This document shows, piece after piece, positions 1 through 64,000 of a DNA stretch of 64,000 nucleotides. The stretch spans positions 50,559-114,558 of the forward strand of contig CAVVXU010000004.1 in the NCBI GenBank assembly GCA_963752325.1. Direction: 5' to 3'. The stretch comes from an uncultured Alphaproteobacteria bacterium. GTDB lineage: Bacteria; Pseudomonadota; Alphaproteobacteria; Geminicoccales; Geminicoccaceae. A program made the translations under genes and the position numbers. The number at the start of each line of letters is the position of its first letter. Within the stretch, counting starts at the first letter, position 1. The notes under the pieces are model-generated. The model saw only the letters and a program-made list of their open reading frames with translations. It was not told where the DNA came from and made no database searches.

Positions 1-111
1 CGCGGGGTGGTCGAGGCCATCCGCGTACGCGACGCGGCGGCGGCCGAGAGGCTGATGAGCGAGCATATCGAGAACGCGCGCCGGCGCGTGTTCGACGGCG
101 ACGGAGGATAA
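1..111 (+). CDS. C-terminal end of a GntR/FadR-type regulator (FCD domain); the 5' part is outside the window
   Basis: Frame 1 is open from base 1 to TAA 109-111 and reads RGVVEAIRVRDAAAAERLMSEHIENARRRVFDGDGG*. This resembles the helical tail of FCD ligand-binding domains. It sits directly upstream of a uxuA-like gene, as in hexuronate regulons. The call rests on 36 aa only. Confidence 0.4.
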   Translation, partial: RGVVEAIRVRDAAAAERLMSEHIENARRRVFDGDGG

Positions 112-115
112 GGGA

Positions 116-1105
116 TTGCATCTCGGCACGCAGGTAAGGGCTCGCGGACGACAGCGATCTCGAGGTCTGGGCACAATTGGGCGTGGTGCATGTCTGCGCC
201 GATCCGCCGGGCAATCCCCACGAGCTGGACGCTCGAGACCCTGGAGCGCCACAAGGCGAAGCTCGAGGGCTACGGGCTCAGCCTCGACATGGTTCAGCTG
301 CCGCTCGGCAGCCGGCCGATCGAGGAGAGCCAGAGCCCCGACATTCTGCTGGCCGGCCCGGATCGCGACCGCCAGATCGACAGCATCTGCGAGCTCATCC
401 GCAATCTCGGCCGCGCCGGCATCCCGGCCGCCAAGTACAACCTCAACATCATCGGCATCCCGCGCACGCCCAAGGAGCCCGGCCGCGGCGGCTCGCGCAA
501 CGCGAGCTTCCGCTGGTCGCTGACCCAACAGGACGCGCCGCCCGGCCTCGCCGGCGTGCTCGATCCGGACACCAACTGGGAGCGCATCGACTATTTCCTC
601 GAGCGCGTCGTGCCCGTGGCGGAGGAGTAGCAAGGTGCGGCTCGCCTGCCACCCGCACGACCCCTACACGCCGCCCGGCTACAAGGGCGTCACGCGGGTG
701 CTGGGCACCGTCGACGGGCTGAAGAAGTTCGTCCAGCTGCGCGAGAGTCCCTGGCACGGCCTCAACTTCTGCCAGGGCACGGTGGGCGAGATGCTGGACG
801 ACCCGGGACGCGAGATCTTGGACGTGATCCGCTGGTTCGGGGAGCGCGGCAAGCTCTTCAACGTCCACTTCCGCAACATCCGCGGCCGCAAGCTCGACTT
901 CATGGAGACCTTCCCCGAGGAGGGCGACATGGACATGTGGGCCAGCCTCAAGGTCTACCGCGAGGTCGGCTATCCCTACATGCTGATGCCCGACCACGTG
1001 CCCGAGCTGAGCGGCCCGAACGGCGAGGGCGTCGCCTTCGCCTTCGTCTACGGCTACATCCGCGGCCTGCTCCAGGCGGCAGAGGCCGAGGCCGGGCATG
1101 GCTGA
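116..1105 (+). pseudogene. uxuA: mannonate dehydratase (UxuA), reading frame broken three times
   Basis: Four collinear pieces follow the order of E. coli UxuA as I recall it. Piece 1 starts at TTG116 (GGAGGA 6 nt upstream) and reads HLGTQVRA. Piece 2 starts at 147: DDSDLEVWAQLGVVHVCADPPGNPHE. Piece 3 starts at 226: WTLETLERHKAKLEGYGLSL...RVVPVAEE (ORF 190-630). Piece 4 starts at 635: [17 protein letters not shown]...MPDHVPEL (ORF 635-1105). The junctions at about 146, 225 and 630 are each a +1 frame change. Confidence 0.75.
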
Positions 1106-1185
1106 TCGGTGAGGGCGGGGCTGGACGGAACCCGACGTCCGGCCCAGTCTTCCCGTCGGGCGCATTCAGCAAGGAGGAGACGCCG

Positions 1186-2052
1186 ATGACCCTCGAGCAA
1201 CGACCCTTCGGCCGCACCGGGCACATGAGCTCGGCCGTCATCTTCGGTGCCGCGGCGCTGGGCAAGGTGGATCAGGCGACCGCCGACCGGGTCCTCGATC
1301 TTCTGCTCGAGCACGGCGTCAACCACATCGACGTCGCGGCGAGCTACGGCGATGCCGAGCTTCGGATCGGCCCCTGGATGGCGAAGCACCGAAAAGACTT
1401 CTTCCTCGCCACCAAGACCGGCCAGCGCGACTATGCGGGCGCGCGCGACGAGATCCATCGCTCGCTCGAGCGGCTGCGCACCGACAAGGTCGACCTCATC
1501 CAGCTCCACGCCCTGATCCATCCCGACGAATGGGAGCGGGCGCTGGGCAGCGGTGGTGCCCTCGAGGCGGCGGTCGAGGCGCGCCAGCAGGGCCTCGTGC
1601 GCTTCATCGGCGTGACCGGGCATGGCTGGAACGTCGCCGCCATGCACCGCCGCAGCCTCGAGCGCTTCGATTTCAATTCGATCCTGCTGCCATGGAACTG
1701 GTTCTGCGCCCACCACAGCACCTACCCGGCCGACTTCGAGGCGGTCGTCGCGATGTGCGAGGAGCGCAACGTGGCGGTCCAGACGATCAAAGCCATCGCA
1801 CGGGGGCCCTGGGCCGCCGGTGCCACCAGGGACCGCTCGACCTGGTACCAGCCGCTCGAGGACGAGGAGGACATCAAGACCGCGGTCGAGTGGGTCCTGG
1901 GGCGACCCGGGATCTTCCTCAACTCGGTGGGCGATGTGGGGCTCCTGCCGACCGTCCTTCGCGCGGCCGAGGAGCACGGCAAGATGCCGCCGGAGGCCCT
2001 GATGGCGCAATTCAGCGGCCGCGCCGGGCTCTCCTCGATTTTCGGGCTCTGA
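1186..2052 (+). CDS. aldo/keto reductase family oxidoreductase
   Basis: ATG1186 is preceded by AAGGAGGA (1171-1178). The protein [26 protein letters not shown]...[12 protein letters not shown]...DLIQLH is typical of the AKR N-terminus and active-site region. The upstream part of ORF 937-2052 is a low-complexity Arg/Gly artefact. Confidence 0.9.
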
Positions 2053-2061
2053 AGCGGCCCG

Positions 2062-2086
2062 GGCGCCTCAGGCCGCCTGAGGCGCC
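2062..2086. terminator. perfect 11-bp stem hairpin between convergent genes (candidate bidirectional terminator)
   Basis: GGCGCCTCAGG (2062-2072), loop CCG, CCTGAGGCGCC (2076-2086). It starts 10 nt after the AKR stop and overlaps the stop codon of the dioxygenase gene on the minus strand. There is no U-tract. Confidence 0.4.
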
Positions 2087-2955
2087 ATCTTGCCGCGGAT
2101 CTGGGTGCGATGCATGACGCGACGGCTCTTCGGATCGAAGGCGTCGCGGCGATGCAGGGTCGAGCGGTTGTCCCAGAGCAGAAGGTCGCCCACCCGCCAG
2201 CGATGGGCATAGGCGAACCGCCCGGCGTTCTCCTCGACATGGCTCCAGAGGGCATCGAGCAGCGCCTCGGACTCCTCGAGCGGCATGCCCACGACATAGG
2301 CGTTGCGGCGCCGGCCGAGATAGAGCAACTCCTGGCCGCTCTCCGGATGCCGCACGACGATCGGGTGAGGCTCGCCGACAGAGCGGCGGGGATCGTCCGT
2401 GGCCACGACGCCGGCCCGAACATAGCCGCCGGAATTGTAGGTGCCGTCATGCTTGATCTGGCGGCCGCGCACAGCCTGACGCAGCTTCTCCGGCAGGGCC
2501 TGCCACGCTGCCGCCATGCCGTAGAGCCAAGTGTCGCCACCCTCGGGCGGAACCTCGAGGGCGTAGAGCATCGAGGCGTCGGGTGGGATCGGAAGATAGG
2601 ACATGTCGGTGTGCCACACCGCCTCGCCGGCCCCGAGGCTGCCGATGGGCTTGCCGCCGGCGTCCAGCACGTTCGAGACCACATAGACCTCCGGGAGACC
2701 CGGCACGGCGGTGCGCCCGTTCTCCATGACGGGCGCATGGTCGAGCTCGCCGAAGCGCCGGCTGAAGGTGACGAGCGCCTCGTCGCTCAGATGCTGGCCG
2801 CGAAAGAGCAGTGCCGCGCGTTCCAGCCAGATCCGGCGGATCGCCTCGAAGGTCGCCTCGTCGATGTGAGCGAGGTCGACCCCGATGATCTCCGCGCCGA
2901 CGGCCGATGTGAGCGGGCGGCTCTCGATCGCCACCTCTTCCCGCGACAGACCCAT
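2068..2955 (-). CDS. TauD/TfdA-family Fe(II)/2-oxoglutarate dioxygenase
   Basis: ATG at 2955 with GGAGAGG upstream. MGLSREEVAIESRPLTSAVGAEIIGVDL...AVWHTDMSY (HxD iron motif)...WDNRSTLHRR is the typical TauD-family layout. The upstream 80 codons of ORF 2068-3195 are non-coding-like. Confidence 0.9.
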   Translation of the reverse strand: MGLSREEVAIESRPLTSAVGAEIIGVDLAHIDEATFEAIRRIWLERAALLFRGQHLSDEALVTFSRRFGELDHAPVMENGRTAVPGLPEVYVVSNVLDAGGKPIGSLGAGEAVWHTDMSYLPIPPDASMLYALEVPPEGGDTWLYGMAAAWQALPEKLRQAVRGRQIKHDGTYNSGGYVRAGVVATDDPRRSVGEPHPIVVRHPESGQELLYLGRRRNAYVVGMPLEESEALLDALWSHVEENAGRFAYAHRWRVGDLLLWDNRSTLHRRDAFDPKSRRVMHRTQIRGKMAPQAA

Positions 2956-3041
2956 GATCGCCTCTCCCGATTGGCTCCTCGCCCTCGCATCGGATGATCT
3001 ATGACCGGCGCGGATCGACAGCAAGGCGGTCCTGCTCGCCC

Positions 3042-3398
3042 TCAGCGGTGATGATATTGAAGCGCCACGCGCACGCCCTTGAACGAGCGCAGCAGCGTCA
3101 CGACGCCAACCACCGCGAGCGGCAGCCAGATCACCAGATGCACCCAGGCCGGCGGCGACCAGACGATCTCGACGATCAGCGCCCCGAAGACGCAAACGAA
3201 CCCGACGAGCAGGATCAGGAGCGCGGCCGGTCCGTCGTCCTCGTCATAGGGGCGAAGATCGAGACCGCAGACCTCGCAAGCGGGCGTCGGCGCCAGAAAG
3301 CCCTTGAACAGGTGCCCGCGCCCGCAGCGGGGACAGCGGCATCTCATGCCGGCGAGCCAGGGTGACGGCTCGGACGGGACCGCGGAGCGCGATGTCAT
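3042..3398 (-). CDS. DUF983-type small membrane protein with an N-terminal CxxC...CxxC zinc ribbon
   Basis: 118 aa containing CPRCGRGHLF...CEVCGLDL, followed by two hydrophobic helices. Third codon positions are G/C-rich. Confidence 0.75.
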   Translation of the reverse strand: MTSRSAVPSEPSPWLAGMRCRCPRCGRGHLFKGFLAPTPACEVCGLDLRPYDEDDGPAALLILLVGFVCVFGALIVEIVWSPPAWVHLVIWLPLAVVGVVTLLRSFKGVRVALQYHHR

Positions 3399-3432
3399 GA
3401 TCGACCACGATCCTGCCGTCGCCGGCGGCGCC

Positions 3433-4335
3433 TCAATCCTCGGGTCCGAGCTTCACGCCGTTCGCCCGCGCAAGACCGCGGGCGATCGCCGGGACGTAGC
3501 TCTCGCCCTCGCCCTGGGCCATGGCGAGGGTGAATGTCTGGTGGACCATCTCACCCAGAAAGGCGGTGGAGCCCACGGCCTCGGCCAGGTGCGTGTAGTA
3601 GCGGACGTCCTTTTGAGCATGCTTGAGCTTGAAGAGCATGCCGCCCTCCGAGCTGCCCAGAACCCAGGGCATCATCCGCTGGAACACGCTGCTGTTGGCA
3701 CCGCCCTCGCTGATGACCTCGAAGAGCTTCTCGAGGTCGACGCCGGCCTTGCTCGCCGTCGTGCAGGCCTCGGCGATCAGGGCCGCCGTGCCCTGGCTGA
3801 TGAAGTTGTTGACGAGCTTCAGGCCATGGCCTGCGCTGAGCGGCCCGACATGCCAGATGTTCTCGCAATAGGCGGCAAGGAGGGGACGGATCAGCCCGAA
3901 GAGCTCCTCGTCGGCGCCCACTACGCTGTTCAGCCGGCCCTCCTCGGCCTGGACAGGTGTGCGCATCAGCGGCGCGTCGGCAAAGCGGATGCCTTTTGCG
4001 GCCAGGGCCTCGCCGAGACGAAGCGTCGAGGCGGGTTCGGCCGTCGTCGTGTCGATCACGACGAGGCCCTCGTCGGCGCCCGCGAGGATCCCCTCCGGTC
4101 CGAGCACGGAGGCCTCCACTTCGACGGAGGAGGGCACGCAGAGGATGACCGCGTCGGCACCGCGCGCAAGCTCTGCCGGGGTTGCCGCGAGCGTGGCCCC
4201 GCCCTCGATCAGATCGGTCACCCGCCCGCGCTCGCGATGGAGCAGCAGCGACAGGGAGAAGCCCTTCTTCAGGATGCTCTTTGCCATGCCGTGGCCCATC
4301 AGGCCCGCGGCGCCGATGAAGCCGATACGCTTCAT
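3433..4335 (-). CDS. NAD(P)-dependent oxidoreductase of the 3-hydroxyisobutyrate / 6-phosphogluconate dehydrogenase family
   Basis: ATG at 4335. MKRIGFIGAAGLMGHGMA is a Rossmann GxGxxG motif, and ...GHGLKLVNN... is typical of HIBADH-like enzymes. 300 aa. The longer ORF 3433-4704 overlaps the lepA start. Confidence 0.9.
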   Translation of the reverse strand: MKRIGFIGAAGLMGHGMAKSILKKGFSLSLLLHRERGRVTDLIEGGATLAATPAELARGADAVILCVPSSVEVEASVLGPEGILAGADEGLVVIDTTTAEPASTLRLGEALAAKGIRFADAPLMRTPVQAEEGRLNSVVGADEELFGLIRPLLAAYCENIWHVGPLSAGHGLKLVNNFISQGTAALIAEACTTASKAGVDLEKLFEVISEGGANSSVFQRMMPWVLGSSEGGMLFKLKHAQKDVRYYTHLAEAVGSTAFLGEMVHQTFTLAMAQGEGESYVPAIARGLARANGVKLGPED

Positions 4336-4530
4336 GTCCTGTCTCCCTCCGTTGCGCGAGGCTTGATCCATAAAGAGAGCGGGGCCGGCCGAACAGGCGG
4401 CACGGCGCATGAGAGCCCCGATAACGGGCGATTGGGTCTTCTCTCTTGCTGCGGCGATCCGATGACCCGAGACAGCGCCGGCCGGTCGCGGTAAACGGTC
4501 GCCGCCCCCATGTCTCCAAACGGCCATCCG

Positions 4531-6328
4531 ATGACTGAGCTTTCGCATATCCGCAACTTCGCGATCGTGGCGCACATCGATCACGGCAAGTCGACGCTGG
4601 CCGACCGGCTGATCGAGCGCTGCGGCGGGCTGCAGGCGCGCGAGATGACGAGCCAGGTTCTCGAACTCCATGGACATCGAGCGCGAGCGCGGAATCACGA
4701 TCAAGGCCCAGACCGTGCGCCTCAGCTACACCGCCCGAGGCGGCGAGACGTACCAGCTCAATCTCATCGACACGCCGGGGCACGTCGACTTCTCCTACGA
4801 GGTCAGCCGGTCGATGCGTGCGTGCGAGGGTGCCCTGCTGCTCGTCGACGCCACCCAGGGTGTCGAGGCGCAGACGCTGGCCAACGCCTATCAGGCGATC
4901 GACGCCGATCTCGAGATCGTGCCGGTGCTGAACAAGATCGACCTGCCGGCATCGGAGCCCGCGCGCATCAGGCAGCAGATCGAGGACATCATCGGCCTCG
5001 ACGCCGAGGATGCGCTGATGATCTCCGCCAAGACGGGCCAGGGCGTGGACGAGGTGCTGGAAGCCATCGTCGCACGGCTCCCGGCGCCCAAGGGCGAGCG
5101 CGATGCGCCGCTTCAGGCGCTCGTCGTCGACAGCTGGTACGACAGCTATCTGGGTGTCGTGACGCTCGCCCGGGTCCGCAACGGCAGCATCAAGAAGGGC
5201 CAGAAGATTCGGTTCATGGGCAGCGGCGCTGCCCATCCGGTCGACCGGGTGGGCGTATTCACACCCAAGCCCCTTCTGGTCGACGAGCTGGGGCCGGGCG
5301 AGGTGGGTTTCATCACCGCCGGCATCAAGGAGATCGCCGACGCCCGGGTGGGTGACACCGTGACGGACGATCGCCGTCCGGCCGAGGCCCCGTTGCCGGG
5401 CTTTCGCCCGAGCCAGCCGGTCGTCTTCTGCGGCATGTATCCAACCGACGCCAACGACTACGACCAGCTCCGGGACAGCCTCGGCAAGCTGCGCCTCAAC
5501 GATGCGAGCTTCGAGTTCGAGCCCGAGAGCTCGGGCGCTCTGGGCCTCGGCTTCCGCTGCGGCTTTTTGGGCCTGCTTCATCTCGAGATCGTGCAGGAAC
5601 GCCTCGATCGCGAGTTCAACCTCGACCTCGTGATCACGGCACCCTCGGTGGTCTATCGGGTGCACACCACCGACGGCCAGGTGCTGGAGCTGCACAATCC
5701 GGCGGACTATCCCGATCCCACCAAGATCGACCATGTCGAGGAGCCGTGGATCAAGGCCACGATCATGGTGCCCGACGAGTATCTGGGCAACGTACTCCAG
5801 CTCTGCCAGGAAAAGCGCGGCATCCAGGAGGACCTCACCTACGTCGGCAACCGGGCCATGGCGGTCTACCGCCTGCCGCTCAACGAGGTGGTCTACGACT
5901 TCTATGATCGCCTGAAGTCGATGACACGAGGCTATGCCAGCTTCGACTATCGGCTCGACGGCTATGGCGAGAGCGACCTCGTCAAGCTCGACATCATGAT
6001 CAATGGCGACCGCGTCAACTCGCTGGCGCTGATCGTCCATCGGGCGATGGCCGAGACCCGCGGCCGGGGCATGGCGGAGAAGCTCAAGGAGCTGATCCCG
6101 AGGCAGATGTATCAGGTGGCGATCCAGGCGGCGATCGGCGGCAAGATCGTGGCCCGGGAGACGGTGAAGGCCTTCCGCAAGGACGTTCTCGCCAAGTGCT
6201 ATGGCGGCGACATCACCAGGAAGCGCAAGCTCCTGGAGAAGCAGAAGGAAGGCAAGAAGCGGATGCGCAACATCGGCAGCGTCGAGATTCCGCAGGAGGC
6301 GTTCCTCGCCGCCCTCAAGATGAGCTGA
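4531..6328 (+). CDS. lepA: translation elongation factor 4 (LepA) with an apparent 1-nt insertion near 4663-4669
   Basis: [45 protein letters not shown] runs in the frame of 4510 and continues as [19 protein letters not shown]...DTPGHVDF...NKIDLP in the frame of ORF 4670-6328. The DNA GAA-C-TCC-ATG-GAC carries one base too many for a continuous ...[13 protein letters not shown]. The start at ATG4531 was chosen by alignment to the usual LepA N-terminus. Confidence 0.9.
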
Positions 6329-6335
6329 GGAGCGC

Positions 6336-6644
6336 TCAGAAGGAATCGAGCCCGCGCCGGCGCCTGCGGCACAGAAAGACGAGAAGGAGCCCCGGAACGC
6401 CGAGGCTGATCCAGGCCGGCATGGTGAGCACCGTGAGGATGGGTGGCCAGAGCGAGGGGCTGAGCCGCTTCTCGATCAGCGCCTGGAAGCCCACAAGGCT
6501 GTTGCCGTCGATGGTGTACCAGATCTCCCCGAGAGCGATCGGCTGGTAGCTGTGGTGGGCCATGAGCGCCATGATCTGGGCCACCCCGGTTGCCGCGGCG
6601 ACCAGGAGCAGCAGCACCCCGACGACGAAGCCCAATGACCGCAT
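6336..6644 (-). CDS. hypothetical small membrane protein
   Basis: 102 aa with three hydrophobic segments and a basic tail (CRRRRRG). Codon usage is G/C-ending. It converges on lepA with a 7-bp gap. No family recognised. Confidence 0.6.
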   Translation of the reverse strand: MRSLGFVVGVLLLLVAAATGVAQIMALMAHHSYQPIALGEIWYTIDGNSLVGFQALIEKRLSPSLWPPILTVLTMPAWISLGVPGLLLVFLCRRRRRGLDSF

Positions 6645-6749
6645 TCTCGTGCCCTCGATCGTGTCGGGGCCGCACCTTGGCGAACCGTGCCGGTCCTCGC
6701 AACCTGATGTTGCGTGGCCTCTTTCTCGTCGCTAAGGTCCGCGCCCGCT

Positions 6750-6837
6750 GGAGGGATGGCCGAGTGGTTTAAGGCGCACGCCTGGAAAGCGTGTTGGGGG
6801 CAACTCCTCGCGGGTTCAAATCCCGCTCCCTCCGCCA
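6750..6837 (+). tRNA. tRNA-Ser(GGA): tRNA-Ser (anticodon GGA)
   Basis: Acceptor stem GGAGGGA/TCCCTCC, D-arm GCCGAGTGGTTTAAGGC, anticodon loop CU-GGA-AA, long variable arm, T-arm GCGGGTTCAAATCCCGC, discriminator G and an encoded CCA. Confidence 0.95.
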
Positions 6838-7044
6838 ATTAATTGCAGAAATGCTTTAGATTTCAGTAGCTTACATACGCATGACCTCACCGATTGCCAC
6901 TTTAGCTACCACAGCAGGGTTCGGTCATGGGCGCACTTGAGCAGACACGTGTGGCTATCCGACGGCCCTCATAGCTGGAGCGCCGAGACTGGAGTGCCCC
7001 CGCTTGGGTGGACACCGCGTTCACTTTCGCGCAAGGAGTCGCCC

Positions 7045-7152
7045 ATGCCCAGAACACGCCCTCCTTATGCGCCGGAATTCCGGCGGCGGATGGTCGAGCT
7101 GGTCCGCGCCGGACGTGATCCGGCGGATCTGGCCCGCGAGTTCGAAGCATGA
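7045..7152 (+). pseudogene. IS3-family OrfA (HTH) N-terminal fragment
   Basis: MPRTRPPYAPEFRRRMVELVRAGRDPADLAREFEA* matches the usual IS3/IS911-type OrfA start. It terminates after 35 aa. Degenerate OrfA-like sequence (..TVAEREELIR..) is visible in other frames up to about 7330. Confidence 0.6.
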
Positions 7153-7483
7153 TCCGTAGCAGGCGGGTCATCCGACCTGCGCAGTAGCGGCGGTCAGCAG
7201 GCCGCCGAGGGGGGCCCAGGGCGATCCGGCACTCGGTTGCCGGGGCTGACCGGCAGGAAGGCCGCCGGCAGCCCAGGCCGGTCGACCCGGCACTGACGGT
7301 TGCCGAACGCGAGGAGCTCATCCGCGAGATCGCCACGGCCGAGCGGGCTCTGGCGGCCTTGGACGGCAACCGGTGCGACAGTTATCAGAAGGCGCTGGGC
7401 ATGTTCAATGAGGAGACGCGCGAGGTGTGGGCGCCGGAGGCGGTCGACCCGGACGAGCCCGAGGAAGGCGGCTATGAGCGTGA

Positions 7484-7723
<240 letters not shown>

Positions 7724-7796
7724 CACGTCAAGACAGTCGCTGACTCCCGCTGGAGCTTCGAGGTTGTGCTCAAGCGCATACGGGAGCGCCAGTCCA

Positions 7797-9494
7797 TCAA
7801 TAGTGCCCGGCGGCCCGCATCATCCGGTCGATCCGCGACTGTGCGGTGGCAAGGGCATCGGCTGGCGAGGCACCACCCGACAGCATGGCATGCAGATCCT
7901 CGCCCAGGATGTGGATGATCCGCGAGAACTCGGCCACGGGAGGGTGCGGCCAGTGCTGGAGCTGGCCGGTCTTGGCGAGACCATCGACGACCCCGATCAC
8001 CGGGCCGAGTGACAAGACCTCGGGATCGGCGGCGACGCTGAAACGCGGGCTCACCGAGGCGCCGTTCACGGCGATCAGCTTGGCGAGGCTGGGTGAGGTG
8101 AGCCACTGGGCCAGGCGCCAAGCCGGCTGGATGCGGCCCGGCGGGAGATTGGCCGGCAGCCCGATGGCATAGCCGCCCGCCGGTGCTAGGCTCCACCCCG
8201 GCCTGCCGGACGGGTGGGGGAGATACCCGGTGCGGCCGCGCGCGACCGAGGTCGGGTCGAGCTCGAACTCCGCCACCCGCGAGGACCAAGTGTAGCTCAT
8301 CGCAACTCGACCCCTGGCGTAGGCCTCGAGCCGCTGATCCCAACCCATGCCGAGAATCTCGGGGGGCGAGATCTCGATGAGGCCGAGGAGAAACTCTGCC
8401 GCCGTCAGGGCCTCGTGCGTATCGAGTGAGGGCCGCAGCGCCTCGCCCTTGAGCTGACCCAGGTCGACCTGCTCGCCCCGCCGTCTAAGGTGGAGCAGCG
8501 GCTGGCCGAAGGCCGCCAGCACCTGGGCATAGGTCTGGCCCAGCCCCTGGCCGCGTGCCGCGTTCCAGGAGATGCCATAGCGGTCGCGCGAGGCGCACTG
8601 TAGCTTCCGACCGGCTTCGCGCACCGCCTCGACCGATCGCGGCGGCTCGAGCCCGGCCTCGGCAAAGAGGTCCTGACGGTAGCAGAGAAGCTCGGCCGTG
8701 GGCTCGATCGGGATGCCGTATTGCCGGCCGTCGAGCTGGGCCGCCTCCCACGCCGCGGGATAGAAGTCGCAGATGCCGGCTGGCAGGGGATCGAGCAGGT
8801 CGTCGAGCGGCATCAGGGCCTCGGCCGCGGCAAGCTCGCCCAGCCAGGCGAAGGTGAAGCTGACGATGTCGAAGGCCGAGGTCGCGGCCTTCCGGTTCTC
8901 GAGGATGGTGCTCAGCAGCTCCTCGAGCTCGAGGACGGTGATTTCCAGCCGGCAGCCGGTCAGTCGCTCGATCGTGACCCGGAGGCGAACGATTGCGTTG
9001 AAGCTGGGCTGGCGCTTGACGAGCATCTTGATCGGCCCGAGCCCACGCCCCAGCCCCCGAAGCGGCTCGGGCGGGGCGATGATGCGGGCCGCCAGATAGG
9101 CGCCGCCGAAATAGTAGCCGGCCTCGCCGTCGGCCGGCATGCCCAGGGTCTCGCCCACGCGCGCCTTGACGTCGGCGGCCAGGCTCTCGACGCGGCGGAG
9201 CAGCTCGGCCGTGGGCTCGATCGCGAAGGATTTTCCGGTGCGGCCGCGCGGCCGGCGGAGCAGAAGGCCGGCGCTGAAGAGCTCGCCGATGCGGCGCATC
9301 GCCGTGGCGTAGGGGATGCCGCTCGCCGCGGCGAGGCTCGAGATCGTGACGAGCCGGCCTGCGAGATAGCGGCCCACGAGGAAAAGGATCATGCCCCAGA
9401 TCGGGTCCTCGGCGCGCACGCCGAGGCACTCGATCGCCGGTGCTCGCGTCCGCTCGATGAAGCGCAGCAGCGACTGCAGCTCGGCTCGCGTCAC
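7797..9494 (-). CDS. fusion protein: N-terminal winged-helix DNA-binding domain plus family-1 extracellular solute-binding-protein (SBP) fold, with no signal peptide
   Basis: 565 aa. Residues 1 to about 115 (..LVTISSLAAASGIPYATAMRRIGELFSAGLLLRR..) look like a MarR/IclR-type wHTH. The rest (..QYGIPIEPTAELLCYRQDLFAEAGL...YTWSS...) has the layout of sugar-type ABC SBPs. There is no Sec or TAT leader. Confidence 0.85.
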   Translation of the reverse strand: MTRAELQSLLRFIERTRAPAIECLGVRAEDPIWGMILFLVGRYLAGRLVTISSLAAASGIPYATAMRRIGELFSAGLLLRRPRGRTGKSFAIEPTAELLRRVESLAADVKARVGETLGMPADGEAGYYFGGAYLAARIIAPPEPLRGLGRGLGPIKMLVKRQPSFNAIVRLRVTIERLTGCRLEITVLELEELLSTILENRKAATSAFDIVSFTFAWLGELAAAEALMPLDDLLDPLPAGICDFYPAAWEAAQLDGRQYGIPIEPTAELLCYRQDLFAEAGLEPPRSVEAVREAGRKLQCASRDRYGISWNAARGQGLGQTYAQVLAAFGQPLLHLRRRGEQVDLGQLKGEALRPSLDTHEALTAAEFLLGLIEISPPEILGMGWDQRLEAYARGRVAMSYTWSSRVAEFELDPTSVARGRTGYLPHPSGRPGWSLAPAGGYAIGLPANLPPGRIQPAWRLAQWLTSPSLAKLIAVNGASVSPRFSVAADPEVLSLGPVIGVVDGLAKTGQLQHWPHPPVAEFSRIIHILGEDLHAMLSGGASPADALATAQSRIDRMMRAAGHY

Positions 9495-9527
9495 GGTTCT
9501 TGCCTCCCCGGACCGTGCGGCCCGCCC

Positions 9528-9563
9528 TTATCCATATTGAATAACTCGACCGTTCCGCAACGG
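9528..9563. promoter_or_regulatory. two inverted repeats in the divergent intergenic region (candidate operators)
   Basis: TTATCCATATTGAATAA (9528-9544) is an AT-rich imperfect palindrome in GC-rich DNA. CCGTT-CCGC-AACGG (9550-9563) has perfect 5-bp arms. Both lie between the wHTH-SBP gene (start 9494) and the dehydrogenase gene (start 9616). Confidence 0.25.
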
Positions 9564-9615
9564 TGATGGCGGGCGCATAGTCCCGCCTCAGAAAAGGCCG
9601 GGGAGGTATCGCCGG

Positions 9616-10608
9616 ATGCATGGGCGCAGGGTGCTCTGCAACATACAACAACTCGAGGGACGCCCGGCGCCGTTCCTCGCTCCGCTGCGCGAGGCCGGAT
9701 TTGAGGTCGTGATGAACGAGAAGCAGCGGCTTCTCGCCGAGGACGAGCTCATCGACCTTCTTCCTGGAACTTGCGCAACCATTGCTGGTGGCGAGGTCTA
9801 TTCATCGCGTGTCTTCGAGAAGGCCCACGATCTTAGGGTCGTGGCGCGGTTCGGGGTCGGCTATGACCGTGTGGATGTGGAGGCGGCGACGCGGGCGGGC
9901 GTCGCCGTCGCGATGGCCTTCGGCACCAACCACGAGAGCGTCGCAGATTTTGCCTTCGCCCTCGTGATGGCTCTCGGGGTCGAGCTCTTGCCGCACCATC
10001 GCCGCGTCGCAGAGGGCGGCTGGGGCTGCAGCTTCCATCACGGCGTCTGGGGCCGCACGGTGGGCATCCTGGGCCTCGGCCGGATCGGCAAGGCCATGGC
10101 CATGCGTTGCCTGGGCTGCGCCATGCGCGTTCTGGCCCACGACACGGCGCCTGATCGCGCCTTCGCTGCGGCGCACGGGATCGAGCTCGTGCCCTTGGGC
10201 ACGATGCTGGCCGAAGCCGATTTCGTCTCGGTCCACACGCCGCTGCTGCCCGAAACGCGGCACATCATCGGAGGGCGCGAGCTGGCGCTGATGAAGCCCA
10301 CCGCCTTCATCGTCAACACCGCGCGCGGTGGCTTGATCGACGAGGAGGCGCTGCACGAGGCGCTCGTCGCGGGGCGCCTCGGCGGCGCCGGGCTCGACGT
10401 CTTCGAGCACGAGCCGCCCCAGGGCTCGCCGCTGCTCGGCCTCGACCGTGTGATCCTGGCGCCCCATGCGGCCGGCATGGACGAGGCGGCCGAGCGGCTG
10501 ATGGGCGAGCGCTGCGTCGCCAGCATCCTTGCCGTCCTCGACGGCCGCGATCCGGGCCCCGGCTACGTGCTCAACCCTGCCGTTCTGTCTGCAAAGGAAA
10601 GAAGGTGA
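9616..10608 (+). CDS. D-isomer-specific 2-hydroxyacid dehydrogenase family protein
   Basis: GGGGAGG RBS. Motifs ILGLGRIGKAMA (NAD-binding GxGxxG), ..NTARGGLIDEEAL.., ..LDVFEHEP.., ..ILAPHAAG.. are typical of the PGDH/GyaR family. Confidence 0.9.
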   Translation: MHGRRVLCNIQQLEGRPAPFLAPLREAGFEVVMNEKQRLLAEDELIDLLPGTCATIAGGEVYSSRVFEKAHDLRVVARFGVGYDRVDVEAATRAGVAVAMAFGTNHESVADFAFALVMALGVELLPHHRRVAEGGWGCSFHHGVWGRTVGILGLGRIGKAMAMRCLGCAMRVLAHDTAPDRAFAAAHGIELVPLGTMLAEADFVSVHTPLLPETRHIIGGRELALMKPTAFIVNTARGGLIDEEALHEALVAGRLGGAGLDVFEHEPPQGSPLLGLDRVILAPHAAGMDEAAERLMGERCVASILAVLDGRDPGPGYVLNPAVLSAKERR

Positions 10609-11387
10609 TGTCGGCGCGAGGAATGGCACTCAAGGAGCGCCTGAAGGCTGGTGCCGTGGCCTATGGTGCTTGGCTCTCGATTGCCGATCCGGTCGTGGCC
10701 GAGATCATGGCGGGCGCTGGCCTCGACTATGTGATGATCGACACCGAGCATGCACCCTGGAGCCTCGAGCGGCTGCAGACGGCGCTGATGGCCTTTCGCG
10801 GCGTCGAGACGGTGCCCATCGTGCGCGTGCCCTGGAACGACCAGGTCCATGTGAAGCAGGCGCTCGACGTGGGCGCCGAGGGCATCCTGGCGCCGATGGT
10901 CCGCACGCTCGCCGAGGCGAAGGCGCTGGTCGCCGCCTGCCGCTACCCGCCCGACGGCATCCGCGGGTTCGGGCCCAGGCGGGCCAGCGACTATGGTCGC
11001 GACATCGAGGGCTATATGGCGCTCGCCAACGGCAGCACGATCATCATCCCGCAGATCGAGGACGTGCGCACGGTGGACGAGATCGAGGCGATCCTCGACC
11101 TGCCCGGCGTCGATGCGCTGTGCATCGGGCCGAACGACCTTTCCGGCAGCGCCGGCCTGCTGCGCCAGCACGACCATCCGGTCGTGAAGCGTGCGATCGA
11201 CCGCATCCTTGCCGCCGCCAAGGCGCGCGGCGTCGCGGTTTGCACCGGCATCACCCTGCCGCCCGAGGCGCAGCCCGCCTGGGTCGAGAAAGGCGCCCGC
11301 TTGGCATTGGTCACGGCGGACACCGATCTTCTGGCCAAGGGCTTGGCCGAGGCGCTGGCGAAGGCACGGGCCGCCATCGCCGGCTGA
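10605..11387 (+). CDS. HpcH/HpaI-family 2-keto-3-deoxy-acid aldolase
   Basis: The start overlaps the upstream stop (GTG10605 or ATG10608, TGATG). GAWLSIADPVVAEIMAGAGLDYVMIDTEHAP...IVRVPWND...ILAPMV...QIEDV...IGPNDLS is the characteristic HpcH/HpaI pattern. Confidence 0.9.
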   Translation: MMSARGMALKERLKAGAVAYGAWLSIADPVVAEIMAGAGLDYVMIDTEHAPWSLERLQTALMAFRGVETVPIVRVPWNDQVHVKQALDVGAEGILAPMVRTLAEAKALVAACRYPPDGIRGFGPRRASDYGRDIEGYMALANGSTIIIPQIEDVRTVDEIEAILDLPGVDALCIGPNDLSGSAGLLRQHDHPVVKRAIDRILAAAKARGVAVCTGITLPPEAQPAWVEKGARLALVTADTDLLAKGLAEALAKARAAIAG

Positions 11388-11422
11388 GGCCTCTCCCTTC
11401 CACTCCACCCGAGGGCCGGCTT

Positions 11423-12499
11423 TCAGCCGGCCCTTCTTGCGTGGCGGCGGAGGAGGATGTCGAGCGAGCCCACGACGATGATGAGAAGGCCCGCCGCGAC
11501 GTCGCCGATGTTCTGGGAGAAGCCCAGGAGCACCATGCCGCTCGTGATCATGCCGATGATGAGAGCGCCCATGAGGCTGCCGAAGACGCTGCCGCGGCCG
11601 CCCGAGAGCGCCACGCCGCCCACCACCGCGGCACCGATGACCCGGAACTCGAAGCCGGTACCTGCGGTCGGGCCGGCGACCCGGAGATAGCCGAACAAGA
11701 GGGCCGAGACGAGGCCACACAAGGCACCCGTCAACATGAAGCAGCGCAGCTTGACGCCGGCGAGGTCGATGCCCGCGTTGCGCGCCGCCTCGGGGTTGCC
11801 GCCCACGGCGTAGACGTGTGAGCCGAAGCGTGTCCGCGCCAGCACGATCCCGCCGATCGTCACGACGACCAGCATCCAAATGATGAGCCAGGGCACCTCG
11901 CCCATCAGATCGCCGCCCGTCACCCGGTAGAAGAGCTCGCGGCCGCGCGTCGCGAGCGGCCGCTCGTTCGTCAGGAGCAGTGCCGCGCTGCGGTAGCCGA
12001 CGAGCATCGCGAGCGTGACGATGAAAGAGGGGATCCCTATACGCACGACGATGAGGCCGTTCACCGTGCCGAGCAGAAGGCCCAGCAGGACGATGAGCGG
12101 CATCGCGAGCCAGGGGCTGAGGCCGGCCGTGACCACGAGCAGACCCATCGAGACGGTGAGCACGCCGTGCATCGAGCCGACCGAGAGATCGATCTCGCCG
12201 GCGACCAGCAGGTAGGTGATGCCGACGGCGACGATGCTGATCAGCGAGATGCTGCGCAGCGTGTTGAAGAGGTTGAACTTCGAGAGGAAGTGCGGCGCCA
12301 TCAGCGCGAAGAAGAGGAAGATCAGGATCGCAATGCCGACGAGCGCCGTGTCTCTCGCGAGGAGGATGCGCCGCAGGCGGGCTGCCGGGGCATCCTGGTC
12401 GACCGCCCGTCTGGAGTGGCGCGCACCATGGGCGCGCAGCGTCGCCTCGGCCTGCGTGTCGATGGCTGCGGCGTCGGCTGCCTGTCTCGTCCCCGGCAT
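11423..12499 (-). CDS. CUT2 (ribose-type) sugar ABC transporter permease
   Basis: 358 aa, multi-pass membrane protein. ..GEIDLSVGS.., ..TLAMLVGYRS.. and ..GGRGSVFGSLMGALIIG.. are typical of the RbsC/BPD_transp_2 family. Confidence 0.9.
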   Translation of the reverse strand: MPGTRQAADAAAIDTQAEATLRAHGARHSRRAVDQDAPAARLRRILLARDTALVGIAILIFLFFALMAPHFLSKFNLFNTLRSISLISIVAVGITYLLVAGEIDLSVGSMHGVLTVSMGLLVVTAGLSPWLAMPLIVLLGLLLGTVNGLIVVRIGIPSFIVTLAMLVGYRSAALLLTNERPLATRGRELFYRVTGGDLMGEVPWLIIWMLVVVTIGGIVLARTRFGSHVYAVGGNPEAARNAGIDLAGVKLRCFMLTGALCGLVSALLFGYLRVAGPTAGTGFEFRVIGAAVVGGVALSGGRGSVFGSLMGALIIGMITSGMVLLGFSQNIGDVAAGLLIIVVGSLDILLRRHARRAG

Positions 12500-12507
12500 C
12501 GCGCCGC

Positions 12508-13248
12508 CTACGCCGCCTCGGCGCCGACGATCAGCTTGACGATCTCGTCGGCCGTCGTCTCGGCGCGCCTGCGCACGCCCGCCACCCGGCCGCGCCGCAT
12601 CACGAGGATGCGGTCGGCGACCGTGAAGACGTGCCGGAGATTGTGGCTGACGATCAGGACACCGGTGCCCTGCGCCCGGAGGCGCTCGACGAGATCGAGG
12701 ACCTTTTGCGACTCCTGGATGCCTAAGGCCGCCGTGGGCTCGTCCATGATGATCACGCGGCCGTTCTGGGCCGTGGCCCGGCCGATCGCGATCGACTGGC
12801 GCTGCCCGCCCGAGAGCTGGCCCGCCTCGGTGTCGAGCGAGGGGAGGTGGACCTTGAGCTCGTGGAGGACGCGTCGCGCACCCTCGCGCATCGCCTTGCG
12901 ATCGACGAACCAGCGGAAGCGCACCGGCTCGCGACCGAGAAAGAGGTTGGCCGCGACGTCGCGCTGATCGATCAAGGCGAGGTTCTGGAAGACGGTGGCG
13001 ATACCGAGCTCGCGGGCATGGAGCGGGTCGGTGAGCTGGACAGGCGTTCCGGCCACCTTCATCTCGCCGTGATCCGGTTGGTGGACGCCGCTCAGGATTT
13101 TTATCAGGGTCGACTTGCCCGCACCGTTGTCGCCGACGACGGCCAGCACCTCGCCCGTGAAGATGTCGAGATCGGCGCCGGTCAGGGCCTGGACCTTGCC
13201 GAACGACTTGGCGAGGCCGCGGCAGTGGATATAGGGCTCGATATGCAC
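12508..13248 (-). CDS. sugar ABC transporter ATP-binding protein (single nucleotide-binding domain, 246 aa)
   Basis: GTG at 13248 with AGGAG 11 nt upstream. Walker A GDNGAGKST, signature LSGGQRQ, Walker B VIIMDEPTAAL, H-loop SHN. The rest of ORF 12508-14238 overlaps the SBP gene and is an artefact. Confidence 0.85.
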   Translation of the reverse strand: MHIEPYIHCRGLAKSFGKVQALTGADLDIFTGEVLAVVGDNGAGKSTLIKILSGVHQPDHGEMKVAGTPVQLTDPLHARELGIATVFQNLALIDQRDVAANLFLGREPVRFRWFVDRKAMREGARRVLHELKVHLPSLDTEAGQLSGGQRQSIAIGRATAQNGRVIIMDEPTAALGIQESQKVLDLVERLRAQGTGVLIVSHNLRHVFTVADRILVMRRGRVAGVRRRAETTADEIVKLIVGAEAA

Positions 13249-13301
13249 CGTGCCGGCGTCTCCTTCATGGGGGCGCCGGCTGCCCGGCGCCCCTCGGCCT
13301 C

Positions 13302-14360
13302 TCACATGATGCCGTAGGCCTTGGCCTGGGCCACCCAGATGTCGGTGCGCTCGCCGATCATCTTGAGGTTGTCGGCCGTCACGAGCTCGCCGCCGGTGCG
13401 GATCGAGGGGTAGGGATATTTCCGCTCGATCTGGACCCAGGCGGTCGCCGCGGAGAGGAAGCCCATTAGATAGAACTGCTGGTCGATGCCCCACTGCACC
13501 CAGCCATCGGCGATGGCCTGCTGCTGGGCGGGCGGGATGTCGGTCGAGCCGCAGGCGATCTGGCCGGGCTTGAGGTTGCGCTCCTTCATCGCCTGCACGA
13601 TCGGCAGCGGGTTGCCGGTGCCGATGGCGCCTACGAGGCTCGAGCCCTTCTCGTCGATCTTGGCGGTCCACTTCTGGACCGACTGGGTCATCTCGCCGAA
13701 CGAGTTGTCCGGGAACGCCTCGAAGGTGTAGCTCGTCCCGTTCTCCTTGTTGTAGGCCTCGATGCCTTGCTTGCTGCCGTTCTGCCGCTTGTCGATCGAG
13801 GTCGAGCCCGGGTTGCCATTGCCCAGGACGATGACGCCCTCCTTCTTGCTGGTCAGCTTCTGGGCGAAACGGGCTGCGGCCGTGCCGTTGATGATGCCCG
13901 CGTTGAACTCGTCCTGATTGATGATGCCGAGGCCCAGCGCCTTGGCCTCGGCCTCGATGCCCTGGTCCGTGATGACCATAGTGATGCCGGCATCGAGGCC
14001 GCTCTGGAAGCTGCCGATGAGCCCCTCGCTCTCGAGCTCGGTCACGATCACGTCGGCGCCTGAGGCGATCGCGTTGTTCACCTGCTCGACATGGTTCTCG
14101 ACCGAGTAGTTGGGATTGCCGATGCGCTGGTAGGACCAGCCGACCATCCCGCAGAAGTCGCGGAAGCCGACCTGCATGGCCGTGTCCCAGTCGCCCAGCG
14201 CCTGGGGCACCCAGACGAGCTTTCTGGACGGACCCCACGTGCCGCCGGCCGCGAGGCCCGACAGGGGTACCCCCATCGTGGCCGCCGCGACGGCCGCGGC
14301 GCCGAGCCCCGCTCCGCCAGCGATAATGCCGCGCCGGCTCGTCTTTCCGGTCTCACGCAT
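13302..14360 (-). CDS. sugar ABC transporter periplasmic binding protein (type I PBP) with a twin-arginine-like leader
   Basis: MRETGKTSRRGIIAGGAGLGAAAVAAA leader, followed by a RbsB-like fold pattern (..VIVTELESEG..VITDQG..VLGNGNPGS..). Confidence 0.9.
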   Translation of the reverse strand: MRETGKTSRRGIIAGGAGLGAAAVAAATMGVPLSGLAAGGTWGPSRKLVWVPQALGDWDTAMQVGFRDFCGMVGWSYQRIGNPNYSVENHVEQVNNAIASGADVIVTELESEGLIGSFQSGLDAGITMVITDQGIEAEAKALGLGIINQDEFNAGIINGTAAARFAQKLTSKKEGVIVLGNGNPGSTSIDKRQNGSKQGIEAYNKENGTSYTFEAFPDNSFGEMTQSVQKWTAKIDEKGSSLVGAIGTGNPLPIVQAMKERNLKPGQIACGSTDIPPAQQQAIADGWVQWGIDQQFYLMGFLSAATAWVQIERKYPYPSIRTGGELVTADNLKMIGERTDIWVAQAKAYGIM

Positions 14361-14414
14361 TCTTTCTCTCCCTGATCGCTCTTTTTGAAGGCCACGGGCC
14401 GCGTAGCCGGCCGC

Positions 14415-15413
14415 TCACTCCGTCGCGCCGGCGAGGCTGCCCGAGCTTCGCCGCACCAGAAGGTTGAGGCCGGCGGCGACCAGGATGACGAGGGCGGTCG
14501 CCACGCCGCCCCAGTACTCCCGCACGCCGGCCAGGATGATGCCCGACGTCAGCATCCCCAGGATGAAAACCCCGACGAGGCTGCCGAAGACGGTGCCGCG
14601 ACCGCCGAACAGCGATGTTCCGCCGATGATCACGGCGGCGATCACGTCGAGCTCGAGGTTGGTGCCGGCACCCAGCGGTGCCAGGGCCAGCCGGCCGAAG
14701 AGCAGGACCGCCGCGACGCCGCAGAGCCCGCCCATCAGGATGAAGGAGACGAGCTTGGCACGTCTGGTCGCGATGCCGTTGTTGCGCGCCGCCTCGGGGT
14801 TGCCGCCGGTGGCGTAGACGTCGCTGCCGACCTTGGTCCGCGCCAGCACGATCCCGCCGATCACGGCGACGAGCAGCATGACGCCGAACGAGACCGGCAC
14901 GGGCGTTCCCGGCAGGTCGGAGCGCAGCACCTGGTAGAAGGAGAGCTGGGTGTTGGTGACGGGTATCGGATAGCCGCTCGAGACGGTGTTCGCCGCCCCG
15001 CGTAGAAGCGCCATCATGCCGAGGGTCGTGATGAACGAAGGAAGGCCGATCCGCGTGACCAGGAGCCCGTTCACAGCGCCGACGGCGGACCCGAGGCCGA
15101 TGATCAGGAGGGCGCCCAGCCACGGATCGACATGGGCTTTCTCGACCAGATCGGCCAGCAGGATCAGAAGGAAGCCGTAGTGCGAGCCGATCGACAGGTC
15201 GAGCTCTCCGGCGACGAACAGAAACGTCATGCCGACAGCGAGTGTTCCAAGGATCGCGGCACGCCGCGCTATGTCGATCAGCACGTTCGTCGATAAGAAG
15301 TGCGGTGCAAACAGCGAGAAGAATAAGAACATCACGGTCGCCACCAACGCAATCGCGACATCGCGATTACGAAAGATCTGGCCAATATCGGATGCGTCAG
15401 CAGCCCGTGCCAC
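14415..15413 (-). CDS. CUT2 sugar ABC transporter permease (second permease of the same system)
   Basis: 332 aa, paralogous in pattern to 11423-12499 (..GELDLSIGS.., ..GGRGTVFGSLVGVFILG..). Confidence 0.9.
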   Translation of the reverse strand: MARAADASDIGQIFRNRDVAIALVATVMFLFFSLFAPHFLSTNVLIDIARRAAILGTLAVGMTFLFVAGELDLSIGSHYGFLLILLADLVEKAHVDPWLGALLIIGLGSAVGAVNGLLVTRIGLPSFITTLGMMALLRGAANTVSSGYPIPVTNTQLSFYQVLRSDLPGTPVPVSFGVMLLVAVIGGIVLARTKVGSDVYATGGNPEAARNNGIATRRAKLVSFILMGGLCGVAAVLLFGRLALAPLGAGTNLELDVIAAVIIGGTSLFGGRGTVFGSLVGVFILGMLTSGIILAGVREYWGGVATALVILVAAGLNLLVRRSSGSLAGATE

Positions 15414-15584
15414 GGTGTCTTTTGTCCGACCGGAAGTGCCCCGGCTCGTGGAGCGCGTATCCCGCTTGGTTTGTTGTCAGCCTCCAACTACCATTGATAG
15501 GCGCAAGTCGGCCGCCTGTCACGGCAGCATCTGTCCGATCTGGATAAACCGTGGCGGCACGCACGGAGGGGAGGAGGCGAGGGG

Positions 15585-16457
15585 ATGAGCGACGTCGTCT
15601 GCGTGGTCGATGCGAAGGCGGAGCTGGGCGAAGGGGCGCTGTGGGACGAGCGCCAGGGCGTCCTCTACTGGGTCAACATCCTAGCCGGGGAGATTCACCG
15701 CTACGACCCGCGCTCGGGCGGCGACGCGATCCTGAAGGTGCAGGGAGCGGTGGGATCGCTCGCGCTTCGTGAGAACGGTGGCATCGTCGCCGCCCTGGAC
15801 CGCGCTTTCGTCTTCATCGATGTAGCGACGGGCCGGATCGAGCCCGTGGCCGAGGTCGAGCCGGACCGGCCCGAGAACCGTATGAACGACGGCAAGCCCG
15901 ACCGTCAGGGCCGCTTCTGGGCCGGCTCGATGCACAATCCGCACAACCGCCAAGCCGGTGCCCTCTATCGCCTAGACCCGGACCGAACGGTCACGCGCAT
16001 GGTCGAGCGCGTCACCGTCTCGAACGCGCTCGCCTGGAGCCCGGACAGCCGCACCATGTACTATGGCGACAGCATGGCCCAGACGGTGTGGGCGTGGAGC
16101 TTCGATCCGGACAGCGGCGCCATCCGGGACCGGCGCGTCTTCCTCGACCCGCAGGCGATCGGCGGCAATCCGGATGGCGCCACGGTCGATGCCGAGGGCT
16201 TCTACTGGCTGACCGTGCCCGGCGCCTGGCGCCTCAACCGCTACGACCCGCAGGGCCGCCTCGACCGCTCGATCCGCCTTCCGGTCTCCAACCCGACCTG
16301 CTGCGCCTTTGGCGGAGCCCGGCTCGAGACGCTTTACGTGACCTCCGCCACCTTCATGGCCAAGCCCGAGCATCTCGTCGACCAGCCGCTGGCCGGCGCC
16401 CTCCTTGCCCTCGAGCCGGGCGTTCGGGGCACCGCGGAGGCACGGTTCAAGGGCTGA
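15585..16457 (+). CDS. SMP-30/gluconolactonase/LRE-family lactonase
   Basis: AELGEGALWDERQGVLYWVNILAGEIHRYDP...NDGKPDRQGRFWAGSM...NALAWSPD...PDGATVDAEGFYW is the six-bladed propeller lactonase signature. GGAGG-rich RBS upstream. Confidence 0.9.
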   Translation: MSDVVCVVDAKAELGEGALWDERQGVLYWVNILAGEIHRYDPRSGGDAILKVQGAVGSLALRENGGIVAALDRAFVFIDVATGRIEPVAEVEPDRPENRMNDGKPDRQGRFWAGSMHNPHNRQAGALYRLDPDRTVTRMVERVTVSNALAWSPDSRTMYYGDSMAQTVWAWSFDPDSGAIRDRRVFLDPQAIGGNPDGATVDAEGFYWLTVPGAWRLNRYDPQGRLDRSIRLPVSNPTCCAFGGARLETLYVTSATFMAKPEHLVDQPLAGALLALEPGVRGTAEARFKG

Positions 16458-16527
16458 AACTCGGCTCAGGCACGAGCCGACGGCAACGGTCGGCGCGCGC
16501 CAAAGGCGATCCTTCCGCCGGCTGCTG

Positions 16528-17415
16528 CTAGCCCTTGAAGCCGGTGGTGACGATGCCCTGCGTGAACAGGCGCTGGAAGCAGATGTAGATGATCATGAGC
16601 GGGATGGCGGAGATGACGGTGGCGGCCATGAGCTGGCCCCAGGGGGTGATGTCGCCGTGCATGCCGGCAAGGCCCAGGACGATCGTCATGATCTCGGGCT
16701 TGTTCACGACGACGAGCGGCCAGAGGAAATCGTTCCAGCCGGCGGTGAAGCCGAAGATGGCCACCACCCCGATCGCCGGGCGGCTGATCGGCAAGATGAT
16801 GCGCAGCAGCACTTGGAGGTAGTTGCAGCCATCGATGCGTGCCGCGTCCTCGAGCTCGCGCGGGATGCCGAGGAAGAACTGGCGCATGAAGAAGACGCCG
16901 AACCACTGCACCACGTGCAGCACGATGATGCCCTCGTAGGTGTTCAGCAGCCCCAGGTTCCGGACGATGATGAAGGAGGGGATGAGCGTCACCTGCAGCG
17001 GCACCATCATGGCCCCCAGATACATGAAGAAGATGACGTCACGGCCCCAGAAGCGCAGGCGTGCGAAGGCGTAGCCCGCGAAGACCGACGTCACCACCGT
17101 GCAGATCATCTCGATCGTGGAGACGAGGAACGAGTTGAAGAGCCAGCGCCCCAGCGGGTAGTCGTTCCAGGCTTCCGCATAGTTGGCCCAGCGGATGTGG
17201 GAGGGCACGATCGCCCTGGAGATGCCCAGCTGGAACAGGTCCTCCTCCGGCTTGAGGGAGGTCGACACCATCAGGATGTAGGGCAGCACGACTACCAGGG
17301 CCCCTACGATGAGCAGGCCATAGAGCGAGGCGTGGACCAGAAGCCGCCGCCGCGCCGGCATGACGGCGATGTCGGAGCTGGCCCGAGGTCGGGAGGTCTC
17401 GATGCTGGCCTGCAC
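16528..17415 (-). CDS. CUT1 carbohydrate ABC transporter permease (MalG-like)
   Basis: EAA loop ..PRELEDAARIDGCNYLQVLLRIILPISRPAI... GTG17415 overlaps the upstream stop (TAGTG). ATG17361 (MPARRRLL..) is an equally plausible start. Confidence 0.85.
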   Translation of the reverse strand: MQASIETSRPRASSDIAVMPARRRLLVHASLYGLLIVGALVVVLPYILMVSTSLKPEEDLFQLGISRAIVPSHIRWANYAEAWNDYPLGRWLFNSFLVSTIEMICTVVTSVFAGYAFARLRFWGRDVIFFMYLGAMMVPLQVTLIPSFIIVRNLGLLNTYEGIIVLHVVQWFGVFFMRQFFLGIPRELEDAARIDGCNYLQVLLRIILPISRPAIGVVAIFGFTAGWNDFLWPLVVVNKPEIMTIVLGLAGMHGDITPWGQLMAATVISAIPLMIIYICFQRLFTQGIVTTGFKG

Positions 17416-18338
17416 TACTGGACCTCCATCCGCTTGCGCAACGCGTAGAACTGCAGCAGCGTCAGGAGGAAGACTATGGCGAAGAGCACGTAAGCCACGG
17501 CGCTGGCATAGCCCATGCGGAAGAACTGGAAGGCCTGCTGGTAGAGGTACATCACGATGATGTTGGTGGCGTTCATCGGGCCGCCGGCCGTCATCACATA
17601 GATCACGGCGAAGGCGTTCTGGGTGGCGCGGATGGTGCCCAGCACGAGCACGAAGAAGGTCGTCGGCATCAGCAGCGGGAAGATGATGTGCACGAAGACC
17701 CGCCAGGCGCTGCAGCCGTCGATGCGGGCTGCTTCCTTCAGCTCCGTCGGGACGCCCTGTAGCGCTGCGAGGTAGATGACGGTGAAGTAGCCAACCTCGC
17801 GCCAGCTGAAGGTGAGGATCACGGTGGGCATGGCCCATAGCGGGTCGGCACCCCAGCCCGGCTCGGGCAGCCCTCCGGCGCGCAGGACCTGGTTCACGAT
17901 GCCGTACTGCGGATCCAGGATCCACAGCCAGACCACCGCGGTGGCGACGAGCGAGGTGACCACGGGCGAGTAGAAGAGGGCCCGGAAGATCGTCGTCCCG
18001 CGCAGGCCCTGATTCAGAGCCATCGCCATGCCGAGCGAGCCCACGAGGACGACCACGAGGTCACCGATCACGAAGAGGATCGTGTTGAGGATGATCCGGA
18101 GAAACTCGGGGCTCGTCAGCAATTCCTTGTAGTTGCCCAGACCGATGTAATAGCGCTCCGGATCGAGAGGGCTCCAATCATAGAACCCAAGATAGAACGA
18201 GTACCCGACCGGCCAGATGATGAACACGCAGAAGAAGATGAAGGTCGGCAGGACGAAGAGAACACCGTAACGGGCCTGCTCCTCGCGGATATAGTCCAGG
18301 ATCCCGTCAGCAGCCTGGCGGAACCATCGTGAGATCAT
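17415..18338 (-). CDS. CUT1 carbohydrate ABC transporter permease (MalF-like)
   Basis: 307 aa. ..LQGVPTELKEAARIDGCSAWRVFVHIIFPLLMP.. is an EAA motif. Six predicted helices. Confidence 0.9.
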   Translation of the reverse strand: MISRWFRQAADGILDYIREEQARYGVLFVLPTFIFFCVFIIWPVGYSFYLGFYDWSPLDPERYYIGLGNYKELLTSPEFLRIILNTILFVIGDLVVVLVGSLGMAMALNQGLRGTTIFRALFYSPVVTSLVATAVVWLWILDPQYGIVNQVLRAGGLPEPGWGADPLWAMPTVILTFSWREVGYFTVIYLAALQGVPTELKEAARIDGCSAWRVFVHIIFPLLMPTTFFVLVLGTIRATQNAFAVIYVMTAGGPMNATNIIVMYLYQQAFQFFRMGYASAVAYVLFAIVFLLTLLQFYALRKRMEVQ

Positions 18339-18483
18339 GTGGGGGCTCCTCGCCGGACGGGGTCACATCCCTGGCGATCCCGCTGCCGGAGGCAGCGGCC
18401 CGGCCCCGATCCTCCATCGTGGCGGGCCTGCCGGACCTCGCTATTCTGCTCGCGGCCCTGCGATGTCGCGCGGCCCCGTAGCC

Positions 18484-19797
18484 TCACCCCCTTCGCCTGA
18501 GGGCACGGTCCAGAGCCACCTGCGCGTCCTTGGTGGCGGCGTCCATCGCGTCCTTCGGCGTCTGTCGGCCGTAGATGACCGCCTCGATCGCTTGCGACAC
18601 CCGGGTCGAGATCTCCGCGGCACCCGGCCCGGCATAGGAGAGGCGGGCATCCTGCTGCGCGTCGAGGAAGGGCTGCACGAGCGGCTGCTTGGCCTGATAG
18701 TCCTGCCACACAGAGGATTGGCGATAGGAAGGACGTGGTGGCAGTTGGCCGAAGACGACGTTCCAAAAAGCGTTGTTGTCCGCATCGAGGCCGATGAACC
18801 TGCTGAACTCCCAGCCGGCCTTCCACGTCGCGGAGTTCTTGAAGACCATGATGGAGCCGTAGCCCAGGGGCACCGTCGCCGACTTGGGCCCGCGTGGCCG
18901 GGCCGCCGTCTGCGCCTTGAAGCTGGCGGTCGCCACGCGCTCCAGCACCGAGGGAAAGCCGAAGATCGAGCCGACCCTGCCGGTGAGGAAGTCCCTCAGG
19001 CCCTGGGCCTCGGTCGTGGGCTTGATGGGCATCGACTTCCGGTCGCGGACCATGTGGCGGTACCACTCCATCGCCTGCACCCCTTCGGGGCTGCTCAAGG
19101 TGATGGTCTTCCCGTCCTGGGAGAGAAGCTCGCCGCCGAACGCCCAGAGGATGTTCTGGAACCACTGGCCGCCGGACTGGTCGTCGGGCGCCGTCAGGAG
19201 ATAGTGCCCCCAGGTCTGCGTGCCGGGATCGGAAATCTTGCCGGCCACCTCCGCGAGCTCGTCGAGGGTCTGGGGCGGCTTGTCCGGATCGAGGCCCCTG
19301 GCCTTGTAGAGATCGCGGTTATAGATGAAGCACAGCGCCCCGCTGTTCACGGGCATCGCATACATCTTGCCGTTGCGGCTCACGGCCTCCCGGATCGGTG
19401 GAATCCAGTCGTAGCTGCTGATCTTCGGGTCCAGGTCGTCCAGGGCCACGGCCTGACCGCGGTCGATGAACAGGGCATTGAGCTCCGGTCCGCCGAAGCG
19501 CGCTGCGCTAGGAATGTCGCCTCCGGCTATGGCCGTGGCGAGCTTGGTGCTGATCTGGTTCTGCGGCACGAGCACGAAGTCGAGATCGGCCGCCTTCTGC
19601 TGGGCGCGGAAGCGGTCCACGATCTTTTGAAAGTTGTCCATCTGGAAGGGCTGGTTGAACCAGAAGCTGCCCTTCAGCTCCTGCGCTTGGCCCGTCGAAG
19701 CCCCGCCGCTCAGCGCGGTGAGGGCCGCGCCACCGAGAGCAGCCTGCATGAAGCCGCGGCGTGGAAGACCGCATCCTAAGATCCGATTCAAGGTCAT
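18484..19797 (-). CDS. CUT1 extracellular solute-binding protein with a TAT-type leader
   Basis: MTLNRILGCGLPRRGFMQAALGGAALTALSG leader, followed by a family-1 SBP pattern (..KMYAMPVNSGALCFIYNRDLYK..). Confidence 0.9.
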   Translation of the reverse strand: MTLNRILGCGLPRRGFMQAALGGAALTALSGGASTGQAQELKGSFWFNQPFQMDNFQKIVDRFRAQQKAADLDFVLVPQNQISTKLATAIAGGDIPSAARFGGPELNALFIDRGQAVALDDLDPKISSYDWIPPIREAVSRNGKMYAMPVNSGALCFIYNRDLYKARGLDPDKPPQTLDELAEVAGKISDPGTQTWGHYLLTAPDDQSGGQWFQNILWAFGGELLSQDGKTITLSSPEGVQAMEWYRHMVRDRKSMPIKPTTEAQGLRDFLTGRVGSIFGFPSVLERVATASFKAQTAARPRGPKSATVPLGYGSIMVFKNSATWKAGWEFSRFIGLDADNNAFWNVVFGQLPPRPSYRQSSVWQDYQAKQPLVQPFLDAQQDARLSYAGPGAAEISTRVSQAIEAVIYGRQTPKDAMDAATKDAQVALDRALRRRG

Positions 19798-20049
19798 GGC
19801 CTGCCTCCCATCATCGGCGATTTGTTCTCTCGCTTTTCTCGCAACCGCCGAGCAGTATCAGAAGAAGATTGAACGAGATCTCGTCCGCTACAGCCTCCTG
19901 GCCCGCTGGTGAACCAATCCTGGATTCAGAAGCTGCATCTTTCGGCAATGGAGCTGCACGGTCAAGCGCTCGCAAGGGCCGAGCGTGCCGGGCGCTCTTT
20001 GCATCCCGTCTCCTGAGCTCTCGAACAGATAGAGGATCATCGGCACCGG

Positions 20050-21681
20050 CTACGCTTCGGCCTTGGAGCCGCCCGGCCAGTCGGCGAAGAAGGTCGAGGC
20101 ATCGTCGGCGATCACCCCTTGCCGATAGATCGTCAGATCGCCCTCGATCACGCGACCGGAGGAGAGCAAGTATTGGTTGGGCAGCGTTCTGCCCCCGTCG
20201 AGGCCGTACACGCGCTTCAGCCTTGCCTGGTCCTGCGCCCGCCGCTCCGGAACAGAATCGAGGTCGAGGCTGCCCGTGACGAATTCCTGCAGCTGGTCCC
20301 GGGCTGCGAGCGCCTCGCCGGTCGCGGAATCGAAGATGTTGTGCTGCTCGCCGGGGTCGCGCTCGAGGTCGAAGAAGAGCGGCGCGAACCCGCGGAAGGA
20401 CACGAGCTTGTAGCTCCTCCAACGCGCCATGCGGAACTCGGAGCCCTCGCCCCAGCGGGCGTTCAGGTGATCGCAGACGACCGGCCGGTCCGGCGGCTCG
20501 CCGGCGCCCCGGATCGCCGGCGACAGGTCGACCCCGCTGATCTCGCCCGCCGGCGACCCGCCGGCCAGCGCCGCCAGGGTCGGCATCAGGTCGAGCAGGC
20601 TCACCGGCGTCTCCACGCGGCGTGCCGCCAGCTCGCCACGCCGATGCTCGGGCAGCGAGAAGAGCAGCGGCACATGGGTGCAGGCCTCGTGCCACCCGCT
20701 CTTCCACCAGGTGCCGTGCTCGCCCGCCATCTCGCCATGATCGCTCGTATAGACGATGACGGTGTTCTCGAGGAGGCCGGAGCTCTCGAGGCGGAGCAGC
20801 AGGTCGCCGATGATCTCATCGATGTAGCTCACACAGGCGAAGTAGGCGGAGCGGGCGCGCATCGTCTCCTCCTCGTCGATGCGGCCGACCTCGAAGCCCT
20901 CGCGGATCGCAGCGCCCACCGGATGATCGAAGGAATCGCCCTGGGCCGGCACGCGGGGCGCGCTGATGGCGTCGGGCGGGTAGCGGTCGAGATGACGGCG
21001 TGGCGCGGTCAGGGGAAAATGCGGGCGGCTGAAGGAGGCGCAAAGGAACCACTGCCGATCCGGCTCCCGGGCGTGCTGCTCGCGGAGGAAGGAGACCGTC
21101 TCGTCCGCGATCACCTGGTCGACGAGGAGCGACTCCGGGATCTTCGTCACCCCCGCGTCCCGCGTCCGCGCCGTCAGATCGTCGCCGGGATCATTGCCGT
21201 CGACACCACTGCCGCCCGACTGGGAGCCCTTGTAGAGAGCCCCGTCGCCGGCCCGGACCGCGATCGTGTCCTCATACTGGTGGCTGGCATTGCCCATGAG
21301 ATCGCCATAGGGGCGGTGGCGAAAGCCGTGGAATTGGAGCTTGCCCTTGAAGTGCATCTTGCCGACGAGGCAGGTGGCGTAGCCAACCCGCTCCAGCATC
21401 TTGGGCAGGGTGTCGAGCGCCGGATCGAGGATCGAGGCGTTGTTCCAGGCCCCTGATCGTTGCGCCTCGAGACCGGTGAGGAAGCACATGCGCGAGGGCA
21501 CACAGAGCGGCACTGCGCAATAGGCGTTGGCGAACGCCGCCGAGCTCGCCGCCAGCCGGTCGAGCGCGGGTGTCGCCACATTCTCGCCGCCGGCTTCATG
21601 CGGCACGTGGCCAAGAAAGCGAAAGCTGTGCTCGTCGGTCACCAGAAAGAGGATGTTCGGTCGCTGCGATCTCGTGGCCAT
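20050..21681 (-). CDS. Cys-type (formylglycine) sulfatase, no signal peptide
   Basis: NILFLVTDEHSF...CVPSRMCFLTG (C-x-P-x-R sulfatase signature)...VIVYTSDHGEM. 543 aa. Confidence 0.9.
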   Translation of the reverse strand: MATRSQRPNILFLVTDEHSFRFLGHVPHEAGGENVATPALDRLAASSAAFANAYCAVPLCVPSRMCFLTGLEAQRSGAWNNASILDPALDTLPKMLERVGYATCLVGKMHFKGKLQFHGFRHRPYGDLMGNASHQYEDTIAVRAGDGALYKGSQSGGSGVDGNDPGDDLTARTRDAGVTKIPESLLVDQVIADETVSFLREQHAREPDRQWFLCASFSRPHFPLTAPRRHLDRYPPDAISAPRVPAQGDSFDHPVGAAIREGFEVGRIDEEETMRARSAYFACVSYIDEIIGDLLLRLESSGLLENTVIVYTSDHGEMAGEHGTWWKSGWHEACTHVPLLFSLPEHRRGELAARRVETPVSLLDLMPTLAALAGGSPAGEISGVDLSPAIRGAGEPPDRPVVCDHLNARWGEGSEFRMARWRSYKLVSFRGFAPLFFDLERDPGEQHNIFDSATGEALAARDQLQEFVTGSLDLDSVPERRAQDQARLKRVYGLDGGRTLPNQYLLSSGRVIEGDLTIYRQGVIADDASTFFADWPGGSKAEA

Positions 21682-21763
21682 GATGCGCTCCCTCTTTCTG
21701 ATTTGTGGTCGTCGCGACTGCCCGTGGCCGACGATCGCCTCGTCGTCAGCTTCCCTGTTCGGC

Positions 21764-23212
21764 TCATCCTTCCGGGCGCTGGCCGACGATCGTCTCGATC
21801 AAGGTCCGGCGCAGGGCGTCGCGGATGTCGGGCAGGTCCTGCGAGCGGTCACGGCTCTCCTGCGGGTCGCTCGCGAGATCGTACAGCAGCGTCGGCTCAC
21901 CCATCATGTCGGCCGAGCGGCTCCCGGCCTCCACCTGCTTCTGCGGCAGGTTCTCGTCCAGGCCGACGATCAGCTTGAAGCGGCCATCGGTGATCGCACG
22001 CCATGATCCGAGGCCGGTCGTCACATGCGCCCGGGGCGGCATCCCGGCACCATCGCCGGCGAGAGCCTTGCGTAGGGAGACGCCGTCGAACGACGGTGGG
22101 ATGCGCAGCCCGGCACCGTCGAGCACCGTCGGCGGCAGGTCGATCAGCGACACCGGATCGTCGATCGTTCGACCGGCGGCGACGCCCGGTCCGGCGATCA
22201 CGAGAGGAACGCTGACCGACGGCTCGTACGGCACCTGCTTGGCCCACAGGTTGCGGTCGCCCAGCATGTCACCATGGTCGCTGGCATAGATGACGAGCGT
22301 GTCGTCGAGCTGGCCGCTTCGCCCGAGGAAGTCGACGAACCGCCCGAGCCAGCCGTCAATCGTCTCGATCATGGCGGCGTAATTGCGACGGATCTCCCGC
22401 TGCAGATCGGGGTCTCGGTTCTCGCGGCCATAGGGCCGGTCGAACTGCACGTCCAGCCACCTCGAGCGCATGTTTGCCGTCACGTCGAGCGGCTCGTGCG
22501 GCCCAGGGAAGTTGACCATGAGGAACCAGGGAGCCTGATCCCCGCTCAGCTTCTCGAGAAGGCCGAGGGCGCTGGCGCCCACCCAGTTGTCGACGTAGGC
22601 ATCGTCCGGGAGGGACGTCGGAGCGACGTTGGCGTAGCTCTCGATCGGCGGCTGGTAGCTGTCGTAGAGCGAGCGGATGGACCGTTCGGGGAACTGCAGC
22701 CTGCGCCGGGAAAAGTCGGCGACGTGAGCGGCGGCGAGGCCGCGCTGCTCGAGAAAGCTCAGGTAGGGCTCGGGCAGCCCGCACTGATAGGCCGTGATCG
22801 CGTCGTGCTTGCCGGCACTGTCCAGGCCATGCGTGAAGCCCAGCTGCTCCAGCTTCGAGGCGCCGTCGGCGGCGTGGCGGCCGTCACGCCCCCAGTCCAT
22901 GTAGCCCTTGAGGAGATCGAGCTTCCCGCAAGTCGCCACCCGCCAGCCCCCGTCGCGCAGGTGTCTGAAGAAGCTAGGGCCGTCGGGCGACAGGTTGTCG
23001 GCATTGTTGCGGACAGGGCTGCGGTCGTAGCCGCAGCCCTGCGTGAAACAAGCGCGCGCCGGCGCGCACAAGGGCGACGGCGTCCAGGCTCGACTAAAGG
23101 TTGTGCCGCGTGCCGCCAGCCGGTCGAGGCAGGGCGTGCGCACCGGATGCCGACCGAGAAAGCCGACGAAGTCCGACCGGTGTTGGTCGGGCAGGACGAA
23201 AAGCACATTCAT
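21764..23212 (-). CDS. Cys-type (formylglycine) sulfatase, no signal peptide
   Basis: MNVLFVLPDQHRSDF...CAPARACFTQG (C-x-P-x-R)...LVIYASDHGDMLGD. 482 aa. Confidence 0.9.
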   Translation of the reverse strand: MNVLFVLPDQHRSDFVGFLGRHPVRTPCLDRLAARGTTFSRAWTPSPLCAPARACFTQGCGYDRSPVRNNADNLSPDGPSFFRHLRDGGWRVATCGKLDLLKGYMDWGRDGRHAADGASKLEQLGFTHGLDSAGKHDAITAYQCGLPEPYLSFLEQRGLAAAHVADFSRRRLQFPERSIRSLYDSYQPPIESYANVAPTSLPDDAYVDNWVGASALGLLEKLSGDQAPWFLMVNFPGPHEPLDVTANMRSRWLDVQFDRPYGRENRDPDLQREIRRNYAAMIETIDGWLGRFVDFLGRSGQLDDTLVIYASDHGDMLGDRNLWAKQVPYEPSVSVPLVIAGPGVAAGRTIDDPVSLIDLPPTVLDGAGLRIPPSFDGVSLRKALAGDGAGMPPRAHVTTGLGSWRAITDGRFKLIVGLDENLPQKQVEAGSRSADMMGEPTLLYDLASDPQESRDRSQDLPDIRDALRRTLIETIVGQRPEG

Positions 23213-23341
23213 GGCTAGCTTACGGCCTCCCCAGGCTTTCGTTAGAGGTAGGTTACCACGCTGCCCGATCTAGTCCAAACCGATTTCGTTTCGGCGGCGG
23301 CGATCCGGCCATTACACACATGAAATATAAAATTCAATCTA

Positions 23342-24508
23342 AGAACGTTGGTATTCTATAAAAAAATAGTTTATCTCGGCTTGATGTCTCGCCGTTCTAA
23401 CAAAAGAAAGGACTTATCTGTTTAGTTCATGTGGGTCTGCATCTTGTAGCTTGCATGGGGAATGTTGGTGGCGAGGCCGACGAGGCGATGGAAGGCGGCG
23501 TGCCGATTATGATGGCGATTGAAGCGGAAGGTGAGCTCATCGAGGTAGGCCTGGAGGTGCTCGGGCCGGAGACCGTGATATGTGCCGAGCGCCCGGCGCT
23601 TCAGATTGCTGAAGGCGCGGTGCACGGCGGGCAGGACGATGTGGGCTGCCATGGGACCGACCTTGCTGCGGCGATGGCCCTTGACGGGCGGATCGAGATG
23701 GCCGCTCCAGGCGTCGGTGTGGATGGTGGCGTCGCCGGTGATGCTTGTGCCGATGAATCTGTTGAGGCTCGCGGCCGAGAAATCCTCGATGGCGGCGAGA
23801 CGCAGCCGGCCGGGCTTGCCACCCTCGATCTCGACGGCACCCGCGACCTTCATCTTGGCCGCGCCCGAGCGTTCCTGGCCGCCGCCGGGCGGGTCGTTCC
23901 TCGTCCGCTGCGGCAGGCTGGTCTCGTCGACCTCGACCAGGCCAGCCAGGGGCAGACACTCGGGATGGACCATGGCGCGGCGCAGCTTGCGGGCCAGGAG
24001 CCAGGCCGTCTTGTACGAGCCGATGCCGAGCTGCGCCTGCAGCTGCAGCGCCGAGATGCCGTTCGAGTGGGTCGCCATCAGATAGGCCGCCGAGAACCAT
24101 CGTCGGTCAGCAGACCGCCGATCCACCCACGCAGCGGCCGAGGCCAGGAGGCCTCGGCGGGGTGGTCAGCGGCAAATGGGAGCGGTGCATCACCATGCCG
24201 GCGGTCTCCGACGTCTGCCGGTCGCAGCCGGCGCATTCGAAGGTCGGCAGCCGCCGCTCGAGCCGCCAGGCACGGTTGTGACCACAGGCTGGACGGCAGA
24301 GCCCCTGCGGCCAACGCACCGCCACGAGATACTCGCCGCACGCCTCGTCCGTCGGGAAACGCCGCTGGAACTCCACCAGGCTCGTCAGAGACATCGCCAT
24401 CTGACCCCTCCCCCAGCGCCGCCGTCCATCACATCATCTGGTTTAAGTGTCGTCAAAGGGATAAGCCGAAAATATAATACCAAGGAAGAATTCAACGTGC
24501 TCAAGAGA
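23342..24508 (-). mobile_element. IS1595-family insertion sequence (boundaries approximate)
   Basis: A transposase remnant lies inside. AT-rich ends carry imperfect inverted repeats: AACGTTGGTATTC near 23344, and the reverse complement CACGTTGAATTC near 24500. An 8-bp direct repeat TCAATCTA sits at 23334-23341 and 24509-24516. The repeats are not perfectly symmetric about the IRs. Confidence 0.55.
23422..24400 (-). pseudogene. IS1595-family (ISXO2-like DDE) transposase, disrupted
   Basis: The N-terminal zinc-ribbon part is in ORF 24107-24400 (..CPACGHNRAWRLE..FECAGCDRQTSETAGMVMHRSHLPLTT). The body is in ORF 23422-24126 (WFSAAYLMATHSNGISALQLQAQLGIGSYKTAW...). The two parts are separated by 61 nt (24100-24160) that shift the frame. 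Confidence 0.8.
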
Positions 24509-24540
24509 TCAATCTACACTACTCTGTTCCGCAATGACTT

Positions 24541-25455
24541 CTAGTCGCCAGCGTTTGGATATAACGATGCCGACCCACCCGCTGCACTCTTGACATAGGC
24601 CGCGATCTCCCGATGCGAGGCGAACCATGGATTGCCCAGCGCCTTCGCGTGACGAATGATCTCTTCCAGGATCCAGATGCGGGAGCGATAGCCGATCACG
24701 TGGGGGTGCATCAGCAGCTGGAACAGTCCTCCTTCCTCGTAAGCGGCGTCCAGCTCGCGGCGGAAGATGTCGTAGACATCATTCGGGGAGGTGTAGGGGC
24801 GCAGCGCCTGGAACCGCTCGATCCATAGATAGGCACCGTCGTCACGCACCCAGGCCGTGGGAATCTCGACCAGGCTCAGCGTGTTGCCGTCGACGACGAT
24901 CTCGTGCGGGTCGTCGTGCCCCATCAGGGAGGAGTCGTAGGCCAGTCCCATCTCCTCGGCGATCGGCAGCGTGTCCCGGCTGATCTCGAAGGACGGTGCA
25001 CGCATGCCCACGGGACGGCGGCCGACGATCCGTTCCAGCGTGTCGGCGGAGCGCAGCATGAGCGTCCGCTCCTCCTCCGGCGACAGACCGGAGGCCACCT
25101 CGTGAATCCAGCCGTGCAGCCCGACCTCATGACCCTCCGCGACGATGCGCTGCTGCTCGTCCGGGTGCAGGAGGGCGGTGACGGCGGGAACGAAGAAGGT
25201 GGCGGGGACCGCATGCCGGCGCAGGATCGCCAGGATACGCTCGACCCCGAGCGTGCCGTACTGGCCCCAGCAGAGACGCGCCAGCGATCCGGCGCCGTCG
25301 CGCAGCTCGTTCGTCTCGTGATCGCAGTCGAAGGACAGGGCGACGGCGCATCGGGCGCCATCCTTCCAGCGTGCCGGGCGCAGGATCCGGCCGACCCGGG
25401 CACGACGGACATGGTCACGCCAGGTCTGATCGGGCCATTGCCAAGGCTGCGACAT
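24541..25455 (-). CDS. polysaccharide deacetylase / carbohydrate-esterase-4 family protein (PuuE-like)
   Basis: ..CAVALSFDCDHE.., ..ATFFVPAVTA.., ..GHEVGLHGWIHE.., ..LLMHPHVIG.. are NodB-homology-type motifs. 304 aa. Confidence 0.85.
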   Translation of the reverse strand: MSQPWQWPDQTWRDHVRRARVGRILRPARWKDGARCAVALSFDCDHETNELRDGAGSLARLCWGQYGTLGVERILAILRRHAVPATFFVPAVTALLHPDEQQRIVAEGHEVGLHGWIHEVASGLSPEEERTLMLRSADTLERIVGRRPVGMRAPSFEISRDTLPIAEEMGLAYDSSLMGHDDPHEIVVDGNTLSLVEIPTAWVRDDGAYLWIERFQALRPYTSPNDVYDIFRRELDAAYEEGGLFQLLMHPHVIGYRSRIWILEEIIRHAKALGNPWFASHREIAAYVKSAAGGSASLYPNAGD

Positions 25456-25717
25456 GTCGAAGGTCCCTTCGGCTGCAAGACCGGAAGCATCGGCCCGCGG
25501 TGGGCAGAGCCGCGGCTGGATACGGCACCATCCAGTCGATCAGGCACTGCCCATCAGGCGAGGCCAGCGCCAGCTCGCGACATGAGCGCCTCCGGAGAAG
25601 CCGCTCACGCCTGGCGCCCTCACCGCCGAGCGGCCCTTGCGCGACCGCGAGGAGAGCCCCGGGCTCTGCGCACTGGCCGGGCGATCGCCCTATGCTCGCT
25701 GCGTCCGCGCCAGACGC

Positions 25718-26533
25718 TCATGTTTCCACGGCCGACGCGACGTTGAGCAGGAGATCCGTCTGCGTGAGCTTGAGATCCTTCAAATCGAACGACATGGCGT
25801 GGATGATGTTCGCCAGCCGCTTTTGCGTATAGCGCGCATGAGCGACGATCTGGCTTCTGAAGGCGTCCCGATCGCCGGCCTTGATCGCCTCGATGAGATC
25901 GTCGTGCTGACGCACATTGAGCTCGAACTGCTCGTCGTGCACAGCCGGCTGGGTCGATTCGAGCTTGTGGATCAGGACGATCAGGCGGCGCGCATGCCGG
26001 TGGATCGACGTCGCGAACGCATAGATGAACGCATTGTGGATGGTCTCGTACATCCGCAGGTGGAACTCCTGATTCACCGCCGTGATGCCGAGATAATCGC
26101 GCGCCGCGACCAGCGTGCGGTAGCGGCGCTGGATGCTTTCGAGATCGGAGACGAGCGTGGCGTCATCGAAGCGGCACAGCTGGCCCAGAATATCCTCGGC
26201 CAGCTGGTAGGCGCCGATGATCTCGCCCACCTCCCGGAAGTCGAGATTGCGGACAAAGGCGCCGCCGCGGTTGGCGATGAAATTGACGAAGCCCTCGGCG
26301 GAGAGGCGGTTGAGAGCCTCCCGTGCCGGCGTGCGACCCAGCCCGAACTCCTCGATCAGCAGGCTCTCGTCGAGCCTCGATCCCGGCTCGAGCGACAGAT
26401 CGATGATCCGCGAGCGGATCCGATCGACCGCGATGTCGGTTTGCGACGGGGTCCTCGAGCCTCGCTTCGAGCTTCGCGCCTCGCCCTCCGGATCGGTGTC
26501 CGAGATGGCTTCGCTCCGGGCTCTGCGTGACAA
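25718..26533 (-). CDS. GntR-family transcriptional regulator (FadR/FCD subfamily)
   Basis: ..LDESLLIEEFGLGRTPAREALNRLSAEGFV.. is a wHTH, followed by an all-helical FCD-like C-terminal domain. 271 aa with an unusually long, charged N-terminal extension. Confidence 0.9.
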   Translation of the reverse strand: MSRRARSEAISDTDPEGEARSSKRGSRTPSQTDIAVDRIRSRIIDLSLEPGSRLDESLLIEEFGLGRTPAREALNRLSAEGFVNFIANRGGAFVRNLDFREVGEIIGAYQLAEDILGQLCRFDDATLVSDLESIQRRYRTLVAARDYLGITAVNQEFHLRMYETIHNAFIYAFATSIHRHARRLIVLIHKLESTQPAVHDEQFELNVRQHDDLIEAIKAGDRDAFRSQIVAHARYTQKRLANIIHAMSFDLKDLKLTQTDLLLNVASAVET

Positions 26534-26643
26534 GGCTCTGCCTCACCTTCCGCTCAATCTTTGGTGGCTTGGACCCGCGAGGTCGAGCCAGAGGCGCAGA
26601 TACACGGGCGCTCTGGCCGTCGCAACCTTGTGATGCCTTGCCC

Positions 26644-27408
26644 TCAGGGCATCACAAGGCCGCCATTCACCTCGATGACCTGGCCGGTGACGTAGCCGCT
26701 CAAGCTGTCGCAGCAGAGGTAGAGAAAGGTCCCGACACAGTCGGCTGGCTGACCGATGCGCCGCTGCGGGATCTGGCCGACCGCGCCTGCGATCTGCTCG
26801 GGCGTGCTGACCCGGCTTTGCATGTCGGTCGCGATCACGCCCGGCGAGACGACATTGACGCGGATCCCCTGCTCCGCGACCTCCTTGGCCAGGGCCCGCG
26901 AGAACGTCGCGATGAAGGCCTTGGCTCCGGCATAGAGGGACGAGCCGCCGCCGCCGCCGGTGCGGCCCGCCACCGAGCCCACATTGATGATGCATCCGCC
27001 GCTCGACTGGGTCGCAAACTGGCGCACCGCGCTTCGGCAGGCATCGAAGGTGGGCCACAGGTTGATGGCGACGTGGCGGTCGAAGAGCTCGTCCGCCGTG
27101 TCGCTCACGCGCCGGCGGACGAGCTGGTCGCCGGCATTGTTGATGGCGATGTCGAGCCGGCCGAACGCCTCGACCGTCGCCGCCACCATCCGGGCTCCGG
27201 CATCGCGTTCCGCGATGTCGGCGCCGACCAGGGCAGCACGGCCGCCGGCCCGCTCGATGTCGGCTGCGACCGCCTCGGCCTCGGCGCGCCCCGAGCGATA
27301 GTGGACCGCTACCTGCGCGCCGCAGGCGCCAAGGCCGCGGGCGACCGCGGCACCGATGCCGCGGCTGGCGCCGGTCACGAGACAGGCCTTGCCCCTCAGC
27401 TCATCCAT
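26644..27408 (-). CDS. short-chain dehydrogenase/reductase (SDR)
   Basis: ATG27408. TGASRGIGAAVA (TGxxxGxG), NNAG, and the YAGAK catalytic Y-x-x-x-K. 254 aa. An alternative start lies 13 codons upstream (27447). Confidence 0.9.
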   Translation of the reverse strand: MDELRGKACLVTGASRGIGAAVARGLGACGAQVAVHYRSGRAEAEAVAADIERAGGRAALVGADIAERDAGARMVAATVEAFGRLDIAINNAGDQLVRRRVSDTADELFDRHVAINLWPTFDACRSAVRQFATQSSGGCIINVGSVAGRTGGGGGSSLYAGAKAFIATFSRALAKEVAEQGIRVNVVSPGVIATDMQSRVSTPEQIAGAVGQIPQRRIGQPADCVGTFLYLCCDSLSGYVTGQVIEVNGGLVMP

Positions 27409-27461
27409 GTACAATCCTGGAACTCCTTCCTCGTGACCATCGTCCATCGCCGGAGGCCCGC

Positions 27462-28214
27462 TCACGTCCCGCCGGCGATGAACGGCAGGACGACGTCGTG
27501 GAACGCGGCCGGCTGCTCGAGCTGCGGCGTGTGGCCCGCGTCCTCGATCACGGCCAGCCGCGCGTCCGGGATGAGCCCGCACATGGCGGCCCCGTGCTCG
27601 GGCGTGCGCGCCCTGTCGTGCCGGCCCTGGACGATCAGCGTCGGCACGGCGATGGCCGGCAGCCGGTCGAGGATCGACGAGCGCGCGTTGGAGATGGCCG
27701 CCTCCACCGCCGCCGGCTGGCGCGCGCTCAGGGCCACCTGGCGGAAGGCCGCGATCTCCTCCTCCGGCATCGCACGATGGAAGAACGCGTCGACGATGGG
27801 GGCGACGGTGGCCTCCACCCACGGCGCTTTCGCCAAGTGATCGGCTTTGGCCAGCGCCGCCGGCGGGTCGGCGGTCATGGCGCCGGTGGCGACGAGAAGG
27901 AGACGGCCCACCCGCTGCGGATGACGCAGCGCCAGATGCTGGGCCACCACCCCACCCATGGAGCCGCCGACGAGGACCATGCGCTCGAGCCCGCGGGCCT
28001 CGAGCAGCGCCGCCACGGCGTCGGCCAGGGCTTCCATCGTGTAGGGGCCGGGCTCGGCTGCCGACGCGCCGAAGCCCGGCAGGTCGACAGCGAGCCCGTG
28101 CCGGCCGAGCGAGGCCACGCGATCGAGCGTCGGTGCCCAATAGGCCGAGGACTGGCAAAAGCCGTGAAGACAGACGACGGCGGGACCGTCGCCCGGACGC
28201 TCGATCGCGAACAC
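27462..28214 (-). CDS. alpha/beta-fold hydrolase
   Basis: GTG28214 lies 6 nt after the SBP stop. ..VVCLHGF.., the nucleophile elbow GGSMGG, and ..DAGHTPQLEQP.. (His of the triad). The upstream part of ORF 27462-28337 overlaps the SBP gene. Confidence 0.85.
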   Translation of the reverse strand: MFAIERPGDGPAVVCLHGFCQSSAYWAPTLDRVASLGRHGLAVDLPGFGASAAEPGPYTMEALADAVAALLEARGLERMVLVGGSMGGVVAQHLALRHPQRVGRLLLVATGAMTADPPAALAKADHLAKAPWVEATVAPIVDAFFHRAMPEEEIAAFRQVALSARQPAAVEAAISNARSSILDRLPAIAVPTLIVQGRHDRARTPEHGAAMCGLIPDARLAVIEDAGHTPQLEQPAAFHDVVLPFIAGGT

Positions 28215-28219
28215 CTGCT

Positions 28220-29572
28220 CTAGCCCTCGTTCTTCTTCAGCTCGCGCGCCTTGTCGGCCGAGGCCATCAGCGCATCGCGCGGCTTGATCTGCCGCAGCAG
28301 CGCGTTCTGGATCTGCTGCTGCGTGTAGCGGTCCCATTCGTTGTACCAGGGAGCCGCAATGTTCTCGCGCGCCCGGGCCGCCACGGTCTGCTGATGCAGG
28401 ATGTCGAGGTCGTAGCCGGCGGCCTTGCGTGCCGCGATGATGTCAGGATCGTTGTCGAGCGACTTGAAGGGGTAGCCCACACCGTACTTCAGGAACCAGG
28501 TCTTGGCGGTGGCGTAGACGCCGGCCTTATTCTTGCCGCCCATGTAGTACATCAGGCGCCAGGCGGCCTCCGGCTCCTTGGTCTTTGCGCTCATCGCATA
28601 GAGGCGGGTCCAGCCCATCGTCCCGCCCTGCACATCCTTGAGGCCGGGGAAGCGCGTCATCGCGATATTGCCGGCGCGCTTGCTGAGCTTCGGGTTGTTG
28701 GCCCGCGGGAAGACATTGCCGACGTTCGAGGTGAACACGCCCTGACCGCTGACGAACGCGTCGCGGGCCTGCGTCTCGTCGAGCTCGAGCCCGCGCGGAT
28801 CGAGGATCTTCTTGCTGTGCATGGCGTCAAGCATCCATTCGAGCACCATGACCGCCGTGTCGTCCTCGGCCGGAAAGACGGGATCGAAGTCGGCGTTGAA
28901 GAGATGGCCGCCAGAGGCGAAGACCATCGACCACATCTCGTCCAGGCCGTCGACGTTGGTCTTGTAGCCCTTGAGGATGGGATAGTCGGCGATGCCCGCC
29001 TTCTTCACCTCGAGCGCTGCCGCCGTGAGCTGGTCGAGCGTTACCGGCGCGTCCTTCACGTCGGCCTTGGCCAGCGCCGTCTTGTCGTACATGTAGACGT
29101 AGATGTCGCCATAGTAGGGCGTGCCGTACTGCTTGCCCTGGTAGAAGAGCGCCTCCCGATTGAACGGGAAGATATCGTCGTTGAGCGCGTCCAGGCCCTC
29201 CATCCCGTCGACCGGGCGGAGCCAGCCCGCCTCGACCCACGAGCCGAGATTGGTGTCGCGCACATAGAAGGAGTCGGCCTGCGCGCCGGCATTGAAGAGC
29301 GCTATCATCTTCTCGTTGTAGAGCTGCAGGTCGAGCGGCGTGTAGTTGACGGTGATGTCCGGGTTCTCGGCCATGAACAGGTTGACGCAGGACTCGACGA
29401 CCTGGGGCTCGAAGGCCCAGCCGGCAAAGCTGATCGTCGTCTGAGCTGCCCGCGCGTCGCGGCGCCCCAGCGGCGATGCCGCGAGGCCGAGGCCGGCCCC
29501 GGCGGCGGCCGTCGTCCTCAGGAGGTCGCGGCGACTGAGACGGCCGCTGGGGTGCTGAGCTATCCTGGTCAT
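28220..29572 (-). CDS. CUT1 extracellular solute-binding protein with a TAT-type leader
   Basis: ATG29572 with AAGGAGA 7 nt upstream. MTRIAQHPSGRLSRRDLLRTTAAAGAGLGLAASP leader, followed by a family-1 SBP pattern. Confidence 0.9.
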   Translation of the reverse strand: MTRIAQHPSGRLSRRDLLRTTAAAGAGLGLAASPLGRRDARAAQTTISFAGWAFEPQVVESCVNLFMAENPDITVNYTPLDLQLYNEKMIALFNAGAQADSFYVRDTNLGSWVEAGWLRPVDGMEGLDALNDDIFPFNREALFYQGKQYGTPYYGDIYVYMYDKTALAKADVKDAPVTLDQLTAAALEVKKAGIADYPILKGYKTNVDGLDEMWSMVFASGGHLFNADFDPVFPAEDDTAVMVLEWMLDAMHSKKILDPRGLELDETQARDAFVSGQGVFTSNVGNVFPRANNPKLSKRAGNIAMTRFPGLKDVQGGTMGWTRLYAMSAKTKEPEAAWRLMYYMGGKNKAGVYATAKTWFLKYGVGYPFKSLDNDPDIIAARKAAGYDLDILHQQTVAARARENIAAPWYNEWDRYTQQQIQNALLRQIKPRDALMASADKARELKKNEG

Positions 29573-29618
29573 GCTCGATTTCTCCTTGCTGGCGGATGCG
29601 GAGCGGATGTCGTTGCCG

Positions 29619-30518
29619 TCAGTCCTTGACGGCACCGCTCGTGAGACCCTGCACGATGAGGCGCTGGAAGATGAAGGCGAGGAGCAGCGGCGGCACGATC
29701 GCGATCACCCCGCCGGTCGCCATCAGCGTGCGCTCGGTGGTGACGTCCGTGGCGAAGCCTGCGACGACCACGGGCAGCGTCTTGGAGGCCGTGGTCGAGG
29801 TGAGGATGACGGCGAAGAGATAGTCGTTCCAGGCCGTCATGAACGCGAACATGGCAGCGGCGATGAGGCCCGGCCGGGCGGCCGGCAGCAGGACCTTCCA
29901 GACCATCTGCGGCCAGTTGCAGCCGTCGATGAGCGCCGCCTCCTCGAGCGAGCGCGGCACCGACTGGAAGTAGTTCTTCAGCAGCCAGATCGTGAAAGGC
30001 AGCGTGAAGGTGACGTAGGTTCCGATCAGCGCCGAGAGATTGTCGAGCAGCCCGTAGGTCTGGATCGTCAGATAGAGCGGCACGATGAGTGCTATGCCGG
30101 GGATCATGCGCGAGCCGATATAGAGGCTCAGCAGCGGCCCGCGGCCGCGGAAGTTGAGCCGTGCCAGGCTGTAGCCGGCGAGCGTGCCCAGAACGAGGTT
30201 GACGATGGCCGTGCCCATCGCGGCGATGAACGAGTTGATGAGCCCGGGCAGGGTGTCCTCGAGCGCGCGGCTGCCGACCAGCGCACGGGTCTGCGAGGGA
30301 TGGAGGAAGGAGAGGTAGTTGGCGAGGGTCGGGTGCTTCGGGATCCACTGCGGCGGCACCGAGAGCGCCTCCTGCTCGTGCATGAAGCTCGTGAGCAGCA
30401 GCCAGCAGAACGGCGCCAGAATGTAGATCGCGACGAGGGCGCCGCCCAGCATGAGAAGAAGTGTGCGAAGGTTCTTCTCGGCGATGCGCGGCATGGTCGA
30501 GGTGGCGGTCGGGGTCAT
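29619..30518 (-). CDS. CUT1 carbohydrate ABC transporter permease
   Basis: ATG30518 overlaps the upstream stop (ATGA). EAA loop ..PRSLEEAALIDGCNWPQMVWKVLLPAARPGL... 299 aa. Confidence 0.9.
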   Translation of the reverse strand: MTPTATSTMPRIAEKNLRTLLLMLGGALVAIYILAPFCWLLLTSFMHEQEALSVPPQWIPKHPTLANYLSFLHPSQTRALVGSRALEDTLPGLINSFIAAMGTAIVNLVLGTLAGYSLARLNFRGRGPLLSLYIGSRMIPGIALIVPLYLTIQTYGLLDNLSALIGTYVTFTLPFTIWLLKNYFQSVPRSLEEAALIDGCNWPQMVWKVLLPAARPGLIAAAMFAFMTAWNDYLFAVILTSTTASKTLPVVVAGFATDVTTERTLMATGGVIAIVPPLLLAFIFQRLIVQGLTSGAVKD

Positions 30519-31480
30519 GCCTCGATCTCCCCGCGTCGATAGAGAACCTTGAAGTAGATGAGGGCCAGACCGAGCGTGATCAGACTGACGATGTAGGCGT
30601 AGGCATTGCCGTGGCCGAAATCGAGACTGTCGAATGTGGTGAGGTAGGTCTTCCAGGTCAGGGTCGTCGTGGCCGTCCCCGGGCCGCCGGCGGTCAGGAC
30701 ATAGATGACGTCGAAGGCGCGGATCGCCGACATCGTCTGCAGGATCAGCACGACCAGCAGCGGCTGGGCCAGCCAGGGCAGGGTGATGTGGCGGAACAGC
30801 TGCAACGGGCGGGCGCCGTCGACCCTGCCGGCGTCGTAGAGATCGCCCGGGATGCGCTGCAAGGCAGCGAGCAGCAGGATCACGGCCAGCGGCACGGTGT
30901 TCCAGACATCGGCCCACACGAGCGACAGCAAAGCGGAGGTCGGCGTCGAGAGCCAGCCTTGATAGACCTCGATGAGGCCCAGGCTTTTCAGGAGACCGTT
31001 GAGCGCGCCGAACTTGGGATCGAAGATCCACTGCCACATCAGGCCGTTCACGACCGGCGGGATGGCCCAGGGTACCAGGATGAGGGTCCTGACGAGGCCG
31101 CAGCCCGGGAATCGACAATTGAGCAGGAGGGCGATCATCATGCCGAGGATGACGACCAGCGCCACGACAAGCAGCGTGAACTCGGCCGTTATCTTGAGCG
31201 CAGACCAGAACTCTGCGGTTCTCATGATGTCGAGGTAGTTCTGCAGGCCGACGAAGCGGAAGCGGTTGGGCCGCCGCAGGCTGTATTGGTGCAGGCTTAT
31301 CCATGCCGAACAAAGGATCGGGTAGCCCGCCAGCAGCGCGATCGCGACCAGGGAAGGCATGTTGAGGAGGAAGGCGAAACCCGCCCGATCGTAGCCGACG
31401 CGGTTGTTGCGCTTCCGTCCGATAGGCATGGCGCCGGTAGGCGGAGCAGACGCTGCGGGTGCCGTGGCCTCTGCCTTCAT
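30515..31480 (-). CDS. CUT1 carbohydrate ABC transporter permease
   Basis: ..LQRIPGDLYDAGRVDGARPLQLFRHITLPWL.. is an EAA loop. ATG31480 (GAGGAG upstream) is preferred over ATG31504. Confidence 0.85.
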   Translation of the reverse strand: MKAEATAPAASAPPTGAMPIGRKRNNRVGYDRAGFAFLLNMPSLVAIALLAGYPILCSAWISLHQYSLRRPNRFRFVGLQNYLDIMRTAEFWSALKITAEFTLLVVALVVILGMMIALLLNCRFPGCGLVRTLILVPWAIPPVVNGLMWQWIFDPKFGALNGLLKSLGLIEVYQGWLSTPTSALLSLVWADVWNTVPLAVILLLAALQRIPGDLYDAGRVDGARPLQLFRHITLPWLAQPLLVVLILQTMSAIRAFDVIYVLTAGGPGTATTTLTWKTYLTTFDSLDFGHGNAYAYIVSLITLGLALIYFKVLYRRGEIEA

Positions 31481-31833
31481 GCCACTCCTCGGCAAGTGCT
31501 GCATGACGAGCCCCTCCGGGCAAGAGGCTCATGCCGTGCTTGAGCAAGAGATATATGAGAAATATATTTGATGCAAGTAGCACACCTCGCCGCCACCTGC
31601 GCGGCTTCCGCAGCCGTCCGATGATGGTGGGTCGAAGCTGGGAGTGGCGTCGTGCTGATCTGGCAGCGCGACATGGCCACCAGCGCCTGCCATCGCCAAG
31701 TGCGCTCGGTCGCCGACCTGAGCGGCTTCCACGGCGGCGTGCCGGACGAGCTTTTGCTCCAGGATGCCCGCAACGGCCAAGTCCGCCGCACCGGCTAATC
31801 GCTGCAGGAGCGCTGTCCCCAGCGGTGACGGGG

Positions 31834-32009
31834 TTAATAGCCCCGACACGCCTTCACATCGTTGAACCGATTGCGCCGGATCTCACGATGGAGGGTCAAT
31901 CCGTGACGTTGAGCTCCTTGCTGATCGCGCCGATCGGCGGCTTGGCGTTCAGCAGGCGGAAGATCGCTCGACGCTCGTCGAGCGCAAGCTGACGACAGGA
32001 TCGGCCCAT
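31834..32009 (-). pseudogene. IS30-family transposase N-terminal (HTH) remnant, frameshifted and truncated
   Basis: ATG32009 (GGAGGTGG upstream) reads MGRSCRQLALDERRAIFRLLNAKPPIGAISKELN, then shifts frame to ..HGLTLHREIRRNRFNDVKACRGY*. The REI(R/K)RN motif is the hallmark of IS30 HTH regions. No catalytic domain follows. Confidence 0.55.
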
Positions 32010-32155
32010 CTTCCACCTCCAGCGCTAACCACCTGGAAAGGCTAGCTTATCTCGCTTCACGATGGAATCCAGCCACTGGATTTCATCGAGCGCCCAAGTA
32101 AATTGTAGATTAATGACACATACGACTAGGAAGGCGCGACCACTCCACCGCCGGA

Positions 32156-33226
32156 TCAGGCGCTCTGGCGGCGGATGATCTCGAAGCCGAGGTCGAATCG
32201 CCGATGGGCAGGTATGGTGCCAGCGAAGCGCTCCAGCAGGCATTTGGCGGTCGTGCGGCCGATCTCGTAGCGGGGCGTCCGCAGCGTCGTGAGGGGCGGA
32301 ACCGTGGTCGAGGCGAGGCCGCTGTCGCCCCAGCCGACGACGGCGATCTGCTCGGGCACCCGAATGCCTCGGCGATGGCAGATGTGGAGAGCACCGATCG
32401 CTTGGTGTTCGGACGCGAATAGGCAGCCATCGAGGTCCGGCATGCGCTCGAGCAGTCGCAGGAGCGCCGTCCCGCCGCCATCGACCGTCATGGGTGCCTC
32501 GACCACGACGGAGGCGCTCGCCTCGATCCCGGCCTCCCGGAGGACCGAGAGGAAGCCGTCACGACGATGCGAGAGGCGCTCATTGTCAGTCGGATCGCCC
32601 AGCACCAGACCGATCCTGCGGCAGCCACGAGGGAGGAGTAGACTTGCACACCCGCGGCCGCCGGTCGCGTTCGACAGGCCGACGGTCATGCCGATTTGCC
32701 GCCCGTCGATCTCGTTGATCTCGACCGTCGGCGTTCGGCTGCGCTTCAGGAGTGCTCTCGTCGCGCGACTATGGGTCATCCTAACCAGGACAAGGCCGGC
32801 GGGGCGCCAGCCCATGGTGACCCTGACAAGGACCTCTTCTTGCTTCGGTGAGAAGCCACAGTCGCCAAGCAGCAGCTGATAGCCACTGCCGGCGAGCCCA
32901 TCGGACAGGCCCTGGATCGTCTCGGCGATGATGGAGTTGGCGATCGTGCCGACGATCGCCGTGACGATCGGGGAGCGGCCGGCACCGAGGCTGCCGGCGG
33001 CGGCGTTCCGGATAAATCCCGTGCTCCGGATGACCTCTAGCACACGGGTGCGCGTGGCTTCGGCGACCAGATCCGGCTGGCGCAGGGTTCGGCTCACAGT
33101 CATCGGGGCCACACCGGCCGCCGCCGCTACTTGGCGGATGGTCACGGGCCGCACCTCGTCGCGCCGCGGCCGGCGCCTCTGAACACCCATGCCCGTGCCG
33201 TTACCGGCACCGTGCATGCCTGTCAA
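32156..33226 (-). CDS. LacI-family transcriptional regulator
   Basis: ..VTIRQVAAAAGVAPMTVSRTLRQPDLVAEATRTRVLEVIRSTGF.. is a LacI HTH, followed by a type I PBP effector domain. The true start may be the internal ATG at 33190. Confidence 0.9.
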   Translation of the reverse strand: MTGMHGAGNGTGMGVQRRRPRRDEVRPVTIRQVAAAAGVAPMTVSRTLRQPDLVAEATRTRVLEVIRSTGFIRNAAAGSLGAGRSPIVTAIVGTIANSIIAETIQGLSDGLAGSGYQLLLGDCGFSPKQEEVLVRVTMGWRPAGLVLVRMTHSRATRALLKRSRTPTVEINEIDGRQIGMTVGLSNATGGRGCASLLLPRGCRRIGLVLGDPTDNERLSHRRDGFLSVLREAGIEASASVVVEAPMTVDGGGTALLRLLERMPDLDGCLFASEHQAIGALHICHRRGIRVPEQIAVVGWGDSGLASTTVPPLTTLRTPRYEIGRTTAKCLLERFAGTIPAHRRFDLGFEIIRRQSA

Positions 33227-33310
33227 AGCCTGCCGGCCGAAGCCTTGACGCCCTGGAGATCAGGCGGGTATCTCTGATACCGGTCTCAGGAGAGGTGACA
33301 GATCGGCGGG

Positions 33311-33660
33311 GTGCTCAGCGAGGACGCCAAGGCGTTCTACCGGCGCGAAGGCTACTACTTCCCGCTCACGGCAATGCCGCGGAACGAGGCCACCCGCTAC
33401 CGGGGCGCGCTGGAAGACTGGGAGCAGCGCAACGCGACGGGCCTGCCGTCGGAGAAGCTGTTGCGCTCCAAGGCGCATCTCATGTCCACGGCTCTCTTCG
33501 AACTCGTCCATCGGGAGAGCGTCCTCGATGCCGTCGAGGACATCCTGAGGCCCGACATCCTGCGCTGGGCCTCGGGCGTGTTCCTGAAGGAGGCAGGGGA
33601 TCCCGCCTTCATCGCTTGGCATCAGGACGGGATGTACTGGGGCCTCGACAGGCCGGACAT
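33311..33660 (+). pseudogene. phytanoyl-CoA dioxygenase (PhyH) family gene, 3'-truncated by the IS3 element
   Basis: MLSEDAKAFYRREGYYFPL...DPAFIAWHQDGMYWGLDRPD is a PhyH N-terminal half with the start of the HxD motif. Similarity stops exactly at the IS3 inverted repeat (33661). Confidence 0.7.
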
Positions 33661-34846
33661 TGGAGTGGGCCCCTGGTGCCGGACGCGATCAGGCGGCGTC
33701 TTTGACCGGCGGCCGGGCGTGCTGCTTCTCGTACTGTTCGGGGCTCAGGTAGCCAAGCGATGAGTGGAGGCGCCTGGCGTTGTACTTCTGAATGAAGGCC
33801 GGCAGCTGTTCCGCGACGTCCTCGTCGGTTTCAAATTCGGGCGGGTAGACGGCTTCGACCTTTAGTGTCTTTATCAGGCTTTCCATCATCGCGTTGTCAT
33901 AGGGATTGCCACGCCGCCCCATTGATCGCAGAGTGATCAATCCGATTCCGCGGGGACTGGCGCCAGCAGGCGCCAGAGGGAGCCCACGAGTTGGGCGTCG
34001 GCGAGACGGTCTCGGTATCTCCGGGCAGCGTATTGCGAGCCGCGATCGGAATGATGCAGGCAACCTTCGGGCGGCTGGCGATGCACGATGGTGGCATCGA
34101 GCGCCGCCAGCGTCAGGCGCGCATCGATCCGCCGGCCGATGGCGTAGCCGACGATGCGCTGCGACCAGGCGTCCATGATCAGGGCAACGTAGACAAACCC
34201 CGCGACGATGGCGACGTCGGTCAAGTCGGCGACCCACAATTGGTTCGGGCCGTCGACGACGAGCTCGTCTCGTCGGTGGGGAAAGATCAGCAGGTCGTGG
34301 TCGCTGTCGGTCGTGGCGACGAACCGCCGGCGTCGTGGTGGGTGAGGCTGTGCTCGCGCATCAGCCGCTTCAGCTTCTTGTGGCTCACGACCCAGCCCTG
34401 CTGACGGAGCGCCGCCCGCATCAGCCGGCGTCCTTCGGCGATGGACATGCCATGGGCGCCCGCTTCTCGGCCGCCGTCCTTGCCGCACGGCCCCCTTTAG
34501 AAACTCGAGCTCGAGCGCCTGCTTGCCGACGAGCCGCTCAAGCGCAGCGATCCGCGCTTCGTACTCCTGGATCAGGTCGGCCACCTGCGTGTCCTCGTCG
34601 AAGGCGCCAGCCTCGTACTTCTCGACCCATGCAAGGCAACGCCTTGCATCGGATCAGGGTCCGCGACAGATCGTGCCTCTTCGCCAGATCGTGCAGCGTC
34701 TCGCCGGCCAGGAACTCCTGAACGACCTGACGCTTGAACGCGACGCTGTGGGTTCTGTGTCTCGCCATGGCTTTCATCCTTCGAAAGCCCGGCTACCTGG
34801 TCAATTCCAATCCACCGCGATCGTCCGGCTCAAGGGGCCCACTCCA
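33661..34846 (-). mobile_element. IS3-family insertion sequence, transposase genes degenerate
   Basis: Terminal inverted repeats TGGAGTGGGCCCCT... (33661-) and ...AGGGGCCCACTCCA (-34846) match in 23 of the first 25 positions. OrfA (MARHRTHSVAFKRQVVQEFLAGETLHDLAKRHDLSRTLIR / WVEKYEAGAFDEDTQVADLIQEYEARIAALERLVGKQALELEFLKGA) and OrfB (..FVATTDSDHDL..DGPNQLWVADLT..HSDRGSQY..GNPYDNAMMESL..LHSSLGYLSPEQYE) are spread over at least 3 frames, with an internal deletion. Confidence 0.85.
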
Positions 34847-35682
34847 CAGCGGCGGTCAGTGGGACACGATGCTCGCGCCCAGCGTTGATCCGTTCGGCGG
34901 GAACGGTCCAGATGCGAGCGGACGAATCAAATTCGCCCCAAAGGATGCTCCGTACCCCACCGGAGCGCGCTGCAGTCAGGATGGCGAACCCAAGGGCACG
35001 GGCCGAAGTGCCGTCGCGCCCCAGCAAGCCCTAGAGAACCCCGGTGCCTCGCGCCAGTCGAGCGCGGCATGATGCTTCACAGCCCGGACCTTGGAGGGCT
35101 GAGGCAGAAGGTGATCGAGATGACCACGCCAGCGCGCCGGGTTCTCACCCGTGCGAGCCTTGGTTGCCGCGGCGTAGTTGAGCGCCGCCTCGATGCGCTG
35201 GCGGACTCGGCTCGCCGTCTCCGGCTTCGTCGTCCGAATTGGCCGCAGCACGGCGAGCACGGCCTCGGTATCCACCGCAGCCACGTCGGTCCGGCCCAGC
35301 GATGGATAGGCGTAGGCGGCCAGGGTGGAACTCCACTGCGCAGCGTGCTTCTCGTTGCGCCAATCCACCCGCTTGCTCTCGATCAGCGCCTCGGCCATCT
35401 CCTTGAAGGTGAGCGTCTGCTGCTGGTGCCGCTGCGGTCGAGGATCCACGCCATCGGCCCCGCGCGCCCTTGATTCCAGGGCCTTCTCCCGAGCTCGCGC
35501 GAGGCTCACAGCAGGCCAGCCGCCGAGCCCAATATCCAGTCGCCGGCCACGATGGACAATGCGCAGTACCCACGACCGCGCGCCCGAGCCCTTCACCAAA
35601 AGCTGAAGTCCCATCACGCCGCCGCGGCCACTGTCCAGGTGCCGCCCAGGGGGGCGGTCTCCACCCTACGGGCGCTCAGCAT
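34847..35682 (-). pseudogene. P4-type tyrosine integrase, frameshifted and 3'-truncated
   Basis: ATG35682 reads MLSARRVETAP, shifts frame in a G6 run (35649-35654), then reads PGRHLDSGRGGVMGLQLLVKGSGARSWVLRIVHRGRRLDIGLGGWPAVSLARAREKA... (ORF 34976-35617). It shifts frame again into ..GFAILTAARSGGVRSILWGEFD...INAGREHRVPLT. It ends at the IS3 repeat, before the HxxR and Tyr catalytic motifs. Confidence 0.75.
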
Positions 35683-35840
35683 TTGTCGGCTACCACATTC
35701 GTTACCACGCAGCGATGTGGATTCCCGCAAACGGCACCGGACGTCAATGCCCCGGTATGAATGTCAAGATTATGATAACATTACATAAAATGGCTATCGG
35801 CGAATTTCTACGAACGTAGGCGAACGCACAGCTCGGCGGA

Positions 35841-35854
35841 CGCTCCCTCCGCCA
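35841..35854 (+). repeat. 14-bp direct repeat of the tRNA-Ser 3' end (candidate att site)
   Basis: CGCTCCCTCCGCCA at 35841-35854 is identical to 6824-6837, the last 14 nt of tRNA-Ser including CCA, in the same orientation. It lies 159 bp from the integrase start. An AT-rich stretch lies between them. Confidence 0.55.
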
Positions 35855-35998
35855 CATTCCGGAACAAAGCCGCGAACGTCGGGCTGCCTGATGAGCCGAT
35901 CAAGCGGCTTGCTCCTGAGGCGAGGCTCAAGATCGGTCAGCCGCAAGGAGCCTGCTCACGCATCCTCGGCGTGCTGATGCCAGCGCGCAAGCTCGCGG

Positions 35999-36583
35999 TC
36001 AGCAGCCGTGCACGGTCTGCGAGAGACGTTCGGCCTCGATTGTCGTCAGGACGAGCTTGCCGCCCGAGCGCGGCTCTCGCGAGCCTCCCGGGTTGGCGTC
36101 GCACCACGCGACCTGTTGTCTGGCTACCTCCAGGAGCTCGGCGGGCTCGCGGACGTCGGTGGGGAAGCGGGGGTCGCTGGGAGCCAGGTGCAGCCCCAGG
36201 TCCAGCTCGATGCCACGGTCGTCGCGACTGCAGTGCACGGCGCGCATGCGCCGCTGGCGCTCGGACCAGCCGACCATGCCGATCTCGGGCTCCATGCCGT
36301 CTGAGAGATTGGCTTGCTGGCCGGCGAGCGTCTCGAGTGCGGTGCCATACACCTCACTCATGGCGCCTGCCGCATCATCGAAGCTCTCGAGGGGCAGGTT
36401 GCCAAGGGCCGTCACGAAGCTGATAAGCGCCCCGCAGGTCCCGCGACCGAAGACGACCAGGCCGAGGACGGCATTCGGAAAAGCCTTCTGCACGTGTCCG
36501 TGCTGGCCGCCGACCGGCTCCGGCACGGTATCGGTCACCAGATAGGCGCGGCGCTTGCCGAGGTTGAGAGCGAGAATGGTCAC
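35999..36583 (-). CDS. hypothetical protein (194 aa), no family recognised
   Basis: GTG36583 is preceded by GGAG (8-nt spacer). Codons are G/C-ending throughout. The upstream 54 codons of ORF 35999-36745 are Arg/Ser-rich and probably untranslated. Confidence 0.5.
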   Translation of the reverse strand: MTILALNLGKRRAYLVTDTVPEPVGGQHGHVQKAFPNAVLGLVVFGRGTCGALISFVTALGNLPLESFDDAAGAMSEVYGTALETLAGQQANLSDGMEPEIGMVGWSERQRRMRAVHCSRDDRGIELDLGLHLAPSDPRFPTDVREPAELLEVARQQVAWCDANPGGSREPRSGGKLVLTTIEAERLSQTVHGC

Positions 36584-36948
36584 GACATTGGCTCCGGATG
36601 GCCGAGGAGGGGCTCCTCTGTCGAGATCGATACATCCTTGCTGGCTGGCAGCTGTGTGACGGCGCTCACAGCGATGACGGCTTCGTGACCGCGTCTGAGA
36701 AGCGATCAGCTCGTCGCCGGGTCGTCCGCCCGAGAGGGCGCCCATGGGAGCGCTTTCGTTCCGTCCGGGGCGCGGCTGTAGGCACTATCGCGACCAACCG
36801 CACATCCGACCCCGTCGGCCTCGAGCGCGCCGGCGCCAGCTCGGCGAGGGAAAGCCTGTCATCGAGCCGAGCGGGCGGGTGCCCGGCTGGCGTAGTCCAG
36901 AGCTGTTGCGGCAGGAGAGCTTGGTGCCCTCCAGGGTCATGCCAGCGC

Positions 36949-37959
36949 TCAGAATCCCGTCGCGGGCTCGCGCCAGGAATCGAGCACGCGCAGATAGTTG
37001 GCGCGCTCGAAGGCTGTAGGGTCGGGGACGTGACGCTGGCTCATGGCGCCCTTCATCTGTGCCACCGAGGCATAGCCGCGGCGCTCCATCCAGGCGGCTA
37101 GGCCGTCGCGCAGTGCGCCGAGCCGGGCCGGTCCCTCGCGCAGCAGAGCCGAGGTGGTCATGACCGCATCGGCACCGGAGAGGATGTATTTGACGACCTC
37201 GTCGGGCCCCTGGACGCCTGTGCTGGCGGCGAGCGAGGCCTGGATGCGGCCGTGCAGCACGGCGATCCAGAGAAGCGGCAGCCGAATCTCCGAGGACCTG
37301 CTGAGCTCGAGCGTGGGGGCCACCTCGAGCGCGTCGAGATCGAGGTCCGGCTGATAGAAGCGGTTGAAGAGGACGAGGCCGTTGGCTCCGGCCTCGACCA
37401 GTCGTCGGGCTAGATTGCCGAATGCGCTGTAGAAGGGGCCGAGCTTGACGGCCACCGGGATCGAGACGGCCCGCCTGACGGCCAGGAGAATGTCGAGACA
37501 ACGCTGCTCGACGGCGGCGGACGAGGTGTCGAGGTCGGCCGGGATGTGAAAGATGTTGAGCTCGATGGCGGCGGCCCCGGCCTCCTGCATGAGGGCCGCA
37601 TGCTCGGTCCAGCCTTCGCTCGTGACGCCGTTCAGGCTTGCGATGATGGGAACGCCGGTGCTGTGCGCGGCCTGCCCAAGCAGCTCCAGATAGGGCCCTG
37701 GGCCGATGCGGCTGTCCTCGACGGTTGGGAAGTAGTCGAGGGCCTCGCCGAAGCTCTCGGTGCCAGCGCTGGTCAGCCGCTCGAGAGCGGCGCGCTCCTG
37801 CCGGATCTGCTCCTCGAACAGCGAGAAGAGGACGATGGCGGCAGCCCCGCCATCCTCCAGCCGCCTTATCCCGTCGAGCGTGCGTGAGAGGGGGGAGGCC
37901 GAGGCCACGACAGGATGGGCGAGCGGCAGGCCGAGATAGGTGGTGCGGAGGTCGACCAT
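36949..37959 (-). CDS. dihydroorotate-dehydrogenase-like FMN protein (PyrD/DPD domain IV fold) with no ferredoxin domain
   Basis: ATG37959 with GAGGAG 6 nt upstream, 10 nt after the nifJ stop. ..LGLPLAHPVVASASPLS.., ..IIASLNG.., ..AIELNI.., ..VAVKLGP.., ..LFNRF.., ..STGVQGPDEVVKYILSGADAVMT.. form the class 1 DHODH-like TIM barrel pattern. Confidence 0.85.
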   Translation of the reverse strand: MVDLRTTYLGLPLAHPVVASASPLSRTLDGIRRLEDGGAAAIVLFSLFEEQIRQERAALERLTSAGTESFGEALDYFPTVEDSRIGPGPYLELLGQAAHSTGVPIIASLNGVTSEGWTEHAALMQEAGAAAIELNIFHIPADLDTSSAAVEQRCLDILLAVRRAVSIPVAVKLGPFYSAFGNLARRLVEAGANGLVLFNRFYQPDLDLDALEVAPTLELSRSSEIRLPLLWIAVLHGRIQASLAASTGVQGPDEVVKYILSGADAVMTTSALLREGPARLGALRDGLAAWMERRGYASVAQMKGAMSQRHVPDPTAFERANYLRVLDSWREPATGF

Positions 37960-37969
37960 CGAAGGCTCC

Positions 37970-41574
<3,605 letters not shown>

Positions 41575-41575
<1 letters not shown>

Positions 41576-43206
41576 CAGGCCGGCTCCGGGATCATCTCGA
41601 TGGCGTGGCATGGGCACTGCTCGAAGCAAACGGCGCAGCCGGTGCAGCGGTCATAGTCGTAGCGATAGCGCTTGCCCGGCCCGAGCTTGACCACAGCACC
41701 CTCGGGACAGGCGCCGTAGCAGCCGTCGCACTCGAAGCAGTTGCCGCAGGAAAGGCAGCGCTTGGCCTCGAAGCGGGCCTCCGTCTCGCCGAGCCCGCGC
41801 ACGACCTCGTCGAACGAGGCCGTTCGCCGCGCGGCGTCGAGCTCGTGCTGGCTGCGCTGCGGGGCGTCCGTGAAGTACCAGACATGCAGCTTCTCGAAGC
41901 TGGCGAGGTCGTGGGGCGGCGGCTTCTCGTAGCGACTGCCGCTCAGCCAGGCATCGATGTTGCGGGCGGCTGCCTTGCCGTGACCGACCGCGATCGTGAC
42001 AGTCCGCTCGGCCGGCACCATGTCGCCACCGGCGAAGAGGCCAGACCTGCCGGTCATCATTCCCTCGTCGACGACGACCGTGCCGTCCGTCTTGAACGCC
42101 ACGCCGGGCACCTTGCGCAGAAAGCCCGTGTCGGTGTCCTGGCCCAGTGCCAGGATCAGGGCATCGGCCTCGAGCGTCTCGAAGCGCCCGGTCGGCTGCG
42201 GCCGGCCATGCTCGTCGATCGTCATGACCTCGACCGTGAAATGCGTCTCGTCGATCGCCTTGATCGTCCGCAGCCAGTGGATCTTGACACCTTCCTCGAC
42301 CGCCTCGTCGGCCTCGAAGCCGTGCGCAGGCATGTGCTCGCGGTCGCGGCGGTAGATGATGAGCGCCTCCTCTGCGCCGAGCCGCTTGGCGACGCGGGCG
42401 GCGTCCATGGCCGTGTTGCCGCCTCCATAGATCGCGACCCTGCGCCCCAGCCGCGGTGCTTCGCCGGACTCCACGCTCTCGAGGAAGCTCACGGCATCGA
42501 GGATGCGCCCGGCGTCGCGGGCCGGGATCTCGGCACGCTTGGCGAGGTGCGCTCCCACCGCGACGAAGGCGGCATCGAAGCGACCCTCGCCGATCGCGGC
42601 CTCCAGATCCTCGACCTTGTGATCGAGGACGATCCCCACGCCGAGAGCCGCTATCCGGCTGATCTCGGCATCGAGCACGGCACGGGGCAGGCGGTAGGCC
42701 GGGATGCCGAAATGGAGCATGCCGCCCGCCATCGGCCCGGCGTCGCGGATCTCGACCGTGTGGCCGTGGCGGCGGAGATGATAGGCGGCCGAGAGGCCCG
42801 AGGGCCCAGCACCCACGACGAGAACGCGCTTGCCGGTCTCCGCTTCCGGCGCCGGCAGGCTCCAGCCGCGCTCGAGCGCAAGGTCGCCCAGGAACCGCTC
42901 GACCGCGTGGATGCTGACGGCGCTGTCGAGCTCGCCGCGGTTACAGGCGCTCTCGCAGGGATGATAGCAGACACGGCCGTGAATGGCGGGAAAGGGGTTG
43001 TCCTGGACGAGCCGGCGCCAAGCCGTCTCGAAGTCGCCGCCCTGGGCGGCGTCGAGCCAGCTTTGGATATTCTCGCCGGCCGGGCAGGCGTGATTGCAGG
43101 GCGGCAGGAGGTCGACATAAAGCGGGCGTTGCGTGCGAAACGGACCCGTCCGCCGCTCGCGTGCGAGATCGGGCTCGACTGTCAGATCATTGGGTCTCGC
43201 CGGCAC
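41575..43206 (-). CDS. GltD-like NAD(P)H:FAD oxidoreductase with a C-terminal 2x[4Fe-4S] ferredoxin domain
   Basis: 543 aa. The N-terminal cluster region ..LLPPCNHACPAGENIQSW..CYHPCESAC.. resembles the glutamate synthase small subunit. Dinucleotide folds VLVVGAGPSGLSAA and VAIYGGGNTAMD. C-terminal CLSCGNCFECDGCYGACP ... CTGCAVCFEQCPCHAI. Confidence 0.9.
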
Positions 43207-43259
43207 AGCGTCACTCCCTGGGCGTCGGGAGATCGAGCGGCAGAACCACGCCGCATGCC

Positions 43260-43273
43260 TTGATCGAGATCAA
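43260..43273. promoter_or_regulatory. perfect FNR/FixK-type (Crp-Fnr family) binding box
   Basis: TTGAT-CGAG-ATCAA matches the TTGAT-N4-ATCAA consensus at all 10 positions. Its centre is about 60 bp upstream of the GltD-like ATG (43206, minus strand) and about 150 bp upstream of the hyhB GTG (43416, plus strand). Confidence 0.55.
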
Positions 43274-43415
43274 GCACCGCCTGGATCATGGAATGCTAGA
43301 GAGGGTGGCCAACAGCCCTGGCTGGGTCCAGTCTCAGGGTATTGGCGTTGAGATCAGGTGCGGCGATGTCCACGGAACGACGCGCGAGGGACAGGCGATT
43401 GGCGGGGCAGGGGGC

Positions 43416-44550
43416 GTGCTGACTGGCGACCTTCTGGTCGTCCAGCGGGAGGGCCTGCAGCACCTTCTCGATGCGCTCGCACAGCAGGGCTACGAGGTCC
43501 TGGGCCCGACCGTGCGCGATGGCGCCATCGTCTATGACGAGATCGCAGGGGCTGGCCGATCTGCCGGAGGGTTGGACCGACGAGCACGCGCCGGGCCACT
43601 ACAGGCTCGTTCCGCGCGAGGACCGGGCGCTTTTCGGCTATGTGGTGGGCCCGCATGCCTGGAAGCGGTTCCTCCACCCGCCTGTGCTGCAGCTGTGGCA
43701 GGCCGAGCGTGGTGCCGATGGCCTCGCCTTCAGCGGGCCGGCGCCGCGCGAGCGTCCTTATGCCTTCATCGGCGTGCGTGCCTGCGAGCTGCGGGCCATC
43801 GCGGTTCAGGACCGTGTCTTTCTCGAAGGCGCTCATGTGGACACCCACTACCGGGACCGGCGGGCCGGCGCGTTTCTGGTCGCTGTGAACTGCGGCGAGG
43901 CGCGGGGCACCTGCTTTTGTGTGTCGATGGGCACCGGCCCAAAGGCTGACGTCGGCTTCGATCTGGCGCTCACCGAGCTCGACCCGACGGGCGATCACCG
44001 CTTTCTGCTTGAGGTGGGCAGCGAGCGGGGGGCCGAGGTCGCGCAAGCGCTGCCGCATCGGCCGGCCAATGAGGCGGACCGCAAGGCGGCTGCTGCGGCA
44101 ACCGCCCATGCCGTGGCCGGCATGGGCCGCCAGATGCCAGCCGAGGGCGTGCCGGAGCTGCTGGCGCGTAACCTCGAGCATCCGCGCTGGGACGAGGTGG
44201 CCGAGCGCTGCCTCACCTGCGGCAATTGCACGATGGTGTGCCCGACCTGCTTTTGCACGACGGTCGAGGAGGATCTCGACCTGACGGGGAAGGAGGCAGG
44301 CCGGACGCGCAAGTGGCTGTCCTGCTTCGGGCTGGATTTCTCCTACATCCACGGCGGCAGCGTGCGGTCCTCGCCGCGATCCCGCTACCGCCAGTGGATG
44401 ACCCACAAGCTCTCGACCTGGGTCGACCAGTTCGGCACGTCGGGCTGTGTGGGCTGCGGTCGCTGCATCACCTGGTGCCCCGTCGGCATCGACATCACCG
44501 AGGAGGTGCGCGCGATTGCCGCCACCGAGCAAAGCGGGGACAAGCCGTGA
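43416..44550 (+). CDS. hyhB: group 3b [NiFe]-hydrogenase beta subunit (AsrA-like 4Fe-4S protein), apparent frameshift in a G4 run at 43548-43551
   Basis: The N-terminus [44 protein letters not shown] is in the frame of ORF 43161. It continues as [19 protein letters not shown]...[10 protein letters not shown]...[16 protein letters not shown]...[12 protein letters not shown] in ORF 43471-44550. The GTG43416 start is tentative. Confidence 0.8.
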
Positions 44551-45008
44551 AGAGCCTCGAGGAGATCATCGCCGCGCACGAGTTCTTCCGCGGTCTGGAT
44601 CCGGCATTCTGTGAGCTGATCGCCGGCTGCGGCCGGAACGTGGTCTTCAACGCGGGAGACTATCTCTTTCGGGAAGGTGATCCAGCGGACCAGTTCTACC
44701 TGATCCGCCATGGCAAGGTCGCCTTCGAGGTCGCCGTGCCCGGTCGCGGGACCATGCGCTTCCTCACGCTGGAGGAGGGGGAGATCGCCGGAATCTCCTG
44801 GCTCGTGCCGCCCTATCGCTGGGCCTACGATGCCAAGGCCGTCGAGCTGACCCGTGCCATCTCCCTCGATGCGAAGTGCCTGCGCGGCAAATGCGAGGCC
44901 GACCATCATCTGGGCTATGAGCTGATGAAGCGGTTCGTGCCGGAGCTGATGCGCCGCCTGCACGCGACCCGCCTGCAGATGTTCGATGTCTATGGCCCGG
45001 CCGCCTGA
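44547..45008 (+). CDS. stand-alone cyclic-nucleotide-binding (CAP effector) domain protein, no DNA-binding domain
   Basis: GTG44547 overlaps the hyhB stop (GTGA). 153 aa. ..[59 protein letters not shown].. is the cNMP-binding beta-roll pattern. The protein ends before any HTH could fit. Confidence 0.85.
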
Positions 45009-45856
45009 GACCCTGTCCGGACGGTCGCCGGTGATCGACCCGATGCTGCCGCTCAGCGCCGTGGTGCGCCGTCGCCGCCGCGAGCTCGCCGACACCTGGA
45101 CCCTCGAGCTCGAGGTGGAGAACGGCACGCCCGGATCCTTCCGGCCCGGGCAGTTCAACATGCTGTGGGCCTTCGGTGTGGGCGAGGCCGCGATCAGCAT
45201 CAGCGGTGATCCGGCCAAGGACGGCCCTCTCATCCACACCATTCGCGATGTCGGCAAGGTCTCGGGTGCCCTGGCCAGGATGCGGCCGGGCGACCGGATC
45301 GGGATGCGGGGGCCCTTCGGCAGCGCGTGGCCAGTCGAGGAGGCCTACGGTCGGGACGTGGTGGTCGTGGCGGGCGGCCTCGGCCTGGCCCCGCTCCGGC
45401 CGGCGCTCTATCGGCTCTTTGCCGAGCGCGAGCGCTACGGCCGCATCGCGCTCCTCTACGGCACGCGGAGCCCACGCGAGATCCTCTATCCGGCCGAGCT
45501 CGAGCGATGGCGGCGACGGCTCGACGTGGCCGTGGAGGTGACGGTGGACCATGCCGGCACCGACTGGCGTGGCCATGTGGGTGTCGTGACCAAGCTCATC
45601 CCACGGTCGAGCTTCGATCCGGCGCAGACGGTGGCGCTGGTCTGCGGCCCCGAGGTCATGATGCGCTTCGCCGCGAGCGCGCTCCGCGAGCGCGGGCGTG
45701 GCCGACGAGGCGATCCATCTCTCGCTGGAGCGGCACATGAAGTGCGCGCTCGGCCATTGCGGCCGCTGCCAGCTCGGCCCCGTCCTCGCCTGCAGGGATG
45801 GCCCGGTCGTCTCGTACGACCGGGTGCGGCAGATCCTGGCGCTGAAGGAGATCTGA
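44986..45856 (+). CDS. hyhG: group 3b [NiFe]-hydrogenase gamma subunit (FAD/NAD(P)-binding, AsrB-like), apparent 1-nt insertion at GGG 45694-45696
   Basis: ..[23 protein letters not shown].., ..[14 protein letters not shown].., ..LLYGTRSP.. run in the frame of 44986 up to ..ALRERG. The sequence continues as [37 protein letters not shown]...KEI* in the next frame ([2Fe-2S] Cys motif), with stop TGA 45854-45856. Confidence 0.85.
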
Positions 45857-45857
45857 G

Positions 45858-46643
45858 CTGGCAACGACCGCACGAAAGCCCAAGCTCGCCGTCTGGAAGT
45901 TTTCTTCCTGCGATGGCTGCCAGCTCAGCCTCCTGGACTGCGAGGACGAGCTTCTGGCCGTGGCGGGAGCGGTCGAGATCGCCTACTTCCTCGAGGCGAC
46001 ACGCGCCGAGGTGGCCGGGCCCTATGACCTCTCGCTGGTCGAGGGCTCGATCACGACGCCCCACGATGCGGGTCGCATCCTCGACATCCGCAAGCGATCG
46101 AAGCGGCTCGTCACGATCGGAGCCTGCGCCACCGCCGGCGGCATCCAAGCGCTCCGCAACTTCCGGGACGTCAGCGAGTTCGTCCGCATCGTCTACGCCC
46201 GACCCGACTATATCGAGACGCTGGCCACCTCGACACCGATCGCCGCCCACGTGCCGGTCGACTTCGAGCTGCACGGCTGCCCGATCAACAAGCGCCAGCT
46301 GCTCGAGGTGCTGAGCGCCTTTCTCCTCTATGACCGCAAGCCGGCCGTTCCTGGTCACAGCGTGTGCATGGACTGCAAGCTGAAAGGCAACGCCTGCGTG
46401 ATGGTGGCCAAGGGCACGCCATGCCTCGGCCCGGTGACGCGGAGCGGCTGCGGTGCGCTGTGCCCGTCCTATGATCGGGGCTGCTATGGCTGCTTCGGCC
46501 CGATGGAGAGCCCCAACACCCAGGCCTTGAGCGCCTGGCTCAGGAGCCTCGGCGTGGACGAGGCGACGCTGCAGCGGCTCTACGCGACCTTCAATGTCGG
46601 CGCCGAGGCGTTCCATGCGGAGGCTGCACGGCATGGCCAGTAA
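45858..46643 (+). CDS. hyhS: group 3b [NiFe]-hydrogenase small (delta) subunit; only a CTG is available as start
   Basis: (L)[32 protein letters not shown]...[10 protein letters not shown]...HGCPI...[12 protein letters not shown]...[29 protein letters not shown] (45845-45850) lies 7 nt before CTG45858. The first canonical start (GTG45960) would delete the conserved N-terminal Cys motif. Confidence 0.8.
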
Positions 46644-47922
46644 GACCATCAAGGTCGGCCAGCTCGCCCGCGTCGAGGGCGAGGGGGCGCTCAAGGTCAC
46701 GATCAAGAATGGCGCGGTAAAGCTGGCTGAATTCAACATCTTCGAGCCGCCGCGCTTCTTCGAGGCGTTCCTGCGGGGCCGCGCCTATACCGAGGTGCCG
46801 GACATCACAGCCCGGATCTGCGGCATCTGCCCTGTGGCCTACCAGATGAGCGCCGTCCACGCGATCGAGGCGGCGCTGGGGGTGAAGGTCAGCGGGCCGC
46901 TCCGCGAGCTGAGACGGCTGCTTTACTGCGGCGAGTGGATCGAGAGCCACACGCTCCACGTCTACATGCTGCATGCGCCCGATTTTCTGGGCTACCAGAG
47001 CGCCATCGATCTGGCGCGCGACCATGGCGACATCGTCAAGCGCGGGCTCGCGCTCAAGAAAACCGGGAACGAGCTGCTGGCGCTGGTCGGCGGCCGCGAG
47101 GTCCATCCGATCAACGTCCGGGTCGGCGGCGTCTACAAGGCGCCCACGCGCCGCGAGCTGGCTGAGATGCGGGGGCCGCTCGAGCGGGCCCGGGACGCCG
47201 CCATCGCCACGGTGCGCTGGGTGGCGGGCTTCGACTTTCCCGATTGTGAGCGCGACTACGAGCTTGTCTCGCTCAGCCATCCTGATGAGTATCCCTTCAA
47301 CGAGGGGCGGATTGTCTCGAGCCGAGGGCTCGACATCGCGCCGGCGGAGTATCCGGCGCATTTCGAGGAGGTGCATGTGCCGCACTCGACGGCGCTGCAC
47401 AGCCGACTCAAGGCCCGTGGCAACTATTTCGTCGGGCCGCTGGCGCGCTACGCGCTCAACTTCGAGAAGCTCCCGGCGCCGGCACAGCAGGCGGCGCGCG
47501 AGGCCGGGCTCGGTACGGTCTGCCGCAATCCCTTTCAGAGCATCATCGTGCGCGCGGTCGAGATCGTCTTCGCCTGCGAGGAGGCGCTGCGCATCATCGA
47601 GAGCTACGTCGAGCCGGAAGCGCCCTTCCTCCAGGTGACGCCGGCCGCTGGCCTCGGCCATGCCGCGACGGAGGCGCCGCGCGGCATGCTCTATCACCGC
47701 TATCGCCTCGCCGCCGACGGCAGCATCGAGGATGCCGTGATCATCCCGCCGACGTCGCAGAACCAGGCCACCATCGAGGAGGATCTTGTCACCTTCATCA
47801 ATGGCTGGACCGACCTCCCCGACGAGGACCTGCGCTGGCGCTGCGAGCAGACGGTCAGGAACTACGACCCTTGCATCTCCTGCGCCACGCACTTCCTGCG
47901 GCTCGAGGTCGATCGCGCCTGA
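46633..47922 (+). CDS. hyhL: group 3b [NiFe]-hydrogenase large (alpha) subunit
   Basis: ATG46633 overlaps the hyhS stop. ARVEGEGAL, the N-terminal Ni-binding motif [10 protein letters not shown], and the C-terminal DPCISCATH followed by a 9-aa extension (FLRLEVDRA) of the kind removed by the maturation protease. Confidence 0.95.
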
Positions 47923-47924
47923 AG

Positions 47925-48395
47925 GTGGGAGCCCTGGGCCGGAGGCTGGTCATCGGCATCGGCAATCCCGATCGCGGCGACGACGGCGTCGGACGTGCGG
48001 TCATCCACAAGCTGCACGGGCGCGTTCCGGCCGACGTCACCCTGCTGGAGCAAGAAGGAGAGGCTGCGACGCTCGTCGGCTGGCTCGAGGGCGCGGCAAC
48101 GGCGCTCATCATCGACGCGGCGATCACGGGGGCTGCGCCCGGCAGCGTGACGCGGCTCGACGCCAATACCGGACCGGTGCCGGTGGGGCTGGGCTCCATG
48201 TCCTCGCACGGCCTCGGCGTCGCTCAGGCGATCGAGCTTGCCCGCATCCTGGGCGTGCTGCCGCCATGCTGCATCGTGCTGGCGATCGAGGCCGCGTCGT
48301 TCGAGCCGGGTGCCACGCTCTCGCCCGCCGTCGAGGCCGCAGCTGAGGATGCGGCGGCTATGATCCTCAGCGAGCTCGCGGCCTCGCCAGGCTGA
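47925..48395 (+). CDS. hydrogenase maturation endopeptidase (HycI/HoxW family)
   Basis: GTG47925 lies 3 nt after the hyhL stop. LVIGIGNPDRGDDGVG is the family signature GxGNxxxxDDGxG. ..SSHGLG.. is present. 156 aa. Confidence 0.85.
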   Translation: MGALGRRLVIGIGNPDRGDDGVGRAVIHKLHGRVPADVTLLEQEGEAATLVGWLEGAATALIIDAAITGAAPGSVTRLDANTGPVPVGLGSMSSHGLGVAQAIELARILGVLPPCCIVLAIEAASFEPGATLSPAVEAAAEDAAAMILSELAASPG

Positions 48396-48413
48396 AGGGC
48401 ACGTCGGCCGCTC

Positions 48414-49376
48414 TCACAAGGCCTGCGGCGCGTAGTCGCTGGGCTCGACCGGGGCCACCGCTTTCAGAAGCTCGACCGAGCGGCGGGCGCCTTCCATGCA
48501 AGAGAGCATGACGTCCTCGTGCTCGATCGAGAGCCAGCCGTCGTAGCCGACCATGCGCAGCCTGTAGCAGAACTCGCGCCACCAGGCCTCGTCGTGGCCG
48601 TAGCCTAGCGTGATGTAGGTCCAGGAGCGCGCCGGAATGTCGGTAAGGGACCCGCTCTCGAGGAGGCTCGTCGTCGCCTGCCTGGGCCGGTTGAGATAGG
48701 TGTCCTTCGCGTGCACGTGGAAGATGGCCTCGCCGAGCGCGTCGACGGCGGCGAGCGGGTCGGCGCCCATCCACATCAGGTGGCTTGGGTCCAGGTTGGC
48801 GCCGACGATGGGGCCGATCTCGTCCCTGAGGCGAAGAAGCGAGGGCACGTTGTAGACGAGCTGGTTGCCATGCAGCTCGACGCACAGCTTCCGGACACCG
48901 TTCTGCTTCGCCAGGGCGGAGAGCTCGCGCCAGTAGGGCAGAAGCCTCTCGGCCCATTGCCAAGCGAGGATCTGGCCGGTCTCGGGCGGCCAGGACGACA
49001 CGATCCAGTTGGGGGTCCGGTCCTCGGGGCCGCCCGCCGGCAGGCCCGACATGAGGCAGACTTTCTCGATGCCCAACAGGCCCGCGAGCCGTAGCGTGTC
49101 GTGCAGGATCGTCGACTGGCGGCCACCGTCCGTCGGGTGAAGCTGATTGCCGTTGGCGTTGAGGGCGATGACCTCGAGGCCACGCCGCGCGAAGGCCTCG
49201 AGGAACGCCCGGCGCGCGCCCGCATCGGCGAGCAGGCCCTCCAGGTTCAGATGCGGCGCCGTCGACCAGTTGCCGGAGTTGACCTCCACGCCCTCGATGC
49301 CGAGCCCGGCCGCGGCGTCCAGCATCTCCTCGAACGGAAGATGGCCCAACGAATCAGAGACGATCCCGATCCTCAT
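48414..49376 (-). CDS. sugar phosphate isomerase/epimerase (xylose-isomerase-like TIM barrel)
   Basis: 320 aa. ..GIEGVEVNSGN.., ..CVELHGNQ.., ..HVHAKD.., ..LSIEHED.. is the AP-endonuclease-2/TIM barrel metal-ligand pattern. Confidence 0.9.
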   Translation of the reverse strand: MRIGIVSDSLGHLPFEEMLDAAAGLGIEGVEVNSGNWSTAPHLNLEGLLADAGARRAFLEAFARRGLEVIALNANGNQLHPTDGGRQSTILHDTLRLAGLLGIEKVCLMSGLPAGGPEDRTPNWIVSSWPPETGQILAWQWAERLLPYWRELSALAKQNGVRKLCVELHGNQLVYNVPSLLRLRDEIGPIVGANLDPSHLMWMGADPLAAVDALGEAIFHVHAKDTYLNRPRQATTSLLESGSLTDIPARSWTYITLGYGHDEAWWREFCYRLRMVGYDGWLSIEHEDVMLSCMEGARRSVELLKAVAPVEPSDYAPQAL

Positions 49377-49530
49377 GTGACACCGCCAGCTTTTGTATGT
49401 TTCAGCGCGTCGATCAAGCTGCCGCCACCGGACGCCGACCGGTCCGGGAATACCTGCTTATTGTAGCCGGCTGCTTGCCGCCCTGAGAAGAGCCCCTCCG
49501 TTGATCGCGGCGCCTGTGGCGACGGGTCGA

Positions 49531-51423
49531 TCAGCTCGCGCGGCTGTGGTCCGGCGTGGCGGCGAGCGACGGCCTGTCTTTGACATCGTCGAAGGACGCG
49601 TAGTTCAGGCGATAGAGGCGGGCGTAGAGGCCGCGCTGACGCATCAGCTCGCCGTGCGAGCCGCTTTCGATGATCCGGCCGCCATCGAGGACGATGATCC
49701 GGTCGGCGTTGCGGACGGTCGCGAGCCGGTGAGCTATCACCAGCGCCGTATGCTGCGCGAACAGTCGGGCGAGGGCCGCCTGGATGAGCTGCTCGGTGTA
49801 GCTGTCGATGCTGGCGGTCGCCTCGTCGAGGATGAGGATCTTCGAGGACGCGACGAGCGCCCGGGCGAAGCTGATGAGCTGGCGCTGGCCCTGGGAGAGG
49901 TTGTTGCCGCGCTGCTCGACCGACGCATCGTAGCCGCCGGGCAGTCTCATGATGAAGTCGTGCGCGCCCACGGCCTTGGCCGCCTCGACGACCTGCTCGT
50001 AGGTCGCGTGCTCGCTGGCGTAGCGGATATTCTCGAGGATGGAGCCGGTGAACAGGAAGGGCTCCTGGAGCACCATGGCGATGTGGCGCCCCAGGGACGC
50101 CTGGGTGAGGTCGCGGACATCGTGGCCGCCGACGAGAACCTGGCCGCTCCAGACGTCATAGAAGCGGTGGACCAGCGCCATCGTGCTGGTCTTGCCGGAG
50201 CCCGTGGCACCGACGAGCGCCACCGTCTCGCCGGGCTCGACGCGAAAGCTGATGTCGCGCAGCACCGGGTTGCCGCGCGCATAGCCGAAGGTGACGTTCT
50301 TGAACTCGACGGATCCGTTGATGCTCTCGGGCGACAGGGCGTCGGGCTTGTCCTCGACGTCGACCGGCACGTCCAGGACCTCGAAGATGCGCTGACCCGA
50401 GGCCATGGCGCGCTGCATGACGCTGTACTGCATCGTGAGCGAGCGGATCGGGTCGAAGAAGCGCTGCACGTACAGAAGAAAAGCCACCATCACGCCGAGG
50501 TCGAGCCGTCCGCCCAGAACGGCCAGGCCGCCCACCACGACGACGATCCCCATGGCGGCACCGGTGAGCGTGTCGACGATCGGGATCATGATCTGGGCGA
50601 GCCAGGTGCCGTGCAGCTGGGCGTCCAGATTGTCCCGGACCTTCTCCTCGAAGAGGGCGAGGTTCACGCTCTCGCGGCCCATGCCCTGGATGGTGCGGAC
50701 CCCGTGGATGCCCTCGGCCAGGGCGCCGTTCAGCGTCGAGCTCGTGATCCGGGCGCGGATGAAGGCCTTCCGGGCGCGCGGCAGCCAGATGATGCGGACG
50801 ACGAAGAGGATGGGGACGACCGAGAGGGTCAGGAGGCCGAGCTGCCAGTCGAGCAGCAGCAGCACGACCGCGATGCCGACCAGCAGCACGAGGTCGCCGA
50901 CCGCGGAGACGGAGGTCTCGAGGAATTCCTGGAGGGCCTGAACGTCGCCCTGGAGACGCGACATCAGGCGCCCAACCTCGGTCTTGTCCATGAAGGACAG
51001 GGAGACGCGCTGGAGGTGGGCGAACATGGAGCGGCGCAGGTCGACGAGCAGGCGCTGGGCGATCCGCGCCACCAGCGTTTCCTGGACGAGGTTCGCGAGG
51101 AAATTCGCCGTGACGACCGCGAAAAAGACGGCGACGCCCGCCAGCAGCAGCCGCTCGTTGCCGCCGGCGCCGACAAGCGCATGGTCGATGACGGCGCGCA
51201 GGACGAGCGGGATCGCGATCTGGCTTGCCACGAAGGCCAGCACGGCCAGAACGCCCAGGATCAGCGTGCGGCGATGCGGGCTGATGAAGGCCCAGAAGCG
51301 CCGCATGATCCGGCCGCTGAAGGCCGCGAAGATCACCTCCTCGTTGTCGATCTGCGAGCCCACGACCGCTCGCGGTGGGCGCGAGGCTTGCTGACCCGGC
51401 GGAAGGCTCGTCCTTCCGGTCAC
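49531..51423 (-). CDS. ABC exporter, fused transmembrane plus ATP-binding protein (MsbA-like half transporter)
   Basis: Six-helix TMD, then Walker [10 protein letters not shown], signature LSQGQRQ and Walker [16 protein letters not shown]51423 directly abuts the upstream stop. ATG51306 ([11 protein letters not shown]..) is an alternative start. Confidence 0.9.
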
Positions 51424-53267
51424 TCATGCGGAATCCAGACCGTCGGAGCCGTCATCGGTCGGCTCGCCGCCCTGGCTCTGCAGCTCGTAGAGGCTGGCGT
51501 AGCGGCCCCCCTGACGGAGAAGCTCGTCATGGGTGCCGCGCTCGACGATCCGCCCGGCCTCGAGGAAGATGATCTCGTGGGCGTCCATGAGCGATCCCAG
51601 GCGGTGCGCGATGATGATCGTTGCCCGATCGGCCGCCTGCGCGCGGAGCGCCTCGCGGATGCCCTGCTCGGTTGCGGCATCGACCGAGGCGGTGGAGTCG
51701 TCGAAGACCAGGATGGGGGCCGCCAGGAGGATGCTGCGGGCGATCGGCGAGGCGCTGGCGTTGGCCGCCCGACAGCGAGACGCCGCGCTCGCCGACGAGC
51801 GTGCCGTACTCCCGCGGCAGGCCCGCGATGTAGCCGTGCAGACGCGCCGTCTCGCTGGACTGGGCGATGCGCTCGCGATCCGCCCAGGGATCGCCATAGG
51901 CGATGTTGTTCTCGATCGAGGCGGTGAAGAGATAGGAGTCCTGCTGGACGAGGCTGACGGTCCGCCGCAGCGACGCCAGGGTGACGTCGCGGACGTCCTG
52001 GCCGTCGATCGTGATCCGGCCGGCCGTCGACGTCGTAGTAGCGCGGGATGAGGTGGGCGATCGTCGACTTGCCGCTGCCCGGCGGGCCGACGATTCCGAG
52101 CGTTCGGCCGGCCCGGACCTCGAAGCTGATGTCACGGAGCGTGACCGGTCCGGCACCATCGCGGCCATCGGGCTCGGGCCCGGCGTAGGAGAAGGAGACG
52201 TTCTCGAAGCGCAGCGTCGGGCGCGCGGTGCCTGCAGCTCCGTGGCCTGCGGCCTGTCGGCGATGTCGGGCTCGCGGTCGAGCACCTCGAAGAGGCGCTC
52301 GCCGCACATCGACGCGCGGGCGAAGGCGTTGACCATCAGCCCGATCTGCCGGACGGGCATCTGCAGGATGACCATGAAGGCCAGATACTCGGTCAGCGTG
52401 CCGACGGTGATGGCGCCGGCGAGCACCCTCTGGCCGCCCACCCAGGAGCAGCAGCCCCATGGCGAGGAAGAAGGCATAGCTCATCGCCGAGCCGTTCCGG
52501 ACGCGAAGGTCGATCCGGCGGTCGGCGAGGTCGAGGGTCTCCTGCGAGACCTCGTCGAACTTGGCCATCTCGTGGCGCTGGGCGGCGAAGGCGCGGACGA
52601 CGCGGATCCCGCCCAGATTCTCCTCCATCACGCGGGTGAGCACGCCCAGCTTCTCCTGAAGCGCCAGCCAGCTCGCGCGGAGGCGCAGCTGCGCCACGAT
52701 CGAGCGCCAGGCGGCAAAGGGCGCGAAGCTGAGCGCCAGAAGGCCCAGCACAGGCTCGCGTCCGAGGAGCAGGGTCGCGCCGATGCCCAGCAGCAGGACG
52801 AGCAGCACGAGGCGGATGAGGCCGGCATTGACGACCATGCGCAGGCCTTCGATGTCGAGCATGCCGCGCGTGATCAGCTCGCCGGTGTGCACGCGGTCAT
52901 GGAAGCCGAAGCTCAGCCGCTGCAGCTTGGCGTAGTAGGCCATGCGCAGGTCGTAGGCGATGCGCTGGCCGACGGCCTCGCCTTCGTAGTTCTGCCACAT
53001 GGTGAAGAGGCCACGAAGCACGCTGGCGCCGATCAGCAGGCCGGCCGTGCGCCAGAGCGCCGTGCGCGCCGCGACCTCGTTGCCACTGTGAAGCAGGCCG
53101 GTCGCGGCATCCACCGACTGGCCCAGATAGTGTGGGATCAGAAGCTGGAGGATCGCCGCCACCACCGTGGCGCCTAGCGCTGCCGCCATGCCCCAGGGAT
53201 AGCGCCGAGCCATGCGCAGCGAGCGCGCGAGGACGCGGAAGTCGGCTCTTGGCGGAGCCGCCGCCAT
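51424..53267 (-). pseudogene. ABC exporter half transporter (partner of 49531-51423), at least 4 frame breaks
   Basis: Collinear pieces lie in three frames. The TMD ([10 protein letters not shown]...[15 protein letters not shown]) runs from 53267 to about 52450. ..[38 protein letters not shown].. runs to about 52240. ..[22 protein letters not shown] (Walker A).. runs to about 52020. ..[21 protein letters not shown].. runs to about 51760. ..[19 protein letters not shown] ends at 51424. Confidence 0.85.
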
Positions 53268-53528
53268 CGCCTTGCTTGAGCAAGGATGGGGCAGAGTCGG
53301 ATCATCGTCGCGGAATGGTCCAGCGCAAGCGGTGACAAGGCGCGGCCCGCCGAGCCGGAAGCCGGACCGCGAGGACGGCTGCTGCCGGGGCGGGGCAGGG
53401 CGTGGCCAGAGCGTCTGCGCTCAATAGCGCCGCCGGCGCGGACGGGCCAAAGGCTTTCGACATATCTTGATCGCAGGGGACACATGCTGAAACTGGCCCG
53501 TCGAGCCGAGAAGAGGAGGGGGTCGTCG

Positions 53529-53975
53529 GTGACAATCCTTGGGACTCGAAGCGGGCGACGTTGATCGTGGATGACGGCCTTGGCCGAGGCGAGGACGGCG
53601 CGGCCTTGCCCCCCTGGGCGTGGCGGTGCTGGATGCCGGGGGGCACGTCCTGGTGTTCAAGCGCGAGGATCGTGCCGGCATTCTCCGGTTCGATATCGCC
53701 TACGCCAAGGCGTGGGGAGCGTCTGGGCATGGGCTTCGGGACGCGCGAGCTGGCGGAGCGCGCCCCGCGCAGCCCCGCCTTCGTCGCCGCCCTGGGCGCG
53801 GTGTCGGGCGGACGCGTCGTGCCGTCGCCCGGCGGCGTCCTCATTCTCGACGCTGACGGCGAGGTTCTGGGGGCCGTCGGGATCTCCGGCGATACCGGGG
53901 ATCACGACGAGGCGTGCGCCATGGCGGGGATCGCCGCGGCCGAGCTGGTAGCCCAGCCGGGCATGGCGTCTCCTG
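53529..53975 (+). pseudogene. GlcG/HbpS-like (DUF336, heme-binding) protein gene, at least 3 frame breaks; 3' end uncertain
   Basis: GTG53529 has a strong GAGGAGGG RBS. Pieces: ..DSKRATLIVDDGLGRGEDGAALPP / (C6 run) LGVAVLDAGGHVLVFKREDRAGILRFDIAYAKAWGA / LGMGFGTRELAERAP..GGVLILDADGEVLGAVGISGDTGDHDEACAMAGIAAA... The last frame has no stop until 54178, inside the next gene. Confidence 0.55.
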
Positions 53976-54078
53976 ACGGATGCGGGCCGGGCGCTTGCCC
54001 GGTCGCAGGCGCGCTGCTAAGCTCGACGGGTCGAGGCGCGACCCGCGCCGCTGAGGCTCGAGAGGGAGGCCCAAGAGA

Positions 54079-54858
54079 ATGTCGATCGATCTGCTGCAGG
54101 CGATGGCGGCGGCACTGGCGAACGGCAGCGTTCGCGTCGTCGACCTCAGCCAGACTCTGCGCCCGTCGACGCCGGTGATCCAGCTGCCGCCGCCGTTCGC
54201 ACCCTCGGCGCCGTTCCGGATCGAGCCGATCTCGCGCTACGACGAGCATGGCCCCGCCTGGTACTGGAACAACATCAGCATGGGCGAGCACACGGGCACG
54301 CATTTCGACGCGCCCGTGCATTGGGTCTCGGGCAAGGATTTCGCCGACGGCTACACGGACACGATTCCGGCCCAGCGGCTCGTCGCCCCGGCCTGCGTCA
54401 TCGACTGCTCGAAGGAGGCGGCGGCGGACGAGAGCTTTCTGCTCGAGCCCGCCCACATCGAGGCCTGGGAGGCGCGTCACGGCCGCATCCCCAAGGGGGC
54501 CTGGGCGCTGATGCGCACCGACTGGTCGAAGCGCACCGATCCCGCGGCCTTCCTGAACGCCAAGGAGGACGGGCCGCACGTGCCGGGGCCGAGCGTCGCC
54601 GCCATCCGGCTCCTGGTCGAGCGCGAGGTCAATGGCTGGGGCGTGGAGGCGGTGGGCACCGACGCCGGCCAGGCTTTTGCGTTCGAGCCCGCCTTCCCGG
54701 CGCACAACCTGATGCACGGCTCCAACAAGCTGGGCCTCGCCAGCCTCACCAACCTCGACCAGCTGCCGCCGACGGGGGCGCTCCTGATCACGCCACCGCT
54801 CAAGATCGAAAAGGGCTCGGGCAGCCCGCTCAGGGTGCTGGCGCTGGTCCCCGGTTGA
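54079..54858 (+). CDS. cyclase-family protein (kynurenine-formamidase-like metal hydrolase)
   Basis: GEHTGTHFDAPVHW is the HxGTHxDxPxH motif. 259 aa. Confidence 0.9.
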   Translation: MSIDLLQAMAAALANGSVRVVDLSQTLRPSTPVIQLPPPFAPSAPFRIEPISRYDEHGPAWYWNNISMGEHTGTHFDAPVHWVSGKDFADGYTDTIPAQRLVAPACVIDCSKEAAADESFLLEPAHIEAWEARHGRIPKGAWALMRTDWSKRTDPAAFLNAKEDGPHVPGPSVAAIRLLVEREVNGWGVEAVGTDAGQAFAFEPAFPAHNLMHGSNKLGLASLTNLDQLPPTGALLITPPLKIEKGSGSPLRVLALVPG

Positions 54859-54892
54859 TCGGCGCCGGCAGCCCGCTAAGGTCCGCGCCCAT

Positions 54893-54977
54893 GCCCGCTT
54901 GGCGGAACAGGTAGACGCACGGGACTTAAAATCCCGGGGCTTCGGCCGTGCCGGTTCGAGTCCGGCAGCGGGCACCA
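54893..54977 (+). tRNA. tRNA-Leu(TAA): tRNA-Leu (anticodon TAA)
   Basis: Acceptor stem GCCCGCT/AGCGGGC, D-arm GGCGGAACAGGTAGACGC, anticodon stem-loop CGGGA-CTTAAAA-TCCCG, long variable arm, T-arm GCCGGTTCGAGTCCGGC, discriminator A and an encoded CCA. Confidence 0.95.
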
Positions 54978-55189
54978 CGAACCTCGAGAGGGCCTCTGAG
55001 AAGAAGCGGCTTGGCCGCATTCGGTCTCGCATCGATACGACGGCAGCTCCCGCAACGGCGCGGGTGGAACATCGGCGCCTGCCACATCATTTATACGCGG
55101 CCGGCCATGATGCGGGGGGAGAGCGCTGCTCGCGCTTTTCGGCAGCGCCTTGCCATAGCCGAGAGATATCCATCCTGGGGACGACTTTA

Positions 55190-56408
55190 TTGACCAGTCC
55201 TGATCCTCTTCCGCTGATCGGCTGGCTCGCGGAGGGCGTGCTGGCGGGCCGGCAAGCAAGCGAGCTGCTGGGTGGCCTCGGCGAGAGGCTCAACGAGGCG
55301 GGCGTGCCCGTGTTCCGCCTGGCGGTGGGCTCCGGGCTTCTGCACCCGACCTTCGACGCCGTCGGCATGTTCTGGCGACGAGGCCAGGAGGTCCAGGTCA
55401 GTCGCTCCGAGCGTCTGGTAGGGGCCCCAGAGGACGACGATGGCTGGCTGCGGAGCCCATGGCACCATCTCATCGAGAGCCGCATGACCAGCCTGCGCCG
55501 ACGGCTCGACGGGGCCGACAGCCCGGTCGAGTTTCCCGATCCTGCGCCAGCTCCGCGAGGAGGGGGTGACCGACTATCTGGCCCGTGTCGAGCATCTCGG
55601 TCCGAGTGCCAGGATGGGCGAGCTCGACGACATCATGAGCTCTTGGACGACAGACCGGCCGGGCGGCTTCACCGACGACGAGCTGGCCCTGCTCGAGAAG
55701 ATCGTGCCGGTATTCGCCGTGGCCTACTACGCGCGTGCGTCGATCGTGACCGGCAAGACGCTGCTCAAGACCTATCTCGGCGACGACGCGGCGCGGCGTG
55801 TGCTCGATGGCAACGTCGTGCGCGGCCGGGCGGAGATCATTCGTGCGGTCGTCTGGTACAGCGATCTCGCCAACTTCACGCGCATCGCCGACGAGGTCCA
55901 CCACGAGGAGGTTCTGGCGCTCCTCAACGACTATGCTGAATGCCTGGTCGAGATCCTCGACGGCGCGGGCGGGCAGGTGCTGAAGTTCGTGGGTGACGGG
56001 ATCTCGGCGATCTTCCCCGACGGTGAGGGCAATCATGCCGCCGATCGTGCGCTGTCCGCCGCAGCCGAGGCCGAGCGCGCGGTCTCGAAGCTCAACAGGC
56101 AGCGAAGCGAGCAGGGAAAGGCCGTCACCGATTTCTATCTGGCGCTGCACGTGGGCGAGCTGCTTTACGGCAATTTCGGCAGCAGCCACAGGCTGGACTT
56201 CTCGGTGCTGGGGCCGGCTGTGAACGAGGCCAGCCGCATGGCCCAGCTCTGCCGGTCGATCGACCAGCGGATCGTCGTGTCGTCAGCCTTCGCGCAGGCC
56301 GCCGGAGAGCGCCGTAGCTGGCTCGTCTCCCTCGGCCGCTACGCTCTCAAGGGCGTGGGCGCGCCTCAGGAGCTGCTCACGCTCGACAGGGGCGCATCCG
56401 GGGCCTGA
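55190..56408 (+). CDS. class III adenylate/guanylate cyclase with an N-terminal domain of unknown function; apparent 1-nt frameshift near 55535
   Basis: The N-terminal part (..LPLIGWLAEGVLAGRQASELLGGLGERLNEAGVPVFRLAVGSGLLHPTF...DGADSPVEFP) is in the frame of ORF 54899. It continues as ILRQLREEGVTDYLARVEH... in ORF 55566-56408. The catalytic domain reads ..VVWYSDLANFTRIAD..VLKFVGDGISAIF..VGELLYGNFGS..DFSVLGPAVNEASR... The TTG55190 start is tentative. Confidence 0.75.
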
Positions 56409-56664
56409 GCAAGACTGTTGCACAGTGGGCACAGTTCGGGCATCGTGATCGACCTGAGGTCTTCGACCTCATCCCCGGCGCTTGCCGCCCGGCCGACCCC
56501 TACCAGCTCATCCGTCACCCAAATGGAGCGCCCAGCTGCGCGCTCCCTGGCGCCTGCTGCCCTCGCTCGGCGAAGGGCAAGAGCACGAGCTGCGCGAGAC
56601 CGGCCATCAGAGCCGGGGTTTTCGTGGTGTCTTTAGCCGCCAACGCCGTCGGGAGCACTGCTAC

Positions 56665-57297
56665 ATGGCTAACTTCGTCTGGGACTTGCGTGCGAGGCGT
56701 GAGCACAACCCGGTCATGTTCGACGCCCTCATGGATGGTTGCGACTGCGACGTCCTGCCGGGCGCCACGGGCGTGTTCGGATCGGCACCGACCAACCCTA
56801 TTCCGGTGTGCTCGGTGCTGGGCGAGCTCGCCTATCTGTCGCGGCTGAGGAGCCGCTCCGGATCCTACCTTTTCTTCCACCGCCTGGCATCGCTGCCATG
56901 GCCGGGCGGCAACGGTCGCATGATCGACATCTTCGAGACGGTCACGCGCGACAACCGTTGGGACCTCCTCTACCTCGACTGCCGCCACTGTCGGGAGTCG
57001 CGAAGGGCGCCCGAGGGCTATCGCCTGATCCGCGAGGGTGACAGGGACAGCCTCTTCCTATGCGTGACGGGCTCGCCCGAGCGGGTGGTGCCCTTTCCAG
57101 GCGACATGGCGGGCCCCATCGCCCGCTGGACAGGCGTCGCGCTGGATTTCCCGGAGGAGCCCGAGCCTTGGCAGGAGGCGCTGACGGCCCTTCGGCTTCG
57201 AGCACCCGAGGCCCACGAGCGGCGACTGCGGCAGGCCGGCCTGCCTACCCACCAGCAGCGCCATGTGATGGCTGCCGCACGCGCTCGCTTTCTCTGA
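56665..57297 (+). CDS. hypothetical protein (210 aa) with Cys-containing motifs
   Basis: ATG56665. Codons are G/C-ending throughout. The motifs DGCDCDV and LDCRHC are present. No family recognised. Confidence 0.55.
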   Translation: MANFVWDLRARREHNPVMFDALMDGCDCDVLPGATGVFGSAPTNPIPVCSVLGELAYLSRLRSRSGSYLFFHRLASLPWPGGNGRMIDIFETVTRDNRWDLLYLDCRHCRESRRAPEGYRLIREGDRDSLFLCVTGSPERVVPFPGDMAGPIARWTGVALDFPEEPEPWQEALTALRLRAPEAHERRLRQAGLPTHQQRHVMAAARARFL

Positions 57298-57396
57298 GGC
57301 CACGGCCGGGGCGAGGCGCTTGCGCCCGCCTCGGCCGGCGGTAGTCTCAGGCTCGCGCTCCGCTCGCCGGTGGGGCGCGGCAGGTCGGGGAAGGCA

Positions 57397-58710
57397 ATGG
57401 GTCACGCGCGTGCGCCGGACCGGCGCGATCTCGATCCTATCGAGATCGCCAGCCGTGACGAGATCTCGAGCCTGCAGCTCGGCCGGCTCAAATGGTCGCT
57501 TCGCCATGCCTATGAGCATGTGCCGCACTACCGGGCGCTGCTCGACGCGCGGGGCGTTCCTCCCGACGATCTCCATGCGCTCGAGGATCTCGCCCACTTT
57601 CCCCTGACCACCAAGGAGGATCTGCGGCAGACCTATCCCTTCGGCATGCTGGCCGTGCCCCGCAAGCGTCTGGCCCGGATCCACGCCTCCTCCGGGACCA
57701 CGGGTCGGCCTACCGTCGTGGGCTATACGAAGAACGACATCGAGACCTGGGCCGAGGTGGTGGCGCGCTCGCTCAGGGCGGCGGGCGGCCGCCCGGGCGA
57801 CCTTATCCACGTCGTCTATGGCTACGGGCTCTTCACCGGCGGTCTGGGCCTGCACTACGGCGCCGAGCGGATGGGCATGACGGTGGTTCCGATGTCCGGC
57901 GGCATGACCGAGCGGCAGGTCCAGCTGATCGGCGACTTTGGCCCGCAGGTGATCGCGGCCACGCCATCCTACATGCTGGCGATTGCCGACGAGATCGAGC
58001 GTCAGGGAGGCGATGGTCGGGCGACCAGCCTCGAGGTCGGGGTTCTCGGTGCCGAGCCATGGAGCGAGGGGATGCGTGCCGAGATCGAGAGCCGTCTCGG
58101 CATCGATGCGGTCGACATCTACGGCCTCTCCGAGGTGATCGGGCCCGGCGTCGCCAACGAGTGCATCGAGACCAAGGACGGCCTGCACATCTGGGAGGAT
58201 CACTTCTATCCCGAGATCGTGGATCCGGCGACGGGCGAGGTGCTGCCGGAGGGTGAGATCGGGGAGCTGGTGTTGACCTCGCTCACCAAGGAGGCGATGC
58301 CGGTCATCCGCTATCGCACCCGCGACCTTACGCGCCTGATGCCGGGTACCGCGCGCAGCATGCGCCGCATGGCCCGCATCGCCGGTCGCAGCGACGACAT
58401 GCTGATCATCCGCGGCTGCAATCTCTTCCCTTCCCAGATCGAGGAGCTGCTCTCGTCCGATCCGCGGCTCACCCTCCACTATCTCCTGGAGCTGCGGCGT
58501 GAGGGGCCTCTTGATTCGCTGACGGTTGTCGTCGAGGCACGGCCAGAGGCCGGGGATGCCGCTGCGCGGGCCGCCGCCGCCGAGGATCTCGTACACCGCC
58601 TGAAGGAACGTGTCGGGCTCACCGCCGCCATTGATGTGCGCGCGCCCGGCGGGGTGGAGCGCTCCCTCGGCAAGGCGAGACGCTTGATCGACCTCCGAGA
58701 GCCGCGCTGA
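57397..58710 (+). CDS. paaK: phenylacetate-CoA ligase
   Basis: ..LDPIEIASRDEISSLQLGRLKWSLRHAYEHVPHYR.., the AMP-binding loop ASSGTTGRPTVVGYT, ..YGYGLFTGGLGLHYGAE.., ..IYGLSEVIGPGVANEC.., ..PVIRYRTRDLTR..MRRMARIAGRSDDMLIIRG.. closely follow PaaK as I recall it. ATG57397 (GGGGAAGG upstream) is preferred over 57370. Confidence 0.9.
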   Translation: MGHARAPDRRDLDPIEIASRDEISSLQLGRLKWSLRHAYEHVPHYRALLDARGVPPDDLHALEDLAHFPLTTKEDLRQTYPFGMLAVPRKRLARIHASSGTTGRPTVVGYTKNDIETWAEVVARSLRAAGGRPGDLIHVVYGYGLFTGGLGLHYGAERMGMTVVPMSGGMTERQVQLIGDFGPQVIAATPSYMLAIADEIERQGGDGRATSLEVGVLGAEPWSEGMRAEIESRLGIDAVDIYGLSEVIGPGVANECIETKDGLHIWEDHFYPEIVDPATGEVLPEGEIGELVLTSLTKEAMPVIRYRTRDLTRLMPGTARSMRRMARIAGRSDDMLIIRGCNLFPSQIEELLSSDPRLTLHYLLELRREGPLDSLTVVVEARPEAGDAAARAAAAEDLVHRLKERVGLTAAIDVRAPGGVERSLGKARRLIDLREPR

Positions 58711-58776
58711 TCGCCATGCCTGCCGACCTCGCGATCCGGGACCCGTCGTCCACGAGCGCGCCGGCGCCCGCTTGGC

Positions 58777-60069
58777 TCAGGCGTTCTCTCTGAGAACGTG
58801 GCCCGCCAGATAGAGCGAGCCGCAGACTAGAACGAGCGGCGGGACCGAGGCCGTCTCCAGAACGAGCTTCAGCGCCGTTGCGACGGATGGTGCCGCGCTC
58901 GCCGAGAGGCCGAGCCCGCGGGCGGTCTCGCGGATCTCAGTCGGATCTCGGCTCTGCTCCTCATCCGGGACGGGCACCGCCACCAGGCCATCGACGAGCC
59001 CTTGCAGCGGCTCGAGGAAGCGGGTCAGATCCTTGTTGGCCAGCATGCCCAGGATCAGGTGGACAGGACGCCCGCGGGCGAGGCGTGGCAGGCTTTGGGC
59101 CAGGACCGTGCCGGCTGCCGGATTGTGGCCGCCGTCGAGCCAGATCTCGCTGCCTGACGGCAAATGTGCTGCCAGCGGTCCAATGCTGAGGCGCTGGAGC
59201 CGCGCTTCCCAGTGGGCGCTCAAGAGGCCCGAGGCGATCGCCGCGTTGTCGGGCGTCAGCGCGCCGAGGTGACGGGCGGCGATGACGGCTAGGCCAGCGT
59301 TCTCCACCTGATGGACGCCGGCGAGCGCGGGTAGCGGGAGATCCAGCATCGTCTCGCCATCGCGTACCGCGAGACGGTCGTTAAGCTCGAAGGCTTCCCA
59401 CTCGACACCGCCACGCACGAGCGGAGCCGCTATCTCGCGGGCACGGCGCTCGAGCACGGTTGCCGCCTCCGGGCGCTGGGGGCCGAGGAGGGCCGGCACG
59501 CCCGGCTTGAGGATGCCGGCCTTCTCCCAGGCGATGGCCTCGAGGGTGTCGCCGAGAAAGCTCTCGTGATCCATCGAGATCGGGGAGATCAGCGTCAGCA
59601 GCGGCCGCTCGACCACATTGGTCGCATCCAGCCGGCCGCCGAGCCCGGTCTCGAGAAGCAGGATGTCCGCCGGCTCCTCGGCGAAGGCCAGAAACGCCGC
59701 GGCCGTGGTGATCTCGAAGAAGGTGATGGGCTGGCCGGCATTGGCGCGCTCGGCGGCATCGAGCACCGTTGCCAGCCTGTGCTCCTCGATCGGAGTTCCA
59801 GAGAGCAGGATGCGCTCGTTGAAGCGGACGAGGTGGGGCGAGATGTAGCGATGTACCCGGCGGCCCTCGGCCTCGAGCATGGCCGAGAGCATGGCGAGCG
59901 TGCTGCCCTTGCCGTTGGTGCCGGCTATGTGGACGACCGGCGGCAGCCGTCGCTCGGGATGGCCGAGGCGCGCCAGGACGCGCTCGATGCGGCCGAGCGA
60001 GAGGTCGATGCGCTTAGGATGAAGGCTCTTCAGCCGGGCGAGGATCAGGTCACTGCCGAACGTCGTCAT
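58777..60069 (-). CDS. folC: bifunctional folylpolyglutamate synthase / dihydrofolate synthase
   Basis: ..[13 protein letters not shown] (P-loop).., ..[14 protein letters not shown].., ..DGGHNP.. is a Mur-ligase-type FolC pattern. It overlaps the accD 3' end by 20 nt. Confidence 0.9.
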
Positions 60070-61006
60070 GCTCGGTCTCCGGCACGAACGCAGTCTCGCT
60101 CTCGCTCAGCCCCGGCTCGGCCGGCTCTTCCTCCGGCTCCGGCGGGACAGGGCGCAAGAGGAGGTCGAGCAGACGCGCGAGCGTGGCCCGCAGCTCGAAG
60201 CGATGGACCACCATGTCGACCATGCCGTGATCCTTGAGATACTCGGCCCGCTGGAATCCCGCCGGCAGCTTCTCGCGGATGGTCTGCTCGATGACGCGGG
60301 CGCCGGCGAACCCGATGACGGCACCGGGCTCGGCAATGTGGACGTCGCCCAGCATCGCAAACGAGGCCGTGACGCCGCCCGTGGTCGGGTCGGTCAGGAT
60401 GACGATGTACGGAAGGCCGGCCTCCTTGACCTCCTGGACCGCGATGGTGGTGCGGGCCATCTGCATCAAGGAGAGGGCGCCCTCCTGCATGCGCGCCCCA
60501 CCCGAGGCGGTGACCACGATAAAGGCCGCCTGCTGCAGCACGGCCAGTCGGGCAGCGGTGACGAAGCCTTCGCCCACGGCGGCACCCATGGAGCCGGCCA
60601 TGAAGTCGAAGTTCATGATCGCGAGGACCGCCGGCAGGCCGTCGATCCGGCCATGCGCCGCCTCGAGGGCGTCCTGCGTCTTGGTCTTGGCCTGCGCTTC
60701 CCTCAGCCTGTCGCTGTAGCGCTTGAGGTCTCGGAAGCGGAGCGGATCGATCGGTGCCTTGGGCAGCTCGATCCGCTCCCAGCTGCCTTCGTCGAACAGC
60801 GCGCGGAAGCGATAGTCGGGGCCGACCCGCATATGGTGCCCGCAATGCGGGCAGACGCGCTGGTTGGCCTCGAGATCGCGGTGGAAGAGCATGCGCTCGC
60901 AGCTCGGGCACTGCTGCCAGAGGTTCTCGGGCACCTCATTGCGGCTGGGACCGACCAGCGCCCGGATCTTCGGGCGCATGTAGTTGGTGAGCCAGTTCAG
61001 CTCCAT
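60050..61006 (-). CDS. accD: acetyl-CoA carboxylase carboxyltransferase beta subunit
   Basis: Zinc ribbon [26 protein letters not shown], then ..[28 protein letters not shown]... Confidence 0.95.
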
Positions 61007-61827
61007 CGGGCACTCCGCACCGACTGGGCCAACGACCGCACCTTTCCATGCACCGCGTCGACCAGACCGGGCCGCGAATGCCCGGCCTCGTCGAGATGGC
61101 CGGCCACGAGGTCGACCAGCGCCGAGCCCACCACCGCCGCATCGGCGATGCGCGCGATGGCGGCGGCCTGCTCGGGCTCGCGGATGCCGAAGCCGACCGC
61201 GATGGGCAGCCGGGTGTGCTTGCGGATGCGGGCGACAGCCTCGCCGACGAGCTCGACCACAGGCTTGCGCTGGCCCGTGATGCCCGTGACGGAGACGTAG
61301 TAGAGAAAGCCCGAGGTGTGGCGAAGGACGCGGGGCAGGCGTCGGTCGTCGGTGGTCGGCGTCGCGAGGCGGATGAAGCTCAGCCCACGCTCGATCGCCG
61401 GCAGGCAGAGCTCCTCGTCCTCCTCGGGTGGCAGGTCGACGATGATCAGCCCGTCGACACCCGCGGCCTTGGCGTCGTCGAGGAACCGCGTCCGACCATA
61501 GGCCCAGATCGGGTTGTAGTAGCCCATCAGCACGATCGGGGTCAGGTCGTCGCGCTCGCGGAAGCGCCGCACCATCTCGAGCACGCGGGGCAGGGTGGTG
61601 CCGGCGGCGAGAGCCCTCAGGCTTCCCGCTTGGATCGACGGGCCATCCGCCATCGGGTCGGTGAAGGGCATGCCGATCTCGAGGAGATCGGCGCCGGCCC
61701 CCGGCAGGCCCGCGAGGAGCCGGTCGAAGGTGGCCTCGTCCGGGTCGCCGGCGCAGAGAAAGGTGACGAGCGCTGCCCGCTGCTCCTCGGCCAGCGCCTT
61801 GAACCGCGCCTCGATCCGTCCGCTCAT
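60997..61827 (-). CDS. trpA: tryptophan synthase alpha chain
   Basis: ..[11 protein letters not shown].., ..[18 protein letters not shown].., ..LMGYYNPI.., ..[10 protein letters not shown].., ..VGFGI... Confidence 0.95.
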
Positions 61828-63035
61828 AGCTTCACCCCGAGCGCGCTCGCGACGGTATAGATGTCCTTGTCCCCCCGACCGCAGAGATTCATGACGAGCA
61901 GCGTGTCCCGGCTCAGGGTGGGTGCGAGCTTTGCGACCTGGGCCAGCGCGTGGCTGGGCTCAAGCGCCGGGAGGATGCCCTCGAGCCGCGCGCAGAGCTG
62001 GAACGCCTCGAGCGCCTCGCGGTCGGTGATCGCTGCCACCTCCATCCGCCCGATGTCTTTCAGCCAGGAATGCTCGGGCCCAACGCCCGGATAGTCGAGC
62101 CCGGCCGAGATCGAATGCGCCTCGAGGACCTGGCCATCGGCATCCTGCATCAGATAGGAGCGGGCGCCGTGCAGGACGCCCGGCCTGCCGGCGCTGATCG
62201 CTGCGGCGTGACGCCCCGTCTCAATTCCGTCGCCTGCGGCTTCCACGGCGACCATTCGGACGTCGGGCTCGTCCAGGAAGGGGTGGAAGAGGCCCATGGC
62301 ATTGGAGCCGCCGCCCACGGCGGCGACCAGCACGTCCGGCAGACGGCCCTCCTTCTTGAGGAGCTGCTCTCTCGTCTCCCGGCCGATCACCGACTGGAAA
62401 TCGCGCACCATCGCCGGATAGGGATGCGGGCCGGCCACGGTGCCGATGAGGTAGAAGGTGCTCTCGACATTCGTGACCCAGTCGCGGAGCGCCTCGTTCA
62501 TGGCGTCCTTGAGGGTCATCGAGCCCGAGTGGACCGGTCGGACCTCCGCGCCCAGGAGCCGCATGCGGAACACGTTCGGCTGCTGCCGCTCGATGTCGCG
62601 CTCGCCCATGTAGACGACACAGTCGAGCCCAAATCGGGCGGCCACGGTCGCAGTCGCGACGCCGTGCTGCCCGGCACCGGTCTCGGCAATGATTCGCTTC
62701 TTGCCCATGCGCTTGGCCAGCATGATCTGGCCGATGCAATTGTTGATCTTGTGGGCGCCGGTGTGATTCAGCTCGTCGCGCTTGAAGTAGATCTTGGCGC
62801 CGCCGAGATGCCGGGTCAGTGGCTCGGCGTAGTAGAGCGGCGACGGCCGGCCGACATAGTCCGCGAGCCAGAGCTCGAGCTCCTGCTTGAACGTCGGATC
62901 ATGTTTCGACTGCTCATAGGCCTCCTCGAGCTCGAGGATAAGCGGCATCAATGTCTCGGCGACGAAGCGGCCGCCATAGTCGCCGAACCGGCCCTGCTCG
63001 TCGGGGCCCGTGCGCAGGCTGTTTCTAAGAGTCAT
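61824..63035 (-). CDS. trpB: tryptophan synthase beta chain
   Basis: ATG63035 overlaps the trpF stop (TGATG). ..[17 protein letters not shown].., the PLP lysine motif ..[11 protein letters not shown].., ..[12 protein letters not shown].., ..GGGSNAMG... The rest of ORF 61824-63725 is an out-of-gene extension. Confidence 0.95.
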
Positions 63036-63712
63036 CAGGCAGCTCCATCGGCGGGCGACGCCACGCGGCCCCCGAGCCGCGACGCCTCCTCTAAAAAGGC
63101 CCGCAGCCTGGCCGGGTCCTTGACGCCCGGCCGTTCCTCGACGCCCGTCGACACGTCGACGATCGGCGGGTGGACGAGGTCCACTGCTGCCTCGAGATTG
63201 GTGGCGGTTAGTCCCCCTGCAAGCGCCCACGGTCGGCCGGGGTCGATGTTCTGCAGGAGCCGCCAGTCGAAGGGAAGGCCGTGCCCACCGGGCCATGCCG
63301 CATCGCGTGGGGGCTTGGCATCGAAGAGAAGCATGTCGGCCACCGCTGCATAGGCTGGCACGCGGGCAAGATCGTCTGCGTCCTGCATGCGGATGGCCTT
63401 CATCACGCGACAGCCGGTGCGGACAGCGAGGCCCGCGACCCGCTCCGGCGATTCGTCGCCGTGGAGCTGGAGAATGTCGAGCGGGACCGCCGACAGCACG
63501 GCATCGAGCCACGCGTCGGTCGGATCGACGAACACGCCCACCGTCGCGACGCCTTCGGCCACATGGTCGATCAGGCCCGCCGCCGCAGCCGGCTCCAGCG
63601 ACCTGGGCGAGGGGGGATAGAAGATGAAGCCGGTGAAAGCGGCCCCGAGGGCACAGGCCTGCTCGACCCGCTCGGCCTCGCGGAGCCCGCAGACCTTCAC
63701 GCGCAGCGTCAT
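63035..63712 (-). CDS. trpF: N-(5'-phosphoribosyl)anthranilate isomerase
   Basis: [12 protein letters not shown].., ..[12 protein letters not shown].., ..[10 protein letters not shown].., ..[11 protein letters not shown].., ..VDVSTGVE... Confidence 0.9.
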
Positions 63713-64000
63713 GAGCGCGCCTCACGCAGGCTCGCGACGATCTCGGTCGCGGCGTCGCGCGGGGAGGCGGCGGCGGTGATCGGCCGTCCGATGACGAGAA
63801 GGTCGGCGCCCAGCGTGAGCGCGTCGGCCGGCGTCGTCGTGCGCTTCTGGTCGTCTCCCGCGGCTTGAGGCCGAATGCCCGGCACGACCAGCCGGAAGTC
63901 GGTACCGCAGGCCTCGCGAATGGCCTTGATCTCGAGCGGCGAGCAGACGACGCCGTCGAGCCCGCATTCCTTGGTCAGCTGGGCCAGCCGGACCGCCTGA
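63709..64000 (-). CDS. pyrF: orotidine 5'-phosphate decarboxylase, C-terminal part (5' end outside the window)
   Basis: The reverse frame reads ..[76 protein letters not shown]. The stop overlaps the trpF ATG (ATGA). Confidence 0.75.

What the first reader, a model, noticed from the sequence alone, without database searches (positions are those of the whole stretch)
7797..9563. Cytoplasmic winged-helix plus ABC-type solute-binding-protein fusion as a one-component regulator
The 565-aa protein has no signal peptide. It starts with a region of about 115 aa resembling a MarR/IclR-type wHTH. The rest has the layout of a family-1 (CUT1-type) extracellular SBP. Classical regulators reuse periplasmic-binding folds (LacI type I, LysR type II). 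A full-length sugar-type SBP fold used as the cytoplasmic sensor of a wHTH protein is, to my knowledge, poorly characterised. The gene is divergent from a 2-hydroxyacid dehydrogenase and HpcH aldolase operon. The 121-bp intergenic region carries an AT-rich 17-bp imperfect palindrome (9528-9544) and a perfect CCGTT-N4-AACGG repeat (9550-9563) that could be operators.
Basis: inference. Interest (0 to 1): 0.6.

Follow-up and report, generated by a model that had tools for sequence, protein, structure and literature searches.

The report
Cytoplasmic MarR-head, sugar-binding-protein-sensor regulator
This gene is labelled in databases as an exported sugar-transport binding protein, but it most likely encodes a cytoplasmic transcription factor: a MarR-like DNA-binding head fused to a transporter-type sugar sensor, belonging to a widespread family I could not find described, and I identified its probable DNA operator.

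Summary
ORF 7797-9494 (-) encodes a 565-aa protein with no signal peptide and no membrane segment. Residues 1-116 fold as a MarR-like winged helix. A conserved linker follows, then a full family-1 ABC solute-binding domain whose closest solved structure is the ribitol-binding protein 5IAI.

The regulator reading is supported and sharpened. The architecture is conserved full-length in at least 587 species genomes, mostly Alphaproteobacteria, and is annotated everywhere I looked as "extracellular solute-binding protein". The upstream neighbour is divergent in 50 of 64 loci. A ribose-type (CUT2) sugar ABC transporter lies within 6 kb in most loci.

That motif gives 46 hits in 36 of 87 upstream regions, against 0.6 hits in shuffles. 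The site is the best-scoring one in the whole 6.3-Mb genome. A weaker copy lies at 15531-15547, between the ABC operon and a lactonase gene.

The closest known analogue is SgrR (wHTH + SBP_bac_5), but this protein is not a member of that family. Ligand, sign of regulation and DNA binding itself remain untested.

The parts
7797..9494 (-). Gene for the 565-aa wHTH-SBP fusion protein (GTG start at 9494, stop at 7797-7799)
   Evidence: ORF. Full-length homologues of 560-610 aa. AF2 model with pLDDT 86.
9147..9494 (-). N-terminal MarR-like winged-helix domain, aa 1-116. Elements: a1 3-24, a2 31-44, a3 51-58, recognition helix a4 62-74 (invariant P61, Y62, T64, R67), wing b78-82/b90-94, long a5 96-116.
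   Evidence: Alignment. Models. Foldseek top hits are MarR, MepR, MexR, ST1710, HucR and MftR. The profile search of PDB sequences puts MarR-family proteins on top. Pfam MarR_2 hits 21 of 23 members.
9045..9146 (-). Linker, aa 117-150, with the conserved motif YYFGG-Y-x3-R-I-I-x-PP (G130 and P142 invariant). It is modelled with low confidence.
   Evidence: Invariant columns. pLDDT is below 50 for residues 117-136.
7800..9044 (-). Family-1 (CUT1/MalE-type) solute-binding domain, aa 151-565, the presumed ligand sensor
   Evidence: Pfam SBP_bac_1 and SBP_bac_8. PDB profile hit to 5iai at E 2.4e-58. Foldseek match to 5iai with target TM-score 0.90, then MalE3, TMBP and 4rya.
9528..9544 (.). Probable operator O1: the 7-3-7 palindrome TTATCCA-TAT-TGAATAA. 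It lies 34-50 nt upstream of the regulator's GTG and 72-88 nt upstream of the dehydrogenase ATG.
   Evidence: Conserved in relatives with 92% and 68% identity while the rest of the spacer diverges. It is an instance of a family-wide motif. It is the best PWM score in the 6.3-Mb genome.
9550..9563 (.). Perfect CCGTT-N4-AACGG inverted repeat. It is not supported as an operator. The overlapping TGCGGAACG (regulator strand) is conserved in three orthologous spacers and may belong to a promoter.
   Evidence: 75% of shuffles contain such a repeat. The left arm is changed in L010, and only TGCGGAACG is kept in L001.
9616..11387 (+). Divergent two-gene unit: D-2-hydroxyacid dehydrogenase (9616-10608) and HpcH/HpaI aldolase (10605-11387, 4-nt overlap). 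Presumed direct target.
   Evidence: Pfam. The same pair lies divergent from the 68% orthologue in L001.
15531..15547 (.). Candidate second operator O2, CTGTCCGATCTGGATAA. It lies 38 nt upstream of the lactonase ATG, in the 171-bp spacer shared with the ABC operon.
   Evidence: It is the only other site of 8 bits or more in the 64-kb window. It is kept in the close relative G001 with changes that stay inside the consensus.
11423..15413 (-). CUT2-type sugar ABC transporter operon: permease 14415-15413, Peripla_BP_4 binding protein 13302-14360, ATPase about 12508-13290, permease 11423-12499. Presumed regulon member.
   Evidence: Pfam. Homologous CUT2 components lie within 6 kb of the regulator in 62-73 of 86 family loci.
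15585..16457 (+). SMP-30/gluconolactonase-like lactonase. Presumed regulon member through O2.
   Evidence: Pfam SGL at E 4e-88. Position of the O2 site.

Best explanation
The gene most likely encodes a cytoplasmic one-component transcription factor.

**Shown in silico**
- The protein has three parts: a MarR-like winged-helix head with flanking helices a1 and a5, a conserved linker, and a complete two-lobed CUT1-type solute-binding domain.
- It has no export signal.
- It belongs to a large family that keeps this architecture.
- A 7-3-7 palindrome (consensus ATCCA-N3-TGGAT; here TTATCCA-TAT-TGAATAA) accompanies the gene across that family.

**Inferred**
- The protein dimerises through a1 and a5, as MarR proteins do.
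- Each recognition helix (PYATAMRRI) reads one half-site, the two half-sites being one helical turn apart.
- At O1 the protein controls its own promoter and the divergent dehydrogenase-aldolase pair. Through the weaker O2 it controls the lactonase gene and the CUT2 sugar ABC operon.
- A sugar, polyol or sugar acid of this pathway binds in the cleft of the sensor domain. Closure of the two lobes is passed through the linker to the heads and changes DNA affinity.
- I favour a repressor released by its ligand (about 60%). O1 and O2 lie 34-54 nt before start codons, where they would cover the -10/start region, and most MarR-type and local sugar regulators work this way.
For: **Architecture**
- Domain hits and models.
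- No signal peptide or TM segment, with positive controls in the same window.

**Family**
- 739 word-search hits, with full-length coverage at 40-68% identity among the 120 listed.
- 587 confirmed loci in species-representative genomes from a single peptide pattern.
- The N-domain alone finds 772 representative clusters. The full-length ones among the 150 listed are 540-630 aa, and the mid-length ones tested are truncated wHTH-SBP proteins.
- More distant relatives of the same winged helix are the output domain of response regulators.

**Regulator-like context**
- The upstream neighbour is divergent in 50 of 64 callable loci.
- CUT2 ABC genes lie within 6 kb in 62-73 of 86 loci.

**Operator**
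- O1 is conserved in L010 and L001.
- The motif gives 46 hits in 36 of 87 upstream regions, against a mean of 0.62 (maximum 3) in dinucleotide shuffles.
- It is about 15 times denser upstream than in the rest of the loci.
- By PWM, about 78 of 87 loci carry the motif or the Rhodobacterales variant RTCAGATTTGGAY.
- Tandem sites lie 21 bp apart in five loci.
- In this genome O1 is the top PWM hit, and only 13 sites reach 12 bits or more.
- A frameshifted paralogue on another contig has its own copy 48 nt upstream.
- O2 is the only other window site, and it is kept in a relative.
Against: - There is no experimental evidence of DNA binding, dimerisation or ligand binding for any member.
- For this protein the Pfam MarR_2 hit is below the curated cut-off (16 bits against 27).
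- The palindrome could in principle belong to another factor.
- Family-wide, the two arms do not covary (Fisher test not significant). The symmetric A>G/T>C change between the window and L001 is therefore a single anecdote.
- About nine of 87 loci lack a recognisable upstream site, including the 66% relative L009, whose only site lies just after its stop codon.
- No sigma-70-like promoter was detected in either spacer, so the position of the operators relative to promoters is unknown, and so is the sign of regulation.
- The linker is modelled with low confidence, so signal transmission is conjecture.
Confidence: 0.8

Rival explanations
1. The protein is a genuine ABC-transporter solute-binding protein, as annotated. 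The N-terminal 150 residues would be a mis-called start or an unusual export or anchoring region.
For: All public annotations call it an extracellular or sugar-transport binding protein. The C-terminal 415 residues are a complete SBP fold.
Against: - The N-domain is as conserved as the rest of the protein: 58% mean column identity over 23 sequences, against 57% for the whole protein.
- It folds confidently as a winged helix.
- There is no hydrophobic segment anywhere, while real SBPs in the window carry Tat leaders.
- No CUT1 permease pair sits beside the gene. Its neighbours are CUT2 systems that have their own binding protein.
Confidence: 0.03
2. The protein is a DNA-binding regulator, but the SBP domain no longer binds a small molecule. 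It would serve as an oligomerisation or partner-binding module, for example sensing the state of the ABC transporter or an enzyme by protein contact.
For: No ligand is known. The linker and the domain interface are poorly modelled. The tight association with CUT2 transporters would also fit a transporter-coupled mechanism.
Against: - The two-lobe fold is complete and superposes on ligand-bound SBPs (target TM-score 0.86-0.90).
- Many charged and aromatic residues are invariant across 32 sequences (D209, W217, D243, F244, R273, D275, W515).
- Whether these residues line the cleft was not measured.
Confidence: 0.1
3. The palindrome is the site of a different transcription factor, or simply an AT-rich promoter element, and the fusion protein binds elsewhere or not at all.
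For: The centre of the site (CAATAT) resembles an alphaproteobacterial -10 element. One high-scoring genome hit (C5:1309387) lies between a LysR gene and a TRAP binding-protein gene and could be a LysR box.
Against: - The motif follows the fusion gene through loci whose other genes differ. A GntR homologue is present in only 4 of 86 loci.
- It also follows the paralogue in this genome.
- It is dyad-symmetric with a 10-bp half-site spacing and occurs in tandem at 21 bp.
- Shuffles with the same dinucleotide content almost never produce it.
Confidence: 0.07

Closest known systems
SgrR / DsvR (E. coli SgrR, V. cholerae Vca0578): SgrR_N winged helix + SBP_bac_5 domain
   Same: It has an N-terminal HTH followed by a full-length transporter-type solute-binding domain. 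It is cytoplasmic, autoregulates, and acts as a local transcription factor for sugar-related genes (architecture and autoregulation as described in bioRxiv 10.64898/2026.04.01.715812).
   Different: - The head is MarR-like, with no SgrR_N (PF12793) match among the hits shown.
- The sensor is family 1/8 (MalE/polyol type), not family 5 (peptide/nickel type).
- The operator differs and so does the taxonomic range, which here is mainly Alphaproteobacteria.
- The two are convergent domain recruitments, not homologous families.
MarR-family transcription factors (MarR, MepR, MexR, ST1710, HucR, MftR, HpaR)
   Same: The head has the same topology (a1, a2, a3, a4, wing, a5) and its best structural and sequence matches are MarR proteins. 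The target is palindromic, which implies a dimer.
   Different: - MarR proteins are single-domain proteins of about 140-180 aa that bind ligands at the interface between the dimerisation and DNA-binding regions. Here a separate 415-aa SBP domain is appended.
- The sixth helix is missing.
- This protein's Pfam score is below the MarR_2 threshold.
CUT1 ABC solute-binding proteins, nearest 5IAI (Arad_9887, an Agrobacterium radiobacter solute-binding protein; ribitol ligand recalled from memory) and 4RYA (sorbitol binding protein)
   Same: The sensor domain is a homologue: profile E 2.4e-58 and target TM-score 0.90 to 5iai.
   Different: It has no signal peptide or lipobox and no partner CUT1 permeases, and it has a DNA-binding head.
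TrmB family (archaeal sugar-sensing regulators of the trehalose/maltose ABC transporter)
   Same: TrmB is a wHTH regulator that senses sugars directly and controls a sugar ABC transporter (my own knowledge). Pfam TrmB wHTH is weakly hit by 12 of 23 family N-domains.
   Different: In TrmB the sensor domain is the TrmB-specific C-terminal sugar-binding fold, not an SBP fold (my own knowledge). No such domain was detected here.
LacI/GalR and LysR regulators
   Same: They follow the same logic: a periplasmic-binding-protein-like, two-lobed sensor fused to a DNA-binding head.
   Different: They use different heads (LacI HTH; LysR wHTH) and much smaller, long-diverged type I / type II PBP cores. Here the sensor is a recent, full-size CUT1 transport SBP that general SBP profiles still recognise.

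Membership tests
MarR family | Winged-helix fold flanked by N- and C-terminal helices that form the dimer interface | tested here: met
   The AF2 model of the N-domain has pLDDT 89. Nearly all of the top 50 Foldseek matches are MarR-family proteins, aligned over about 115 of 125 residues. Only one C-terminal helix (a5) is present instead of two.
MarR family | Pfam MarR (PF01047) or MarR_2 (PF12802) above the gathering score | tested here: not met
   This protein scores 12.7-16.2 bits against a cut-off of 27. Family-wide, 21 of 23 N-domains hit MarR_2, best E 1.4e-7.
MarR family | Single-domain protein of about 140-180 aa with the ligand site inside the dimer | tested here: not met
   The protein is 565 aa and has a separate SBP domain.
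MarR family | Homodimer binding a (pseudo)palindromic operator at its own or a divergent promoter | tested here: inconclusive
   A conserved 7-3-7 palindrome lies in the right place, but no binding or dimer was demonstrated.
SgrR family | SgrR_N winged-helix domain (PF12793) | tested here: not met
   No hit at E up to 10 on aa 1-122. The domain is not among the 25 of 28 families listed for the 23 members.
SgrR family | C-terminal SBP_bac_5 domain | tested here: not met
   The sensor is SBP_bac_1/SBP_bac_8.
SgrR family | N-terminal HTH + full-length SBP, cytoplasmic | tested here: met
   The SgrR architecture is taken from the paper read.
CUT1 extracellular solute-binding proteins (current annotation) | SBP_bac_1-type two-lobe fold | tested here: met
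CUT1 extracellular solute-binding proteins (current annotation) | Signal peptide or lipoprotein signal for export | tested here: not met
   No hydrophobic N-terminus or TM segment. Control SBPs in the window have Tat leaders. No dedicated signal-peptide predictor was available.
CUT1 extracellular solute-binding proteins (current annotation) | Encoded with two BPD_transp_1 permeases and an ATPase | tested here: not met
   The neighbours are a dehydrogenase, an aldolase and a CUT2 system. The nearest CUT1 system (16528-19797) has its own SBP.
TrmB family | TrmB wHTH (PF01978) plus TrmB C-terminal sugar-binding domain | tested here: not met
   12 of 23 N-domains give a weak TrmB hit (best 1.4e-4). 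No TrmB C-terminal domain was found.

The most novel reading that the evidence does not exclude
This gene would be one member of a large, unrecognised class of bacterial one-component regulators found in hundreds of species, mainly Rhodobacterales and Hyphomicrobiales. In this class a transport-type CUT1 binding protein was pulled into the cytoplasm and welded to a MarR-like head. The whole class would share one operator code (ATCCA-N3-TGGAT), while the sensor diversifies to read different sugars, polyols or sugar acids. The members would typically govern CUT2 ABC transporters and oxidative sugar pathways. If so, hundreds of 'extracellular solute-binding proteins' in databases are mis-annotated transcription factors, and the family would be a ready-made modular scaffold for sugar biosensors.
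Probability: 0.6. Interest if true: 0.7.

Novelty: new variant of a known kind. Interest (0 to 1): 0.62.

Why it matters
- **Annotation.** Genome pipelines call every member I saw an exported transporter component. Transporter counts are therefore inflated, and a whole regulator family is missing from regulatory-network reconstructions of marine and soil Alphaproteobacteria, including model organisms such as Phaeobacter, Roseibium and Agrobacterium.
- **Evolution.** It is a second, independent case, beside SgrR, of a full-size transport binding protein being recruited as the cytoplasmic sensor of a transcription factor. This shows that the route that once produced LacI and LysR is still open.
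- **Practical use.** A conserved head and operator combined with a well-understood, engineerable MalE-type sensor would make a modular biosensor chassis.
- **For this genome.** The result predicts a small regulon: the dehydrogenase-aldolase pair, the lactonase and the CUT2 ABC transporter, located next to sulfatase genes. This regulon can be tested directly.

Tried and rejected
- **CCGTT-N4-AACGG as an operator.** Rejected. It is at chance level and is not kept in L010 or L001.
- **Arm-to-arm covariation in the palindrome as proof of dimer binding.** Not significant family-wide.
- **Sigma-70 promoter scan of both spacers.** It found nothing, so promoter positions are unknown. My reading that the palindrome centre CAATAT, with GTTGCG 16 nt upstream, is the regulator's promoter is speculation.
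- **Genome-wide regulon by PWM.**
  - Only 13 sites reach 12 bits or more.
  - The second-best (C5:1309387) lies between a LysR gene and a TRAP SBP gene and may be a LysR box.
  - The window hit at 31297 lies inside a permease gene.
  - I therefore claim no regulon beyond O1 and O2.
- **GbsR paper.** It describes no regulator-SBP fusion and is not relevant.
- **Literature.** Seven searches found no description of this family. The library lacks most subscription journals, so absence is not proof.
- **Ligand prediction from pocket residues.** Not attempted, because model coordinates and ligand contacts of 5IAI were not available to me.
Full report
**1. The observation**

The minus-strand ORF 7797-9494 (GTG start, 565 aa) is the longest reading of its frame. 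A GGAGG lies 7-8 nt before the start.

Pfam finds SBP_bac_1 (aa 216-469, E 9.5e-22) and SBP_bac_8 (aa 188-493, E 1.7e-16). It finds only a sub-threshold MarR_2 hit at aa 31-85. NCBIfam gives just a weak partial MalE match.

The divergent genes are a D-2-hydroxyacid dehydrogenase and an HpcH/HpaI aldolase.

**2. The protein**

An alignment of 32 full-length relatives shows that the N-terminal region is as conserved as the sensor. Residues T50, P61, Y62, T64, R67 and P94 are invariant, and the core reads VPYATAMRRI-x7-GL-x4-RPR.

The AF2 model of the whole protein has pLDDT 86. It contains:
- helices 3-24, 31-44, 51-57 and 62-74;
- a two-stranded wing (78-82 and 90-94);
- a long helix 96-116;
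- a low-confidence linker carrying the conserved YYFGG...RII.PP motif;
- a two-lobed domain from about residue 150 onwards.

Foldseek places the whole model on sugar and polyol ABC binding proteins. The best match is 5iai, a solute-binding protein of Agrobacterium radiobacter (ribitol-bound, from memory), with target TM-score 0.90. MalE3, the Thermococcus trehalose/maltose-binding protein and 4rya follow. The sequence profile agrees, with 5iai at E 2.4e-58.

The N-domain was folded alone from translated loci and reaches pLDDT 89. Nearly all of its top 50 PDB matches are MarR-family regulators (ST1710, MepR, MexR, HucR, MftR, HcaR, HpaR, MarR itself), aligned over about 115 residues.

Sequence evidence points the same way:
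- the profile search of PDB sequences puts MarR proteins on top;
- 21 of 23 family N-domains hit Pfam MarR_2, 11 hit MarR and 12 hit TrmB;
- SgrR_N is not matched.

There is no signal peptide and no membrane segment. The maximum 19-residue hydropathy is 1.45. The two bona fide binding proteins in the same window start with twin-arginine leaders. The protein is therefore cytoplasmic.

**3. The family**

- A word-indexed search returned 739 relatives. The 120 listed are almost all 560-620 aa, with 95-100% coverage at 39-68% identity, and where named they are called solute-binding proteins.
- A scan of one genome per species with a single peptide pattern confirmed 587 loci. Most are in Rhodobacterales and Hyphomicrobiales. 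A few are in Azospirillaceae, Paraburkholderia and Marinobacterium.
- Plasmid records of Phaeobacter, Rhizobium, Agrobacterium and Skermanella carry it under the label "extracellular solute-binding protein".
- The N-domain alone, searched against 1.84 billion representatives, finds 772 clusters. Mid-length hits are the same architecture cut by contig ends.
- Weaker hits are response regulators that use a related winged helix as their output domain. This independently marks the head as a transcriptional output module.

**4. Genomic context**

- In the 68% orthologue the same dehydrogenase-aldolase pair is divergent from the gene.
- In other members the divergent partner is a short-chain dehydrogenase or a Peripla_BP_4 sugar ABC operon with ThuA and oxidoreductases.
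- Over 86 loci, homologues of CUT2 permeases, ATPase and binding protein lie within 6 kb in 62-73 loci.
- A crude gene call finds the upstream neighbour divergent in 50 of 64 loci.
- The fusion gene is not paired with CUT1 permeases.

In the window the cluster continues with a CUT2 ABC operon (11423-15413, minus strand) and a divergent lactonase (15585-16457). Next come a CUT1 ABC system, two sulfatases, an IS1595 transposase, a deacetylase and a GntR gene. An oxidative, non-phosphorylative sugar or sugar-acid route is the natural reading, but I could not name the substrate.

**5. The operator**

*Close relatives.* I aligned the spacer with relatives at 92% and 68% protein identity. AGTTRTTCAATATGGAYAAG is kept while the rest diverges. 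In the 68% relative the two arms changed symmetrically (A>G and T>C).

*Across the family.*
- Searching 87 upstream regions with the degenerate palindrome found similar sites across the family.
- The core RTYCA-N3-TGRAY occurs 46 times in 36 regions. Dinucleotide shuffles give a mean of 0.62 and a maximum of 3.
- The motif is about 15 times denser upstream than in the remaining megabase of the same loci.
- A weight matrix built from these sites shows that about 78 of 87 regions carry either the symmetric site or a Rhodobacterales variant, AAATRTCAGATTTGGAY, near -90.
- Five loci have two sites exactly 21 bp apart.

*In the window's own 6.3-Mb genome.*
- O1 is the best-scoring site, and only 13 sites reach 12 bits.
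- Only four 17-mers match with at most one mismatch. One of them lies 48 nt upstream of a frameshifted paralogue on another contig.
- Within the 64-kb window only one other site exceeds 8 bits. It is 15531-15547, in the spacer between the ABC operon and the lactonase gene. A close relative keeps it, with substitutions that stay inside the consensus.
- Orthologues L001 and L009 also carry sites just after the regulator's stop codon; in L001 that site lies just before a TRAP transporter gene.

Its left arm is already changed in the 92% relative. Only TGCGGAACG is conserved, perhaps as part of a promoter.

**6. Mechanism**

*Shown in silico:* the architecture, the cytoplasmic location, family conservation, and a dyad-symmetric motif that travels with the gene.

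*Inferred:*
- a dimer formed through a1 and a5;
- each recognition helix reading one half-site, 10 bp apart;
- autoregulation plus control of the divergent pair through O1, and of the lactonase and ABC operon through O2;
- a pathway sugar, polyol or sugar acid closing the binding-protein lobes and changing DNA affinity through the conserved linker.

I lean towards a ligand-released repressor, because O1 and O2 lie 34-54 nt before start codons. No promoter could be located and expression data were unavailable, so this is about 60% likely.

**7. Comparison with known systems**

The nearest functional analogue is SgrR/DsvR, an HTH followed by an SBP_bac_5 domain that autoregulates. Both defining domains differ here, so this protein works like an SgrR but is not one.

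The head is MarR-like by fold. The protein nevertheless fails the MarR criteria of size, single-domain build and Pfam threshold.

TrmB, LacI and LysR share the logic but not the parts.

I found no paper describing this family, although the library is incomplete.

Earlier notes of this scan, read after I had derived the motif, report the same family and the same ATATCCA-N3-TGGATAT operator in other genomes. They also name SgrR as the analogue. They are unchecked AI notes and do not count as independent evidence. My own tests here agree with them.

**8. Verdict**

It is refined in two ways: one of the two proposed operators is real and family-wide, and the other is chance.

This is a new variant of a known kind, a one-component regulator with a transporter-SBP sensor. 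Confidence that it is a DNA-binding regulator acting at the palindrome is about 0.8. The ligand and the sign of regulation remain open.

Noticed in passing
genome contig C10:540450-542225 (outside the window): A paralogue of the fusion gene (39-46% identity) is read in three different frames, so it has two frameshifts: either a pseudogene or assembly indels. It has its own palindrome, TTGTTCACTTTGAACAT, 48 nt upstream. A further fragment (aa 495-559) lies at C10:530884-531078.
   Followed up: partly
window 6750-7790: tRNA-Ser(GGA) lies at 6750-6837. About 950 bp with no Pfam-recognisable ORF follow, directly downstream of the regulator gene. The regulator and sugar cluster may sit at the edge of a tRNA-associated island.
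   Followed up: partly
window 16528-25455: A CUT1 ABC system (permeases, and a binding protein at 18484-19797 with a Tat leader) is followed by two sulfatases (20050-21681 and 21764-23212), an IS1595-type transposase (23422-24126) and a polysaccharide deacetylase (24541-25455). This suggests use of sulfated sugars next to the regulated cluster.
   Followed up: partly
window 9553-9561 and the matching spacers of L010 and L001: TGCGGAACG (regulator strand) is conserved 7 nt upstream of the palindrome in three orthologous spacers. It could be a -35-like or ECF-type (GGAAC) promoter element.
   Followed up: no
proteins P0240, P0254, P0260: These are response regulators of about 300-340 aa with an N-terminal receiver domain and a C-terminal HTH_27/MarR_2 winged helix related to the head of the fusion family (E 1e-8 to 1e-9).
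   Followed up: partly
genome C5:1309387-1309407 (outside the window): The second-best PWM site in the genome (AAATCCAGTTTGAATAT, 19.5 bits) lies between a DctP-like TRAP binding-protein gene and a divergent LysR gene. It could be a look-alike LysR box or a true extra target.
   Followed up: partly
window 12508-13290: The ATPase of the CUT2 operon has a single ABC domain (about 260 aa) instead of the usual duplicated CUT2 ATPase of about 500 aa. The gene order permease, binding protein, ATPase, permease is also unusual. The 576-aa ORF listed at 12508-14238 is an overextended call that overlaps the binding-protein gene.
   Followed up: no
L001:9702-9722 and L009:3498-3518: In the two orthologues with 66-68% identity, a palindrome lies immediately after the regulator's stop codon. 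In L001 it lies before a DctP TRAP transporter gene. The regulator may therefore also control the gene downstream of itself there.
   Followed up: partly

Follow-up and report, generated by a model that had tools for sequence, protein, structure and literature searches.

The 64-kb window analyzed here, that is, the whole stretch of DNA under study, comes from a 6.3-Mb metagenome-assembled genome (MAG) with a GC content of 68.5% and a completeness of 87%, and contains two divergent operons that are separated by a spacer of 209 bp (43207-43415, Table 1). The minus-strand operon, hereafter the PFOR operon, begins with the gene for a GltD-like flavoprotein, which has a GTG start codon and is preceded by the ribosome-binding site AGGGAG (43214-43219; -8 to -13), and continues with the genes for a pyruvate:ferredoxin (flavodoxin) oxidoreductase and a dihydroorotate-dehydrogenase-like (DHODH-like) protein. 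The plus-strand operon (hyh) encodes the four subunits of a group 3b [NiFe]-hydrogenase, a protein consisting of a cyclic-nucleotide-binding domain only and a maturation protease. Both the length of the spacer and the gene families agree with a first-pass annotation of this DNA, which had described a 209-bp gap between divergent PFOR and hydrogenase operons.

The start of hyhB was placed at the GTG at 43416, a choice that the homologous proteins of nine relatives confirm with their N-termini. An in-frame ATG at 43293 was rejected as start codon because the N-terminal alignment of the homologues begins only at the GTG at 43416; moreover, the substitutions among strains upstream of 43416 lacked a third-position bias. 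The reading frames of hyhB and hyhG are each broken by an additional C in the MAG. The extra C in hyhB is missing in the relative G001 and in the runs X1, X2 and X3, and that in hyhG is missing in G001 and in the X2 strain, so that both breaks are most likely consensus errors of the assembly and not the sign of a dead hydrogenase arm. For hyhS, the true start is probably located upstream of the listed one. Genes split in the same way were also noticed elsewhere in this assembly, namely ccoN and the DUF3141 gene.

Table 1 Features of the window, predicted boxes upstream of other genes of the genome, and boxes upstream of orthologous genes in relatives (positions in the window unless a contig or a distance from the start codon is given).
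Feature	Position	Strand	Remarks
DHODH-like protein, third gene of the PFOR operon	36949..37989	-	PRK07565, 445 bits vs cut-off 303
Pyruvate:ferredoxin (flavodoxin) oxidoreductase, NifJ/PFOR type, single-chain	37970..41629	-	TIGR02176, 1770 bits vs cut-off 911
GltD-like NAD(P)-binding Fe-S flavoprotein, C-terminal 2x[4Fe-4S] domain	41575..43206	-	PRK12771, 784 bits vs cut-off 516
Predicted -10-like hexamer CTCGAT, PFOR-operon promoter	43232..43237	-	Read from the sequence
Predicted FNR/FixK-type binding site (anaerobox) TTGATCGAGATCAA	43260..43273	.	Centre 43266.5; motif match, conserved in orthologous promoters
Predicted -10-like hexamer CTAGAG, preceded by TG, hyh-operon promoter	43296..43301	+	Resembles hexamers after other boxes
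hyhB, Fe-S beta subunit of group 3b [NiFe]-hydrogenase	43416..44550	+	Frame broken by extra C at 43546
153-aa protein, cyclic-nucleotide-binding domain only, within the hyh operon	44547..45008	+	PF00027, 44.8 bits
hyhG, FAD/NAD-binding gamma subunit	44986..45856	+	NAD_binding_1; frame broken by extra C at 45691
hyhS, small/delta subunit	45960..46643	+	ShyD/HydD-like, Oxidored_q6; ORF listed from first canonical start codon
hyhL, large/alpha subunit, sulfhydrogenase type	46594..47922	+	NiFeSe_Hases; ShyA-like, 282 bits
HycI-type hydrogenase maturation protease, last gene of the hyh operon	47871..48395	+	PF01750
ccoN box TTGACTTAGATCAA	C10:773148		0-1 mismatches
fixG box TTGAGCCAGATCAA	C7:95951		0-1 mismatches
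hemN box TTGATCGCGATCAT	C7:235764		0-1 mismatches
FixT-like receiver box TTGACCTGGATCAA (top strand), TTGATCCAGGTCAA (gene direction)	C10:780614		0-1 mismatches
Own box of the fnrL-like gene TTGACTTGGGTCAA (top strand), TTGACCCAAGTCAA (gene direction)	C7:39154		0-1 mismatches
GltD-side box, G001	-59.5 from start codon		Same genus; same as in the window
GltD-side box, G003, G006 and G032, TTGATCTCGCTCAA	-61.5 to -62.5 from start codon		
GltD-side box, G011, TTGACTTCGATCAA	-74.5 from start codon		
GltD-side box, G035, TTGATTTTGATCAA	-99.5 from start codon		
hyhB-side box, G003, TTGATCGAGATCAA	-166.5 from start codon		Same 14-mer as in the window
hyhB-side box, G035 and G011, TTGATCGAGTGCAA	-117.5 and -112.5 from start codon		
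hyhB-side box, G022 and G019, TTGACGTGGATCAG	-116.5 and -136.5 from start codon		
hyhB-side box, G005	-63.5 from start codon		2 mismatches

A palindrome in the spacer and the predicted promoters around it

Read directly from the window, positions 43260-43273 are ttgatcgagatcaa, which fits the palindrome TTGAT-N4-ATCAA at 10 of the 10 specified positions. The first-pass annotation had pointed out this complete match and had considered it the only one in the window, and our count of a single perfect site, compared with 0.01 expected from dinucleotide-preserving shuffles, bears this out. The relaxed core TTGA-N6-TCAA occurs twice in the window; its second copy, at 25770, lies within a minus-strand ORF and looks like a chance occurrence. 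The centre of the box is 60.5 nt away from the start codon of the GltD-like gene and 149.5 nt from that of hyhB, close to the initial estimates of about 60 and 150 bp.

Perfect boxes are rare in the genome as a whole, but more numerous than chance predicts. Six of them were found in the 6.3 Mb, compared with approximately 0.3 expected from base composition and with a mean of 0.66 per genome for 160 composition-matched palindromes of the 5-N4-5 type. Of these, five lie outside coding sequence, which makes up 25% of the genome in its non-coding part, and the same preference was seen for the relaxed core (24 of 41 non-coding, binomial p = 4e-6). Abundant control palindromes, such as ATCAT-N4-ATGAT, are coding for the most part.

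If the box is centred at -41.5, transcription of the PFOR operon would start at 43225, giving a leader of 19 nt that holds the AGGGAG ribosome-binding site, and this predicted start site is consistent with the box-to-start-codon spacing of 59.5-62.5 nt that is held in three genera (see below). By the same reasoning, the start site of the hyh operon is predicted at approximately 43308, with a leader of about 107 nt. Hexamers resembling a -10 element lie 22 nt from the edge of the box on both sides, and 83 bp separate one predicted start site from the other. With four of six matches to CTATAT, both hexamers are weak assignments; hexamers of the CTA type were found 20-23 nt after other boxes of this genome as well, upstream of ccoN (CATAGC), a receiver gene (CTAGAT), the DUF3141 gene (CTAAAC) and a DUF2189 gene (CTAAGG). 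A scan of 43100-43520 for consensus sigma-70 promoters and terminators returned none on either side, and the lack of a consensus sigma-70 promoter is expected for activator-dependent promoters. Inspection of 43274-43415 by eye yielded no sigma-54 promoter (GG-N10-GC). At gathering thresholds, Rfam models matched only two tRNAs elsewhere in the window, and no RNA family was detected in the spacer at E <= 1. None of the RNA runs checked for the spacer contained it, and the metatranscriptome X11 held only short conserved coding fragments.

This geometry also bears on the sign of regulation. Anaeroboxes whose position is -2, or which follow the start site, have a repressing effect in Rhizobium (PMC7888657), and the box could in principle be such a repressor site, overlapping or following the start site of one or both operons, as does the proximal anaerobox of fnrN. 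The distance of 60.5 nt to the GltD-like start codon, however, corresponds exactly to a class II promoter plus the 19-nt leader, no recognizable promoter lies upstream of the box in either direction, and enzymes of the anaerobic type encoded by both operons would be expected to be induced, not repressed, at low oxygen. We consider a repressor site very improbable.

Conservation of the box upstream of PFOR and hyh genes

Among the 60 relatives searched, GltD-like orthologues with at least 69% identity were present in several genera of the window's own family. In six of these relatives (G001, G003, G006, G032, G011 and G035), a box that deviates from the palindrome at no more than one position precedes the start codon of the GltD-like gene by 59.5-99.5 nt; four genera are covered in this way, the window's own included. 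In a multiple alignment, the box and the few bases following it form the sole conserved island, the remainder of the spacers being unalignable. Given the genomic rate of boxes with at most one mismatch, the Poisson probability of six such matches is approximately 2e-13. One relative, G014, has no box with up to 2 mismatches upstream of its GltD-like gene. The corresponding region was scanned in 80 named genomes, for the most part of Gammaproteobacteria, Bacteroidota and others, with 64-75% protein identity; matches at this same tolerance are scattered there, indicating that the box is not generally conserved outside the window's own family.

Variation at the level of strains was followed in four other strains or species, namely in G001 and in metagenome contigs of hot-spring (X2), marsh (X6) and bioreactor (X7) origin, which have retained the divergent arrangement of the PFOR and hyh operons and are about 93-99% identical across the spacer. 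Strains with 95-99% identity are contained in soil, hot-spring or sludge samples. While 26 of the 209 spacer positions vary in this set, none does so within 43256-43281, and 43293-43308, the stretch that includes the predicted hyh hexamer, is likewise invariant. Only 2 of the variable positions fall on the PFOR side (43207-43259) and the other 24 on the hyh side, an asymmetry that shows a tighter constraint on the short predicted PFOR promoter and leader. The 14-nt box being free of substitutions among close strains is by itself not significant (P = 0.15), and a functionless palindrome that arose by chance would be compatible with this part of the data. Against such an origin stand the expectation of 0.01 sites for the entire window and, above all, the retention of the box at the orthologous position across four genera; this cross-genus conservation effectively refutes chance, to which we assign a negligible probability. 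The palindrome is almost certainly a functional FNR/FixK anaerobox, as judged from its conservation together with the hyhB boxes of relatives, the encoded regulators and the set of boxed genes (see below).

The hyh genes lie next to the PFOR operon, in divergent orientation, only in the window's own genus among the relatives examined. In G003, G006, G035, G011, G014 and others, hyhB is located on another contig or many kilobases away from PFOR. In six relatives with such an unlinked hyh operon, hyhB is preceded by an FNR-like box of its own (Table 1), an enrichment with P = 2e-6, or 5e-4 if scored as four independent events, and the distance between box and hyhB in the window is within the range spanned by the five distal boxes of these relatives. 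In G035, the box is situated between hyhB and a divergent gene for a PfkB kinase, as assigned with Pfam in this genome, and the gene upstream of hyhB in G011 has the same start. No box with up to 2 mismatches was found upstream of hyhB in G006 and G014. Since G014 lacks both boxes and G006 lacks that of hyhB, the association is not universal, and the hyp maturation cluster (C7:873004-879039) also turned out to be free of boxes. On the basis of these comparisons, the PFOR and hyh operons appear to be each independently under FNR-box promoters in the family, and here one box would be common to both.

Part of these observations would equally suit a box that is a genuine FNR/FixK site for the GltD-like/PFOR operon alone. 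The promoter of hyh would then be a separate one, located elsewhere in the 142 nt that lie between the box and this operon, and a genus-specific rearrangement would have brought hyh next to the box by accident. The tight spacing between box and GltD-like start in three genera, the good conservation of the PFOR side among strains, the presence of only the GltD-side box in G006 and the boxless hyp genes all fit this possibility. It does not account for the boxes that unlinked hyhB genes carry on their own, at -112 to -166 in G003, G035, G011, G022 and G019 and at -63.5 in G005, nor for the position of CTAGAG, which lies at class II distance, is strain-invariant and has counterparts after other boxes. 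Control of the PFOR operon alone is in our view unlikely, and we favor a box that serves both operons, its co-activation of hyh standing on less firm ground than its control of the PFOR operon.

Candidate regulators and the boxed gene set

Regulators of the Crp/Fnr family with an E--SR recognition helix read TTGAT, and those with an RE---R helix read TGTGA. A scan for Crp/Fnr-type helix-turn-helix domains revealed at least 11 paralogues in the genome, only two of which, one FnrL-like (ETVSR) and one FixK-like (ETISR), have the E--SR helix; both align with FNR (5cvr) and FixK2 (4i2o). The FnrL-like protein (C7:38379-39140) possesses the motif C-X2-C-X7-C at residues 30, 33 and 41 and, in addition, a central Cys that aligns with Cys122, a cluster ligand in the FNR of Aliivibrio. 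The family it matched best was FnrL, with a score (NF045989, 174.8 bits) that is below the NCBIfam equivalog cut-off of 300, and we filed it as a putative FnrL-like member of the FNR family, not as an FnrL equivalog. The FixK-like protein (C10:782946-783638), which is without the Cys cluster, reaches 195 bits against FixK2 (4i2o) and 215 bits against an equivalog cut-off of 300. Its gene is adjoined by that of a FixL-like PAS histidine kinase (456 bits vs a cut-off of 850, the ORF possibly being truncated by assembly frameshifts) and by a receiver-only gene of the FixJ/FixT-like type with 129 aa.

A genome scan for FNR/FixK sites, which the first-pass annotation had suggested as a check, found boxes with 0-1 mismatches upstream of ccoN, fixG, hemN, the FixT-like receiver gene and the fnrL-like gene itself, and furthermore upstream of genes for a CBS-BON protein, a DUF3141 protein and a Zn-dependent alcohol dehydrogenase. 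This predicted set is the classic low-oxygen regulon of the Alphaproteobacteria (PMC7888657, PMC2908626). Perfect TTGAC-N4-GTCAA palindromes were dropped as regulon evidence, their neighbors being unrelated genes (FAD oxidoreductase, RTX-like protein, sulfatase, amidohydrolase). The presence or absence of the two regulators in relatives did not discriminate between FnrL and FixK, with at least one homologue in 16 of 16 genomes. The binding sites of FNR, FixK and DNR are indistinguishable by sequence (PMC2908626), and the regulator acting here may be the FnrL-like protein, the FixK-like protein or both.

The likeness of these sites, the number of Crp/Fnr paralogues, a MAG that is 87% complete and the cyclic-nucleotide-binding protein encoded within the hyh operon itself leave some room for a family member that senses another signal, such as cNMP, NO (via the Dnr/NnrR type) or redox state, in place of FnrL or FixK. 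We regard this as quite improbable, because the E--SR helix was confined to the FnrL-like and FixK-like proteins, the sole RE---R helix seen (RENVNR) belongs to a CRP-like paralogue (C5:55072-55617), the helices of the remaining paralogues are unrelated, and the boxed genes ccoN, fixG and hemN are typical of low oxygen. Moreover, the CRP consensus TGTGA-N6-TCACA is absent from 43260-43273, where the half-sites are TTGAT and ATCAA. The initial proposal of one oxygen- or cNMP-responsive regulator over both arms can be narrowed accordingly in its first part: conservation, the E--SR regulators and the regulon speak for the oxygen-responsive (FNR/FixK) type, and the helix of the CRP-like paralogue speaks against a cNMP-responsive one. 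In its second part, the proposal gained strong support for the PFOR arm and moderate support, from the unlinked hyhB boxes, for the hyh arm.

A predicted low-oxygen switch and its relation to known systems

Taken together, the locus is probably best explained by an anaerobox through which an activator of the FNR/FixK family would control both the PFOR and the hyh operon. At low oxygen, the active dimer of the regulator, either FnrL-type with its [4Fe-4S]-ligand cysteines or FixK-type and then presumably under the FixL-like sensor kinase, would bind the box and, from a class II position near -41.5, recruit RNA polymerase to the weak promoter of the PFOR operon. Such class II activation of the GltD-like/PFOR/DHODH-like operon is very probable. 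The same dimer may also drive the mirror-image promoter of the operon comprising hyhB, the cNMP-domain gene, hyhG, hyhS, hyhL and the protease gene, and we somewhat favor this second step. In this way, the oxidation of pyruvate would be turned on jointly with an H2 evolution that is linked to NAD(P)H: PFOR and its GltD-like partner would transfer the electrons of pyruvate to NAD(P)H, from where the group 3b enzyme would pass them on to H2. For both operons, we infer where transcription starts, in which direction and with which sign the box acts, and the dependence on oxygen. In its most specific form, a single dimer would serve two class II promoters arranged back to back, at -41.5 to each of them, and would thus induce the group 3b hydrogenase together with the PFOR module that forms NAD(P)H, and the shared box would be a genus-specific fusion of two ancestral anaerobox promoters that are still separate in the sister genera; this more elaborate scenario is tentative, and we would not yet rate it as the expected one.

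Switches of this type are well known and the regulatory principle is textbook knowledge; the target genes are partly new. In an uncultured family of Alphaproteobacteria, the operons for PFOR and a group 3b (Hyh-type) hydrogenase would join the low-oxygen regulon of FNR/FixK. Fermentative H2 production that aerobes induce under hypoxia has so far been documented for mycobacteria, under DosR, and our analysis suggests that Proteobacteria wire hypoxic H2 production to the classical FNR/FixK system instead. If true, hypoxia would trigger the formation of H2 from pyruvate in an aerobic alphaproteobacterium. The locus would also provide a clean natural example of one Crp/Fnr-family site that is placed symmetrically for two divergent promoters, with the sister genomes representing the unfused state.

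The closest parallel is given by the anaeroboxes of the rhizobial fixNOQP and fixGHIS operons (PMC7888657; FixK2-DNA complex 4i2o), where FixK and FnrN bind TTGAT-N4-ATCAA directly upstream of the -35 position (PMC7888657). The palindrome, its predicted place upstream of -35 and the dimeric regulators with an E--SR helix are the same, and as in the rhizobial fix system, boxes precede ccoN, fixG, hemN and the regulator gene itself. In contrast to that system, in which the cbb3 oxidase is the target, the box described here is associated with the PFOR and group 3b hydrogenase operons, the start sites are predicted and the regulators score below the equivalog cut-offs. The regulon of Rhodobacter sphaeroides FnrL and the FNR-FixK-DNR regulons of Alphaproteobacteria in general likewise combine a conserved core (cco, hemN) with niche-specific extensions, and some FnrL sites sit between divergently transcribed operons (PMC2908626). 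As hydrogenase and pyruvate do not appear in the main text of that study, PFOR and hyh would be lineage-specific additions to the extended regulon.

A link between an FNR-type box and [NiFe]-hydrogenase genes under micro-oxic conditions has a precedent in another alphaproteobacterium, Rhizobium leguminosarum, whose hypBFCDEX genes have an FnrN-type promoter according to the statement in PMC3534401 that cites Hernando et al. 1995. The box mentioned there belongs to maturation genes of an uptake hydrogenase, whereas in our case the box is found upstream of the structural genes for a group 3b enzyme, which is cytosolic and NAD(P)-linked, and the hyp cluster is boxless. The group 3b Hyh of Mycobacterium smegmatis, which is hypoxia-induced via DosS/T-DosR (bioRxiv 10.1101/2023.09.11.557286; 10.64898/2026.10.24.761498), belongs to the same enzyme class and resembles our case in its predicted physiology, an aerobe that evolves H2 in an NAD(P)H-dependent manner when oxygen runs out. 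The mycobacterial regulator is the two-component DosR acting on a different operator, whereas here a Crp/Fnr-type dimer is predicted and the switch would be common with PFOR.

For the bidirectional use of one site, E. coli offers an example, in which a single CRP dimer can activate divergent promoters, as stated in PMC3105977 with reference to El-Robh and Busby 2002. There, one dimer of the Crp family can act in both directions from a divergent intergenic region, which resembles the predicted position of -41.5 to both promoters at our locus. The E. coli regulator is CRP with cAMP; here it would be of the FNR/FixK type, and its action in both directions is predicted from geometry and comparative genomics only.

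Crp/Fnr-family and cyclic-nucleotide-binding proteins

The hydrogenase (hyh) operon, which lies downstream of the Crp/Fnr-type box, includes a gene between hyhB and hyhG that encodes only a cyclic-nucleotide-binding domain; its reading frame overlaps both neighbors, and the protein has no HTH domain. Elsewhere in the same genome (G000), a 254-aa Crp/Fnr-family regulator occurs in four near-identical copies, presumably carried by a repeated mobile element. Its recognition helix is of the S--H-NR type and not the E--SR type of the FnrL-like and FixK-like regulators. A hyp maturation cluster is unlinked to hyh, and no FNR-like box was found upstream of it with up to one mismatch.

Features discussed in this section and in the comparison with related genomes
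Feature	Location	Strand	Remark
254-aa regulator, copies	G000 C3:122221-122985		
	G000 C5:230823-231587		
	G000 C5:1184932-1185696		
	G000 C10:17899-18663		
hypF/C/D/E/A/B-like cluster	G000 C7:873004-879039		Maturation
CAP effector domain-only protein, 153 aa	window 44547-45008	+	
PfkB-family sugar kinase	G035 L114 1-664	-	PF00294, divergent from hyhB

Half-site types among the boxes

TTGAT half-sites are found in the boxes of PFOR/hyh, an alcohol dehydrogenase, a DUF3141 gene and a receiver gene, and TTGAC half-sites in those of ccoN, the FixT-like gene and fnrL. Perfect TTGAC-N4-GTCAA palindromes are also present in G000 (C7:189512, C11:133533, C22:258223 and C5:764068) and may form a second class of site; they neighbor genes for an FAD oxidoreductase, an RTX-like repeat protein, a sulfatase, an amidohydrolase and ribF, with no obvious link to oxygen. 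A second TTGA-N6-TCAA core within the window, TTGAGATCCTTCAA (25770-25783), falls within an ORF on the minus strand and probably matches by chance.

Frame breaks in the assembly

In this assembly, the frames of hyhB and hyhG are each broken by one extra C, at window positions 43546 and 45691, respectively. The former is not present in the congener genome G001 or in sequencing runs X1, X2 and X3, and the latter is lacking in G001 and the X2 strain; both insertions are probably consensus errors of the MAG rather than signs of pseudogenes. The ccoN gene downstream of box TTGACTTAGATCAA (C10:773148-774740) is likewise split, and we counted it as a further assembly frame break because the called frame holds the C-terminal half alone (COX1 profile positions 273-436). 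An out-of-frame tail was also noticed at the end of the DUF3141 gene (C10:333501).

The hyh and GltD-like loci in related genomes

G002, a genome of the same genus, lacks hyhB. Its GltD-like gene (locus L094), which is only 67% identical, lies immediately downstream of a gene on the same strand, with hardly any spacer between them, and has no box upstream; it probably represents a distinct paralogue or xenologue of the operon. In genus g10, the hyhB box TTGATCGAGTGCAA separates hyhB from a divergently oriented gene, both in G035 (L114) and in G011 (L118). In G035, Pfam identifies the divergent gene as a PfkB-family sugar kinase (PF00294); the same upstream start is present in G011. The arrangement gives a second hyh promoter region in which a single box separates divergent genes.

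Follow-up and report, generated by a model that had tools for sequence, protein, structure and literature searches.

Group 3b [NiFe]-hydrogenases rank among the most widespread hydrogenases of soil and aquatic bacteria. Their presumed role under hypoxia is to shed surplus reductant as H2. Those that we identified as having been studied experimentally, from Pyrococcus, Thermococcus and Mycobacterium smegmatis, are all four-subunit. P. furiosus sulfhydrogenase I (PDB codes: 9nez, 9nf0 and 9e15), the T. kodakarensis enzyme (5yxy) and M. smegmatis Hyd3 have alpha, beta, gamma and delta subunits homologous to those encoded at the locus described here and follow the same operon logic, but the present operon adds a gene for a small protein of the cyclic-nucleotide-binding (CNB) fold. 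The M. smegmatis operon runs contiguously through beta, gamma, delta, alpha and protease genes (MSMEG_3931–3927) without a CNB gene (PMC2799521). Among the chains returned by our PDB searches, those from archaeal group 3b entries were hydrogenase subunits only, and a search of the PDB with the CNB protein sequence matched no chain from a hydrogenase entry.

A precedent for a CNB-fold protein on a hydrogenase is HoxI (WP_011154015.1, encoded on pHG1), which belongs to the group 3d soluble NAD+-reducing [NiFe]-hydrogenase (SH) of Cupriavidus necator (Ralstonia eutropha) H16. The HoxI homodimer on the SH diaphorase is the site of NADPH activation (PMC3702609); it is non-essential for catalysis (PMC3702609, PMC3189943) and comes off the SH at high salt and alkaline pH (PMC3189943). 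Like the CNB protein, HoxI is small (167 aa) and consists of the cNMP-binding fold only (PF00027, E 3e-17), and both genes belong to operons for cytoplasmic NAD(P)-linked hydrogenases. The CNB gene itself has been mentioned in passing for Frankia, Rhodococcus equi and a methanotroph (PMC11879354, PMC13332983, PMC12319191). Neither these mentions nor the HoxI precedent appeared in the initial annotation of the locus.

The locus lies in a 64,000-nucleotide stretch of contig CAVVXU010000004.1 (hereafter, the window), and its features are listed in Table 1. An AsrA-like beta subunit, an AsrB-like gamma subunit, delta and alpha subunits and a dedicated protease are all present, identifying the operon as that of a group 3b [NiFe]-hydrogenase. 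The closest solved structures to HyhL are those of P. furiosus sulfhydrogenase I and the T. kodakarensis enzyme. The subunit scores fall under the NCBIfam equivalog cut-offs, which places the operon in a bacterial sub-branch and not in Shy/Hyd proper; the enzyme belongs to the bacterial sub-branch that gained the CNB gene.

Table 1. Features of the hydrogenase operon in the window, with the support for each assignment.
Feature	Coordinates	Strand	Support and remarks
hyhB (beta, AsrA-like Fe-S subunit)	43416..44550	+	Fer4_22 E 6.8e-32; ShyB/HydB/AsrA matches
CNB-only protein gene	44547..45008	+	153 aa, stop-free translation; proposed fifth subunit
Cassette equivalent to the cNMP phosphate-binding cassette, residues 82–98	44791..44841	+	Non-canonical; HMMER alignment
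hyhG (gamma, FAD/NAD(P)-binding, AsrB-like)	44986..45855	+	NAD_binding_1 E 8.6e-15; ShyC/HydG match
hyhS (delta, small subunit)	45873..46643 (start approximate)	+	Oxidored_q6; ShyD E 1.3e-40
hyhL (alpha, [NiFe] large subunit)	46594..47922	+	NiFeSe_Hases; ShyA E 5.4e-84
Hydrogenase maturation protease (HycI)	47871..48395	+	PF01750 and TIGR00072 E 5e-33

Two of the genes are interrupted in the assembly. We infer that hyhB starts at the GTG at 43416; a +1 frameshift in a G-run at about 43546 leaves its N-terminus in another frame. A second +1 frameshift, also in a G-run, occurs in hyhG at about 45688–45691, where three-frame translation finds the Cys-rich C-terminal part in the next frame; this site has one base more than the related loci L006 and L007. 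Contigs of two other runs (X1 and X3) have one base fewer at the hyhG site, and the additional base at 43546 is absent from one contig of run X1. Assembly error is the more likely origin of both frameshifts, because near-identical contigs from other runs are without the extra G at each site, and a pseudogenised operon is disfavoured on the same grounds. The frameshifts had gone unmentioned in the initial annotation.

The CNB gene was originally described as encoding a CAP-type effector domain alone, without a helix-turn-helix (HTH), and the translation and domain searches agree with that description. PF00027 (cNMP_binding) is the sole Pfam domain, its 89-position profile matching residues 33–117 over 85 positions (E 1.3e-11; 44.8 bits, the curated cut-off being 27.5), and no HTH family was found by the Pfam search. 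The AlphaFold2 model (pLDDT 91) has a CRP-like, eight-stranded beta-roll with the expected order of strands and of flanking N-terminal and B/C helices, ending in a predicted C-helix of 30 residues (120–149); the chain terminates four residues past this helix and is thus without a winged-helix DNA-binding domain. The C-helix bears a conserved motif, R137-L138...R142-L-Q-x-L-D-x-Y149. Foldseek comparison of the model returned a probability of 1.00 for 3mdp, CRP, GlxR and the CNB domains of PKA-R and HCN. The GTG start at 44547 overlaps the TGA of hyhB (44548–44550) as GTGA, as had been noted, and aligns exactly with the start codons of 78 orthologues (ATG in 66). The 23-nucleotide overlap originally described between the CNB gene and hyhG holds for the longest hyhG ORF, which opens at ATG 44986, although it is uncertain where translation of hyhG truly begins: ATG 44992, GTG 45031 and ATG 45043 are also in frame, and in the two closest relatives hyhG begins 3 nt past the CNB stop. 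The gene is present in one copy in the genome. A truncated CRP pseudogene was ruled out because the family is strongly conserved and uniformly close to 153 aa (relatives of about 150–155 aa; 151–164 aa for the 120 closest).

The best match to the CNB protein in both sequence (E 2.3e-9, 27% identity) and fold (TM 0.92 normalised to the target, rmsd 1.8 Å) is 3MDP, a structural genomics entry for Gmet_1532 of Geobacter metallireducens, recorded as putative cyclic nucleotide-binding with no function or ligand. It is likewise a stand-alone CNB domain of equal length, and it shares the shortened cassette with the P-Y motif (GVSSLIKPYHYTSSARA), but it is without the conserved Trp residues and the cysteines of the CNB protein. 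The sensor domains of CRP/FNR regulators (M. tuberculosis CRP, C. glutamicum GlxR and P. aeruginosa DNR) share the beta-roll and the long dimerisation C-helix, at a TM score of about 0.75 and a sequence E-value of about 4e-8; unlike them, the CNB protein has no winged helix, no canonical cAMP contacts and no FNR-type N-terminal Cys cluster. The cAMP-independent PKA regulatory subunits of trypanosomatids (6h4g, 6ftf), CNB folds whose cassette has lost the cAMP-binding Arg and which bind other ligands, namely nucleosides, are also among the fold matches, but they are eukaryotic, kinase-bound and built of tandem domains, and the parallel is conceptual only.

Relatives of the CNB protein were found in at least 509 species genomes, and the best 80 loci were fetched and compared. 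The initial annotation had proposed a survey of group 3b operons for conservation of the gene, and in 78 of these 80 best loci the order hyhB-CNB-hyhG(-S-L-hycI) is kept. The two genes hyhB and CNB overlap by 14 nt at 28 loci and by 4 nt at 11 loci, and at the remainder they are mostly separated by gaps of 32 nt or less. The same order is seen in a Gammaproteobacteria MAG, on plasmids of Burkholderia, Paraburkholderia and Pandoraea, and on a Rhodococcus plasmid whose CNB protein is 37% identical; overall, the CNB-bearing operon occurs across at least 11 phyla. The CNB domain is moreover found joined to either neighbour. A CNB-HyhG fusion of 468 aa, with hyhB upstream and hyhS downstream, occurs in JGI and ENA samples as 11 related sequences, and is accepted as real because 10 full-length variants come from independent samples of both sources. 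A HyhB-CNB fusion of 542 aa occurs twice. A triple HyhB-CNB-HyhG fusion (P0287, locus L102) was discounted, because its contig is error-prone and contains several broken genes.

A tree of HyhL from 108 operons, 78 of them with the CNB gene, places all 78 in a single clade (SH-aLRT 98). Presence of the gene changes state five times on this tree, against a mean of 26 with shuffled labels, and none of 500 shuffles was as low. The pattern fits one gain followed by at least four losses within the clade. A first tree, in which the controls without the gene were from Pseudomonadota only, had given a perfect, loss-free clade, but this was abandoned when the Actinomycetota sample showed four nested losses. 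The dispensability of the gene for some close relatives, apparent from these losses and from M. smegmatis Hyd3 (PMC2799521), had been missed in the initial annotation. Choosing operons by HyhL avoids a bias towards the CNB gene; in samples taken this way, the gene is carried by 6 of 14 close-type operons from Pseudomonadota and by 17 of 35 from Actinomycetota, and no distant-type operon in these two samples has a CNB gene adjoining hyhL (0/20 in Pseudomonadota). Internal stops seen in distant HyhL matches proved to be the natural stop after DPCxxCxxH. On average, CNB proteins share 58.5% identity with the one in the window; the figure for HyhG is 58.6%. CNB divergence correlates with that of HyhB, HyhG, HyhS and HyhL at r of about 0.7, the same as for the subunits among themselves. 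The CNB gene has been inherited, and has spread horizontally, together with the hyhBGSL operon.

The absence of an HTH, the fixed synteny, the overlapping or abutting ORFs, the co-inheritance and co-divergence with the subunits and the gene fusions all support the original suggestion that the protein is a hydrogenase component rather than a transcription factor. We conclude with moderate confidence that, in a single monophyletic branch of the bacterial group 3b NAD(P)-linked [NiFe]-hydrogenases, the CNB gene encodes a fifth, accessory component dedicated to the enzyme. The tight packing of the genes, with overlaps of 4 or 14 nt as the rule, indicates that it is translated from the mRNA that also encodes the enzyme subunits. 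Its role would be regulatory and not catalytic, since close relatives of the enzyme work without it, and by analogy it probably acts as a regulatory subunit in the manner of HoxI. The losses within the clade (at least four), and the fact that M. smegmatis Hyd3 works without the gene (PMC2799521), imply that its contribution may be subtle or conditional.

Descent from a common ancestor with HoxI does not appear to account for this resemblance. HoxI and the CNB protein share 20% identity over 108 residues (pairwise E 9e-6), which is no better than the match to CRP regulators, and tblastn with the CNB query at E 1e-3 did not retrieve HoxI from a collection that included pHG1. The HoxI cassette, GELGFIDQTPHS, retains the Glu and carries His in place of the Arg, and the CNB cassette differs from it. 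The gene positions also differ, hoxI following the protease gene and the CNB gene lying between the diaphorase genes, as do the partners, which are the Complex-I-type HoxFU flavoprotein for HoxI and the AsrAB-like HyhBG here. Orthology was rejected on the identity, the tblastn result and the cassettes, and we read the two proteins as independent recruitments. As orthology is not shown, the HoxI analogy is a functional one only.

HyhB and HyhG were also compared for an insertion specific to CNB-bearing operons. The comparison gave only a 4-column and a 3-column indel and few clade-diagnostic substitutions, among them positions in the HyhB N-terminal domain and in the HyhG 'GGxGLAPLRP' motif; these are confounded with phylogeny and are therefore no proof of a docking site.

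It could be that the CNB protein is a free-standing sensor or adaptor which is merely co-expressed with the hydrogenase and acts on another target outside the enzyme, such as a regulator of hypoxic metabolism that it might sequester or activate. Close solo homologues, 40–60% identical, do occur away from any hydrogenase, at loci L058 and L084 and on a Streptomyces plasmid, in stress- or dormancy-type neighbourhoods: L084 has USP, WS/DGAT (wax-ester synthase) and PFOR genes nearby, and the plasmid homologue is accompanied by USP, CBS and GAF kinase genes. The existence of these homologues means that the CNB fold can act without a hydrogenase, and the repeated loss of the CNB gene while the enzyme genes remained is in keeping with a separate target. 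However, at 78 of the 80 loci the gene lies between the two diaphorase genes, a fixed position that, like the HyhG and HyhB fusions and the subunit co-divergence, would not be expected if the target were unrelated to the enzyme, and we consider this explanation unlikely.

A further proposal concerns the nature of the signal and is compatible with an accessory subunit. Cys28, at the start of beta1, and Cys111, in helix alphaB, could form a reversible disulfide or a metal site, a thiol redox switch that would lock the domain hinge and report the O2 or redox state to an O2-sensitive enzyme. Both cysteines are invariant in 80 orthologues of at least 52% identity, in which C116 is conserved at 90% or more. 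Across 111 family representatives, 67 have both C28 and C111, 20 have neither and 24 are mixed (odds ratio 16.8; Fisher p 1e-7, with no phylogenetic correction), so that the pair tends to be present or absent together. In the CNB beta-roll, beta1 runs antiparallel to beta8, and from this topology and the predicted secondary structure residue 28 would be expected to lie near the start of alphaB. Against the proposal, C111 is missing from the hydrogenase-linked Rhodococcus orthologue and from the CNB-HyhG fusion, the Rhodococcus orthologue lacks all three cysteines, and the C28/C111 covariation may be phylogenetic. In the wider family the frequency of C28, C111 and C116 is 64–78%, and they are absent from actinobacterial orthologues. 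A switch of this kind is in our judgement improbable. An FNR-type [4Fe-4S] O2 sensor was ruled out, there being no N-terminal Cys cluster and the cysteines not being family-wide.

The putative ligand pocket departs from that of cyclic-nucleotide receptors. In the phosphate-binding cassette (PBC) of such receptors, a Glu contacts the ribose 2'-OH and an Arg-Ser/Thr pair contacts the phosphate. The HMMER alignment to M. tuberculosis CRP sets G82-I83 of the window protein at the canonical Gly-Glu and W92-A93 at Arg-Thr, with a spacing from the Gly to the Arg shorter than in CAP or PKA. Among 111 family representatives, position 83 is W in 72% and otherwise V, L or I, and is never E, while position 92 is W in 69%. 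The adjacent Arg91 is kept in 56% and is Q or V in Rhodococcus and Streptomyces members. It had been recommended to check whether the PBC residues are intact, and by this alignment they are not; the residues needed to hold a 3',5'-cyclic phosphate are missing from the pocket. As judged from family composition, it is lined instead by conserved aromatics (W83, W85, Y90, W92 and F94).

Such an aromatic pocket could stack a flavin or nucleotide, and the gene sits exactly between, and translationally coupled to, two cofactor-rich diaphorase genes, as might befit an assembly factor for the HyhB/HyhG module that is absent from the mature enzyme and that holds FAD or Fe-S-free intermediates, or delivers cofactors. 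This seems to us very unlikely: the stable covalent HyhG fusions throughout a lineage argue for a permanent partner, the sister operons without the CNB gene assemble the same cofactors, and we know of no CNB-fold chaperone.

The suggestion in the initial annotation that cAMP or cGMP is the ligand, and that a class III nucleotide cyclase 7 kb downstream may be connected, is not supported. The cyclase domain is real (ORF 55566–56408, PF00211 E 4.7e-9), but it lies about 10.2 kb downstream of where the CNB gene ends and 6.8 kb downstream of where the operon ends, and genes on the opposite strand intervene. The genome (6.3 Mb) contains 36 class III cyclase domains, so that about 12% of genes would lie within 10.5 kb of one by chance, and the 80 fetched loci have no cyclase homologue in their 7-kb flanks, which are shorter than the 10.2-kb distance seen here; the cyclase link was rejected on these two grounds. 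A true cAMP/cGMP receptor, coupling the hydrogenase allosterically to cyclic-nucleotide signalling and possibly to the nearby cyclase, is highly improbable given this expected proximity, the cyclase-free 7-kb flanks and a cassette with no PBC Glu, Trp for the canonical Arg, a poorly kept Arg91 and shortened spacing, even though PF00027 is matched above its gathering score, the fold is that of cAMP-bound CRP and GlxR, and the genome is rich in cyclases, one of them 10 kb off.

We return, then, to a fifth hydrogenase component. The CNB protein would form a dimer by way of its long C-helix, in the manner of CRP and HoxI, and dock on the HyhB/HyhG diaphorase module, where it would modulate the enzyme in response to a signal other than a cyclic nucleotide, for example by (re)activation or by gating electron flow under hypoxia. 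By analogy with the NADPH site of HoxI in the group 3d enzyme, the most likely signal would be a pyridine or adenine nucleotide; in the proteobacterial subfamily it might instead be the redox state of Cys28/Cys111. As a more far-reaching proposal, which we consider less likely than not, the close-type group 3b enzymes that carry the gene in our samples (6/14 and 17/35) could be five-component, with an independently recruited dimeric pseudo-receptor on HyhB/HyhG switching the enzyme on or off by a non-cNMP signal. Equally speculative candidates for this signal would be the NAD(P)H/NAD(P)+ state, some other nucleotide, a nucleoside or, in the proteobacterial subfamily, a Cys28-Cys111 redox switch.

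About half of the sampled close bacterial relatives have this fifth gene. If its product is a regulatory subunit, models of H2 production and consumption by such enzymes are incomplete, with a bearing also on their expression for biocatalysis aimed at NAD(P)H regeneration. Cultivable carriers include Azotobacter beijerinckii, Paraburkholderia kururiensis, Methylocystis parvus, Rhodococcus qingshengii and Enhydrobacter aerosaccus. The proposed arrangement, if true, would represent a second and independent recruitment of the CNB fold as a hydrogenase subunit, after HoxI, and one more 'pseudo-receptor' with a repurposed cyclic-nucleotide pocket; it would constitute a post-translational sensor built into an enzyme of fermentative or hypoxic H2 metabolism.

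The cyclic-nucleotide-binding (CNB) gene lies within a complete group 3b [NiFe]-hydrogenase operon, as identified by Pfam and NCBIfam matches. A protein consisting of a CAP-type domain only had been proposed here, and both the translation and the sole Pfam match agree (PF00027, residues 33–117; E 1.3e-11 and 44.8 bits, the gathering score being 27.5). A search of NCBIfam with the protein returned no dedicated model, only weak matches to CNB segments inserted in unrelated proteins. The start codon, GTG, and the TGA that ends the preceding gene share the sequence GTGA, read directly from the DNA as the initial annotation had it; this start aligns exactly with the start codons of orthologues (ATG in 66 of 78). 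The 23-nt overlap claimed at the other end holds for the longest hyhG reading frame; the exact start is less certain, as three other in-frame starts are available and hyhG begins 3 nt past the CNB stop in the two nearest relatives. For these reasons the junction is treated simply as tight, with four in-frame candidates for the hyhG start. No terminator-like sites were found around the CNB gene, and the three matches in the operon fall inside hyhB and hyhS (1.3 expected by chance). The gene is present in one copy in the 6.3-Mb source genome. With 36 class III adenylate/guanylate cyclase domains, one of them at 55566-56408 of the window, the same genome is unusually rich in cyclic-nucleotide signalling.

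Coordinates and annotation of the CNB gene, its neighbours and selected homologues
Feature	Location	Strand	Annotation
DHODH-like gene	36949-37989	-	
Pyruvate:ferredoxin oxidoreductase (PFOR)	37970-41629	-	
GltD-like oxidoreductase	41575-43206	-	Fe-S/FAD, NAD(P)H
hyhB (beta subunit)			AsrA-like Fe-S; Fer4_22
CNB gene	44547-45008	+	153-aa translation; PF00027
hyhG (gamma subunit)			AsrB-like FAD/NAD(P)
hyhS (small subunit)			part of operon
hyhL (large subunit)			top NCBIfam match ShyA, E 5e-84
Maturation protease			part of operon
Stand-alone CNB homologue	L084:7001-7459		
Stand-alone CNB homologue	L100:5932-6384		
Stand-alone CNB homologue	L058:4071-4529		
Saprospiraceae CNB paralogue	C244:7996-8442		
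Saprospiraceae CNB paralogue	C239:3246-3695		

In this assembly both diaphorase genes carry a +1 frameshift, in each case an extra G in a run of G. In hyhG the frame changes at approximately 45688-45691, with the Cys-rich C-terminus one frame over, and in hyhB at approximately 43546, with the conserved N-terminus in the frame of the GTG at 43416. At the hyhG site the window carries one extra base compared with its two closest relatives, and near-identical contigs from two independent public runs have one base fewer at 45688 or 45691; one public-run contig lacks a base at 43546. Decay of the operon is disfavoured, as the extra G is missing from relatives and near-identical contigs. Given this, the G-runs and the origin of the genome in a contig-level metagenome assembly, homopolymer assembly errors are a more likely explanation than pseudogenisation, albeit on thin read evidence.

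The CNB family is large, with 2932 proteins at E ≤1e-3 in a word-indexed search, the top 120 of which are all 151–164 residues long (63–100% identity). An exhaustive search of clusters at 50% identity gave 152 at E ≤1e-30 and 1916 at ≤1e-10. With one genome scanned per species, at least 509 genomes encode a relative. The order hyhB-CNB-hyhG is kept at 78 of the 80 best loci, followed by hyhS, hyhL and the protease where the contig continues. The same order is found on RefSeq-annotated plasmids of Burkholderia, Paraburkholderia, Pandoraea and Rhodococcus. The junction with hyhB is a 14-nt overlap in 28 loci and a 4-nt overlap in 11, with a gap of ≤32 nt in most others. Carriers among the matches listed include Alpha-, Beta- and Gammaproteobacteria, Acidobacteriota, Actinomycetota, Bacteroidota, Nitrospirota, Gemmatimonadota, Myxococcota, Binatota, Ignavibacteriota, Sumerlaeota and Zixibacteria, and cultured representatives include Azotobacter beijerinckii, Paraburkholderia spp., Methylocystis parvus, Bauldia litoralis, Enhydrobacter aerosaccus and Rhodanobacter ginsengisoli. 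One Saprospiraceae metagenome-assembled genome (G403, the source of locus L076) has two paralogues, which are 58% and 48% identical to the protein of the window and may correspond to two hyh operons.

Frequency was estimated from samples picked by HyhL, independently of the CNB gene. Among 401 Pseudomonadota genomes, a close-type HyhL (≥46% identity) is present in 14 and is adjoined by the CNB gene in six, the window included; the gene adjoins none of the distant-type HyhL (32–40%) found in 20 of the same genomes. An Actinomycetota sample of 401 genomes gave 17 of 35 close-type operons with the gene. Where it is absent, hyhB is followed directly by hyhG. Many of the distant 3b-like HyhL sequences (e.g. 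locus L140) end right at DPCxxCxxH, without a C-terminal extension for the maturation protease, and apparent stops inside distant HyhL matches are natural stops directly after this motif.

In a maximum-likelihood tree of HyhL from 108 operons, all 78 CNB-containing operons fall in one clade (SH-aLRT 98), within which seven operons without the gene are nested at four places. The tree requires five state changes, fewer than any of 500 label shuffles (mean 26), and these fit one gain and four losses; the gene is dispensable in several sister lineages. One nested group without the gene is the sister of a Rhodococcus plasmid operon, in agreement with its absence from Mycobacterium smegmatis Hyd3 (MSMEG_3931-3927; PMC2799521) and its presence in R. 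equi and Frankia (PMC13332983, PMC11879354). Mean identity to the window is 58.5% for the CNB protein and 58.6% for HyhG, and CNB divergence correlates with that of HyhB, HyhG and HyhL (r ~0.7) to the same degree as the subunits among themselves.

An AlphaFold2 model calculated with 80 orthologues as input (pLDDT 91, pTM 0.84) comprises an N-terminal helical part, an eight-stranded roll, a short B-helix and a 30-residue C-helix reaching the C-terminus. Its best structural matches are to 3MDP, a stand-alone CNB protein from Geobacter (TM 0.92 on the target), and to M. tuberculosis CRP, GlxR and DNR over their sensor domains, dimerisation helix included. The equivalent of the phosphate cassette spans residues G82 to 98, and alignment to cAMP-binding CRP with HMMER places I83 at the Glu position and W92-A93 at Arg-Thr, so that the cassette is not intact in the window. 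None of 111 family representatives has Glu at position 83, where W, V, L or I stands instead; Trp occupies position 92 in 69% of them, and Arg91 is kept in only 56% (Gln or Val in Rhodococcus and Streptomyces members). G56, G82, W85, P89 and G123 are conserved, and the pocket lining of the family is aromatic (W83, W85, Y90, W92, F94). The cAMP or cGMP ligand first envisaged is therefore unlikely from the family alignment, as the Glu and Arg contacts are lost family-wide; a different ligand, probably aromatic or nucleotide-like, or a pocket filled by the protein's own side chains, is more plausible.

One lead to the signal is offered by two cysteines, C28 (44628-44630) and C111 (44877-44879), which are invariant in 80 orthologues of the proteobacterial-type subfamily. 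Across the 111 representatives 67 have both and 20 neither (odds ratio 16.8), and Cys116 varies independently of them. The pairing of beta1 and beta8 in the roll suggests that the two would be spatial neighbours, and a disulfide or a metal site might link them where beta1 meets alphaB. The pair is at best a subfamily feature because actinobacterial orthologues are without it.

Fusion of genes is a classical sign that the separate proteins work together, without being proof of a complex. In a 468-residue protein encoded between hyhB and hyhS, a linker of ~40 residues connects the CNB domain to full HyhG; this fusion is represented by one cluster of 11 related sequences, of which 10 are full length, and these come from independent JGI and ENA samples. 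A 542-residue HyhB-CNB fusion was found twice; a triple-domain call was discounted, its contig being error-prone. These fusions suggest that the CNB protein works together with HyhG and HyhB. In alignments of operons with and without the gene, clade-diagnostic substitutions, confounded with phylogeny, accompany it in both subunits. Those in HyhB cluster in the N-terminal domain and include a nearly invariant Trp and His; those in HyhG cluster in the nucleotide-binding motif (GGxGLAPLRP, versus a Cys/Val/Gly version in operons without the gene). The positions are candidate docking or cofactor-preference sites.

A comparable case is HoxI of the Cupriavidus necator soluble hydrogenase, likewise CNB-only and encoded in a hydrogenase operon. 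HoxI binds the diaphorase module as a homodimer, provides the site at which NADPH acts to activate the oxidised enzyme, and is readily released (PMC3702609, PMC3189943). The label 'HoxI' has been applied to the group 3b gene in a methanotroph (PMC12319191). However, the two proteins share only 20% identity over 108 residues, and differ in cassette, place in the operon and type of partner flavoprotein, so the label is unjustified by sequence; a tblastn search with the CNB protein at E 1e-3 did not retrieve HoxI from a collection that includes its plasmid, pHG1. It seems that one fold was recruited independently in the two cases, for a similar task. The closest solved enzymes to the window hydrogenase are the four-subunit archaeal sulfhydrogenases, for which PDB searches matched hydrogenase-subunit chains only (matched chains being covered, rather than full entry chain lists). 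The CNB protein itself matched no chain from any hydrogenase entry in the PDB.

Upstream of and divergent from the hyh operon, the overlapping DHODH-like, PFOR and GltD-like reading frames form a trio that recurs, whole or in part, in the vicinity of the CNB gene at four further loci (L020, L049, L063, L084), which suggests that trio and operon constitute a module leading from pyruvate through NAD(P)H to H2. Stand-alone homologues (40–60% identity) occur in Actinomycetota without hydrogenase genes, next to universal-stress, CBS-domain, wax-ester-synthase, PFOR and GAF-kinase/response-regulator genes, a neighbourhood of dormancy or hypoxia type; the Rhodococcus operon lies in a similar island. 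These surroundings fit a function in balancing redox state under hypoxia or at rest, which is the role known for M. smegmatis Hyd3 (PMC2799521).

The gene has been mentioned briefly as a regulator, as 'HoxI' or as a CNB protein (PMC11879354, PMC13332983, PMC12319191), and no experimental test of it was found in the literature searched. New here are the history of single gain and multiple loss, the frequency in HyhL-chosen samples, the family-wide loss of cyclic-nucleotide contacts, the recurrent fusions and the covariation of the cysteines. The gene is co-located and co-inherited with the operon, tightly packed within it and fused to diaphorase subunits, and its product has a CRP-like fold with a long C-helix and a degenerate cassette. 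We consider it reasonably probable that the protein is an accessory or regulatory component of the hydrogenase. A CNB dimer would dock on HyhB/HyhG and tune the enzyme in response to a signal other than a cyclic nucleotide, whether by activation or reactivation, by nucleotide preference or by gating under changing O2 or redox state. The arrangement is akin to HoxI-like accessory subunits, and is real, widespread and readily testable.
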